DNA from: Azolla caroliniana
Taxonomy: Eukaryota > Plantae > Polypodiophyta
Reading direction: 5' to 3'
NCBI GenBank assembly: GCA_043228905.1
Contig: JBHGNT010000001.1
Span: 9,796,001 to 9,860,000, forward strand
Length of the DNA stretch: 64,000 bases
The number at the start of each line of letters is the position of its first letter. Position 1 is the first letter of the stretch. The notes beneath the pieces are model-generated. The model worked only from the letters and a program-made list of their open reading frames with translations, was not told the DNA's origin and did no database searches. Positions 1 through 64,000 of this stretch are shown piece after piece. The translations under genes and the position numbers were made by a program.

Positions 1-999
1 GTAAGACTTCAATGCTTAGGCCTACTTTAATAAACACAGATTGACCCACAAGTTCAAGGGTGTTTTGGTGCATGTTTTCTCCCCCCATTAACCTTTTTAC
101 CATTGTGGAGGGGCATTCTCATGATTTATATAAACTTATGGCCAATTGTGGTATAAAAAAAAAACAAATACCCAAAATGTTGGGGCATTCTCGTGCCAGT
201 CTTCCAAAATCTTGCTCATCTTTAGTACAAAATTTACCACCTCAAAGGGATAATCTTGCAAAAAGAGAAGGTTTAAAGTTAGGGGTGTTTTGGTATGTAA
301 GGCATCTCAAGTGTTTTGGTGATCCCCCTACTCTTTATTTATGAAGGTATTGGAAAAACCGGAGACAATTGCATTTTGTGATCCCACCACAGTATAGAAA
401 GTATTGTCCCCCCCTTCACACACACAGAGTAAGTTTTCTCACAAGAAATGTGGGCCTTTATTCCGTATAATTCAATGGATATTACAATATTACGTGATTG
501 ATGAAACCACGAAAAACATGTACATTATGCAATCCACGAAAGTATAAAAAGCACATCTTGATATGTTCCCACACCTCAATAGAATTATGTATGAAAATAT
601 GGATAGTTAATCGTATTCAACAACAAGATATGATTTTACAATTTATGAAGCTTTAGAAACGAAATAGGAGTACAAATGTACCAAGATCGAGTACCACATG
701 GGAAATGTGTATTTTCTTCCCATACCATGCATCATATGTTTAACATGTGGGCTTTTACAATATCATGATAGGATTACACATGGGGATGCCTAGGGAAATA
801 GGGATATTTTCCCATACCATGTTGGATAGTGTTAAAAGTTAATTCTCATGTTATTTGGCATGATGTCCAAATAGCAAGATTGTAACAAATTCTTGTCCGA
901 TGAATTGGCTCAATATCTATATTTCAATAGGGCAACTACTTATTATGTTTGATAGGCTCTTGTGTAAAATCACACTAAAATTGTTTTGAAATCAAGTAG

Positions 1000-1620
1000 G
1001 TGGGAAGTGAGAATGTTAGCATAGCCGGGCATTCTTTGGGTGCAGCTCTTGCTATGCTTGGAGGACAAACTCTTGCACGAGAAGGCATCCATATTGATAC
1101 TCATCTTTTCAACCCCCCTTTTCCGTCACCACCAATTGAATACATAAAGAATCACCGATCAAAGCTGATTTTAAACATTGTTCGAGTTGTAACTGCTGCA
1201 AGTCTCTCAAGTTTCCTTCTTGACCCGTGTAGTAGAGAAGAAGCTTTGGAATCATTTTTTGCTCTCAAAGACTGGTTCCCACACCTTTATGTAAATGCAC
1301 AAGACCCAATTTGTTCCTCATACATTTCTTTCTTTAGTTGTCATGAATTAATGCAAAAGTTGGGTGTAGGTTTCATATCAAAGTTATCAGCCCCTCTCTC
1401 CTTAAGGGGAGCCCTCCAAAAGTATCTATTAGGTGAATGCAAAGCCTTCCATTTAATACCTTGTGCACATTTTTACAATGTAAAAAAGACGCCTAGAGAG
1501 TTTGTCAAAGCACATGGGCTTCATCAATGGTGGGCACCTACACTCGAGTTTGAATACCAAGAAATCAACCTTTTTTTTGAAGAGAAGTCCAAGTGGTTGT
1601 CAATCAAACATTCAACTTGA
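1000..1620 (+). CDS. Class 3 lipase / alpha-beta hydrolase (At4g10955-like), C-terminal exon or gene fragment
   Basis: GHSLG nucleophile elbow, followed by HLFNPPF, LYVNAQDPIC and AHGLHQWW motifs. Preceded by TAG (possible acceptor). No upstream exon identified. Confidence 0.75.
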   Translation: MGSENVSIAGHSLGAALAMLGGQTLAREGIHIDTHLFNPPFPSPPIEYIKNHRSKLILNIVRVVTAASLSSFLLDPCSREEALESFFALKDWFPHLYVNAQDPICSSYISFFSCHELMQKLGVGFISKLSAPLSLRGALQKYLLGECKAFHLIPCAHFYNVKKTPREFVKAHGLHQWWAPTLEFEYQEINLFFEEKSKWLSIKHST

Positions 1621-3893
1621 TACATGAAGCCCATAACAACATATCGTTCTATCCAAGATCTTGCCTAATACAAGATGCTTATAACATTCTATCCTTTCAT
1701 CTGACACTAGTCATTTTTATTAAAACCATCTACTTAGTCGATGTTGTTATTACTTTGTTTCTTTAGTGAAGAACCCATCTTGGGTCTAAAAATCACAAAC
1801 AGTAAGATCGAATCCGCCATTTCGTGTCACACAAAACCCAATTTCATTCTAATTCACGTTCTATAACTCCAAAACCTCACTTTGGAGCCTCGAGCACATT
1901 TTGCATCTCAACAATATTCTTGGTTATTGTCTTTACAAATGGTGATATATGGTGTATTATGTATATAACATTTTATTTTTAGATCCATATATGTAGTACC
2001 TTGTCATTCTAGAAAAACCATCTATTTCGGCCATTAGCTTCAAAATTTGATGTGTCATCATTTCAGGAATACTTGTCTCATCATTATTCTTGCTTGTGTA
2101 AGATAATGTGAACAATTGTTGTGCATACTAAGATTTCATTTACTAGTTTTTCCGTCAACATAAAATTTAATGCACGAATACTTCCTCTAATGGTCACATT
2201 ATCCATAATGGTTTTCTCTACAAATATTGGTTAAAAACTCAATTTCAATATATTGCCACTAATATGTAACATCCACGTACGATTAAAACCAAAATATCTC
2301 TACAAATATGTACATATGATCTTTATCATCCTTATGGTATGGTATGCAAGGGCTCTTGTTGTATCTCTCAAAATAATATCCATTGCAACCTCCCCGGTAT
2401 ATATCTAATGATTCATTCAATATGGTTTTGTATGTTTGTATGGAAAACATGACAAATACTTCTGTATGGTGACACATTTCATGATGTTGTAAACAACATA
2501 TTTGAAAGATACATTATGTTGAAACCAAAACATGAGATATTTATTCTTCACCAATTGTTAAGGAAGTTAATTGCAAGTTGTTAATGGATCTTGTTAGTTT
2601 TTTATTGTAAATTCATCAACGATATTCTACAAGGTTAAGATTCTTAGTTTTCAAAAAGTTAATTAATCTTATAAATGAAAGAAGTTAAGAAATAAAGCAT
2701 ACATTTAGTACATATAGTAGTAGGGAGTAGGGTAATTATTTTTTCGGTAGTTTCCGTAAAGTAGAATGTAGAGTGGCAATTGGGGATTATATATAATGAG
2801 ATTTACATTTGATCATTTTAAATAATTGGCTAGAAACATCAACTTTCATCTTGGTTGAACCCTACATTATTAAGGAGAAACAAGAAATCAAATTGGAAAT
2901 AGCCTAATCTACCATTAAGTGTAGACAATATAATGTAGTGTGAATTTACATGATGAAAATGCATATGCCATAGTGGGTGAGAGGAACCACATCCTACATT
3001 TCATTTCATAACCTTTAATTTGTGGGCTTCATTGGCACTCTTCAATTCTCAGAGGATTCACGACATGACAAAGCTTGGTAAGGATCTTCTTATTGCATCG
3101 AACTAAGCCGCATATTCCTCTACTTGTACAAGCCCCATCAATTCTGTGAGTTTCATCTTGTGAACATACTCACCATGTAGGATACTCAAATACTTGATAT
3201 GTTAGTTACACCATTCTTGGTCCATGTGTGCAACATTAGTGTCCATATTTTAAGGCTAGGCACATTGAGTATCTAATCGCATTTGCTTTGGTAGTTTTCA
3301 ATTCTTAATGTTGGTTGGAGTCAAGCAAGGTACCTGCACCAAATAGTCAAACACTTCCACACATGTACCCAACTACCCCTCACATTGTGTTTTTGATGTC
3401 TAAAACAGAAAATTAGCGTTTTCTATGTAGCTTCCTATCATAGAGTTAGTGATACCAAGTTCCAACGAATAACCAAGCTTTTCAAGTACTCTCGCTAGTA
3501 GATAAAATAGAACAAAGTTTTAAAGTTTGAGTTACAAAAATTTTGATCTCAAAAATCACCCCCATGGGTGTTGTGAGTGTACAATATAACTTCAATTGTA
3601 AATAGTTTACATGCAACATGATAGTAAGTGAAATTAAAGTGCATATGTGTACGGACAAGGGATGCAAACACACTATGTAGACTAAATTGCATCAACAAAT
3701 GTTGAGGATGCTTTTATCTTAATGTTTACTCCATACAATTGTGACATAATTTAAAGATACAAAACATCTCTTCTCTTTTCCCTTCCATATGGGTCCTAGT
3801 CTTGTCCCATTGGCATCACCCACAACCACTAATGTCTCCCTTGTCGAATGATCATAAACCATTGGGATAATTTCCTTGCAACCATGACTCACA

Positions 3894-4145
3894 TGTTTAT
3901 GGGTGGGGGGTGGAGCCAAGATGGGTTCCAACCCCCTCCCAAGGGGGTTCGAGTGTGAGAGGAGAGAGGGAGAGATGAGATGCACAGAGAGAACAAATGA
4001 GAGAGAGAGAGAGAGAGAGAGAGAATCAAGACAAACACAGTTTGTGGGTAACTTCAATATTCCATATTTTCATGCCCCATGAGTGAGGATTTATATAAGA
4101 TCTTTACAAAAAGCCGAATGGATATAGGTACACCTACTTACCTCA
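3894..4145 (-). repeat. LTR type L, left terminal copy (inverted relative to 10085-10334)
   Basis: Reverse complement of 10085-10334 with few substitutions. TATATAAA and (CT)n on the minus strand. TG...CA ends. Confidence 0.85.
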
Positions 4146-6302
4146 TGGCACGCCCTACGGCCTACGGCCTACCCCTCTTGAGAAGAAGTCTATCTCTCCT
4201 TTTCCCTCTCCATCACTAATCTCTCTGTCTCTTTCATTGCGTGTTTGTGTCTTTGTGTTAAAAAGTGGTGTGTATGGACTCTCTGTTGAGAGCCAATCTG
4301 CGATGGCAATGGAGATTTCTCTTGCTTTTATTTCTAATGTATCTAAGGCCTGATGGACATGGCCTTTCAATCCCCATTTCCCCATTTTGTTACTCTATCT
4401 GCAAAAAACCCTAGCTACCCCAGAGTTCGTCTCTATGTGTTTAGCTCTCTACGTTTCTAGGTGTTTGTCTATGTTGTATGTGTGCATCTTCGGCCTTCTC
4501 TCCGTACTGTGGATCTCCAAGTTAAACATGGAGGCTTTTAAAAGGAAGCTAGACACAGTCATGGGAGTGAATCGCAATGGAGAAGTGAAGGTCGTGAAGA
4601 GGAAGTATTATGTTCTTTTCCAACTCATGAAAAATGGACTTAGGAGCATGTTGGAAGAATATGAGGAAGCAAAAGAGAAAGGGAACAAAACAGAAACGTA
4701 ATCCAAGAGCCGACTGAGGAAGTGTTGGCTGAGAGATGGCCTGGAAAGCAGCTGAGAAGAGTTCAAGCCAACTGAGACAACCAGAGAATTCGGCTGAGAC
4801 AGCCGACCAGATAGGGCTGGCCCTACAGATGGTTCGACGGACGAAGATGATTGGCGTCCGACAGTCAACCGGACACAAATAAACCCAGACCAACTAAGAG
4901 AGAGGGTCAAGATGCGGCCGAGAGCCAAACGTCAGTCCAGACGTGGCCAAGTAGCTGCCAAGAAACGACCGAGAGCCATCTGCGCATCGCTACGAGATAT
5001 GGTCGACTGACGGCTGAGACGTAGCCGAGAAATCGGCTGAGAAGCCGAAGCCGAACCACGACTGCGAGAAGGCCGCACAACGGCGGAGAGTATGGCCGAA
5101 GTCCCGTAAGTGGCCGGAAAGTCACGGCCAAACAGAGAACTGGCCGAGACCGTCGAATAGTAGCGGTCGAACCAACCGAGTGATGGCCAAGCGAGAGACG
5201 TTGCGTGACGACCGAGACAAACCGAGAGTACGGCTGAGAAACGTGACCAAGAGTGTTGGCCCAAGCACGGCGGAGAAAGCGGCCAAGAAGCCGAGCAACG
5301 GCCGAGCGTCAGCTGAGAGCTAAGCGACGACCGTGGACGGCTACTACCGAGAAAGGCGACGGCCAAACAGACGATGGGGGCCATCAAACAAAGAAAGTCG
5401 ACAGACAGGCCACGGACAACCGGCCAGCTGGCTGATGAACAGAAAATCAGGCTGACAACCACCAAAAAGAAGGATTTTGCCAAAAGGAAGTAAAGAATCA
5501 AGAACAAGAAGAGGAAGAAGAAGTGGAGCCATGGAAGCTGCAGTGGTTGCTGTCAGCAGATGAAAACACGAAGACAAACGAAACAGAGAACAACAACACA
5601 CAACAAGAGACGAAGGGAAGGAAAACGAAGATAGAGTATCAGAAAGACGATGAAGAAGAAGAAAGGACCTACATAGAGAGACAAACAGACATTCGATTGA
5701 GAAAGCCCGGATGGAGCAGGAGATGACTGAACCAAGAAAACTAAGGAAGAAAGGAAGAAGAAGAAGACAAAGCATTGTTTCTGTCGCAACAGAGATGGAA
5801 GAGAAGGAGAAGAAAGAAGAGCAAAGAGGAAAGAATGAAGAAACGGAAAACTAAAAAGAAGAAGAGAAAGGGAAGGGCATCAACGAGAATTTCAGAAGTT
5901 TGAGGGCACGATGGAAAATTTCAAAAACCAAAGTGACGAAAGTTAAAAACGAAAAAACATAAGGGTAGCTATTAAAATTTCAAAAATTGAGGCTACGACA
6001 TAGAAGTTCGGAAACAGAATGGCTCAAAACTCACTACCACTCCCAATAATGTAGAAATACATATATATATATACACCCACAATCTTTTTAAACCCTTAAT
6101 GACTTTATCACAATGGACGAGCCGATTGGTGTATGATCCAATCGTGCGTTATGCTGACAGAACGAGAAGGTTCGTGTCAAGCCAGCTCCGATTGAAGTTA
6201 TTGATCGTCAAGAAGTGTTCCGGTCGAGGGATTTCCGACCGTCGAGAGAAGACCGTTGAAGTTTTCGGTCAATAAGTTTTTGGCATGGGCTTTGTGGGAT
6301 CG
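4146..6302 (+). other. Internal segment of the outer element: PBS-like motif, telo-box, short ORF (MEAFKRKL...), then degenerate CCGA-rich and K/E-rich purine-rich sequence
   Basis: TGGCACGCCC at 4146-4155. AAACCCTA at 4406-4413. ORF 4387-4701. No gag or pol motifs. Confidence 0.45.
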
Positions 6303-7110
6303 ACGTTGTTGTAGTGTATTTTGTACACTACGTGAAAAAGTAAAAATAATATAACCGATTTAATTACATATAAATAAATAAAATAAGAATATCAAGATAT
6401 TTATCACGTGCATAGGGCAAAATTTGAACCTTGTACCTCCACATAACCAAACCTCAACTTTACCATTATGCTACCTTATCTTTAGTGTTTTACAAATAGA
6501 TTTAATAACTATAAGTGCTTTATTTGCACCTACCTTTATTAAAAGGTAAATCGTGCATTTTTAGAGTGCGTGAATATTTTATAGAAAAACGCAAGCAACT
6601 AAAAAGTGACTCATGCACATCTAGCGTGCATGAGCACTATATTTAGCAAATAAAAGCAAGGATTAGAAAAGCATCACATGCACATTTAGTGTGCATAAAC
6701 ATATTAGAAAAAAAACATGTAGCTATGCTTAGTCTCTCCCATCACTACATAAGGATGGGGAGCACAATGTAATAGAGGTGTGAAATATTTGGAAAGTGGA
6801 TATTTCCGAAAACACCAACCGATTAATATAATCGTGGGATTCACGAAAATAATATAATCTATACTTGTGGGATTCACAAGTTTCTTATATCTTTCTTTCA
6901 ATCTAAATACATATTCTTATCTAAATATTGATTAATCGAATAAAATACACTCGTGGGATTCACGAAATTTCTATCTCTCTTTCTAATAATCTATTCATTA
7001 CTAGCCTCATCTCATATTCTTCTTTCTCCTAGTCCAAAACCTCGGCGGTTCCCACCCGACTCACGCAACGATCCGGAGCCGAAAGGCACGACACAGTTGG
7101 TGAACCCGAC

Positions 7111-7833
7111 GTGAAACCGGGTGGTAAGGAGATGGAGAATCAACAAGAAGTGATGAATATGATGATGATGATGATTAAGCGGATGCAAGAAGAGCAACAC
7201 ACAATGTCAGAGATGAAATCGGCAGTAGTGCGGCTTGTGCGAAGAAACGGGGAATTCGACGGAAAGGATGTGTCATGCTACCTATGTGACTACAAGGCGG
7301 AGATGATACGATGTGGGATACCGGAAGGATTGCAAGTGACATCCTTCAATCGGGTGGCCACGGATGAGCTACAAGAGAGAATCCACAAGATACGGCAACA
7401 AAACTCGACATGGGGGTCATTTGAAGAAGCTTTACGAGAGGCATATGATTACAAGAGATCGAAGGGACAAGATCGGCAAAAATTCGACGAATGGGTGGCA
7501 TCGGAGAAGACCCACCGAAGTGCAACACAAGCATTCCTAGAGTTCGAGCATCGTCTTGCTCGACTCTCGGAGCGGGAACAACGGTTGGTGGGGGAGGATA
7601 AAGTCCTAATGTTCGTAAAATCGATCGATCGAAAAGAAAGGATGGACATCGGGATCGAACTCGAAGACGATGACGGTACGAATGGTCTTACCGAAGATTG
7701 GGCCGAAGTCCAAAGGGTATGCCGGAGACATGATGAGAGGAAGATGAGAATCTTGTCAACGACATGGCCGATGAAGGATGGTCTATTGAAGACAAACGAT
7801 GGAGCCGATATGAAGGCCGAAAATACAACATGA
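7111..7833 (+). CDS. gag: Gag (capsid-like) of element B
   Basis: Aligns by eye with Gag of D1/D2: GEFDGKDVSCYL vs GRFSGKDATSYL, VLMFVKSID vs VLLFVKSVD, GLTEDW vs GLTADW. Confidence 0.8.
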   Translation: MKPGGKEMENQQEVMNMMMMMIKRMQEEQHTMSEMKSAVVRLVRRNGEFDGKDVSCYLCDYKAEMIRCGIPEGLQVTSFNRVATDELQERIHKIRQQNSTWGSFEEALREAYDYKRSKGQDRQKFDEWVASEKTHRSATQAFLEFEHRLARLSEREQRLVGEDKVLMFVKSIDRKERMDIGIELEDDDGTNGLTEDWAEVQRVCRRHDERKMRILSTTWPMKDGLLKTNDGADMKAENTT

Positions 7834-7870
7834 TGGTGCGACGGAAGAGGGTGTAAAACAAGCTACCCTC

Positions 7871-9190
7871 TTGTCTTGCGAAAGAACAACGACAAAGGAT
7901 AAGGCCGATAACCCAAGTGTAGAAGAAGATTTCAGAATACAAGTGTCCGAAACATCGGGTGAAAAAGGGGTAAGCATAATTGATGCAGTGAAAGAGAGCA
8001 AGGAGGACTTGATTGAGGAGGTCACCACGAAAGATGCCATCGAATCGAAGGTGGCTATGGACGAATCAACGACGGATGGCCATATCAAGACTTCCCCACC
8101 ACTGATTTCAGAGACTCCGACGGTTGCGTTTGAAAGGCAACGTGAGACCGAAGAGACGAAAGGTGGCAGAGAGAAAACAAAGGTCGAAGCCGATGTGTAT
8201 GACGGAGAGATAGCCGAGAATATGGCTATGGGTGAAACAACGGAGGATGATAATACCGAGGATTCCTGCCCACTAATCCTAGAGACTTCGGCGGTTGTGT
8301 CTGAGAAGCAACGTGAGACCGGAGAGACGGGAGGTGGCGGCAAGAAAGGTAAAGTCGGAAGCCAGTTAGGATGGAAGGTGATCCGGACGGGATTCCGATC
8401 CGAAAGAAAGCCGAACCGGGTAAAAGAGGATTCGACAGAAAGTCGACCCGAAAGAAAGCCGAACCGAAAGGAAGAGAATTCGGCCGAAAGACGACACAAA
8501 CGAAAGCTGAATCGGGCGAATGAGGATTTGGCCAAAAGACGACCCGAAAGAAAGCCGACCCGAAAAGGGGTCGACTTGGTCAAAACCGATCGACCGAGTC
8601 TGACTTGGCCGAACGCAAATATGGATGGAAGCCGACCTAGCCGAAAGCCGATCGGACGAGACCGATCCGGAAAGAAGCTAATCCGACTCAATCGGAGGTT
8701 GGACCGGTCGAGGCTGGTGAAAACGAGGAAAAGAAAGCCAACTGAAACCGAAATCGATAGATCGAAACCGAGCCGGAAGGAGACCAACTCAATCAAAACC
8801 GAACAACCGATTCCGATTCGGCCGAATACGAATCCGATCGGAAGCCGATCAAACCGAAAGTTGATCGGACGAGAGCGATCCGGAAAAAAGTCAAGGTTGA
8901 TGAAGACAAGAAAGAGGCCAGTAAAAGACACTACCACGAATGACAAGGGCCAAGAATATGACAAGAGAGAACAAAGAATATGGTGGATCAGATGGCGACA
9001 ATGGTTCGGGTGGAAAGAATGGGTCTACTCAAAATGGAGAGACAAAGTTGACATAGCGGGACAAACAGAGGATGAAGGGGAGACAACGAGCATCGGCAAC
9101 TTCGGCACATACCGGAGGATGTGCGGGTTCGGAGGGGGCGAGTGTCGTAGTGTATTTCGTACACTACGTGAAAAAGTAAAAATAATATAA
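7871..9190 (+). CDS. Low-complexity acidic then basic ORF of element B, function unknown
   Basis: 439-aa open frame with an internal duplication (PLISETPTVAFERQRETEET / PLILETSAVVSEKQRETGET) and RPERKP-type repeats. Non-ATG start. Confidence 0.35.
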   Translation: MSCERTTTKDKADNPSVEEDFRIQVSETSGEKGVSIIDAVKESKEDLIEEVTTKDAIESKVAMDESTTDGHIKTSPPLISETPTVAFERQRETEETKGGREKTKVEADVYDGEIAENMAMGETTEDDNTEDSCPLILETSAVVSEKQRETGETGGGGKKGKVGSQLGWKVIRTGFRSERKPNRVKEDSTESRPERKPNRKEENSAERRHKRKLNRANEDLAKRRPERKPTRKGVDLVKTDRPSLTWPNANMDGSRPSRKPIGRDRSGKKLIRLNRRLDRSRLVKTRKRKPTETEIDRSKPSRKETNSIKTEQPIPIRPNTNPIGSRSNRKLIGRERSGKKSRLMKTRKRPVKDTTTNDKGQEYDKREQRIWWIRWRQWFGWKEWVYSKWRDKVDIAGQTEDEGETTSIGNFGTYRRMCGFGGGECRSVFRTLREKVKII

Positions 9191-9998
9191 CCGATTTAAT
9201 TACATATAAATAAATAAAATAAGAATATCAAGATATTTATCACCAATAAATAAAATAAGAATATCAAGATATTTATCACGTGCATAGGGCAAAATTTGAA
9301 CCTTGTACCTCCACATAACCAAACCTCAACTTTACCATTATGCTACCTTATCTTTAGTGTTTTACAAATAGATTTAATAACTATAAGTGCTTTATTTGCA
9401 CCTACCTTTATTAAAAGGTAAATCGTGCATTTTTAGAGTGCGTGAATATTTTATAGAAAAACGCAAGCAACTAAAAAGTGACTCATGCACATCTAGCGTG
9501 CATGAGCACTATATTTAGCAAATAAAAGCAAGGATTAGAAAAGCATCACATGCACATTTAGTGTGCATAAACATATTAGAAAAAAAACATGTAGCTATGC
9601 TTAGTCTCTCCCATCACTACATAAGGATGGGGAGCACAATGTAATAGAGGTGTGAAATATTTGGAAAGTGGATATTTCCGAAAACACCAACCGATTAATA
9701 TAATCGTGGGATTCACGAAAATAATATAATCTATACTTGTGGGATTCACAAGTTTCTTATATCTTTCTTTCAATCTAAATACATATTCTTATCTAAATAT
9801 TGATTAATCGAATAAAATACACTCGTGGGATTCACGAAATTTCTATCTCTCTTTCTAATAATCTATTCATTACTAGCCTCATCTCATATTCTTCTTTCTC
9901 CTAGTCCAAAACCTCGGCGGTTCCCACCCGACTCACGCAACGATCCGGAGCCGAAAGGCACGACAACGTGCAAAGCACTGTCCCACGGGCGTGCCAGG

Positions 9999-10334
9999 TG
10001 TTACCCGTATAGGTATACGGGAGGGTTAAGTGTAATGTGAAAGGTGTAATGTGGAATATGAAATGTGAATGTGTGAGTGTTAGGTGAGGTAAGTAGGTGT
10101 ACCTACGTCCATTCGGCTTTTTGTAAAGATCTTATATAAATCCTCACTCATGGGGCATGAAAATATGGAATATTGAAGTTACCCACAAACTGTGTCTGTC
10201 TTGATTCTCTCTCTCTCTCTCTCTCTCTCATTCGTTCTCTTTGTGCATCTCATCTCTCCCTCTCTCCTCTCACACTCGAACCCCCTTGGGAGGGGGGTGG
10301 AACCCATCTTGGCTCCACCCCCCACCCATAAACC
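9999..10334 (+). repeat. LTR type L acting as 5' LTR of the plus-strand Tat-like gag unit (E1)
   Basis: TGTTACCCGT start, TATATAAA, (CT)n. Followed by CAATT and PBS TGGCACGCCCGG (10340-10351), then gag. Confidence 0.75.
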
Positions 10335-10646
10335 CAATTTGGCACGCCCGGTTACAGCTTTGAGTGCACAACGAACTTCGTTGAAGGTAACCACCAGCCG
10401 CCGTTACGGCGCCCTCTCGCACCACGAGGTCTCGGCCACCTGCCCGACGCCCTGAGCCAGTCGAAGGAACTTCCAGCTCGGCGGTCACTGACCAATCCTT
10501 TCCCGATCAATCCTCGCCACCGGACACTCGATCGCGAGTTGATTCACCACCAGAACCCCCGTCGAGCCCTCCGGAGGTCAACCAACCGGAACTAAACCCT
10601 TTTCTGGTGCTACCAGAAGACCCACAGTACGACATCATGCCGTACA

Positions 10647-13600
10647 TGTTGTGATTACGGTCCCTTCGCATGGGATGGTCGGATATCGGAGATGAATGCC
10701 GACAAGCCCGGTTTCGGTTTCGGATCCGGATGACGAAGACCCCGGTTTCGGTACCGGATGACGAATGTACCCGGAGAGCGATCCGGATGCAGGGACATAT
10801 CCGTGAATATGTTCGCTATGGGCCCCTGAGGCTACAGTTGTAAATAGCCCAAAGTCATATAAGTATAAATATGACTTAGGGCAAACAGTTTTGTTGTTGC
10901 TTCTCATTTTTCTGTTTTTCCACTCAAGAGGAGTGAAGTGTAAGCAGCCGTGAGAGAGAGAGAGAGAGAGATAGAGCGCGAGAGAGGAAGAGGTAGATGC
11001 CTCTGTGTATTTCCGCCGCCTGTGGCGAGGACAGCGAGCTCAAGGTCGTCGCCTTGCAGCTCGCCATTGTATACTTCTCTGTATAGTGTTGGGTTGGAGT
11101 CTTGTACTCCCGTGGTTTTTCCCGTCTGGGTTTTCCACGTTAATCCCTGTGTACTCGCGTTTTTGTTTTTTTCGTGTGGTTCCTATTTTCTGCTGCATTG
11201 ATCCGCGACTACTCGGTTGTGGCCGAGAGAAGAAGGTGAATCGAAGCGTTGATTCTCAACAAACTGGTATCAGAGCGACTGTTGCAGAAAATGGAAGGCG
11301 GCGGCAGCGGGCAGCCGGGGATGATGGTGCTGAATGCACAGAATTACGCCGACTGGAAGATCAAGATGGAGGATCTTCTGATTGTTCGGGACCTGTACGA
11401 ACCGATTGACAGGTCGGAAATACCGAAGGGGGTACTTGAGTCGGAGTGGAAGCTCCTGAACCGGAAAGCCGTAGCGACGATCCGACAATATGTCGATGTA
11501 AGCGTCCTACAACATGTGGCGAACGACACCAACGCATATGAGATGTGGAAGAAGCTGTCGGGCCTCTACGAGAGGAAGAATGCGTTGAACCGGACCTCCC
11601 TGATGAGGAAGATAGTGAACCTCAAGTACCGGGACGGCGAGAGTATGGTTGAACACGTAAGCACGTTCATGGGATTCGTGAACCAGCTTGCGGCGATTAA
11701 GTTCCCGTTGGAGGATGCAATGCAAGCCATCATCCTGATGTGTACATTGCCAGAAAGCTGGGAGAACTTGGTGGTGACTCTCAGCACCTCCTGCACCGAA
11801 GATAACTTGTCCTTACAAACGGTAAAGACAAGTATTTTGAATGAAGAAGCGCGTCGGAGAGATAAGGAACCGGCCTCCGACCCGAAGATGTTGTTTACCG
11901 AATCGGATCGGGGAAGACAATGGAACCGGAGTCCGCAAAGACGGGAGAAGTCGGGGACCCGGTCGCAGTCAAGAGGAAGGCCCACATGCTTCCACTGTGG
12001 GAAGCCGGGGCACTTCCGAAAGAATTGTCGGCATTACCGAAAAGACAATGGAACCGACAACACCGATTCGAAGAAGTCACCGGAGAGAAACGGTGCATAC
12101 CGGGGAGCCACGGACCGGAATGGTTCGGATCGGCGAGGACAGGACCGGAAAGGAACGACGGCACTCGCGGCAAGTGAAGAGGAGATCATGCTCATCACCG
12201 AAGAAGGTGAACTAAACATTGCCGGCGATGAGACGACCTGGGTGGTCGATTCCGGAGCATCGTTCCACCTGACCCCGGAGAGAAGATACTTCTCATCCTA
12301 CACAGCCGGCGAGCATGGCTGTGTTCGGATGGGAAACGAAGGTACGTGCCGGATTGCCGGCATAGGAGACGTGTGGTTGACAACCCCGACCGGATGCAAA
12401 ATGCTGCTGAAGAATGTCCGACACGTTCCGGAGGTCCGACTGAACCTGATTTCGGCCGGGAGGCTAGATGATGAAGGCTACACGGGTAGCATCCGGAACG
12501 GTGTCATGAAGTTCAGCAAGGGGAGCTTGATAATGGCTCGGGCCCGGAAGGTCAACACACTGTACCTGATGAATGCCCGGTTATGTCCGGAAGAGCTGAA
12601 TGTGGCAGCCGACACTGCCGGTGAGCTGTGGCACAAAAGACTGTGCCACATGAGTGAGAAGGGGATGAAGAGGCTTGCAGAAGACAACCTTATTCCGGTG
12701 AAGCATGTGCACCTGGAGAAGTGCACCGACTGCCTGGCCGGTAAGCAGAACCGAACCTCCTTCCACTCAAGGCCACCGACGAGACGTAGCGCACCATTGG
12801 AGTTGGTGCACACCGACGTGTGTCAGGTAGAAACGAAGTCACATGGCGGAGCCCAGTACTTCGTAACTTTCATAGATGATCACAGCCGAAGACTGTGGAC
12901 GGCACCGTTGAAGACAAAGGACCAAGTGTTGTGCGTCTTCAAAGAACTCCACGCGAGAGTGGAAAGGGAATCCGGCAAGAAGCTGAAAGCGATACGAGCG
13001 GATAACGGAGGGGAATACCGGGGGCAGTTCCAGGAGTACTGTCGCTCGAAGGGAATCCGGCTCAAGTTTACTGTGCCGAAGACGCCGGAACTGAACGGGC
13101 TGGCCGAGAGGATGAACCGGACCATAATGGAGAGGGTTCGGAGTATGCTGGCGCATGCGAAATTACCCAAGGGGTTTTGGGCTGAGGCAATGTCGACGGC
13201 GACATATGTGATAAACCGATCACCCTTAGTACCTTTGGACGGAGACACGCCGCAGAGAGTGTGGACCGGTAGGGAAGTATCCTACCGGCATCTGAAGGTG
13301 TTCGGGTGTCTCGCATACGTGCACGTGGCGAAGGACCGGAGAGGAAAGCTAGATCCGAAGACCCGGCCATGCATATTCCTCGGTTACGGCGACGACGAGT
13401 TCGGCTACCGAGTATGGGACCCGGTCGACAAGAAGATATTCAGGAGTCGAGACATCATCTTCATGGAGGACAAGACACTCGCCGACTGGGAGTCGGAGAA
13501 GAAGGTGAAGAGCTCCAAGTCGACCGGTGAGGATCAACTCTACGAGGAGCAGCCCCGACCGGCAAGGGACCGGTTAGCACTCGAGGATCCGGCCGAAGAC

Positions 13601-15989
13601 GGTGAAGAAACAGAACCGGCCGAAGAAGATGAAAACGATACCGGAACCGGCCCTGATCCCGAAATGGATTCGGATGAAGAAGAATCGGAAGAACCGGTTA
13701 CCGAAGCTCCGGAACGGAGATATCCTCTAAGAGAGAGAAGGGCCCCCCAGAGATTTCCGGAACCAGAGCACGTGCTGCTAACCGACGAGGGGGAGCCGGA
13801 GAGCTTTGAAGAAGCAAAGCATGACACCCAGAGCCGCAGGTGGTTGAGTGCCATGCAGGACGAGATGGATTCCCTGCATGAGAACCACACATATGAACTT
13901 GTGGAGTTGCCGAAAGGAAAGCGGGCACTTCGAAACAAGTGGGTGTTCAAGCTGAAACCGGGAGATGCCGGAAACCCCCCGAGATACAAAGCCAGGATCG
14001 TGGTGAAGGGGTTTCAGCAAAAGAAGGGCGTCGACTTCGACGAGATATTTGCCCCGGTAGTGAAGATGACCTCCATCCGGACGGTGCTGAGCATAGCGGC
14101 AAGCATGGACCTCGAGGTAGAACAGATGGACGTGAAGACGACATTCCTTCACGGCGACCTCGATGAAGAGATCTACATGCAGCAACCGGAAGGATTCGAG
14201 AAGAAAGGGAAGGAGCACCTGGTATGCCGGTTGAAGAAGAGCCTTTACGGACTGAAGCAGGCTCCCCGGCAATGGTACCGGAAGTTTGACTCCTTCATGA
14301 CCGACGAAGGGTACCTCAAAACGCAGTCCGACCACTGCGTGTTTGTGAAGAAGTTCGAAGGAGGAGACCTTCTAATACTCCTCCTGTACGTGGACGACAT
14401 GTTGATCGTCGGACGGGACCAGGTCAAGATACGGATGCTGAAGAAGGCTCTTCACCGAACCTTCTCAATGAAGGACTTGGGTTCGGCGAGACAAATACTA
14501 GGGATGCACATTATCCGGGACCGGAGCAAGAAGCAGTTGTGGCTGTCACAAGAGAAGTACGTGACAAAGGTGCTTAAACGGTTCAACATGTCGGAAGCAA
14601 GACCGGTCGGATCGACCCTCCCGACAAACTGCAAGCTGTCCAGCAAGCAAAGTCCCAAGACAAAGGCTGAAAAGGAGGATATGATGAAAGTGCCGTATGC
14701 CTCAGCCGTCGGGAGCTTGATGTACGCCATGGTGTGTACGAGACCTGACATCGGATATGCAGTCGGAGTGGTGAGCCGGTACATGAGCAATCCCGGCAAA
14801 GAGCATTGGAACGCGGCCAAGTGGATACTCCGATACCTGAAGGGCACGGCAAACGTGTGCCTCCGATTCGGCTCCGGAAAGCCCGAACTCGACGGCTTTA
14901 CCGATTCGGATATGTCGGCTGATGCAGATACCAGCCGGTCCACATCAGGGTATGTGATGACGTATGCAGGGGGAGCTGTTTCATGGCAGTCGAGGCTGCA
15001 GAAGACGGTTGCGCTGTCAACCACGGAGGCGGAGTACATGGCGGCTGTTGAAGCCGGCAAGGAAATAATATGGATGAAGGACTTCATTAGAGAGCTCGGT
15101 ATCCGACAGGAGGAGTACCGACTCTACTGCGACAGTCAGAGTGCAATCCACCTTGCGAAGAACGCGGCCTATCACTCCCGGACGAAGCACATCCAGCGAA
15201 GATATCACTGGATCCGGGAAAGGATAGAAGACAAGGAGTTCGTGCTGACAAAGATCCACACGGACGAGAACGGGTCGGATATGCTGACCAAGGTCCTCAC
15301 ACCCGACAAGCTGGAAGCATGCCGGAAGAGGATCGGATTGGAGAGACATCCCATGCCGAAGTGAAGGGGGAGTTTGTTGTGATTACGGTCCCTTCGCATG
15401 GGATGGTCGGATATCGGAGATGAATGCCGACAAGCCCGGTTTCGGTTTCGGATCCGGATGACGAAGACCCCGGTTTCGGTACCGGATGACGAATGTACCC
15501 GGAGAGCGATCCGGATGCAGGGACATATCCGTGAATATGTTCGCTATGGGCCCCTGAGGCTACAGTTGTAAATAGCCCAAAGTCATATAAGTATAAATAT
15601 GACTTAGGGCAAACAGTTTTGTTGTTGCTTCTCATTTTTCTGTTTTTCCACTCAAGAGGAGTGAAGTGTAAGCAGCCGTGAGAGAGAGAGAGAGAGAGAT
15701 AGAGCGCGAGAGAGGAAGAGGTAGATGCCTCTGTGTATTTCCGCCGCCTGTGGCGAGGACAGCGAGCTCAAGGTCGTCGCCTTGCAGCTCGCCATTGTAT
15801 ACTTCTCTGTATAGTGTTGGGTTGGAGTCTTGTACTCCCGTGGTTTTTCCCGTCTGGGTTTTCCACGTTAATCCCTGTGTACTCGCGTTTTTGTTTTTTT
15901 CGTGTGGTTCCTATTTTCTGCTGCATTGATCCGCGATTACTCGGTTGTGGCCGAGAGAAGAAGGTGAATCGAAGCGTTGATTCTCAACA
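10647..15989 (+). mobile_element. Intact Ty1/copia LTR retrotransposon (Tnt1/Tork-like)
   Basis: 615-bp LTRs at 10647-11261 and 15375-15989 (one difference seen). PBS TGGTATCAGAGC at 11265-11276 (tRNA-iMet). PPT GAAGGGGGAG. TSD GTACA/GTACC. Confidence 0.97.
11291..15364 (+). CDS. gag-pol: Copia Gag-Pol polyprotein (Gag-PR-INT-RT-RNaseH)
   Basis: Uninterrupted ORF: CFHCGKPGHFRKNC, WVVDSGAS, integrase HHCC/DDE (LVHTD, ADNGGEY, NGLAER), YKARIVVKG, LLYVDDML, RTKHI, in copia domain order. Confidence 0.97.
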   Translation: MEGGGSGQPGMMVLNAQNYADWKIKMEDLLIVRDLYEPIDRSEIPKGVLESEWKLLNRKAVATIRQYVDVSVLQHVANDTNAYEMWKKLSGLYERKNALNRTSLMRKIVNLKYRDGESMVEHVSTFMGFVNQLAAIKFPLEDAMQAIILMCTLPESWENLVVTLSTSCTEDNLSLQTVKTSILNEEARRRDKEPASDPKMLFTESDRGRQWNRSPQRREKSGTRSQSRGRPTCFHCGKPGHFRKNCRHYRKDNGTDNTDSKKSPERNGAYRGATDRNGSDRRGQDRKGTTALAASEEEIMLITEEGELNIAGDETTWVVDSGASFHLTPERRYFSSYTAGEHGCVRMGNEGTCRIAGIGDVWLTTPTGCKMLLKNVRHVPEVRLNLISAGRLDDEGYTGSIRNGVMKFSKGSLIMARARKVNTLYLMNARLCPEELNVAADTAGELWHKRLCHMSEKGMKRLAEDNLIPVKHVHLEKCTDCLAGKQNRTSFHSRPPTRRSAPLELVHTDVCQVETKSHGGAQYFVTFIDDHSRRLWTAPLKTKDQVLCVFKELHARVERESGKKLKAIRADNGGEYRGQFQEYCRSKGIRLKFTVPKTPELNGLAERMNRTIMERVRSMLAHAKLPKGFWAEAMSTATYVINRSPLVPLDGDTPQRVWTGREVSYRHLKVFGCLAYVHVAKDRRGKLDPKTRPCIFLGYGDDEFGYRVWDPVDKKIFRSRDIIFMEDKTLADWESEKKVKSSKSTGEDQLYEEQPRPARDRLALEDPAEDGEETEPAEEDENDTGTGPDPEMDSDEEESEEPVTEAPERRYPLRERRAPQRFPEPEHVLLTDEGEPESFEEAKHDTQSRRWLSAMQDEMDSLHENHTYELVELPKGKRALRNKWVFKLKPGDAGNPPRYKARIVVKGFQQKKGVDFDEIFAPVVKMTSIRTVLSIAASMDLEVEQMDVKTTFLHGDLDEEIYMQQPEGFEKKGKEHLVCRLKKSLYGLKQAPRQWYRKFDSFMTDEGYLKTQSDHCVFVKKFEGGDLLILLLYVDDMLIVGRDQVKIRMLKKALHRTFSMKDLGSARQILGMHIIRDRSKKQLWLSQEKYVTKVLKRFNMSEARPVGSTLPTNCKLSSKQSPKTKAEKEDMMKVPYASAVGSLMYAMVCTRPDIGYAVGVVSRYMSNPGKEHWNAAKWILRYLKGTANVCLRFGSGKPELDGFTDSDMSADADTSRSTSGYVMTYAGGAVSWQSRLQKTVALSTTEAEYMAAVEAGKEIIWMKDFIRELGIRQEEYRLYCDSQSAIHLAKNAAYHSRTKHIQRRYHWIRERIEDKEFVLTKIHTDENGSDMLTKVLTPDKLEACRKRIGLERHPMPK

Positions 15990-18900
15990 GTACCCATACC
16001 CACGATACACCGACGAACCAGACGCGGAGTCACACGTCCGTGCCTTCATATCCACGTGGCAGGGTAACCACTCCACGCACCGCCTCACGCCGGCCGAAAT
16101 CGATGCCTCGAAGATTGCCGAGTTCACACTCTCCCTCGATGGACCGGTTGCATGATGGTACTCTGGCCTCGAAATTGGAGAGGCCACCACTTTCCAAATC
16201 GTGCGCACGAAGTTCCTTGAACTTTTTCATCGCGAGGTGCCTAAACGGGAACTGCTCCGACAATTCTTCTCTATATGCCAGGAACAGCACGAAACGGTCG
16301 CGCAGTTCACGATCCGGTTCCAGGATCTCTACAGACAAGTGGCCGATGATGTCTCGGCACAACATATACCGGACACTTTCCTATCCAGTTTACGAGAGCC
16401 TCTACGAACGACTCTCGCACTTACAAATTTCGCCAACCATACTATCGAACAAGTCATAGCGCGCGTTCTCGCCCTTGATCGGAACCAGCACGGCACGGCC
16501 TTCTCGATGACATCCTTGCCAAATGCTCTTCCCCAAGAGGACAATCGCTTTCGCCAAGCCCTCCAATGCACTGCGTGTTCAGGATCAGGGCACCTGGCCC
16601 TCGAATGTCCCCACCGACCACAGTGTCCGATCTGTCGCGTTTTTGTTTTTTTCGTGTGGTTCCTATTTTCTGCTGCATTGATCCGCGATTACTCGGTTGT
16701 GGCCGAGAGAAGAAGGTGAATCGAAGCGTTGATTCTCAACAATACCCATACCCACGATACACCGACGAACCAGACGCGGAGTCACACGTCCGTGCCTTCA
16801 TATCCACGTGGCAGGGTAACCACTCCACGCACCGCCTCACGCCGGCCGAAATCGATGCCTCGAAGATTGCCGAGTTCACACTCTCCCTCGATGGACCGGT
16901 TGCATGATGGTACTCTGGCCTCGAAATTGGAGAGGCCACCACTTTCCAAATCGTGCGCACGAAGTTCCTTGAACTTTTTCATCGCGAGGTGCCTAAACGG
17001 GAACTGCTCCGACAATTCTTCTCTATATGCCAGGAACAGCACGAAACGGTCGCGCAGTTCACGATCCGGTTCCAGGATCTCTACAGACAAGTGGCCGATG
17101 ATGTCTCGGCACAACATATACCGGACACTTTCCTATCCAGTTTACGAGAGCCTCTACGAACGACTCTCGCACTTACAAATTTCGCCAACCATACTATCGA
17201 ACAAGTCATAGCGCGCGTTCTCGCCCTTGATCGGAACCAGCACGGCACGGCCTTCTCGATGACATCCTTGCCAAACGCTCTTCCCCAAGAGGACAATCGC
17301 TTTCGCCAAGCCCTCCAATGCACTGCGTGTTCAGGATCAGGGCACCTGGCCCTCGAATGTCCCCACCGACCACAGTGTCCGATCTGTCGCGTTTTTGTTT
17401 TTTTCGTGTGGTTCCTATTTTCTGCTGCATTGATCCGCGATTACTCGGTTGTGGCCGAGAGAAGAAGGTGAATCGAAGCGTTGATTCTCAACAATACCCA
17501 TACCCACGATACACCGACGAACCAGACGCGGAGTCACACGTCCGTGCCTTCATATCCACGTGGCAGGGTAACCACTCCACGCACCGCCTCACGCCGGCCG
17601 AAATCGATGCCTCGAAGATTGCCGAGTTCACACTCTCCCTCGATGGACCGGTTGCATGATGGTACTCTGGCCTCGAAATTGGAGAGGCCACCACTTTCCA
17701 AATCGTGCGCACGAAGTTCCTTGAACTTTTTCATCGCGAGGTGCCTAAACGGGAACTGCTCCGACAATTCTTCTCTATATGCCAGGAACAGCACGAAACG
17801 GTCGCGCAGTTCACGATCCGGTTCCAGGATCTCTACAGACAAGTGGCCGATGATGTCTCGGCACAACATATACCGGACACTTTCCTATCCAGTTTACGAG
17901 AGCCTCTACGAACGACTCTCGCACTTACAAATTTCGCCAACCATACTATCGAACAAGTCATAGCGCGCGTTCTCGCCCTTGATCGGAACCAGCACGGCAC
18001 GGCCTTCTCGATGACATCCTTGCCAAACGCTCTTCCCCAAGAGGACAATCGCTTTCGCCAAGCCCTCCAATGCACTGCGTGTTCAGGATCAGGGCACCTG
18101 GCCCTCGAATGTCCCCACCGACCACAGTGTCCGATCTGTCGCGTTTTTGTTTTTTTCGTGTGGTTCCTATTTTCTGCTGCATTGATCCGCGATTACTCGG
18201 TTGTGGCCGAGAGAAGAAGGTGAATCGAAGCGTTGATTCTCAACAATACCCATACCCACGATACACCGACGAACCAGACGCGGAGTCACACGTCCGTGCC
18301 TTCATATCCACGTGGCAGGGTAACCACTCCACGCACCGCCTCACGCCGGCCGAAATCGATGCCTCGAAGATTGCCGAGTTCACACTCTCCCTCGATGGAC
18401 CGGTTGCATGATGGTACTCTGGCCTCGAAATTGGAGAGGCCACCACTTTCCAAATCGTGCGCACGAAGTTCCTTGAACTTTTTCATCGCGAGGTGCCTAA
18501 ACGGGAACTGCTCCGACAATTCTTCTCTATATGCCAGGAACAGCACGAAACGGTCGCGCAGTTCACGATCCGGTTCCAGGATCTCTACAGACAAGTGGCC
18601 GATGATGTCTCGGCACAACATATACCGGACACTTTCCTATCCAGTTTACGAGAGCCTCTACGAACGACTCTCGCACTTACAAATTTCGCCAACCATACTA
18701 TCGAACAAGTCATAGCGCGCGTTCTCGCCCTTGATCGGAACCAGCACGGCACGGCCTTCTCGATGACATCCTTGCCAAACGCTCTTCCCCAAGAGGACAA
18801 TCGCTTTCGCCAAGCCCTCCAATGCACTGCGTGTTCAGGATCAGGGCACCTGGCCCTCGAATGTCCCCACCGACCACAGTGTCCGATCTGTCGCGTTTTT

Positions 18901-20396
18901 GTTTTTTTCGTGTGGTTCCTATTTTCTGCTGCATTGATCCGCGATTACTCGGTTGTGGCCGAGAGAAGAAGGTGAATCGAAGCGTTGATTCTCAACAATA
19001 CCCATACCCACGATACACCGACGAACCAGACGCGGAGTCACACGTCCGTGCCTTCATATCCACGTGGCAGGGTAACCACTCCACGCACCGCCTCACGCCG
19101 GCCGAAATCGATGCCTCGAAGATTGCCGAGTTCACACTCTCCCTCGATGGACCGGTTGCATGATGGTACTCTGGCCTCGAAATTGGAGAGGCCACCACTT
19201 TCCAAATCGTGCGCACGAAGTTCCTTGAACTTTTTCATCGCGAGGTGCCTAAACGGGAACTGCTCCGACAATTCTTCTCTATATGCCAGGAACAGCACGA
19301 AACGGTCGCGCAGTTCACGATCCGGTTCCAGGATCTCTACAGACAAGTGGCCGATGATGTCTCGGCACAACATATACCGGACACTTTCCTATCCAGTTTA
19401 CGAGAGCCTCTACGAACGACTCTCGCACTTACAAATTTCGCCAACCATACTATCGAACAAGTCATAGCGCGCGTTCTCGCCCTTGATCGGAACCAGCACG
19501 GCACGGCCTTCTCGATGACATCCTTGCCAAACGCTCTTCCCCAAGAGGACAATCGCTTTCGCCAAGCCCTCCAATGCACTGCGTGTTCAGGATCAGGGCA
19601 CCTGGCCCTCGAATGTCCCCACCGACCACAGTGTCCGATCTGTCGCGTTTTTGTTTTTTTCGTGTGGTTCCTATTTTCTGCTGCATTGATCCGCGATTAC
19701 TCGGTTGTGGCCGAGAGAAGAAGGTGAATCGAAGCGTTGATTCTCAACAGTACCCATACCCACGATACACCGACGAACCAGACGCGGAGTCACACGTCCG
19801 TGCCTTCATATCCACGTGGCAGGGTAACCACTCCACGCACCGCCTCACGCCGGCCGAAATCGATGCCTCGAAGATTGCCGAGTTCACACTCTCCCTCGAT
19901 GGACCGGTTGCATGATGGTACTCTGGCTTCGAAATTGGAGAGGCCACCACTTTCCAAATCGTGCGCACGAAGTTCCTTGAACTTTTTCATCGCGAGGTGC
20001 CTAAACGGGAACTGCTCCGACAATTCTTCTCTATATGCCAGGAACAGCACGAAACGGTCGCGCAGTTCACGATCCGGTTCCAGGATCTCTACAGACAAGT
20101 GGCCGATGATGTCTCGGCACAACATATACCGGACACTTTCCTATCCAGTTTACGAGAGCCTCTACGAACGACTCTCGCACTTACAAATTTCGCCAACCAT
20201 ACTATCGAACAAGTCATAGCGCGCGTTCTCGCCCTTGATCGGAACCAGCACGGCACGGCCTTCTCGATGACATCCTTGCCAAACGCTCTTCCCCAAGAGG
20301 ACAATCGCTTTCGCCAAGCCCTCCAATGCACTGCGTGTTCAGGATCAGGGCACCTGGCCCTCGAATGTCCCCACCGACCACAGTGTCCGATCTGTC
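15883..20396 (+). repeat. Tandem array of 6 x 752 bp (Copia U5 end plus host gag fragment)
   Basis: Units start at 15883, 16635, 17387, 18139, 18891 and 19643. ORF-track entries recur at exactly +752. Confidence 0.97.
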
Positions 20397-22978
20397 AGTC
20401 TCGAGCTCACACGGTCGAGCAGTGCGAATATAATATGCTGAACCGCACAACGGCGGCACCGGTCCGCTAGATCGAGCCACGAAATACATACTCTCGGCAG
20501 GACGAGCGATATATCTACCGAGACCAGGATAACGACCAACCCCGATCCCCGGATCGACGGCGCCGAGACGACGACTACCGACGTGATAACCGCCGTGATC
20601 ATTATCGCGATGACCGGCACGGCGATTATGCCCGATATGATGACGATCACGATGACCGGTTTGACTGACGGAACTCACGCATTGATCGGCGAAATGGCAA
20701 CCGCAACACACGCAACAATAGAAGACCTAATGACAACCGCTGACGGGACGCTCCTCAAAATGACCAGCGCAACTCCAACGCACCTCGGAACAACCCACCA
20801 CCAAACGAGACCAAGAATCAACTACAACAGCTTCCACACACAGACCAAGCGGACACCAGCAGCTCGGCCAACGTGACATGTTTTAAATGTAATCAACCAG
20901 GCCACTACGCCACGCAATGTCCGACAACCAACCATGGCAAGGCACCCGTAGTGAACAATATCATGGCCGATGTTCAAATGGTCACTACCCGGAGTAAAGC
21001 GCAGACTACTCAGTGGCAAATCCAGGATGAAGTACGTCAGGCAACAAAAGAATGGATCGTCACAGCCAACAAAAATAATGTCGTACGCATGCAAACTGAC
21101 ATGAGGGACGGGCCCAGTGATGTACCACAAACCTCGACACCATCCACGTCGTCGGAGGACGACCGGCTATGGGATGTTCTTACCAACTCCTGCATCTCGC
21201 TGCCCCTACATAAACTACTACCACTCATGCCGAGATTTCGGGACACCCTGGCGGCACTCCAGGCCAATACTAAGCCCGTGACGCCACCGGTACAGCTCGA
21301 CGAAGCAGGAACCGGTCCACCACTCATGGATTCTCAGAACCCAACCGTGCAAATCATCATTAAGGGACAAGACCGATGGACAAGGTCTTGTCCCACGGGC
21401 GTGCACGACTTACAAAATACTAACAATATTACAAAAATTGCCTTTTAGGCGTGATCCTCGTTTCATTCCTCTTTTAAGATGTCGAGGATGCTTTCGGGGT
21501 CCGGGGTGGTGGCAAGGTGGTCTGGTTGGACTGTCGGTGCGGGGGTTGAGTTTGGTCCGAGGGTGTCATATCTTCTCGGACGTCCGCCTCAGGTGCGGCC
21601 GATTCTTCTGGTGGGGGTGTGGGTTCGTGGGCGCTGACCTCTACTTCGACAGGATCTGGTACCGTGTGGGCGTCCATGGGATGTCTGTTGGCCGGGGCAA
21701 GTTCCTCCTGTGCCGTGTCCGTGATCTCCTTGCTGGAAGGTTCTTCCTTCTGCTCTGTGGCCCTTGGAGGGCTGGTGGGGATGGCTGCGAGTCATTCTCG
21801 TTCGAAGGCTTCTGCTTCCATGCGAAACAGCATCTGACCGTCATTGAAGTCCTCCATTATTTGCTCGATTGCCACGGTGTGAGATTTTGCCAAGGACTGG
21901 TAATCCTCGGTTAAATCTGCACGGAGGTTTTATATGCTGGCTTCGTCCATTTTGTAGAAGCCGCGCCCCTCCTTCCGTCGGTTCTCGGCGTCGACGCGTA
22001 AAATATGCAATTCGGCAGCTTGGGCTGCCCATTCGTCTCCTGCGCGACTTAATGTTTCCTCGACCTTTTTGGTAAGTTGTTGGCGTTGTTTCTCGATCAG
22101 TATTCTGATGCGTGTCTCATCCATGCCGGGCTGTGCTCGGATGGCTGCTAATTCCTGTTTTAAGCCGTCGACCTCGGCCTGAATCTTGTGTGTTCTTAGC
22201 TCATAGATGGCTTGAGTGTTTTTTGCATCCGCGGTTACGAGCTGGAGAGCCTGCTTGTAACGCTTGGTGAGTTCTTCGGTGGCCTGCTCCCGTTCTTTTT
22301 GACACGTTGTCGTGAAGAAAACCGTCCCTTAGCACAATCGGTGCATAACGCGCGTGTACCGGCTCTTCACGCGTGCACGGCCTTTAATGTATATAATAGA
22401 GAATTAGGTACAAAGGAATATCCTAGATAGTTAGATCCGGTAGGTAGGAAGTTAATGACGGAAACGACTCCCTTCTTGAAGCTATAAAAGAGAGGGAGAC
22501 GCGGGGAGATAGGGGCATTACATTATTGAGGAGGACGAAGTGTTGTCGGACCGAAACCGAACGCTTCTCCTCTGTTTGTTCTCCATCGTTCTTCTCTGCA
22601 GGTTTTCGGGAGGCTCGCGCTGCTTCGAGGAACGCCCGTGTGCTTCCGGCAGCACCTCCATCCTATCCCTTTTCGTGCGCAGACGAGAAGGCATCGACAT
22701 CTGTTCGCCGGCTTGTTCGGTCGTAACCGCTCGCATGCTCTATTGTTTATTTGTCATTCATTAATATACAAACATTCGTGTCTCTCTGTCTCTGTGTCCA
22801 TTCGTGTCTTCTGCGTTGATAGGGCCGTGTCCCTGTGTTTCTTTGCTCATACGTAACCGAGCGTCTCTCTCTTTCTCATTCCCCTTCTATCACCTGCTCT
22901 TTGGTTCGAGACCCCGGTGGTCCCGCCTCGTTTCTCCACGCACGCGCGTAGTAACGCGACATCTTTGGTGAAGCCGAC

Positions 22979-25346
22979 GTGAACAAGGTGGCAGAGGAGC
23001 AGAAGATGAGGGTGTCGGATCTTGCAGAGGCCATGGCTTCGGCCATGGACCGGATAGCGAGCGCGCGCGAGGGCACCGGCGCCCTTGACAGGGCTATTGA
23101 GGCGATCGTCGGTACGGTCGGCCGGTTCAGTGGAAAGGATGCCACGAGTTATTTGGCGTCCTACCAGGCGGAGATATTGATGAGGGATTTTCTAGAAGAG
23201 AGGCGTCTTGCCGGATTCCCTCGAGTGGCGATGCCGGGCATCCATGCGGAGGTGCTCGAGGTCCGGGCGGAGAGCCGGACTTGGGATGAGTTCGAAGGAC
23301 GGCTCCTGGAGAAATACGGGCTGGATGACGCGCTTCGACTTTCGAAGCGGGGCTTCATGGAGTGGGTGGAGTCCCCCAACAAAGGAAGAAATGCGTCGGT
23401 ACTCCTCCGGGAGTTTGAGGAACGCTCTGCGCGCCTTTTGGCGCTCGATCAGACAGTTCTGGACACAAGTCGTGTCCTACTATTTGTCAAATCGGTTGAC
23501 ACACAGGATCGGGAGCAAGTGGGCTCCTTACTGGAAACCGAAGACGGGCTCACGGCCGACTGGGCCGCGGTAAAAAGAGTCTGGGGCCGTTTTGACAAAC
23601 GGTGGGAGTGGGCTGATACAGGGGCGACCGGGGCGGATCCTGTCGTAGCAAGGTAGCTCGAACCGATACCACAGGCGCGAATGGAAGAGACCCAGGAGTG
23701 GCTCGAAACCGGTTCGGCTTCGACCGGCGTGGTCAAAGGCTCGTCCGGGGGAACAACTCTGGAGGAGTTGACGCGGGTGGTAAAGGATCTCCAGATCACC
23801 CAGGCTCGGAGGGAAGGCGGCGAACAGGCTCGTGACTGACGGCCTCCGGTAGGAAATGGGTGCATGTGGTGCGACGAGGTCGGCCACATCCGGAAAGACT
23901 GCGGGGACTTTATGGAGGCTTTGAGAAGCCGGGTAGTGTACCTGTCGGAAGGTCGGGTGCACGCCAACGATACCCGGAGGGCCCTGAACCGAAACGATGG
24001 AAAGGAGGAATGAAAAGGCTGATGGAAGAGGCGGCAGCCCGGCACGCAGAGACCGTCCACTACTCAGCATCAGCCGGTATTCGGGTCGGGGGCAGCGGGG
24101 CCCAGAAGGAGAGCAAAGCCGAGTTTTGGCTGACGGTGCTGGAAGGCCTCGCTGGTGCCCGACTGAAGAGGGACGAGGCGGACCGCGCGGAGAAGCGGGT
24201 CCAAGAGGTAACCGGGTGGAGTGACCCGGTGGAAGAAAAGACGGGTTTCGTCGAAGCAGCTTGCCAGAACTACGAGGCTATGGTTGAAGACAAACGGGTA
24301 GGTAAAACCGGAGGGGCCGGACCCTCAAAGAGATACGAAACCCGATTCGGGCCGAAACGGAACGAGGCCGGTGAGACCAGTGACCGGGATAACCACAAGA
24401 AGGGCGGATACCGGTTGGGCACGGAGATCGAAAGGACCACGGACCTACGAAAGGTCTTGGAAGAACGAATCCTCGACAGCAAGGTGGAACTGTCGTTGCG
24501 GGAGGTGCTCGGAATCGCCAAGAAGGAGTTCCACGACTCCATCGTAGACTTGGTGAAGAGGAAGAGGCTGTCGACGAAGACAGAACCGGGAAAAGGTTGG
24601 TGCAGGTGCGGACGACGCACATAGAGGCCATGGCGCTGGAAGACAAGTGGGCAGAGAGCCACTATTCGAGGCCACACTGGGCCCAAGCGACCATGGAAAC
24701 CCCGGTGAAGATCGGAGATGTTCAAGAACCAGTGGTGGCGCTGGTGGACCACGGTTCGGAAATAAACCTGATGTCCATGGACTTCTACAAGAATGGGAAA
24801 TGGCCGGTCAACACCAAGCACGGGTGGAAGATACGGGCAGCGACGCGCGCCACCGAGGAACTAAACGGGGCCTGCCCAAACGTGCGAGTCAAGATCGACG
24901 ACGTCGAGATAGACAAGCACTTCTTTGTGCAGGAGACGTCCTCGCACCTGGTCATACTGGGAGAACCGTACATTACGGCAACACGGATGGAGAGCAAGGT
25001 GCTGGACAATGGGTCGGTGTTGAGCGGCAAGCTCAACCGGAGCTGGATCGGCTGAATAAGCCGGAGCCGGTAAGTGAGACGGAGCGGGCGAAACGGATCG
25101 CTATGACGGTGAGCAACCGAACCGGCAAGCAGTGGAGGCCGGGTGCAATCCGTAACCGGCAGTCCAATCGGAAGCCTAGTACAGGATAGACTACTAGGTA
25201 GCTATAGTCTCGTAGTAAGTGTCAGATGCTCGTGTGAGCATTGAAGTACATGGTACTTCTGTCAGTCCCAAGAGGACTTGTATAAATAGTGCTACTTAGC
25301 ACAGTGTATATACAGAGTCTTGATATAATTTTGAAATAGTGTTCTG

Positions 25347-25398
<52 letters not shown>

Positions 25399-27053
25399 TG
25401 TTCTCTGTTTTACGCTTCCACAAACACTTACGTTTACAGTCGGCTTACGCGAGGGTCAAGAGTCAGGACGGGCGTCATTCGGTCTAGTTCCTGACGGTGC
25501 GACCGAACCACAAGCGAAACCACGAGTCCCTCGGTGGCGAGAACCGAGAGGATTTTTAGAGAGGGCTGTCAAGGCTTGGGGCCGCGATAGTCCGGACACT
25601 CCGGGAAAACCCCACAAATGTACGATAGAGGCGAAACCGAAGAAACCTTGTACCATAAGACGGAAGTTTTGTTTCTCCGACAACGGAGGGTGTACGATAG
25701 TTGGCGTCGTTGGCCGAGAAAAGACAAGGGCGGAAGAGCGACTTCGGGCGTGCGGAGTTCTCGGGCCCAGCGAGGAAATCAACGGAGCCGTGGAGGCGGT
25801 CTCCTTCGACGTTACCTTGGGAATACTGCGAGAGGTGGTCGGAGAGGGCCTTAAAGAGGACCGGACGATACCGGTTTGTTCAGAAGACATGTACGAAGTC
25901 ATCGCGGACTTCAGTCGAGGGCTCGAGTCGGATCGGACGGCCCGGGTTAACACGAAGTACAAGACTGTGGACCAGAAGGTAAGGCCAATCGCGGCACCCT
26001 TACCGGAGGGCAGCGAGTTGCGAATCAAGGGGGTCGTGTCGGACCCCAGTTTACGAGATCCGGCCTGCATAGGACACACCTTCACCGACAGAACGCTACA
26101 GGAGCTCAAAATCGGTGGAAGTGGGTTCCTACTACCGGCGGAAGAAAACCAGTTTCGGAGAATTCTTGGAAGGCACGGGAAAGCCTTCACATTCTCACCG
26201 GAAGAGATCGGGTGCGTAGACCCGACAGTCGTGAAGCCGATGGTGATATTCACGGTACCGCATGTGCCGTGGAATCTCAAACCAATTCCGGTACCGAGAG
26301 CTCACATCCCGAAGCTGATGGAGTTGTTGAGGCAGAAAGTCGATATAGGCATCCTCGAACCGTCGAGTGCCCCGTACTCGAACCGCTGGTTTACCGTACC
26401 AAAGAAGAATGGGACGTTGCGCTTCATTCAGGACCTGCAACCGGTCAACAGAGTGACCATTCGGAACGCAGGAATCGGACCAACGATAGACGAGTTCGCG
26501 GAGGCCTTCGCTGGAAGGTCGATCTACTCGGTCGGTGATCTGTACTCGGGGTACGATCAGTTCCAACTAGCCGTAGAGAGGAGAGACATTACGACGACGC
26601 GGACTCCTCTCGGCCTAGTACGGATGTGTACCCTGCCACAAGGAGGGACGAACTCGGTGGCCCACATGGTAAATGCGATGAACAAGGTGCTGAGGGATTG
26701 TATCCCGGACATCACCATGCCATTGTTGGACGACATCCCGATTAAGGGATGTCCGGTGGAGGAAAAGGACGAAATGATCGGACCGGACGGATGCCGGAAA
26801 TTCGTGGTGACACACATTGACGACTGCGAGAGGGTGCTGCAGAGGCTAGAGGACGCGAGGCTCACCTTCTCCGGGGAGAAATCGGCCTTCGGGCAATCTG
26901 AGATCATGGTTGTCGGACATCTATGCGGACCGTATGGCTGGAAACCGTCTTCAGCTAAGGTGGAAGCCATCTCCGCAATGAAGCCCGACTGTAACTCGAT
27001 CACGGAGGTACGGAGGTTCTTGGGAGCATGCGCATTCTACCACATATGGATCC
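22979..27053 (+). pseudogene. gag-pol: D1 gag-protease-RT; RNaseH and integrase missing
   Basis: Gag, CMWCDEVGHIRKDC knuckle, ALVDHGSEINLM protease, RT (YSNRWFTVPKK, DLYSGYDQ, LPQG, LLDD). Stops and frameshifts. Ends at YHIWI. Confidence 0.9.
25018..25438 (+). mobile_element. Solo LTR (421 bp) inserted in the D1 protease region
   Basis: TGTTGAG...TTTACA. TSD GTCGG at 25013-25017 and 25439-25443. TATAAATA and (CT)n. The site is empty in sibling D2. Confidence 0.9.
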
Positions 27054-27502
27054 TCAATTGGACCGTGAAGTCGAAACAAGGAGTGCGGACGGTAGGCCAT
27101 CGGTGGGTGCAATATGTAAGATGTAGAGTTATAGAGAAAAGGTTTAGGGTTTAGGAATTAGGGTTTGAGTCTTGGTTTTGGTTTTGGTTTAGGGTTAGGG
27201 TTTAGTGTTTGTTTCGGGCTTAGGGTTTAGAGGATAAAAGGGTTTAGTGCAAGAGGGGAAAGGTAACACCAAGAATAATTTGAGCACACCCAAATTATTT
27301 GACAAACTTGGTGTAAGTGAGGCATAATAAGAGATAGAGGAAGGGGAGAGAGAGAGAGACGAGGGATTAATCACTAACATTAAAACTAGAAACAAGTTAA
27401 AACATAACCATAAGCTAAATAGTCTAGATTAGAGAGAGAGAGAGAGATTAAGAAGGAGACTAATTTTCATTAAGAAAAAGGAAAAATTACAATACGATGG
27501 GT

Positions 27503-27563
27503 AATGGTCATGAGCAAACTAGTTTCGCCCCCTACGGGGCTCATCAGTGCTACCATGACCATT
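27503..27563 (-). ncRNA. Type I hammerhead ribozyme with minimal palindromic stem III
   Basis: Minus strand reads AAUGGUCAUG-GU-AGCA CUGAUGA GCCCC-GUAG-GGGGC GAAAC-UA-GUU UGCU-CAUGACCAUU. This gives a 14-bp stem I with a 2-nt bulge, the full conserved core, a 5-bp stem II and a GUU cleavage triplet. Confidence 0.9.
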
Positions 27564-28538
27564 CGGGGTGGATAGGTTATATAAGGAGTTTTCGGAGTGG
27601 CTTTAGAGAAATGACAATAGGGAGTGGGGTTGTGCTTATGGATGTGATTGAAAGGGGGGGAAAGATTTGGAGAAGAAGGAAGAGGATTTTATGGGCTTTA
27701 ATGTGATAAGGGGAAGGCTTTGGTATGAGGGTTATATTGTAATAGGAGGGATAAGAAGAAAAGGGAGAGTTTAGGATATAAAATGTAAAAAGTGAGGAAA
27801 TATAAGGGGCATTAAGAGAGAGGGGGAAACAAGGCTTACGTGAGATGATGAGAAGGGAAGGAGAGAGAGAGAGAGAGAGAGGGAATGAGTAGACATAAGG
27901 GGAGTGAGTAGATCTAGGAGGAGAGAGAGTGGGAAAACGTGAAAAAATTAAGAGAGAGCAAAAGGGGAGAGAGAGGAGAGAGATGTGTGTAAACTAGAAA
28001 AAGTAAGAGAGAGAAAGGAAAGAGGAGAGAGGTAAGGGAGAGAGACATGTGTGGGAAAAATAAAGGGGAAAGTTTAGAAAAAAGGAAGAGGAGGGGTAAG
28101 GTAAGCAAAAAAAGGTGAGAGATCAGTGAGGGTAGAAGACTAAAAAAGGAATATGAAAATGAAAGGGTATATTGTGATAAGAGAAACGTAGAGAGAGAGA
28201 GAGAGAGAAAAGAGGATAAAAAGTAAGAAAGCTAAAGGAAAAGAGAGAGAGGTAGGAGTTAGAGAAGAGAGAAAGGGTATATCGACCCGCACTCCTCACA
28301 AAGCCGTAAGGCAAATCCTAAATAAAAAGCTACTAAAAAGAAAGGTTAAGGGGAGGGGTAACGTTTAAAATATATAGAAATCGAGGAGAGGGGCAACGGG
28401 TGAATATAATCTAAAGATTAGGTTTAATAAAAGTGTAGGAGAGAGGTATAAATGAAACTAGGAGGAATTAGGGGTATGAGTGAAACTAGGAGGTAGGGGT
28501 ATGGAAAAAATAGTAAACGGGGAAGGGCAGGAAAAATG

Positions 28539-28890
28539 TCAAAGTAATAAAGGGAGGGGTATAATGAAATTGAGAAAAGTAGGTGGAGGGGTAGAATGAA
28601 TTTTAGGATAAAGGAAGGGGGAGGGGTATCCAATATTTTGAGGAGAGGGAGGGTAGGAATTAAAAATATCAAAGTAATAGAGGGAGGGGTATAATGAAAT
28701 TGAGAAAAGTAGATGGAGGGGTAGAATAAATTTTAGGAGAAAAGAAGGGGAGGGGTATCCAATATTTTGAGGAGAGGAAGGGTAGGAATTAAAAATGTCA
28801 AAATAATAGAGGGAGGGGTATAATGAAATTGAGAAAAGTAGAGGGAGGGGTATAATGAAATTGAGAAAAGTAGATGGAGGGGTAGAGTGT
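28539..28890 (+). repeat. About 2.7 copies of a ~130-bp purine-rich tandem repeat built on GAGGGGTA subunits
   Basis: Unit starts near 28539, 28669 and 28798. Confidence 0.8.
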
Positions 28891-29614
28891 GATTTCAAAT
28901 GAAAGGGGGAAGGGTAGAGTATACGAATAGAGGTGAGAGAGGGTAGAGTAAAATATAGGAAAAGAAAATGGGAAGGGTAGAGATAGAGAAAGAGTAACAA
29001 AAATTAAAAGAGAAAGAGAAAGAAGAGAGAAATGGGGGGTTTTGAGTGAAAACATGAAAAGGGAGAGGGGTAGAGTGACAATTAGTTAAACAGACGAGGG
29101 GCATTTTTACAATTTTGTAGAGATCAAGGAGAAGAGGGGGAGTGATAAGGATTGTGCATATAAGCCGGCTACAACATGTAGTCCCGAGCATTAGTTAAAG
29201 AGGGAGAGGTGGGCACACACGGCTACCATGTGTAGTCCCGTGCTATTAATACAAAGAAGAGATAAAAGGGGCGAGTAATGAGTGTCAGTGTTGCATGTTG
29301 GGATGGAAGAAGAAAACCGGTGTCGCCGTTGCAAATGCGAATCAACGTGTTATGAGGGAACTCGTCACGAAACGGATGCTCGATGGGTGTCGATGCACGA
29401 CCGTCGTGGGTGCCATTCTCCGTTGAAAGGGCCTCCATAGAAAGCATGATGTATTCTCAATTGGACCGTGAAGTCGAAACAAGGAGTGCGGACGGTAGGC
29501 CATCGGTGGGTGCAATATGTAAGATGTAGAGTTATAGAGAAAAGGTTTAGGGTTTAGGAATTAGGGTTTGAGTCTTGGTTTTGGTTTTGGTTTAGGGTTA
29601 GGGTTTAGTGTTTG

Positions 29615-29847
29615 TTTCTCCAACGAGAAACCAATTTTGGCGCATACCGGTGGATGCGCGATTAGGTGGGGGCGGATGTCGTGAAGAAAACCGTCCCCTG
29701 GCGCAATCGGTGAATAGCGCACGTGAAGGGCCGGTTCATGTGCGTTATTCACCGATTGCGCCAGGGGACGATTTTCTTCACGACATCCGCCCCCACCTAA
29801 CCGCGCATCCACCGGTATGCGCCAAAATTGGTTTCTCGTTGGAGAAA
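29615..29847. repeat. Near-perfect palindrome (113-bp arms, 7-nt loop) of D-family 3'UTR-PPT-LTR start
   Basis: 29615-29727 is the reverse complement of 29735-29847, with about 4 mismatches. Confidence 0.92.
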
Positions 29848-32800
29848 ACCGGTATGGGTCCCGTTTCTTTGTCCATCGGTTCACCCTCCGTTTTGGACTG
29901 TTCGTCTTCGTTGTCCAGGCCTCTTAGATCCGGTTCGTCATCGTGGTGTTTCTTGAACGCTTTGACCCGCTTCCCTGCTACCGGCATCGCCATCCTCGTA
30001 CCGTCGAGTTCCGCCAGGTGATACGTCCCGTTGTCGTTGGCGCTCGTTACCACGTAAGGCCCGAACCACCGCTTCGCGAACTTCCGTGTTGCTCGGTGCT
30101 GGTTGTCGAGGCTGCTGTCGTAAACTAGCACCCAGTCGCCTTCCTCGATTTTCTTTGGTCTGAGCCGGTGCGTTCGGTCAAACCGGGCTTTGTTCTTCAT
30201 CCTCGCCGTCCAAAGTCTCTCCGCCGCTCGTTCCACGTCCTCTGGCCTCCGCTCGAGTTGCCGTATACGCGCCGCTAGCAGTTCTTCCCGACTCATTTCA
30301 TCACTCCAGTCTACTGTCACCCAAGAGGAGATCGTCCGTTCCATCGGCATGATCGGCTTCTATCCGAACATGAGCTCTGACGGCATGAACCCGGTTACCG
30401 AGTTGTGCGTTGTCCGGTCCGCCCACAGGGCGTAAGGTAACAGCCGTGGCCAGTTCCCGACCTGGTCTCCGCATGCCCGGACTAGCGCTTTGACGATTGG
30501 CCCGTGGCCACGCTCTACCTTCCCGTTTGCCTCCAGATTGTACGCTATGGTGAGCGAGAGCTTGACCCCTAACCGGTTGAACAGCTCCTCGGCCTCTTCG
30601 GCGTCCAACTCCCCGCGGTCAGCCACGATCTTTCCGACACACCTGTACCGGCATATCACGTCCTCGATCAGGAACCGACACACGGCCGCGGTCGTTTTGT
30701 TCTGCAGGGCTCGGCCTTCCACCTGGTTCGTCAGGTCTTCCCGGGCCAGCACCAAATATCGCATCTGCCCTACGCCCATCGGCAACATCACCAAATCTAC
30801 CATCCATTTGAAGTGGATGGCCGGAGGGTAAGTAGGGTGAAGCTCGTCCCGATGTCGGACTATGGAGTGCATCTGACAACTCTCGCAAGTTGTCACGAAC
30901 TTATGCACGTCCCGGTACAGTCCCGGCCACCAGTACTTCCCCTTTAGCTTCTCGAACGTGGCCCACGTCCCACGGTGTCCAGCCCAGGGGCTGTCGTGGT
31001 AGGCCTTCAACAGTTCCTCCTTCATCGCCACTACTCGGAGCAGGATGCCGTTCCTCTTCTTCGGGTGCTTCCACAAGCATCCGTCCCGGAGAAAGAATCG
31101 GTACGCTTTCTTCCGGATCCGGTTGGCCTCGTCCCTTGTCCACGATGCATCCGGCATCATTGTCCTTAAGAATCCCCCAATCTGCAACCACTCCCCGTCG
31201 TACTTGCTCTCGTTAAAATTGTTGAGCGCCGGAGTGCTCCCCCCCTCGGTTGTTACGTAAGCCGCCTCGAAGAAGTCTACGCCGACTTCCTCGTCCTCCG
31301 AAACCATGTCGTCCTCGTCGTTGAATTTCGCCCTCGAAAGGATGTCGGCCATGGCATTGTCTTTCCCAGAAATGTGTCGTATTTCCGGATCCAGGGACTT
31401 GATGTACGCTATCCACCTGAGCATTGCCAGGTCTGGGGTTGCACATCCGGAAACCATGCCGAGGATCGGCAGGCAGTCCATCTCGATAATTACCTCTGTC
31501 CCGATCAGATAGTCTTTATCGGCCTTTACCGCCGAAACGATAACCCAGAGTTCGCGTTTAACCTGGGCGTATCCTCGCTGTCGCTCGCTTAGGACCTTCG
31601 CGCCGAACCGGATTGGGAACCGGATGCCATCCTCGTCTTCTTGGTTGACGGCCCATCCGATCCCGGTCGGACTTGTATCTACCGTCATGTAGATGGGGGT
31701 GCCTTTCTCGTAGACAGCCTTCCGGAGTGCCGGAGCCACAGCAAGAGCCTCCTTCATCTTTCGTACCGACTCCGTATGCTCGTCTCGCCACTCGAATTTT
31801 CGCCCCTTTTTTAGCAACCCGTATAGCGGCTCGGCAACGTGGGCGTAATGTGGGATCCATATGTGGTAGAACGCGCATGCTCCCAAGAACCTCCATACCT
31901 CCGTGACCGAGTACAGTCGGGCTTCATTGCGGAATGGCTTCCACCTTTGCTGGAGACGGTTTCCGGCCATACGGTCCGCATAGATGTCCGACGACCATGA
32001 TCTCAGATTGCCCGAAGGCCGATTTTTCCCCGGAGAAGGTGAGCCTCGCGTCCTCTAGCCTCTGCAGCACCCTCTCGCAGTCATCAACGTGTGTTGCCAC
32101 GAATTTCCGGCATTCGTCCGGTCCGATCGTTTCGTCCTTTTTCTCCACCGGACATCCCTTGATGGGGATGTCATCCAAGAATGGCATGGTGATGTCCGGG
32201 ATACAATCCCTCAGCACCTTGTTCATCGCGTTCACCATGTGGGCGACCGAGTTCGTCCCTCCTTGCGGCAGGGTGCACATCCGCACTAGGCCGAGAGGAG
32301 TCCGCATCGTCGTAATGTCTCTCCTCTCTACGGCTAGTTGGAACTGATCGTACCCCGAGTACAGATCACCGACCAAGTAGATCGACCTTCCGGCGAAGGC
32401 CTCCGCGAACTCGTCTATCGTTGGTCCGATTCTTGCGTTCCGAATGGTCACTCTGTTGACCGGCTGCAGGTCTTGAATGAAGCGCAACGTCCCGTTCTTC
32501 TTCGGTACAGTAAACCACCGGTTCGAGTACGGGGCACTCGACGGTTCGAGGATGCCCATATCAACTTTCTGCCTTAATAGCTCCATCAGCTCCGGGATGT
32601 GAGCTCTCGGTACTGAAATTGGTTTGAGATTCCATGGTACATGCAGTACCGTGAATATCACCATCGGCTTCACGACTGTCGGGTCTACGCACCCGATTTC
32701 TTCCGGCGAGAATGCGAAGGCTTTCCCGTGCCTTCCGAGCATTCTCCGAAACCAGTCTTCTTCCGCCGGCAGTAGGAACCCGGCCCCACCGATTTTGAGC

Positions 32801-35800
32801 TCCCGTAGCGTTCTGTCGGTGAAGGTGTGTCCTATGCATGCCGGATCACGTAAACTGGGGTCCGACGCGACCCCCTTGATTCGTAACTCGCTGCCCTCCG
32901 GTAGGAGTGCCGCGACTGGCCTTACCTTCCGGTCCACAGTTTTGTACTTCGTGTTAACCCGGGCCGTCCGATCCGACTCGAGCCCCCGACTGAAGTCCGC
33001 GATGACTTCATACATCTCTTCTGAACAAACTGGTATCGTCCGGTCCTCTTTAAGGCCCTCTCCGACCACCTCTCGTAGTATTCCCAAGGTATCGTCGAAG
33101 GAGACCGCCTCCACGGCTCCGTTGATTTCCTCGCTGGGCCCGAGAACTCCGCACGCCCGAAGTCGCTCTTCCGCCCTTGTCTTTTCTCAGCCTACGACGC
33201 CGACTATCGTACACCCTCCGTTGTCGGAGAAACAAAACTTCCTACTTATGGTACAAGGATTCTTTGGTTTCGCTTTTATCGTACATTTGTGGGGTTTTCC
33301 TGGAGTGTCCGGTCTGTCTCGGCCCCACGCCTTGGCAGCCCTCTCTAAAAATCCTCTCGGTTCTCGCCACCGAGGGACTCGCGGTTTCGCTCGTGGTTGG
33401 GTTGTACCGTCAGGAACTGGACTGAATGACGCCCGTCTTGGCTCTTCACCCTCGCGTAAGCCGACCCGTTGTCCAGCACCTTGGTCTCCATTCGCGCCGC
33501 CGTAATGTACGGTTCCCCTAGAATGACCGGGTGCGAGGACGTTTCCTGCACAAAGAAGTGTTGGTCTATTTCGACGTCGCCGATCTTGACTCGTACGTTT
33601 GGGCAAGCCCCGTGTAGTTCCTCGGTGGTGCGCGTCGCCGCCCGTATCTTCCACCCGTGCTTAGTGTTGATTGGCCATTTCCCCTTTTTGTAGAAGTCCA
33701 TAAACATAAGGTTTATTTCCGAACCGTGGTCCACCAGTGCCACCACCGGTTCCTGAACATCTCCGATTTTCACCGGGGTTTCCGTGGTTGCTCGGGCCCA
33801 GTATGGCCTCGAATAGTGGCTCTCCGCCCACTCGTCTTCCAACGCCATGTCCTCTATGTGCGCCGTCCGCACTTCCACCGGCCTTTCCGGTTCTACCTCC
33901 GTCGACAGCCTCTTCCTCTTCACCAAGTCCACGATGCAGTCGTGGAACTCCTTCTTGGCTATCCCGAGCACCTCTCGCAACGACAGTTCCACCTTGCTGT
34001 CGAGGATTCGTTCTTCCAGGACCTTTCGTATGTCCGTGGTCCTTTCGATCTCCGTGCCCAACCGGTATCCGCCCTTCTTGTGGTTATCCCGGGCACTGGA
34101 CTCACCGACCTCGTTCCGTTTCGGCCCGAATCGGGTTTCGTATCTCTGTGAGGGTCCGGTCCCTCCGTTTCTACCCACCCGTTTGTCTTCAACCAGAGCC
34201 TCGTAGTTCTGGCAAGCTGCTTCGACGAAACCCGTCTTTTCTTTGACCCGGTTACCTCCTGGACCCGCTTCTCCGCGTGGTCCGCCTCGTCCCTCTTCAG
34301 TCGGGCACCAGCGAGGCCTTCCAGCACCGTCGGCCAGAACTCGGCTTTGCTCTCCTTCCAGGCCCCGCTGCCCCCGACCCGAACACCGGCTGACGCTGAG
34401 TAGTGGACGGTCTCCGCGTGTCGGGCTGCCGCCTCTTCCATCAGCCTTTTCATTCCTCCTCTTCCGTCGTTTCGGTTCAGGGCCCTCCGGGTATCGTTGG
34501 CGTGCACGCGACCTTCCCACAGGTACACTACCTGGCTTCTCAAAGCCTCCATAAAGTCCCCGCAGTCTTTCTGGATGTGGCCGACCTCGTCGCACCACAT
34601 GCACCTACTTCCTGCCGGAGGCCATCGGTCACGAGCCTGATCGCCGCCTTCCCTCCGAGCCTGGGCGATCTGGAGATCCTTTACCGCTCGTGTCAACTCC
34701 TCTAGAGTTGTTCCCCCGAACGAGCCTCTGATCACGCCGGTCGAAGGCGAACCGGTTTCGAGCCACTCCCGGGTCTCTTCCCTTCGTGCCTGCGGTATCG
34801 GTTCGAGCTTCCTTGCTGCGACAGGTCCTGCCCCGGTCGCCTCTGTATCAGCCCACTCCCACCGTTTGTCAAAACGGCCGCAGACTCTCTTTACCGCGGC
34901 CCAGTCGGTCGTCAGCCCGTCTTCGGTTTCCAGTAAGGAGCCAACTTGCCCTCAATCCCGTGCGTCAACCGATTTGACAAACAGTAGGACACGACTTGTG
35001 TCCAGAACAGTCCGATCGAGCGCCGAAAGGCGCGCAAAGCGTTCCTCAAACTCCCGGAGGAGTACCGACGCATTTCTTCCTTTGTTGGGGGACTCCACCC
35101 ACTCCATGAAGCCCCGCTTCGAAAGTCGAAGCGCGTCATCCAGCCCGTATTTCTCCAGGAGCCGTCCTTCGAACTCTTCCCAGGTCCGGCTCTCCGCCTG
35201 GACCTCGAGTACATCCGCATGGATGCCTGGCATCGCCACTCGAGGGAATCCGGCAAGACGCCTCTCTTCCGGAATATCCCTCATCAACATCTCCGCCCGA
35301 TAGGACGCCAAATAACTCGTGGCATCCTTTCCACTGAACCGGCCGATCATACCGATGATCGCCTCAATAGCCCTGTCAAGGGCGCCGGTGCCCTCGCGCG
35401 CGCTCACTATCCGGTCCACGGCCGAAGCCATGGCCTCTGCAAGATCCGACCCCCTCATCTTCTGCTCCTCTACCGCCTGTTTCACGTCGGGTTCACCAAA
35501 TATGTCGCGTTATTACGCGCATGCGTGGAGAAACGAGGCGGGACCACCGGGGTCTTGAACCGAAGGCAGATGATAGAAGGGGAAAGAGAAGGAGAGAGAC
35601 GCCTGGGCACGTATGAGCAAAGAAACACAGGGGGCGTGGCCCGTCAACACAAAGACGCGAATGGACACAGAGACAGGGAGAGACAAGTGTTTGTATATTA
35701 ACGAATAACAAGTACACAGCAGAACACGCGAGCGGCTACGACCGAACAGGCCGGCGAACAGATGTTGATGCCTGTTCGTCTGCGCACGAAATGGGGATAG

Positions 35801-36151
35801 GATGGAGGTGCTGCCGGAAGCACACGGGCGTTCCTCGAAGCAGCGCGAGCCTCCCGAAACCTGGAGAGAAGAGCAACAGAGAACAGACAGAGGAGAAGCG
35901 TTCGGTTCCGGTTCGACAGCACTTCGTCCTCCTCAATGCGCGATCCCTTTCTCCCTGCGTCTCCCTCTCCTTTATAGCGTCAAGAAGGGAACCGTCTCCC
36001 TCATTTACTTCCTACCTACCGAATCTAACTGCCCCTGGATCTCTCTCTGTACCTAATTCTCTATTATATACATTAAGGGTGCGCACACGTGAAGGGCCGG
36101 TTCATGTGCGCTATTCACCGATTGCGCCAGGGGACGGTTTTCTTCACGACA
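29717..36151 (-). mobile_element. Ty3/gypsy element D2, inverted, inserted in the 3' LTR of D1; own 3' LTR reduced to about 70 bp
   Basis: 5' LTR 36151-35503. 18-nt PBS TGGTGAACCCGACGTGAA at 35498-35481. PPT next to 29785. Flanked by GCGC at 36152-36155. Confidence 0.92.
29850..35485 (-). pseudogene. gag-pol: D2 gag-PR / RT-RNaseH-INT
   Basis: ALVDHGSE, FLDD RT, VDTSPTGIG RNaseH, H-H-C-C (YHDSPWAGH...CESC), integrase core (MVD, ADRGE, NGKVER), WFGPY. Gypsy domain order, with several stops and frameshifts. Confidence 0.92.
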
Positions 36152-39038
36152 GCGCGTGAACCGGCTCTTCACGCGTACGCGCCCTTTAATGTATATAATA
36201 GAGAATTAGGTACAAAGGAATATCCTAGGTAGTTAGATCCGGTAGGTAGGAAGTTAATGAGGGAAATGGCTCCCTTCTTGAAGCTATAAAAGAGAGGGAG
36301 ACGCGGGGAGATAGGGGCATTGCATTATTGAAAAGGACGAAGTGTTGTCTGACCGAAACCGAACGCTTCTCCTCTATTCGTTCTCCATCGCTCTTCTCTG
36401 CAGGTTTTCGGAAGGCTCGCGCTGCTTCGAGGAACGCCCGTGTGCTTCCGGCAGCACTTCCATCCTATCCCTTTTCGTGCGCAAACGAGCAGGCATCGGC
36501 ATCTGTTCGCCGGCCTGTTCGGTCGTAACCGCTCGCATGCTCTATTGTTTATTTGTCATTCATTAATATACAAACATTCGTGTCTCTCTGTCTCTGTGTC
36601 CATTCGTGTCTTCTACGTTGACAAGGTCGTGTCCCTGTGTTTCTTTGCTCATACGTAACCGAGCGTCTCTCTCTTTCTCTTTCCCCTTCCATCACCTGCT
36701 CTTTGGTTCGAGACCCCGGTGGTCCCGCCTCGTTTCTCCACGCACGCGGGTAGTAACGCGACAACGTGGCCCAGATTTGTTCCCGTTCGACGATTCTCTC
36801 TTCTTGTAGGGCGAAGTAGGAATCCGATAATGTGTCTTTTTGCTCCGAAAGTAGCTTGCATTTGATGAAAAACTCGTCAGCCATTTCTTTAAGGGTCGTA
36901 CGCTGACTCTGCAGCTCGGCATTCTCCGCGATCATCCTCTCCTCCCGTTGGCGATTTCTTTCCTCCTGCCGTTGGTTCCAGTCTTTTGCATTGTCGAGCG
37001 CGGCCTGTAGGTCTAGAACCTCCTTCTCTTTCTTCACCACTGTGGCTGCGTATTCCTCCAGCCTGCTTTTGAGTTCGGCTTCCTTCCCCGCGGCTTGCGC
37101 TTGTACCCGGCCCAGTGCTTCGTTCTGCTCGTGTATCCTTTGGTCGGCCTGGGCTCTCATCTCGGCCATCTGCTTGGAAGCTTCTTCTTTTAGGCGAGCC
37201 ATCGCCTCTTGATGCTGTTGTTCGTGTCTCTCGGTTCGCCGTTGTTCTTCTTTAAGCTCCGCACGGTAATCCCGGAGTGGGGTTTCTGTCTGGGTTGCCA
37301 CCTCCTTGGGTGCACGAGGTGGTGGTATCTCAGTCTTCTCCATGGGCGTGGGCGCCTCGGTTGTTGTGCAGGCATCGACCATTTGTAACGAGTCTGTTTG
37401 TGTACTGGCCTGCACCGTCAGGATTGAGTCGGTGATGGTGCTTTCATCCATCATTGTTATGCGTGGAGGCATTGGGAGGGCCTCGGTGGTCGTTACCGGA
37501 AGGCTCAAGAGTTGTTGTTCCGGCTGGTTTTGCTCCCAGGCTGCCAGCTTCTGGTTCATAGTGTGCCATAGTTCTGTAGCCATCTTAGCCTGTTTTTGGG
37601 CTATTTTTATCTTTCAGGCCATGTCTTTGGCTGCCCGCGTAGTGCGATCCAGGTCCCGATATGCCTCGATAAGGGCCGTGTTCAACTCGGGGACCTCCAT
37701 GAGGAGAGCGGCCTGTTTTGCCTGCTTCTTCCTCCCGATTTTTTGTAAAGCCCTGTCCTCCTGGGGCTCAATTTCACCTATTAGCGCGCGTTGAATCATT
37801 TTTGTTTCGGCGTGCTCCTCCGCCATTCGGGCGGCTGTCGCGACTTGGGCTCTGGCGAGGAAGTCGACCAGCTCGAATGACGTACCGAGGCGTAGGAGCG
37901 CACTAAATTCGTAAGCCTCCGCAGGGAGGTCCTTATATCCGAGGACTTCATCCTCCGAGATCTGCGTTGTCTGCCCATGCTCGATCGTTCCCTGGTTCAG
38001 CAATGCCTCCTCAGGGGTGATGGCCAGGTTGCTCTGTCGGACAACTAAGGCTTGCTCCTGTTGTGGCTCTTTCTGTTCTTCTGAGGACTCGCTGTTGACT
38101 CGTCTTCTCTTGCTTGGCTGTGTTTGGGGTTCTGGGGCCGGTAGTGTCGTTTCCTCCGCCTGCTTCCTTTTCTGGGGTCGTGGTGGTGCAACCTGTTATG
38201 TGTTGGGGCGTGGGCTAGGTTCTGGGGATGTTACCGAGGCGCGCGACGTTGGCTGTCGAATGGTGACGTCATCGGTCGTGTTGTCTTCCGCGGCTACCTC
38301 CTCCTCCCATTCTTGGTAGGTCTCGGAAACTACCCTTTTTTGTTGGGGTTGGGCGGGTGGTGGTGCAGATGCGGTTTTTTGGTCGGTCGCAGGAGGTGAA
38401 GGCGATGTGGGCTCCTCCCATGCTTCGTGGCTGATGGCAACGAATTTCTCCCTCTGCCTTCGTGGTGGTGGTGGGGACGTGTGACTCCGCGTCTGGTCCG
38501 TCGGTGTATCGTGGGTATGGGTACGGCATGATGTCGTACTGTGGGTCTTCTGGTAGCACCGGAAAAGGGTTTAGTTCCGGTTGGTTGACCTCCGGAGGGC
38601 TCGACATGGTGGAGATGGAGACGGGGTTCGACTGTGTGGAAGCGTGAAGAAGAGTGATGAGGCGAGGGCGAGACACAGGAGGAACAGCAGGAAGGGGAAG
38701 TCTAGCAGAGGGGTTATGAGAGTGAAAGAGGGCTTGAGAGCAAGAATGTTTAGCGTGATGAGGGCGAGACGGGGTTTCTGAGGTTGAGAGCGATGGAGAT
38801 GGGGAGCGATAATGATCTGTGCTGCGTTTTGGAAACGGTTTTAGTAACTTACTCCTAGGGTTTTGTGCCTGAAGCGAATCCTGAAGATTCTGAGTCGTGG
38901 GTGCCATAATAAGTGACTAGCACCACGTGTCCTGAAGGTGAGTGGTGTGCTTCTAGTGCCATGCATGTGCTTAAATAGGTACTAACTGAGCGGTGGCGAG
39001 GGGTGCTCCTAAAATTGTGGGTGCCTAGGTGGGTGGTG

Positions 39039-39615
39039 TAGGCACCTCGCAATGAAAAAGTTCAAGGACCTTCGTGCGCACGATTTGGAAAGTGGTGGCC
39101 TCTCCTATTTCGAGGCGAGAGTACCATCGTGCGGCCGGTCCATCGAGGGAGAGTGTGAACTCGGCAATCTCCGAGGCATTGATTTCGGCCGGCGTGAGGC
39201 GGTGCGTGGAGTGGTTAGCCTGCCACGTGGATATGAAGGCACGGACATGTGACTCTGCGTCTGGTTCGTCGGTGTATCGTGGGTATGGGTACGGCATGAT
39301 GTCGTACTGTGGGTCTTCTGGTAGCACCGGAAAAGGGTTTAGTTCCGGTTGGTTGACCTCCGGAGGGCTCGACGGGGGTTCTGGTGGTGAATCAACTCAT
39401 GATCGAGTGTCCGGTGGCGACGATTGCACTGGACAAGCCTCCGATTGATCGGGAAAGGATTGGTCAGTGACCGCCGAGTCGGAAGTTCCTTCGACTGGCT
39501 CAGGGCGTCGGGCGGGTGGCCGAGACCTCGTGGTGCGAGAGGGCGCCGTAACGGCGGCTGGTGGTTACCTTCAACGAAGTTCACTGTGCACTCACAGCTG
39601 TAACCAGGCGTGCCA
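39039..39615 (-). pseudogene. gag: PBS plus 5' part of a second Tat-like gag copy (E2)
   Basis: Reverse complement closely matches 10340-10645 joined to 15990-16243 without the Copia insert. PBS TGGCACGCCTGG. Confidence 0.88.
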
Positions 39616-39620
39616 AATTG

Positions 39621-40076
39621 TGTTACCCGTTCCTTTGGGTGAACACCTTCGATAGATCTGCGGCTATCGTTCTTCAAGGGCGTGGTACGTGAAGGCTCGT
39701 AACAGAGGCGTCGAGAGAGATACAGGGCTCAGAGCGAAAACACTAGCGAGGTCTTGATAGACGTGGGCGGCGTTGAACTCATAGGTAGGGATCAAAGCAC
39801 AGACTCATAGAGCAAAATGGGCACAAATCAGATATATTACTATGACAGCAAAGATTACAGAACACGGCCTATGGCCGGTGACCTTACAAGTTTATCTAAT
39901 TACGAAGTACTAAGCTAGTGCTTCCGCCTATATTTTTCTTCTCTCTCTCTCTGAGGTACTGGTCCTCGTTTAAATAACTTTTCCCCTAATACACTGTCGA
40001 GCCGTCGGTGGCCCGTGATACTCGGACTCGGCGTTTGCTAATTTCCTAATTTTACCTTTCTGTTCTCTGGACAACA
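39621..40076 (-). repeat. LTR type M (456 bp), single copy, 5' LTR of E2
   Basis: Minus strand TGTTGTCC...ACGGGTAACA, TATTTAAA then (GA)n. Followed by CAATT and the PBS. Confidence 0.75.
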
Positions 40077-43000
40077 TCACACATTGTGGTGTAGTGACCA
40101 ATGATTGAGATTTAATTTGAGGATTATTTTGAAGGCTTTCTATGTTAGCCATGCTGACTCACAACAATATCAAACTCAAATTATGTTTGCATCACAAGTT
40201 ATTAATTATGCTTGCATCACAAGGTTCCTTGCTAATCACCCTTTTACTAGTGTAAAATTAGCAATCTTCCACAAGTTTGTCATAATTAACTAAGTGCTCA
40301 TTATCTATCATTTTTGTTTTTATCGTAATGTGAATTACAATTGTAACCATTTTGTCTATGAATCGAAGGTTGTGAGGTCAAATCCTTAGTTTTGTACATC
40401 TTTGTTACACCACCACCTTGCGTTGACAACCTAATAACTTGCCAAAAACAAAATAGTGAGGGAGGCATCATGTATTTAGGTTGGTGGGGGCATGAAGAGC
40501 AATGATTGTGATTGATGGAGTTGTAAGTTGGGTAATAGAACAAAAAGGTTGCAGGCAAAGAGAAACATGGTAAAAAAGGGTTGATTATAAGGGTATCACA
40601 AAAATATTTGGGGTGATGAGAAGTACATTGTGAAAAAGGGGGTTCTAAGAGTAGTAAGAAAAACATTTTGGGATGATGATGAAAAGGAGATGTAAGAGTA
40701 GCAATAAAAAGATTGCAATAGCAAATCTGTTGAGGTAACCACATTTTGCATTCCAATAAATATTTTTTTCAATATCATTGTATATTTCATATATTCCACT
40801 TTCATCAATAGTGCCATTACATTTGGATTTCATTTTTAAATGTTGTTACGAAAAAGCTGATTTGAGTTATAAAGCTATTTTATTATTTGATTGTGCTCCA
40901 AACACAATCGAAAACCTATGTTGGAACTTGAAAAGCTTTAAAGGAAGTATAGTGGGGTTCTGAGATGGGACGGGAAACTACAATCAAGGCGATGAAAAGG
41001 AAAGAGGACAAAGTCACGCGAATCTATGATGATTTGGGTTGATGATTCCAACACTTCCTCACATAAAACAAGTCCCTCACAATGCAAATCTAGATCCATA
41101 TTACAATTTATAATAGCAAGTCCATTAGTGATGATCATTACAAGATTGTTACCCTCATACAACCAGTAACGATACATAAACTAACCCATTCGTCAAGAAC
41201 GTTAGAGAGGTGGTTTGAAGGAAATTTGAATATTGGTTCTCCGATTCTTGAAACACTTGATGTAGAGTTGGGTGCTTTGTTGTGCCAATAATGGCTCCCT
41301 TGTTTCTTCTTCTTCTTCTTCTTATTATTATTATTATACCATTGATTTATATTTTACCTTTTTCTTATTTATTTTATTTCCCCCTTTATTTTCTATCCTC
41401 CTTTCCTTTGGTTTAGGGTTTGAATGAGGGGTTTAGGATTTATTAAATGCCATCCATACTAAATCTTCAATTTGAGAGCACTCAATTTAGATTCTACTAC
41501 TTGATCCATTTGCACAAGAATCATGGGTCGCACGTTCTTAAATCTAGTATAGGAGTATATGACTTTATGCTTTTGAGAGGAAATTATACACTGACAATGT
41601 TGTATATACGTTATTGCTTGCGAATATAAATCATGTCATCAACTCTAGTCACCACCCATCTTGTAAGGATTCCAATGCCTCTTAAGATTTGCAAATAAAC
41701 ATTAGAGGAATTCTTCTTAATATCTTCGTCACAAAGAAAAGTACAAAAACTTTGAAAGAAATTAGAAAACGAAATCCTAACAAATTTTGTAATTGATGCG
41801 GCCTTGAAAAGATCTATGGAATGTTGTTCCAATATTCCAAGAAAGCAATCACACGGCCTAGGACAAGGGAGGCCCATCCTCGACCATCAAAAGTTATAAT
41901 GAGAGAAGAATAAAACATGTATATGCGAGAATTTGGAAAACATTAGAAATGCAAAATTTATCATGCAAAATTTGGGTTAGTCCTTTCAAAAATATTACAA
42001 AAATGGAGTTTATTCGCTCCCGTAAAGTTCATATATTTCCTAATGGGAGGAGAGAGCTTTTCAATACCATGTTAAAAGCCAAAGAGTCTAAAAGACTATT
42101 GGTGCTAGACATGTTATAAAGCTTCGCAACATGTAAACAACATTGACAAAATTCAATAAGCAAATGAAATCTTGCATGGTATTGTATGAGGAGCGAATGG
42201 AGGACATCTATGCTGAATTCTGTTTTGTATGAGGCTCACGTGGAGAATATGTGTTCGAGTAATGCTATACACATAGAATGATGTGGTGTTTTGGAGTTGT
42301 TTTTTTATGTTGTTTCATCTACACATTGTTTTCCTTTGACATGCAAGATGTCTTGTAAGATATGAGTTGTAAATGATTCCTTTGTACATTCTTAACTAAT
42401 GGAAGTAGATGTTTTTGGAAAAAAAAAAAAAAGCAAATGAAATAAGCTTCAATATTATTTATTCCATCTACTTAACCTTATATATAGACGAGATTGAACT
42501 AAATTTTTGCGATAAGATGTTCCTTATTTTAATCTATCCAATAACATTTGGCAAGGGATTTGATGACAAATATCTATGCAAATGCAAAGGAAAAAATGGG
42601 AACTCATGAGTCTACTATGATCAATATTGGACAAATAACTCTACTTGTTTTAGGAAATTATTTGAATCCAGCGCTACAAAATACAAGGACAAATATGTAC
42701 TCTTTAAAATCATCATAGCCTTTGACAAGTATGCAAACAAAACTAAATAGAATCCTACACAAAACATAATTGGGTGTCAATGTGTGCATGTTGATGTATT
42801 CATAAAACCAAGGGTAAAAAGTGTCACTTACTTGAGAATGCACTAATTTTCAAGGATATGTAACCTTCTCGTAATTCTTGTAACCAAAAGTTTAAAAGAT
42901 TTGTCCATATTTCAATAACAAAAAGACTTTCAATAGCATTAGCCACAACATGCTAGACAGTGTGAAATTTAGAAATATTAGCCCAATTTACCATATTCAA

Positions 43001-45185
43001 TGAGCTTTGATAGACCATAAATTCTATGCAACCCTTTATAATATTTAGCAACTCCATAACGCTCATTATTTCATAACCATACAACACATTTTCAGAGGTA
43101 TGATGAGGATTTGGAAATGTTAACAAAAATGTGGTTCTTTATACGCAGCTTGATAGGGAGGAGGAAGAATGGTTGTAAGTCACACAAATTGCGTTAATAC
43201 GTGAAGGGTGCAATTTTCAACGAAAAAAAACTATAAGTTTGTCAACATTGTGTCTAGAATCATCATTTCAACCATCGGGTTGTGGAAAGTGTACGGGCAA
43301 ACTTTACTATGCCCGCTCTCAAAGAGATAGGTTGAATGCACTTTTGGTGGAAGGCAAATTCGGAGAGGGTAAAAGCAAACTTTACTATGTCTCATCTCAA
43401 AGTGCTAGGTGGAATGTCCTTTCAATGGAAGGTGGATTTCAAAACACCAAGTTTTCAAGAAGGATGGTTACGGGAAATCGTCACAAGAACATGGTACAAA
43501 AATATATGGATATTTTTGGGTAAAAAAACAAAAATATATGGATAACTTTTTTTCCAATCTCGAACTATTCCGAGAAAATGAGCACAAAACACGAGATATG
43601 AAGATTTTATATTGTGAAAAATGCATGAATCGTTTGTTAGACGAACTTTTAAGAAGCAAGTTGTTAAGTGTGCATGAACACAAACAAGATACATGAAGAT
43701 TTTCTATGGTAAACTAGACCAACAACCTTACTATTTCATTAAGGGCACAAGCTTAACCTCGAGTCTATCATGTTTCAATTATTCATGAACACACCATCAT
43801 ATTTCTACCCTAAGATATTTATGTTGTCTTCATGGACGTCTAGTCCTATCTTTCCTCCTTTCTTTTACATCCTTCACGGTCTATTCAAAGAAATGAAATA
43901 AATGACAACCACAACTGTCGTCGTAGATATAATGTGTTTGCATATGGGACAACAACGAAAAGACACGTATCGTAATCAACTTTTTATATTATCTAATATT
44001 CTATACAATGTCCATCTTTAAGTGGGCATAGGACAAGTGTATGACTCATGTGTTATTTCATAACTAGTAGAGCCAAACAACAATCTTGGGCTCAAAGACG
44101 AAGGTTAGTGCAGTCATTGCAATTTGTCATTATCGGATGGGCGGAGGAGCCTCTAGTTAGTAGTAGTAGTACTGGGGTGGGGCACCATGTACGATGACAT
44201 GTTTGCGACGAAGCATTCGGATCCGCAAGATCTAGCCGAGGCCCACTAGTATTAGCTGTAATTGCGAGACTAGACCGATGTCCATGTGTCAATGTGAAGG
44301 AAAGCAAGGGGCCATGGCAGTGGAAGACTCCACTCTGAACTCTAGAGGCCTTTATAGAAGAGGTTTTCTTTTTTGGGGCATATATAATGAGCAAAGAAGT
44401 TTAAGTAAAACTATAAGATAATACATACAGGTGATTCTATCTCTTCAGCGTGGTGCAGAGCTTAAATGATATATATTGTGGATGGATATTTATGTATGTA
44501 TATGCAAATTTGTTCTAGGGTCTTCAACATGAGAACAGAATAGTACTTTGTTCCCATAATTTATAAACTACTACTCTCTAGAAAGATAGGAGCTCGTATT
44601 TTTGAAGAATCCAAGCACTGTAAAATTCTGCTATGACATACATGTGTATTTCTGAAGTAGCTAATTCATTCCTTAACTATGATTTGATCTAAAACATTGT
44701 ATTGTTCTCTCTCTATATATAATTTAATGTGAGACATTGTTTTTACTCAGGTACATGAGATAAGTTTTTAATTTTTCTGGAATTAAGGTTCACATCTCGT
44801 GAACCTTGGAGTTATATAGTTACTCGATCGACCGACAACACTCTTGTGAACTTTGGATTAATATTCAAGCAAGGTTCACACCTCGTGAACCTTGGAAGTT
44901 ATATTACTCGATCTGCTGACACTCTCAGATCATTATACACACACATATATATATGTACATATATGCAAATGCATTTGTTTTTCTTCTTCGATTCGTGATC
45001 TGGTGATTCGCAGGCATCGAACAATTTCATCCTAAGAAATCCTTATGATATTAGTATGAACAAGAAGCTGATAACTAGATTGTATCTGTGGTATAAGCAG
45101 AGTTGATATCACAAATAAAGCTTGCCAAATATTTATATAAGATACATAGTTTCTAATTTACATTCACTGTACTTCTACAAACAAA

Positions 45186-48100
45186 ATGAAGGCAAATATG
45201 AGTGAACCAGTGGCAATGTTTCACTTTATAATAATCATGGTGATTATGATGGTTTCTCATGTTAGTGGTGATGCAATATCACACCTTGCAAAGGAGAATA
45301 ACATTTCGCCAATACCGTGGGCAAGGGGTAATAGCACTGTGAATGGAGTGTTGGATATTAGAAGAGGGTCTAGAATGAGTGTACTTAAGGATTTTTATCG
45401 GAGACTCCTCCCCCGCCAATATATACATCATCACATCCGTGACAATGTGATCGCCATCCCCGAAAGCATATCGTCTGAACAAATATGGCCAGTAAGTTCA
45501 ACATCTAATCCAAAACTCCTTGTTGATTTAACCTATCTTTGTATACATTTAAGTATATTGTAACTCCTACTTATCATACTATTAATTTGTGAGATCGTGT
45601 AAATGTATCATCACATGACAATGTTAAAATTGAGGATGATATATTCGGATTTGTTTTCATTCCATTCATGCATTCATTTGTAGGCGTTGGAGCTGAACTG
45701 GCGTGTTGCTATGGGAACGGTAGTTGCCTTTGTTGGTGGGTCCTTGGGGTGTGCAGGCGGTATTGGAGGTGGTGGGATTTTCGTTCCCATGTTAGTTCTC
45801 ATCATAGGATTCGATCAAAAGTCGGCAACAGCCCTTTCAAAGTGTTAGTAGTTTCATATATCCATCATAATATCATACAACTCATATATTATGTACAATG
45901 TACTCAAATTTTAAGATCTATATTAGCCTTGTTGGTAATTTGTTTCGTGACATTGAGCACGGGACCATGTCTTAGGATGCACTTTGTCTCACTACACAGA
46001 GTAGGCTAATTCATGTTTCAACCATAAGCGCATCATGATTCGCGTCATTGTACTTGGTATAATTTTGGTTGTGTATATAATCATAATGTTTGGGCTTAAT
46101 AGAGCATGGTATGATCAATGGATCAAAGGTTATCATAAATAAGTTTGTGATGATGCTCTTTGTGTCATTGCATGCATAGGCATGATTATGGGAGCCTCGC
46201 TCGCATCGGTATGGTACAACTTCCGGCTCAAGTCCCCGATCCTCGACTATGATCTTGCCTTGGTTTTCCAACCCATGCTGATGCTCGGTATTAGCATCGG
46301 CGTTATTTTCAATGTGATTTTCCCCAATTGGATCGTCACAATCTTGCTCCTCGTGCTTTTCGTAGGTACTTGTTTCTACAAGACTGTCTCATTGTTTTAA
46401 ATGTACTCTCATATGGGTCGAAGAATTTCTATCGACTACAGGGCTAGTGTTGGCCTCGGTAAATTCGTTATGTCGAGAAAAAACCATTTAACATTGTTAC
46501 TAGTAGTCTAAGATCAAGAGAAAAGGCGAATTTTAACTGTGCTTTGCATTTATGGTGATGATCTGCACAAAGGAACCTCAATAAAGAGTTTTGTGAAGGC
46601 TATATCTCTCTACAATAGGGAGACAATTGAGAACCAAATGGTAATCAGAAGTTTGTCTCCATATAGTAGTTACAATAAAGTATCTCCAATTTTACTCTAC
46701 AGTATACTTTAATATATACGAAAGTGATGATGTTAAATACATTAATCTTGCAGTTTAAGCATTGTAATGAAGGAAGTCCATGGCCATCTGGCTCTGTCGA
46801 AGCAGGTAAATTGCAACTATCTAAATATATACCTGCATTGTTTCATTGGTAAATATATTAAATTTGTTATAAGTACATGTAACTAACAAATCAACTGTAT
46901 TATATATACTGAACCTCTTTGAACATGGCTGATAATAACAACAGGTGGAGGAGAGTATGCGGAATTAGAACCTCATCATTTTGATGAATCGGTAATTGTT
47001 ACCCTGTCGGATTCCTTAAAATTACAGTTTAAGATTATGCAAGTACACCACGATGGCACAACAGTATATAGGCCCTAAGAATCTTGTTGAGTAAATTTAG
47101 CAGTGATGAGAATCAGATTACAACTTGTATCGACGGTATTTGGCATACTAATGGAGGCATTGACTTATTAGTGGTGACCAAACCAATATTGCGTTAATAA
47201 GATCTATGTTTGCTATGATTGATCTTGTATATAATAAGCTTATAAGTTATATAAGATGGCATTTTACTGATGGCTCAACTATTGTCATGACATGTTTCTA
47301 CAGAATTCGATGAGAAGGAACTGGAAAAGTTTGTTAGTGTTAGGTTATGTGTGGGTTTCGTTTCTCGTATTACAAATAGTGAAGGTGTGTTTATGCAACT
47401 GATCGCAGTAGCAACATTTCCTTGTCATGAAAAGCTTATATACCAAACAGTTGGCAATTTGAATAAAAAACATAACTGATTAATGTCTAATGATGTTTCA
47501 ACAGAATTATACGCGGACATGTAGCACCATCTACTGGATCCTCAACATACTACAAGTTGGTCATATAATCTACTATATTTGATCTTTCATAACCACTAAG
47601 TCATCATCATCATCATCATCATCAATAATTTTCAGATATATAACTAACTAGTTGTGGATGCCCACAACTCACTTTAACCAGGTCCCAATTGCGGCTTCAG
47701 TTTTCTTGGGTAAAGCATTCCACTTGCATATCAAGAACACTGCGAGAGTGGCAGAAGCTTCGAAATTAGATGAAACGCTTGAACCGACAAACGGCAATAT
47801 AAAATGGAGCATGACCATGTTGTGTATGTGTGCTCTGATCGGGCTTCTAGCCGGAACGGTGGGGGGTATGCTTGGTCTCGGAGGTGGATTCATTCTTGCG
47901 CCCGTATATCTTGAGATGGGAGTCCCACCTGAGGTACAACAAACTCTCAAACACACATTGAGCACACATGCATACAAGATATTGTTTATAGATATCTCAA
48001 GTAGTTGTATGTAGTTCACTAGGCAGAACATCAAATTAACAACAAACTTGCACCCATATATACACAAAGTTATCTTGTGGGCATTTTGTGAGCATATAAT

Positions 48101-49131
48101 TCCATCTATAAAAACATATGATTTGAATACACATCAAATTAAAAACAAACTTGCACCCATACATACATAAAGTTATCTTGTGGGCATTTTGTGTGCATAT
48201 AATTCCATCTATAAAAACATATGATTTGAATACTGTACCCTAACTTGTTGCTTGCATACCGCAATACCCCGGCACTTTCGAGAACTTGCCACATAACCAA
48301 TGCATACCTACAGTAGATTTGTTCCAACTTATTTTGGTGGCCATGTATGTATAACTCTACTTATAAAGTCATCTATGTATGTTTGGAAACTTGATTATAG
48401 ATTGGAAGTGCGACTGCAAGCTTTGTCATGCTCTTCTCTTCATCAATGTCCGTTATTCAATACCAGTTACTCCATAGGTTCCCTTTTCCATTTGGTATGC
48501 TCCTAATCAATGAGTCATTAATATTAGGAGGTTGTTTTATAAGCAAAGTCTACCAAAACGCCCCTCATCTTTCGAGAAATTCCAAAATATATCCCCATTC
48601 CTGGTTATTCTCAAACAATCCCCAAGTAATGAGCTTCTCTCTTTCATAGGAGAGGTATTTTTGGAAGCTCAAAACTATAAACCCCCAAAAGTTTTGTAAT
48701 TTTTGATTAACTAGGCTGTCTAATCTCAATGACCGATCATATATGATATGTACACACACTCTAATCCACACTACTTGGCTTTGATTTTGACAAACTAGCA
48801 AAAATATGTGTTTGCAGCACTCTATCTCTTTGCAGTAAACATGATCGCTGGGTTTTGGGCCCAGATAGTACTTAGACGGATTATCATTTTTTTCCGACGC
48901 GCTTCAATGATCATCTTTGTTGTTTCATTCGTCATCTTCGTCAGTGCGATTTGCCTAGGTGAAAAGTGAATTGCAAGGCTTGTCTACTTGTTTTTTAAAT
49001 GCACTCTATTTCCTAATGTTTCTTTTGGATGCAATTGCATGAATACAGGTGGGTATGGAATTCTCGACAGTTTGGACAAACTACAAGCTGGTGACTACAT
49101 GGGGTTCGTGAACTTATGCACATCTTCTTGA
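45186..49131 (+). CDS. Sulfite exporter TauE/SafE family membrane protein, 12 exons (approx. 45186-45491, 45684-45843, 46180-46365, 46573-46640, 46754-46805, 46945-46991, 47304-47384, 47505-47555, 47682-47933, 48401-48494, 48818-48958, 49049-49131)
   Basis: Signal-peptide-like N-terminus, [89 protein letters not shown] boundaries. Confidence 0.92.
48028..48232. repeat. Intronic tandem duplication, about 103 bp
   Basis: ACATCAAATTAA...ATTTGAATAC twice. Confidence 0.85.
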
Positions 49132-51969
49132 ATGCACATATCACATATATATCAATTGGTTGAATGATTTCCATCATTGAGCATATATAACTTAATAATG
49201 TTTTTTTTATGTCAACTATAACTTCAATGTTATATTATTAAGTATCTCCTGTTGAGATATTTGACATGTAATAAATTTGAGATGCATTTTTGGGCAATGG
49301 GTTCATCCATTCTTGATATTTGAGCAATCACAATACTTGATGCTGCTTTTATGCAGTTATGGCTATGTAATGTCACTATTCAAAGCATTATGTATTCTGC
49401 GTTCCTAATTGTTTTCTATACATGTTCACTATTGCAACCAACTTATAGTTTAAAAAACACTTAAGGATAAACATAATTACAGAATCGAAGACTACATTAT
49501 CGATATACCTAAAGGTACTGAATGGTACCAGTGTCCTCCCAACAAGCAAGCTATAACAATCACTCTACACCCCATTCTATTATCGAGTGATTACCACTCT
49601 CTTGTGATGTTGAATTTTTCTATTGATCGGATAGTTGACGTGTGCCACCCTCAGTTTTAGTTTTGCATATTAATTTAACCTATCGGTGCCTATTTTGCTC
49701 TTTGTATCATGTACATACAAGTTTACAACCTAGGAAATCAAATAAGTTATTGCACTTGAACATTAGCTTAATTTATACCACCCAAGATGTTCCTAATCTT
49801 ATCCTCTGTTGTTGTCGAAGAGGGTGACCCATTACTTTGAGTAACATTCAACCTCCCAACACCTCAACTTTCACATCTTCCCTACAACCTCTCGTGTGTG
49901 ACCTACACATACCACAAAAAACTATATACAAATGTAAGTGGGATTTTATCACACATTATACGTGGATAATCAAATCATCAGAAGTTTGAAAGCAATGGAA
50001 TTATATTGCATTATACAAAGCCTCAATTACCAATCCATCAACAATCAAACACTTACAATTGCACCACTCAAGAAAATTATAATATTTGTTACATGACTAT
50101 TAGCTTCTCAAGATCTATCATTGGGCCACTTGTCATGCTAAAACTAGCCATACGGCTCGCTTAAATGTCAATTTTTCTTATTATTTATAGAATGGCCTTA
50201 TGGTTGTTTCATACCCCTCATATGACCAACATTAGCATCATGAAAAGGAAACACTTCTCCATTTGTTCTACACTATCAAAGGGAAACACTTCTCCATGTG
50301 TTCTACTCTATCAAAAGGAAACAGTCCTCCATGCATCATGAAATCAGCTCCACAAAATTATCAAGATCTACTAATAAACTCCTACAAATTGTGTCCTAGT
50401 ACCTACTCTTGGCCAACAATCTAGCATGCATGATGAAAATCCTCAAACTACCAACGTGTCAAAGCTACATCCCTTTTGTTGCAAAGAATGAGGTGCATGT
50501 TCCCAAGTCCACTCAACCATATGGTAAGTTGCCAAAAGGCAAACAAAATTGTTGTTTCTACTTGAGTTAGCAACTAACACACCAACCAACCCAAATGTTA
50601 GTACTATGGCAAATTTTACTCATGCATATTTTCATAAATCTAAAGAGATATACACACTTTGATGCAATGAATGACCTTAACCTTGAATTGGAATCCCCTA
50701 GCATAATTCAATTGAATGTATTAGGTTAGTGCAACACAATTAACATAAAATAGCAAATTACGAAGTACTACCCCTATAATCGTAACTTGATCAATGACAC
50801 CAATTCCTCCAACTCATACGTCTACCACTCATTGAGCATATATTGTTCCACTTTGTAGGCATGCAAAGTCATGAAGCCAACAACGCATTTAGTTACATGT
50901 TCAAAACTAGGCATATGCTTCCGGCATTGAACTTGAACAATGAATGTCAATTCAATCAAATCTAAATCAATAATAGGTTAACCAAAGGCAAAAGCATAAA
51001 TGTTTGTTCACTATTTATGTGTGTATATATAAAGTATCATTTAAAGAATAAATCTTCAAACGCATTCAAAAAAAATCCTGAAACAATTGCAGCCCCAGGA
51101 TGAAATGCTCCATCTGTTCAACTCTATTGAAATAAGTTTCCAATATTTGTAATTATATTCTCATTAAGTTTTTTCTCAATTCATATTTTATGCACAAGAC
51201 TTTTGCCTAACAGTAAACAACTATGTTACTAGCAATTTAAAACTAATGAAGGCACATTGACCACAAGCAATCGAAATCTCTCAAAGTGTATCATTATTTA
51301 TTACATTGTATCATTAGTAGTAAGTGAAGATCTCATATTAACTTTCAATTGCTAGCATTCCAAATAATTTCTTCTGTTTCAAGGCATTTCATCCTTGTGA
51401 TCTTGACAGATAGGCTTGAACAGTCTTCCACAGCAACAGGAAAAATATCAAACTCTAGAAAGAGAGCTCAAGGCCCAGACATTTATCACAATGTAAATGA
51501 TGCTGAAAGGCATTTCCACATGAGAATTTAATCATCTGGGAGTAAGTCTATGGGCCGAAAAATATTAAATTTTACTGTAATCCCCAACATGCTCATGAAC
51601 TTATTTGGATATCATGTAAAGTTGTCGTCCAATTATATCAACTGTCTGGTACCAAATAGAGGTTACTTTCAGATGCAGCTTGTAATTCCAAGCCATCTAA
51701 ATACATGTGATGAGATATTCCAGAACATTAAAAACATCAAAAATAGGCTTTCGAAAGAATCAAGAATAGAAGATGATTCAATCCCCATAGCAAATTTTTC
51801 TTTGACCTATATGTTACGATGCTTGTTAAATATTAGTTTCTTGCTCATATATAGAATCGGCTGGTATTTACCAACATTTTATCTCCATCTACCACCCACT
51901 TTGAGCTGGGATTCTAAAAGTGATGTTGTCTACAAGGCTTTCACGTACACAAATATTGGAGATTCAATG

Positions 51970-54900
51970 TTATTCAGTAGCACTGCCATCATGTAAACTG
52001 GGAAACTCCAAACCTGAACCTATATGACCAATAAAGGTTGGGCAAAGCCAACTAACTGGATTGGGACCCAGAATCTGCAAAATTGAAGTGTAAATTTTAG
52101 GGCAAATCAGATACAATTGATTAAATCATGCTTTTTCTTTTCTTCCAGCAGACTTCAGATTATGCTCGCTTCTAGAATCTTTTCCTTATGAATTGCAGAG
52201 ATGCCTCGCTTAGATTAAGATTTGTTGATAAAGACCAAGTAATTTGCTTAAAATTTGGGGAAATTTCATTTATGAGGTATATGACTTTATATCACAAAAG
52301 GGTGTTAAAAGCACATACAGTAGTAGTGCATATGTAGGACGAACAATGAAAAAAGATTGATCCTTGTGTAGTGTGGGCCACAGATTCAAGAGATATAATT
52401 CCTCAAGTAGAATTCTCAAACTCACACAGAAAATTAGAGGTCTTGAAGCATAAATACTAAGCATATGTTAATGTTTAAAGTTTAGACGTTATAGCTAGGC
52501 CTCGAACACCACCCACACCCATGTAAAGAAACATAACACGCTACAATTCTCTTCAACCTGCAAAAACATTCCACTTTTTCATCGTTCAACATTTCAGTTA
52601 CCCCATTGCTATCATCTCTCCTACCCACTCCTAGCTCCTCTCCAGGCTACGCCTATGTAGTACAGAAACCATAACATGGTCATAAAAAGGAAGTATTTAT
52701 AGCTCTCATTCTCTCAGTAACATTGGTCAGAGACCTTCTGCAGATTGCCCAACCTATTTCCTGGCATTGCACTTGCTACCCAGAGGAGGCTCACACATGG
52801 TACTGGTTGCATCTAAGCCTTTTGCGTTGTGGTGCATATTGAACAGATGTTGGACAAGTAACCATCACCGTGGTTCAATGAGAGAATGGTTGCAGGCCCC
52901 ATTTGATTAGTAGGATGCTCGGTGTGCATCCTCTTTCCAGGTGAACCCCCAATTCCCAGTCACTCTTTCTCCCGAGATTTTTTTCTCAGTTTACCCAGAG
53001 CTTCCAACCTGTATTGGTCAGCATTCCTTCTCATTGGGGGATCCCTCACCAACTCCTTCATGGTAAATAGTTTTGAGCACCTACTTCAAACCTGAATTCG
53101 GTCCATCCATTCTAAAGTGCCCCTATGAGAACGCCCTTCAAGAAGACATATTCATTTTATTCTAGCTAAAACAAGATAAATATAATTGAATCATGTTTAA
53201 GAGGAATCTTGATCAACTAAGAATCAAGTTTTTCGTGGCCAATTCAAAATGAAAGTAGAAAGTCAAAGAGCCTGCAACAAAAATGATTAATAATCCAAGG
53301 GGACGACACTTTATTACCATTACAAGATTTGAAAAATATCCAATATTATAAGGATGTCGATAGATCTGCCCTGCTTTTTCTGCAAGCCAACGAGCTCTTA
53401 CACCCTCATGATACTGTATTGCACAAAAACAATTAAAACAAATTTAAACTTTGATCAATCACTGCTTACATTGTGAAACTGACAAACCATTATGTCCTGC
53501 AACTCGTAAGCACAAATATTCATATACAAGTTGCAACATAACTTAAGAGTGAATTTCATTGTTAGATTCTAATAAGTTCTATCCAGGGACGTTCTGTATA
53601 CATGAAATATCCCTGAAATCACAAACCAAATTCCTGAAATATTCAGGGAATACAGATGTGTGAGAGTAGAACTCCAGGGACGTTCTGCATACATGAAATA
53701 TCCCTGAAATCATAAACCAAATTCCTAAAATATTCAGGGTATACAGATGTGTGAGTACACTAGAACCACAACAAAGGCAAACTGGAAGACAAAAAACCAC
53801 ACATGAAACATCTTAAGACATAAAAATCATCCAATTGGCAGAAAAAATATAAAGACAGAGAAGAGATGCAGCTTTCTACCTCAATTGTTGTCTTGTTATT
53901 CAAGAGTAAGTATACATGCCATCCTAGAAGAACAATAAGAACCATTGTAAGAGGAGCAAGAATAGCTGCACAGACTACCTGTTAAAACAAAAATAAATCA
54001 ATCAATTCACCTGGAAGATATTCTACAAGTCCAAACATCAATCAGATCATCTGCATTACTTTAAGAAGAGCTGATGTTGAAACAAAAGAGCTAACAGGCT
54101 GCTGAGTTGAATTTCTTCTATTTTCATCATTATCCCCTAGAAAGTCGAACGTATAATTTGCAATAAGTATCTGTGGTCACAAGAAAAACCTTGTGACTTG
54201 TATAGTTTAACCAGAAAACAAGAAAATAGTTCTCTTAAAGTCTAAACCATAGTTCTGGTTGTGTATGGATTAATAGGTTTAAACAAACATACGGAATAAA
54301 TGAACACAACTTACCAGGGCATAACTACATGCCAAAACAACATAAAAGACAAAAAGAAAGAAGGCCTTGTAGTTATTGTGACCAACACAATTATTAATCC
54401 ATGTGCAATGATGATCCTGAAAACATAGTCAGAAAATGACTCATAAGAATTAAAATCTCTGTTAAATCTGTATACGTAGACATTGTATGCAATTCAGAAA
54501 ATGGGTCTTCGCCATATGTCAAGAAGCAGTATCTATACGGTAGCTGCTGGACATTACATCAAACGAGATTCAATGCAAAAAAGTAAATTATGTTTTCCAG
54601 TATACAATTCCATATGGTTGAATTAAGTAATGCTTATAATAATACCATCCTCAGCACACATCGCTTGCATACACGACAATGATGAGCCCGAGCAGGCTTG
54701 TAAAGGTCACATTTTTGGCAATACCGTTGATCACCGCTCTGAAATAAGTTAGGATAAACAATTATTTGCTGAAACAGAATATCCCGAAATTTCTTTACAG
54801 AAAATTACATTTCCTCAAAATCACAGATCACATTCAATTGCTTTGAAACATCCTAGGGAAGAAGTGAAATTTCAGAAACTGATTAAAATGAAGGCACAAA

Positions 54901-57462
54901 TGTTATTGAAAAGCAACAAACTGACTTCATTCCACACTTCTTTAGTAGAATCTTTATTTAATTCATGCAAAATCTCATTAGGAAATGATAACTCCAAGAA
55001 TACCCTAGAAAGATTAGTAAGGCTCTAGCTTGTATTTTCTATATGGCATAGCTATCAAGTCACAGCTATCAAACTCTTTACCATAGTAAATTATGGAAAG
55101 GTGCATCTATCTCATATAAATAATAAATACACATAAGATCAGAAGTAAAAAAATCTCTCAAACTATGCTTTGAGGCTCAATGCAACAGAGCAGATCATCT
55201 CTCTAATCTCTCTTCTGTGTTTTAGCTATAGTCAGCCAGTGGGTTCCATGCAGCCAGGAAGCTATAGGAGGGGATGGTCCAAGCATACTGAGTGGGAGGC
55301 AAGCCAGATGATAAGCTGGCTTTGGGCATGAACTCTCCACTTCCCATTTGTATATTTACATTACCAACTTCAGCAAGCGCAGTCGATAAACAGATTTTAT
55401 TGTTGATTTATGGAATTCGGCAAAGCATTTGACAGTCTCCCATACCAGTCATATTTAGTATCTCTTTGATCCCTTTGGAGATGATATGGGTCATTACTTC
55501 TACATGATCATGTGATTGCTAAGATCAGATGCCCCAGAGGAGTTTCAGATGTGCTGAGGAGCACAACGGGAATGAAGAGGGAGCTGCCCACCATTCCCCA
55601 CTTTATTTGGATATATATTGATTAGATTGAGAGTCTCATGATAAAGGCAGTGGTTGGTACACATTGGTCAGGACATTGATCTCATGCTACTATATCCTGA
55701 TGACATAGTGCTAACCTCTATACTCTGATTCACATATGGAACTCCAGCATTATGTCATCGCCTTGAGGAGTTTTACAATAATAAAGTGCTCTCAGTTAAA
55801 CTTTGGTGAGACCAAATTCAAGAACCTTTATACACTGGACTCAGCCAGAAAGGGAACACATACCACATATGCAGGTAACAATGTGGAGGTAGTCACATCA
55901 TATCTATAACTAGGAGTGATCTTTGCAACCCCTGGTGGGTGTTTCTCAATGAGAGACAACTCCCATCTCCCAGCAAACTTATAGGTTTGGCCTCATAGAG
56001 AAGGATGAGATTAATACACTTTCTTAGTTATAACTAAGCTCGATATTTATAATAAATGACAAATGCACCTCTATTTTTGTCTCCATTTTATCCAAACACG
56101 GTAAAAATACTACTGTAAAATGTATAGCTGAAGATATAGAAGAGCTGAGATGTAGAATTTGCACATTCGAGAAGATTGCTATTTCTCAATACATCAGCTA
56201 GTAATATTTAATAGATCTAGAGAGCCAGGTACCCAAACATACTCCTAATGAGAGGGAAATGATACTTTAACTTATGGTGGGTTCGCAAGCCATGGAAATT
56301 AAATAGTTAAAAGAGGAGTTACTCACAAAGAAGAAAATAACATTGCAAACCCAAGATAATCAGATGCTCGAAACTAAAGACCAAAATGGAAAATTTTAAG
56401 CCAAGAAAGAATCACTAATCTAGCCTTGCGGCAAAAGAAGCAATCGTGACAAAATGGAGAGACATTCTTGTTAAGAAGACACCAAAAGAAAACATCAGAA
56501 TTTCTTTGAACATCACTTTGCTATACGTGATGTTATGGTATATGGAGCATATCGAGTCGGTTAGAAGAGGTCAGAAGAAGAATCATGGCGAGCCATTTGT
56601 TTGACAATCTTAAATGATACGAAAAGAGTTATCGTTCTGGATAGTAGCACAGTGTACCTAACATATACACTACAGGACTCCAAGGGCTACAGATAAGAAT
56701 AGAAAAAAGCAAGTTTTGTCCTCTATCTTAGGCCGAATGGTTCTGCTAAGGTGAGACAACAAATATATCATTTTTTATATCTTTACATTGCAATGTTCAT
56801 CCAACCTTACGTATTATTCCTAGAAATCATCATATTGGAGCTTGAAATTATCACCATTTAAAGTTTCATATGCAACGTTAGGGTTATGACCCTTTTGAAC
56901 ACCCATATGAATGTCTTTTTCATTATTGAAAAAACTGAGAATGGAACTCGATTTGGTGTTTGAGACCTGGAAATGTCTATAACAAGATCATAGCAATATC
57001 AATCAATAAATAAAAGCTTGGTGATAAATCAATTGTATGAACAATTGACAACCAAAACTGCACATAGGGAAATTTAAGAATGTATTTGTGTGTGAATATG
57101 CATGCATGCATGTATTCATGTAGCTATGATCATACCTTGCGCATAACTTGGTGAAGATTTGGGGTATTTTGATGCTGATTTACTTCGATGTCGGGCACAT
57201 ATGAACGGGGAACAGTGCCGGGATCTTGAAAAATGGAGAGGGCATAAGAGAGCATGGCCATGAAGGTAAGACAAGTAAATAGAAGACCATGGAATAAGGT
57301 GCTCCCCCTCCTCCTCCTGCTCCACGAATCATCCCGGATGACAAGGAACACCACCGTGTAGTACACAAAGCATGTCAACGCTGTGACGCCCAACACAGGT
57401 AATGAGGCACAGCACTTGCGCGGGATCAATAGCAAGCCTCCTTTCCTTGTACTTGTCCCCAT
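51970..57462 (-). CDS. DHHC-type protein S-acyltransferase (PAT15/16-like), about 7 exons
   Basis: Exon 1 with DPGTVP (57462-57136), [27 protein letters not shown] (54738-54646), [17 protein letters not shown] (54416-54315), [26 protein letters not shown]...stop at 51970. Confidence 0.93.
53583..53755. repeat. Intronic tandem duplication, about 91 bp
   Basis: CCAGGGACGTTCTG...ACAGATGTGTGAG twice. Confidence 0.85.
55370..55950 (+). mobile_element. Decayed LINE reverse transcriptase fragment in the first intron of the PAT gene
   Basis: Degenerate [30 protein letters not shown] and Y..LGVIF motifs in the correct order, with frameshifts. Confidence 0.65.
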
Positions 57463-57689
57463 AGCAGCGGATTTGCCGCTGTCTTCCTCTTTAATTCTTT
57501 AAATTAATCTCTGAGAGAAAAAGAAAATGAGAATTGTGAAGGCCAAAAACCGATGGAGGAGAGATGATCTCTGTTCAGGAGAAAATATAGAGCGCTAATT
57601 ATTCGTGTGGCGTAAGAAACCGATCTGATCATCATCATCTTCATTCAGGAGAGGGCCAAGCAGCAGGAGGAGATGGAGCAGCAGCATCC

Positions 57690-57906
57690 ATTTGACTGAC
57701 ACACAACAGAGTGTGGGATTATTAGTAAATGGAAAACTCTTTAAGCTCTGATAATCCTATACTCTTAGGGCTCTGATTAGTAAATGGAAAACTCTTTAAG
57801 CTCTCATAATCCTATACTCTTAGGGCTCAATCCATTTGATTGACACACAACAGAGTGGGATTAGTAAATGGAAAACTCTTTAAGCTCTGATAATCCTATA
57901 CTCTTA
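57690..57906. repeat. Three ~46-bp tandem-like repeats upstream of the PAT gene
   Basis: TTAGTAAATGGAAAACTCTTTAAGCTCTGATAATCCTATACTCTTA near 57722, 57777 and 57861. Confidence 0.85.
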
Positions 57907-59283
57907 TGTGTTAATTAAACACTTAAAAGTCTCATTGGAATGGCATGTGACGACAAGGGCCTGGGCCTGGGCATGTGGGCAAGGCTAGAACGTAGTTGAG
58001 TGCGCAGGAATTGGGACTCTTAAAAGGCTTAGTTGTGATCGTGGATTCATGAGGGATTTACGGGTGTCGCAAGTGAGCCATTCGAGCCTCGTTGAGTTTG
58101 AGCGAAAAAAGTTGGTGGTACTTGTTGGAGGTGAGGATTTTATAAAAGGTTGACTAACTGATTGAAACAACGATAGTGTTGTTCACTTCGGTCCCGTGTT
58201 GTGGAAAGACAAACCATGCCCAAATCATGTGTAGGTGCGCCTGGTGGGCATGGGGGGGGGGGAAACAATTCGGTCTTTGTCTTTGTCCTCCCTAAAACAC
58301 ATAATGGCTTGAGACGGAGCAGTTCAAGCAAGGTGGCATTTTAGTTATGAATGTGATATGGGATTTCCTTACGTAGTCACATTTGTGTTGGGGCATGACA
58401 TTGCAGTGGAAGAGAGAGGCCATTTAGTAAAAAAACAAAACAAACAAACGTCTTCTTGAATTGTTGGATAAAGTATTCATTCAAAGGATAAATTGTGATC
58501 GTTGGCAAGGTTGTAGAAGAAGATGGGTGTGGCAGCATCGCATTGGGAAATTTTTTTCGAACAAAGAGTGTTAGTGGTGGTTGAATGTCAAGAATAAAAC
58601 ATCATGCAAGATTTGTGATAAAAGGGGTGGCAAGCATTATGATCGAGGGGTGTGGAGGAGTTAGTGTTATTTAGTTGTAATAGTGTTATTGGTGGTAATG
58701 AGGTTAGCGTGAGTGTCAGGAGGTGAAGTGGACATTGTTGGGGGGGGTTCGGCATCATTGTTATCGTTGACATCACCTACATTTTGCCGTCATCTTCAAT
58801 GTTTGGAGGCTCCTTGTGCTCTTTGCATTGTCTTGAATATATCTCATGTTGTTCCGTTATTGGACAAGCTTCCTCGAATTTTTGCGCTTACGTGCCCTCC
58901 TTGCCTCACATACTCCAATCACATGATTCTCTTTGATTTGTTAGAAGTTAGAGCTTTCCTAAATCTATGCGGCATAACATCAAAGCTTAAGGAACGTTGT
59001 GATAGTGATGGTAACATCCACAACACATCTAGAGAAGAGTCATTCAACTAGTCCTACATTTAAATTTGCATTCACAAAGTGGGTTTGTGTTGAAAGACCC
59101 TGAGATGGTCAATGCGAACATACGAATGACAAGTCGTGTGAACCCAAAGTTTTATCGTGAAATGGTGGGGTTGGAGTTCATAACATACACACACTCTTAT
59201 TCGTGGAAGGGGACAATCAGAGCCTAACCTCAACCAAAAGGAGGCCGAGGTGATTCGAGGTCATCGAAAGTTTAACTTGCAAG

Positions 59284-59681
59284 TAACAATCGGGAATGGT
59301 TCGGTTCGGTTTGAGAGTGTCAAAACCGAACCGTTTAAAATTTGAAACCTGAACTGAACCACGAAACCGTTCAAACCACGGTTTCACGGTTTGGTTTCGG
59401 TTTTCAACTTAAGTCAAAATTCAAAATTTAAAATTTAAAATATTAATTTTCAAAATTTTAAAGATTTTCCTAAAATGTGAGAATAAGGCCTGAAAATGAA
59501 AAGATGGTTTAAAAACTTTTTTTTTAAAAAAAAAGTAAAAAAATAAATCCCTTAAACCGTTTAAACCGCGGTTTCTAACTCTTGAAACTGAACCGAACTG
59601 TTTTTAAAAAAAACTTGAACCTGAACCGAACCTTTTAAACCGTTAAACCGCGGTTCGGAACCGAACCATTGTTGACTGTTA
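59284..59681. mobile_element. hAT-like MITE (398 bp)
   Basis: Imperfect TIR TAACAATCGGGAATGGTTCGGTTC / TAACAGTCAACAATGGTTCGGTTC. 8-bp TSD CTTGCAAG at 59276-59283 and 59682-59689. Many AACCG subterminal motifs. Confidence 0.8.
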
Positions 59682-59803
59682 CTTGCAAGTCATGTGAATG
59701 CGACTCCCACTGGGAGCACGCACGAATGTATTATCTCCATCCCATCGTTGTCATGGGAAGAGTAAACGGGAACACATGAATGTTATCTAAAGGTATCTGT
59801 ATA

Positions 59804-60150
59804 TATGTTATGTTATGTTATGTTATGTCATGTTATGTTATGTTATGTTATGTATGTATGTACATGTAAGTCTACGTATGTACATGTAAGCAGATGTATG
59901 TACATGTAAGTATATGTATGTATGTACATGTATATATGATGTCTGTAATGTTATGTTATGTATATAAAATACATATATGATATATATATATATGTATGTA
60001 CATGTTATGTTATGTATGTACATAATGTACATATATGCAAAGAAGGACATGTGATCACAAGCATCATCATTCACTCTGACACACATACACATACATACAT
60101 ACATACATACATACATACATACATACATACATACATACATACACATACAC
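59804..60150. repeat. Compound microsatellite (TGTTA)n / TATG-like / (CATA)n
   Basis: Directly visible. Confidence 0.9.
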
Positions 60151-60645
60151 ACAAAACAACAACAGAAGATGTCGTGGCCATTATCCACTTCCTTTTACCA
60201 CCAAGATTCCAGAAGGAAGGAGACAGAGGAGAGGCTTTTATTTTATTTTGCATTATCCATCATCCATCCATGGCCATAGCCACCATAGCCACTATACCCT
60301 AGGTTTTTGGACATGGAAAGCAGCCTCCTCCTCCTCCTCCTCCTTGTTTTGGCGCTTCAGCCTCCTGTTTCTTCTTCTTCTTCTTCTTCTTCTTCTTCTT
60401 CATCATCTTCCATGGTGCATGCTTGTTGTTGTTGTTGTTCATGATTCTTCTTCTTCTTCTTCTTCTTCTTCTTCTTCCATGGTGCATGCTTCTTGTTGAC
60501 GATTCTTGCATCCCTCCCCTTCTCCCAGCAACTGATTTCTGCTCCCTTCATGGCTTAGACAGGTCCTTCTCCCACCCCTGGCGCAAACCTCGCTCCGCCT
60601 TGTCCTTGTCCTCGTCCCGCAGTTCTCTCGATTCCCGCCTCTTGA

Positions 60646-62938
60646 ATGGGAAATGCCAACGCGACCATGAGAGTCGATCACCATGGAGCTCCGCAATCGT
60701 CCGTTGAAACCACTGCCCCCAACGATGGCCTGGAGCCCCCTTCTTGTAGCCCCCTGAATCAGAGCGTCGCTGACCCAGCAGCAGCTTCTAATGATAAGAC
60801 TTGTGTACCGGCTTCATCATCACCTGCACCTGCGCCGCCAAGTTCTAATGGTCGGCTCTGTGTGCATGTCACAAATGCAGGGATTGCTCATCATGGCACC
60901 ATGTCCAGTGCCACTAGCCCATTATACAGCTCCTCCACCAGCAACAATGCAAATGTAGTTTCTCGCTGTCAGCAAATTTCAGGCCAGATGATCGCAGCAG
61001 CCACATCGAAGCCCGGTGCAGGCGTCGGATCTGGAGGAGTTTCTGTTATAAATGGTATTAATACAACTCATGGCGCACCTTCGTCTTATCATGAGTCATC
61101 AACCCCTAGTAACATCTTGCCAACTGGAAAGCCAGATAAAGCCACACATTCGCCCCTGATCTTTACTGAACAGGTAATTTCTCTCCGGCCTAATTTGTGT
61201 ACGCCAAACAATCAAACAAACAGGCAAATTGATGTTTTCTCACTTAATTAAGAGGTTTTCGTTGATGGAGATATTGGATATCTATGAATTTCGGTCTAAA
61301 ACGAACACTTCCAAGTGTCTCATGTGTGAAGTTAAGTTTGGTTATCCTGGAGGAATTATATTCCAATCTTTTTTTCTTAATGAGTTAAGGAAACCTGAAG
61401 CCATCTCCAGATTTTGGCCAAACCCATGCGGTAGGATACAGAACACCATTGCAGCTCGACATGAATTAAATGTCAGCAATCTTGGCTAGACCTGTGAAGT
61501 ATCCTTATAGAGGTCTAGCCAAATTGTCAAGCTGTTTGTAATGCATAAGCGTCCTCACATGCCACAAGATCTGTCGTAGGCATCTGATAACATTTGACCT
61601 GATAACCAAAATCAGGCCAAATGTTTCCTGGTTAAAAATGACTCGGCATGCATGGAGTTGCTTGGAAACAGCTGTAGCCGAAATTTGGAAATGGCTTGAG
61701 TTGAGAGGGAAATTGTTTATACACACACACACACACACACAAACTATTCGAATATCTATATATACATTTGGCACATGTGGACTTTTGTTGCTCCCAAATT
61801 TTATGTCTAAGTTCCAGAGAGAGAGAGAATTAGATTAGAGCAGATTAGAGTCAAGGCTATCAGGATGGTAAGATGCGGCTGTGCATGTCCCAACATTCTT
61901 ATCTTGTATTGGGGTAACATTTGCAATGTAAATTTCTAAATTTGACATTTTAGCATCATGCCACTTCATCAGTAGTGCCGCTTGTAGTCTATCCGTGATG
62001 AATACATGCTTCATAACATGACCTGAAAGCTTCAATTGATTTTCTACTCCCCATCTTTTAAATCATTTCATAATGTCAAGCACCCAGCCAGAATCATGTC
62101 ACACACATAACCATAAGAATGATTGACAAAACTTTTTACTTTTAATTTACAGAATCATGTCCTATCTAATGCCATCAGTAGCATGGCAATGACATTGTAT
62201 ATGGTATTGGAATAAACAGTTATTTCATTTCAGATCATTCTACCAATTTAATCACGTCTTCCATAAATAATGGTCCTATTCTCTTGCATCCTTTAACTTA
62301 TCATTCATTGGGTTATTATGGCTTGATCAGCACACAATTGTTTTTATATGTCGTACTTCTCATCATCTCATAGAGAGAGGTGTTATGAGAATATTGGGTT
62401 CTTTCACCTTGTGAAGATACATAATATAAAATTGTTTCAACTCTCATGTTCTCTAGCTCTAAAACCTGAGACTTATGAAGATACATTGTATGTCAATATG
62501 GTTCTAAGCTGTTCTGAATGTGGATTGTGTGCAGCACCCACAGGTTCCAGCTTATTCAGAAGTTTTGGGGAAATCACATGTGTACGTATCTGAAAAGACA
62601 AGTCAAGCACCTGAGAATACGATTGCTACACTGATCGAGTGGAAGTATGGAGGATCAAATGTTTGTGTCGAAGGATCTTGGGATGATTGGAGTTCAAGGT
62701 ACATTACATAATGAGTTTTGCTTTAGAAAACTTGTTTGCAGCTCTACTTATGGGATCTCTTGATCTATGCATCAGAATTCCATTACAAAAGTCAGGAAAG
62801 GTCTTCACAATTGTCAAGATTCTCGTTGAAGGAGTGTACCATTATAGATTTGTGGTTGATGGAGAATTGAGACATGCACCAGAGTTGCCATATATATTTG
62901 ACAATAAAGGAAAAGCCATGAATGTCCTTGACATACAG
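60646..62938 (+). CDS. SnRK1/AMPK regulatory beta subunit, first three exons (60646-61173, 62544-62698, 62776-62938); continues beyond the window
   Basis: MGN myristoylation-type start, SPLIFTEQ|VP, CBM48 motifs WKYGGSNVCVEGSWDDW and GVYHYRFVVDG, NVLDIQ. Confidence 0.9.
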
Positions 62939-63390
62939 GTAATTTCGTAATAATTTAAGTAAGAGATAAATAGGAATTCCAAGTAACGTTTGTCTTTCTT
63001 GATCCATAATAAGATGATATGGTTTGATCAATTTGCAACTTGAAGGTTTTTGATGGTACCATGATTTACTACAATTTAAAAAATGGTGTATTTCTTGTTT
63101 TTTCATTGTCAGTACCCTATCATGCACGTTTGCTCATTTTCATTGTCATCTCTACCTTGCAGCTTTAGGGGTTTGAACCTTAATAAATCACAGGACCAAG
63201 GTTTGAAAAATTACGCCATGGGCTCCATTAGTGCATTCTGTTGACCAAGGTTTCAAAATTTACGCCATGCACTCTATTAGTGCATTCTGTTAAAACTCTG
63301 GTTCCTTGAAACATGCACTAACGTTGTATGGTTTTGAAAGTACCAGGGAATCCCATGAAAAAAGGAAAGTTGCCAACTTTAATTTCTTGA

Positions 63391-63736
63391 GATTTCTGCT
63401 AAAGCCCGTTACAACCACTTGGGGAGTCTACATCTTTGTCTACTCAGTATCAGGTCTTCTAATTGTAGGTGCAGTTGGTAATGTTAATGTGTGCAACATT
63501 CAGCACTGTCCTATCTATTTGTTATTTCTAGGACAGACATTTTTTATATGCATGAAGCCCATCATGGATTTCTGCTAAAGCCCGTTACAACCACTTGGGG
63601 AGTCTACATCTTTGTCTACTCAGTATCAGGTCTTCTAATTGTAGGTGCAGTTGGTAATGTTAATGTGTGCAACATTCAGCACTGTCCTATCTATTTGTTA
63701 TTTCTAGGACAGACATTTTTTATATGCATGAAGCCC
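63391..63736. repeat. Intronic tandem duplication, period 176 bp
   Basis: GATTTCTGCTAAAGCCC...GCATGAAGCCC at 63391 and 63567. Confidence 0.9.
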
Positions 63737-64000
63737 GACATCTAAGTGTAGGCTACAGTTGGTTTCTTAATAAGAGTCTTTCTCCCCCTTAGTGCTCCAG
63801 GAGCCTTTCACCATGGCAGGATCTTTGTTATTCTTGTTACTCATCGCATGATCAATACCCCACATCTTCAGTTATTGATAAAAAGTCTCACCATCATGGA
63901 GTGGAGTAGGTAATCCTGAAGCCCTATATCTTTGTCTACTTGGTTTGTTGCACTGTATTGGGGGCGTGTTCAGCAATCTTAGATGATGTAACATCATCAA

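Follow-up and report, generated by a model that had tools for sequence, protein, structure and literature searches.

Organization of the Locus

The stretch of DNA analysed here (64 kb, hereafter "the window") carries two related Ty3/gypsy copies in inverted orientation, one of which, D1, is interrupted by a non-coding insert. The features of the locus are the following, by position:

22308..27052, plus strand: D1, a Ty3/gypsy copy with a DUF4100 gag-like region and a reverse transcriptase (RT), broken at 27052/27053
27053..29618, minus strand (element sense): the whole insert, 2566 nt, 1.07 units of a non-coding hammerhead-bearing element
27053..27215, minus strand: terminal redundancy, 3'-side copy in the element sense, made of 88 nt of complex sequence and 75 nt of telomere-like tract
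27141..27250: degenerate telomere-like tract, TTTAGGG-type on the plus strand and CCCTAAA-type on the hammerhead strand (minus), TRF period 7
27517..27564, minus strand: predicted type I hammerhead, found with a structural descriptor and also the best Rfam match in the region
27577..27584, minus strand: TATA box TTATATAA, read from the sequence, 13 nt upstream of hammerhead helix I
27600..29100, minus strand: low-complexity body, 75-86% purine on the plus strand
29100..29455, minus strand: 5' part of the unit, complex and richer in G+C, holding a 74-aa sense ORF
29456..29618, minus strand: terminal redundancy, 5'-side copy in the element sense, 163/163 identical to the 3'-side copy
29619..29727, plus strand: D1 remnant past the deletion, left arm of the central palindrome
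29735..36151, minus strand: D2, the inverted sibling of D1, which retains the 2005 bp (29848-31852) lost by D1

The central palindrome has 113-nt arms, 96% complementary, on either side of a 7-nt spacer. When D1 is compared with the minus strand of D2, the two are colinear up to 27053 (31853 in D2) and colinearity resumes at 29615 (29847 in D2); exactly 2005 bp of D1 are missing and replaced by the insert. The D2 ORF running across 29848-31852 codes for RNase H and Integrase_H2C2 domains, in agreement with the initial annotation, which had proposed that about 2 kb of D1 (RNaseH-INT) had been replaced with 1-4 nt of junction homology. At the left junction this homology is a single nucleotide, the C at position 27053; at the right junction it is the 4-nt TTTC at 29615-29618. 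The gypsy arms differ by 3.5-9%, whereas the two copies of the 163-nt overlap of the insert do not differ at all (0/163); this comparison supports an insert younger than the surrounding gypsy duplication. The insert lies within a gypsy copy, at an internal and not a telomeric site.

Anatomy and Coding Capacity of the Insert

The insert consists of a 2403-nt period followed by a 163-nt overlap, 27053-27215 being identical to 29456-29618 at all 163 positions by BLAST. The repeat pair can be drawn slightly longer (27046-27215 and 29449-29618, with a spacing of 2403 nt), its leftmost 7 nt, outside the overlap, matching only imperfectly (5/7). In the element sense, the order of the unit is a complex 5' part, a pyrimidine-rich low-complexity body, a TATA box, the type I hammerhead, a tail of ~265 nt and a degenerate CCCTAAA tract, the ends and anatomy of this unit being read from one copy. 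We read the copy at 29456..29618 as the leftover of a 5'-truncated upstream unit, similar to a pseudo-LTR; this upstream copy is truncated before the hammerhead, hence the single hammerhead in the insert. The 3' end of the insert lies 88 nt past the telomere-like tract, so that the insert ends do not coincide with the inferred unit ends.

Twenty ORFs of at least 40 aa overlap the insert stretch; those lying within the insert do not exceed 153 aa and are mostly of low complexity, and the ten that were tested gave no Pfam match at E ≤ 1. No ORF for a telomerase-like RT, with or without a GIY-YIG endonuclease, as expected of an autonomous Penelope-like element (PLE), is present in the insert, which can therefore be at most a non-autonomous PLE derivative. 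Reading the sequence at the insert, we found no TG..CA and no target site duplication (TSD) at its ends, no PBS-like TGG adjoining either 163-nt repeat and no PPT, nor did we see a poly(A) or another trace of an RNA end. An LTR element (LARD, TRIM or retrozyme) is ruled out on these grounds, the TG..CA, PBS, PPT and TSD all being absent. A Helitron is ruled out as well: a 5' TC is present, but the CTRR 3' end and its hairpin are absent on both strands. A structured RNA in the complex 5' part (29100-29460) was also rejected (fold z = +0.27).

On all these points, we concur with the initial annotation, which had described an exact 2403-nt period with an identical 163-nt overlap, devoid of coding capacity and of TG..CA, PBS, PPT and TSD, with one hammerhead per period cut at 27516/27517.

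A Predicted Type I Hammerhead

The single hammerhead of the period lies on the minus strand (27564-27517), and its cut site, as predicted from the motif, is 27517|27516, after U27517. The core CUGAUGA is intact and all core positions are present (C3 U4 G5 A6 N7 G8 A9; G12 A13 A14; A15.1-U16.1; H17). Helix I comprises 4 bp, a GU bulge and 10 bp, with a 3' strand that reaches ~27503; helix II has 5 bp (GCCCC/GGGGC) closed by a GUAG loop, then GAAA; helix III, of 2 bp, is closed by a UA loop and lies within the 10-nt palindrome AAACUAGUUU. A helix III this short, with its loop in a palindrome, is the "canonical" type I architecture, and hammerheads of this kind are said to act as dimers; since the 2-bp helix III lies inside a palindrome, cleavage would be expected only when two copies pair, i.e., in multimeric transcripts. 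Canonical type I motifs have been found in Penelope-like elements of Selaginella (PMC4209133). From its sequence, the motif is predicted to be an active ribozyme. Folding two hammerhead copies together with RNAcofold returned a trivial full duplex, which is uninformative on the double-hammerhead form.

The full descriptor (core CUGANGA/GAAA, helices I-III and H17) matched only once in the 64 kb and in 0/300 shuffles; taken by itself, the core pattern shows no enrichment in the window (4 occurrences for 7 expected). The fold z of the hammerhead is -4.6. An Rfam search of 3.7 kb gave no match at the gathering threshold; among the hammerhead models (clan CL00010) the best score was that of Hammerhead_3 (23.5 bits, E 0.094 in 3.7 kb, for a gathering score of 48.5), the type I model scoring lower. 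A helix III of minimal length and a bulge in helix I are both penalised in such scoring, and finding Penelope-type hammerheads has required relaxed descriptors (PMC4209133). Six metagenome contigs retrieved with a hammerhead core and helix II pattern (L001-L006) proved to be unrelated, only a 27-nt motif being common; their hammerheads have long helix III stems and are of bacterial or phage type.

Telomere-like Tract and Strand Composition

The CCCTAAA tract, i.e., the reverse complement of the plant telomeric repeat, lies ~265 nt downstream of the hammerhead cut site on the same strand and has a second, partial copy at 29544-29618. The word TTTAGGGTTTAGGG, with at most one mismatch, occurs only in this tract and in its second copy, for an expectation of 0.00, and there is no telomeric array within the window. 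The presence of this tract on the hammerhead strand had been missed by the initial annotation, which mentioned neither the TATA box nor the extreme strand bias of the body.

The body is made of (GA)n runs, a 129-bp unit repeated 2.5 times (93% matches) and 32-bp sub-repeats repeated 10 times. Runs of at least three G number 80 on the plus strand vs 5 on the minus strand; despite these 80 runs, no G-quadruplex motif with loops of at most 12 nt was found. The G-rich strand of the insert is the telomeric G strand, as expected for DNA made by extension of a G overhang. The predicted RNA of the element would be 72% pyrimidine and 7.6% G, with 28% of its bases paired.

Diverged Copies in Public Assemblies

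Two diverged copies of the element exist in ENA assemblies. The first, P0001, lies on one contig of 2582 bp and matches the 74-aa sense ORF of the complex 5' part over 49/54 aa (91%). The second, P0002, is present on four contigs; it keeps the hammerhead (21/23 codons) and the Y-I-R codons of the TATA box (TAT ATA AGR), with 19% amino-acid divergence next to the hammerhead. The hammerhead thus appears better conserved than its flank (21/23 vs 34/42 codons), a difference that is suggestive and not statistically significant. A family-specific 31-mer had no match in genome and viral contig collections, which do not include plant genomes. Likewise, a word-index protein search gave no candidate for the hammerhead-spanning ORF or for the ORF crossing 29456|29455; these blanks reflect the index itself, since a profile-free search did find P0002.

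Origin of the Insert

We consider that the insert probably represents a non-autonomous retroelement without proteins, which derives from endonuclease (EN)-deficient PLEs of the Athena/Coprina type and was copied into a DNA break. EN-deficient PLEs are characterised by the combination of a hammerhead and, downstream of it on that strand, telomeric repeats in reverse complement, and the CCCTAAA tract thus points to this branch and not to the GIY-YIG one. The partial tandem of 1.07 units matches the formation of pseudo-LTRs (PMC8557442), while the lack of TSD, the 2005-bp deletion and the 1-nt and 4-nt microhomologies together form the pattern of nuclease-independent insertion at breaks. The initial annotation had already considered a non-autonomous, hammerhead-bearing Penelope-like element of more than one unit length, inserted without TSD at a site of target loss; the hammerhead, the partial tandem and the sequence missing from D1 bear this out. 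Several observations count against this reading, namely the hammerhead score far under the Rfam gathering threshold, the degenerate tract at ~265 nt from the hammerhead, the insert end lying past this tract and the internal, non-telomeric location, the latter fitting attachment to an internal break and not to a chromosome end; in addition, no RT-encoding partner with this hammerhead or tail was seen in the window.

The insertion could have proceeded as follows. A double-strand break would have occurred in one arm of the gypsy palindrome, with the loss of 2 kb; the plus strand of D1 would have annealed by its free 3' end (...CATATGGATCC) to the element RNA via imperfect microhomology and served as primer for a Penelope-type RT provided in trans. 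The cDNA would have exceeded one unit, reaching 2566 nt, either on a read-through transcript of head-to-tail units or by a jump of the RT to a second RNA, as is habitual for PLEs forming pseudo-LTRs; a 4-nt homology (TTTC) would then have served to join the G-rich cDNA end to the opposite side of the break.

It should be remembered that a DNA template would yield an identical product. It is conceivable, and in our opinion unlikely, that the D1 break underwent microhomology-mediated repair (of the SDSA or polymerase-theta type), in which a head-to-tail array of the repeat in the genome, such as a subtelomeric chain, served as template for the 2566 bp, with no RNA or RT involved. Microhomology at both junctions and a 2-kb target deletion are classical features of filler-DNA repair, and the arbitrary position of the insert ends in the unit (one inside the telomere-like tract, the other 88 nt past it) and the absence of an RNA-end mark also speak for such a filler. 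It would nevertheless need two adjacent array units without a single difference to produce a 100% identical overlap, whereas the known copies differ by several percent; moreover, templated fillers in plants usually span tens to hundreds of bp.

Quite unlikely, in turn, is a "giant retrozyme", in which hammerhead-cut monomers of 2403 nt would be circularised by a tRNA ligase and the 1.07-mer would result from rolling-circle reverse transcription. An insert of more than one unit with a perfectly identical overlap would agree with this idea, as would the presence in each unit of a single type I hammerhead, dimer-dependent in kind like those of animal non-LTR retrozymes (PMC7229834), which are now seen as PLE derivatives (bioRxiv 10.64898/2026.07.22.740005). 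The unit, however, exceeds all described retrozyme circles in length by a factor of 3-10 (170-400 nt in animals, 600-1000 nt in plants; PMC7229834, PMC5680766), and the overlap is explicable by pseudo-LTR formation without a circle. We do not favour the circular RNA because the predicted molecule, pyrimidine-rich, G-poor and little paired, would differ from retrozyme circles, which are highly self-paired. More speculative still is the idea that ferns may harbour such a 2.4-kb giant retrozyme, i.e., a hammerhead-processed, tRNA-ligase-circularised, pyrimidine-rich RNA, reverse-transcribed in rolling circle by an EN-less Penelope-type RT, whose G-rich, telomere-like cDNA would recurrently patch breaks; if true, this would be a plant system joining ribozyme circles, telomerase-like RTs and double-strand-break repair.

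Finally, it is highly improbable that no mobile element is involved, with a hammerhead and a telomere-like tract arising by chance in an ordinary low-complexity satellite, or junctions created by an assembly chimera: the hammerhead is under the Rfam gathering score, its core pattern alone is unenriched and the repeat-rich palindrome is hard to assemble, but the full descriptor was never matched in shuffled sequences, the hammerhead and TATA box are kept in the independent, diverged copy P0002, palindrome arms differing by 4-9% are no assembly fold-back, and both junctions carry the microhomology of genuine repair events.

If the insert is indeed a derivative of EN-deficient PLEs, it adds a clean natural example of PLEs using free DNA ends, in a fern-type genome, with every junction readable (the 2005-bp deletion, both microhomologies and the 1.07-mer product). 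It would also indicate that non-autonomous PLE derivatives, a group that includes the animal retrozymes, can reach several kilobases. Telomere-associated EN-less PLEs are the closest retroelement relatives of telomerase.

Comparison with Known Systems

In plant LTR retrozymes, each of the two LTRs bears a type III hammerhead; these elements also possess a tRNA-Met PBS, a PPT and a 4-bp TSD, and form circles of 600-1000 nt (PMC4918200, PMC11722881). The insert resembles them as a non-autonomous, hammerhead-bearing sequence in a plant genome, but displays none of these other traits.

Metazoan non-LTR retrozymes are tandem units of 170-400 nt with a type I hammerhead and a highly self-paired circular RNA (PMC7229834). 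The insert shares with them its non-coding nature, a type I hammerhead present once per unit, whose short and palindromic helix III implies a dimer, a more-than-unit length and a presumed dependence on a Penelope-type RT (PMC7229834; bioRxiv 10.64898/2026.07.22.740005). It departs from them by its 2403-nt unit, a predicted RNA with 28% pairing where theirs is a compact self-paired circle, its telomere-like tract and its plant host.

As regards the mode of insertion, the lack of TSD, the large target deletion, the junction microhomology and the proposed priming from a free 3' end are also those of the EN-independent retrotransposition into double-strand breaks described for LINE-1. Here, however, the template would be a hammerhead-bearing Penelope-like RNA instead of a LINE, with a partial tandem as the product.

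EN-deficient PLEs combine a type I hammerhead with reverse-complement telomeric repeats and lack an endonuclease (PMC8557442, PMC6431247, PMC12477314); the partial tandem is a normal form of PLE insertions and needs no circle (PMC8557442). Like Athena, Coprina, the Selaginella elements and Terminons, the insert has a type I hammerhead near its 3' end, followed on that strand by telomere-like repeats in reverse complement; like their head-to-tail or partial-tandem copies, which attach to free DNA ends and not to nuclease-made nicks, it is a partial tandem without TSD (PMC8557442, PMC6431247, PMC4209133). Unlike them, it has no RT ORF or any other ORF, sits inside a gypsy copy instead of at a chromosome end and has a low-complexity, pyrimidine-rich body. 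Its tract is degenerate and ~265 nt away from the hammerhead, whereas in rotifer Athena and Terminons the repeats directly adjoin it ("immediately downstream"; PMC6431247), and its 163-nt overlap leaves the single hammerhead outside the repeats, whereas PLE pseudo-LTRs contain it. The design is nonetheless that of EN-deficient PLEs, known in plants from Selaginella (PMC4209133, PMC12477314), so that the "possibly undescribed family" of the initial annotation was an overstatement; telomere-associated EN-less PLEs are documented in plants essentially only in that genus (PMC12477314). The insert thus opens no new kind of system and belongs to a known kind, poorly described in plants.

Structure of the Insert

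The insert at 27053–29618, whose element sense is the minus strand, consists, as the initial annotation had proposed, of a single 2403-nt period and a 163-nt overlap in which the start of that period recurs (27053–27215 and 29456–29618, 0 differences); to the left of this overlap, seven more nucleotides match imperfectly (5/7). The 163-nt repeats have no LTR-like starts or ends, and no PBS-like sequence adjoins either of them. The same annotation saw no coding capacity, and indeed the ORFs inside the insert reach at most 153 aa, most of them being of low complexity, with no Pfam match at E ≤ 1 for the ten that were tested. Since this copy is devoid of a coding ORF, it must be a non-autonomous derivative. 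The recognizable parts of the unit are as follows.

Features of the 2403-nt unit
27584–27577, hammerhead strand: TATA box TTATATAA, 13 nt upstream of helix I
Minus strand: helix I, 4 bp AGCA/UGCU, a GU bulge, then 10 bp AAUGGUCAUG/CAUGACCAUU
Minus strand: hammerhead core, CUGAUGA, intact
Minus strand: helix II, GCCCC/GGGGC, loop GUAG, then GAAA
Minus strand: helix III, two pairs (A-U, C-G) around UA
27250–27141, hammerhead strand: telomere-like tract, degenerate and some 110 nt long, CCCTAAA-like on this strand
Body of the unit: (GA)n runs, a 129-bp unit repeated 2.5 times, and 32-bp sub-repeats

A permissive Rfam scan of 26500–30200 returned a single hammerhead match, on the minus strand at 27564–27517 (23.5 bits, E 0.094); nothing in the window reaches the Rfam gathering score. 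Read by hand, this motif is a complete type I hammerhead, with predicted cleavage after U27517, the very site put forward from the initial reading. In the 64-kb window, this is the only site that fits a structural descriptor combining the core, the three helices, and H17, and no site fits it in 300 window shuffles (0/300). The core pattern by itself shows no enrichment (4 matches for 7 expected); the local fold has a z of −4.6. Helix III lies within a perfect 10-nt palindrome, AAACUAGUUU; such short palindromic helices III are the mark of “canonical” type I hammerheads, said to cut as dimers (PMC4209133, PMC7229834).

Some 265 nt separate the cut site from the telomere-like tract downstream, both copies of which contain TTTAGGGTTTAGGG with no more than one mismatch; this motif is found nowhere else in the window, for an expected number of 0.00. 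The unit has an extreme strand bias: its plus strand has 33% G and 7.6% C and is the richer in runs of three or more G (80 vs. 5), and this G-rich strand is also the telomeric G strand. In the sense direction, we read the unit as a 5′ complex part (from 29543), a pyrimidine-rich body, the TATA box, the hammerhead, a 265-nt tail, and the CCCTAAA tract, an order that would arise from past head-to-tail addition of units onto telomeric repeats.

Genomic Context and Junctions

From about 10.3 to 39.6 kb, the window has a G+C content of 52–59%, against 34–38% outside; this block (10331–39624) corresponds to a large Ty3/gypsy element duplicated in inverted orientation, in which Pfam recognizes RVT_1, RNase H, Integrase_H2C2, and a DUF4100 gag-like region. 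The left copy, D1, and its inverted sibling, D2, stand tail to tail at 29731, with a 7-nt spacer (29728–29734), and the palindrome arms are colinear and 91–96% identical. Within the integrase region, both copies break off at an identical internal position; this suggests that the pair is the product of a fold-back duplication.

D1 is colinear with D2 (minus strand) to 27053 (D2 31853), and the alignment picks up again at 29615 (D2 29847); exactly 2005 bp of D1, spanning RNase H-integrase, are thus missing, with the 2566-bp insert in their place, which makes precise the replacement of about 2 kb recognized at the outset. At the left junction, one base is common to both sides (C at 27053), lying within a looser match between CATATGGATCC in D1 and CATGATGTATTC in the unit; at the right junction, TTTC is common. 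No target-site duplication was found at the insert junctions.

The left arm has been enlarged by a copia insertion, a 752-bp amplification, and the hammerhead element. The first is an intact Ty1/copia element (10647–15674), with one 1371-aa ORF carrying gag, protease-like barrel, integrase, and RVT_2 domains; it is a very young insertion, as its terminal repeats are 100% identical over at least 300 nt. The relatives of copia type that were recovered are of Streptophyta type only. In the second, a 752-bp unit coding for a piece of retrotransposon gag (weak Retrotrans_gag and zinc-knuckle matches) is present six times, head to tail (15883–20470, 100% identity); the right arm holds just one partial copy of it (39036–39292, 95%), so the amplification is left-arm-specific and very recent. 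Moreover, a 612-nt stretch of D1 (22350–22961) matches D2 at 36152–36763 in direct orientation (95%) while also lying within the inverted D1/D2 alignment (22308–25017 vs. 36151–33461), so that the gypsy element contains, in its 5′ region, an internal inverted structure or an LTR in both orientations. Elsewhere in the window, two direct repeats spaced 2872 nt apart (6373–6672 and 9245–9544), with 100% identity over at least 300 nt, may mark a small LTR element or a further partial tandem, and 63391–63741 holds two tandem copies of a 175–176-nt unit (99% identity).

Relatives in Public Assemblies

Other copies were found in public ENA assemblies by protein-level searches with the insert ORFs. 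The window's own ORFs are absent from the ENA protein collection searched, so the matches are different copies or come from different samples. A 59-aa relative (P0001, one contig of 2582 bp) shares 49/54 identities with the sense ORF 29420–29259, after which comes a difference that we read as a 1-nt indel. Another one of 66 aa (P0002, four contigs of up to 1486 bp) covers the hammerhead read on the opposite strand (27504–27572, 21/23 identities) and, after a frame change, 27578–27703 (34/42); the codons across the TATA box are kept. Both of its changes within the hammerhead fall in helix I, and one of them, U1.4 to C, faces a base (2.4) masked by a synonymous codon position.

The searches also returned P0003, an 819-aa “protein” of at least ten tandem repeats of about 57 aa on an ENA contig of 26.9 kb; it is a translated hammerhead-bearing satellite of the retrozyme type, with repeats of about 170 nt, from some other organism, and it has only the ribozyme motif/core in common with the insert. 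When metagenome, prokaryote-genome, and viral collections were scanned with DNA patterns, the outcome was either no match or hammerheads of bacterial type unrelated to the insert. Two groups of JGI metagenome contigs (L001–L006) carry hammerheads with an identical helix II (GCCCC/GGGGC) and long helix III stems; these are probably of bacterial or phage type, having nothing beyond helix II in common with the insert.

Age and Proposed Origin of the Insert

With 0/163 differences in its overlap, against 3.5–9% between the palindrome arms, the insert clearly postdates the inverted gypsy duplication (P ≤ 0.003 for an age equal to that of the arms); its own divergence could still be up to about 1.8%.

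One has to remember that large palindromes are fragile and that asymmetric deletion near their centre stabilises them; the palindrome itself may, speculatively, have caused a break in the D1 arm, with the loss of 2 kb. The plus-strand 3′ end of D1 would then have annealed to an element RNA by imperfect microhomology and primed cDNA synthesis, in agreement with the insert's plus strand being of cDNA sense; synthesis would have run for 2566 nt, more than one unit, before the cDNA end was joined to the other side through TTTC. A lack of target-site duplication, a target deletion, and microhomology form the pattern of nuclease-independent retrotransposition into breaks known from LINE-1 work, and the insert probably arose in this way.

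Repair of the break by copying a genomic array of these units, i.e., DNA-templated filler, would give the same product and agrees with the arbitrary position of the insert's ends in the unit, but less well with a perfect 163-nt overlap; we consider it unlikely. The circular RNA that the initial annotation envisaged as the source, making the insert a giant retrozyme, is an unlikely one: retrozyme circles measure 170–400 nt in animals and 600–1000 nt in plants (PMC7229834, PMC5680766), against 2403 nt here; they are highly self-paired, whereas for the sense RNA here, which is 72% pyrimidine, 28% of the bases are predicted to pair; and pseudo-LTR formation accounts for the overlap without a circle. 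Chance features or an assembly error are very unlikely in view of the descriptor statistics, the hammerhead and TATA box kept in an independent copy, the 4–9% divergence of the palindrome arms, and junctions of the repair type.

Comparison with Known Elements

Penelope-like insertions typically occur as partial tandems with pseudo-LTRs (PMC8557442); in the insert, the upstream unit is cut off before the hammerhead, leaving one hammerhead only. Taken together, a partial tandem, the lack of a target-site duplication, a type I hammerhead, and, downstream of it on the same strand, reverse-complement telomeric repeats make up the signature of endonuclease-deficient Penelope-like elements; the tract of the insert is degenerate and about 265 nt from the hammerhead, while such repeats are described as lying immediately downstream (PMC6431247). 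Of the initial interpretation, the non-autonomous Penelope-like element is supported as the most likely reading (hammerhead, telomere-like repeats, partial tandem, no target-site duplication, no ORF); the retrozyme or circle is unsupported in view of the unit's length and low pairing, and “possibly an undescribed family” was an overstatement. For a plant lineage with scarcely any description of such elements, the insert would offer a well-resolved case in which an element carrying a hammerhead and telomeric repeats repaired a break. In plants, endonuclease-deficient Penelope-like elements are documented in Selaginella (PMC4209133, PMC12477314), with canonical type I motifs reported (PMC4209133), and the insert resembles elements of this class in having degenerate reverse-complement telomere-like repeats some way downstream of a type I hammerhead, on the hammerhead strand.
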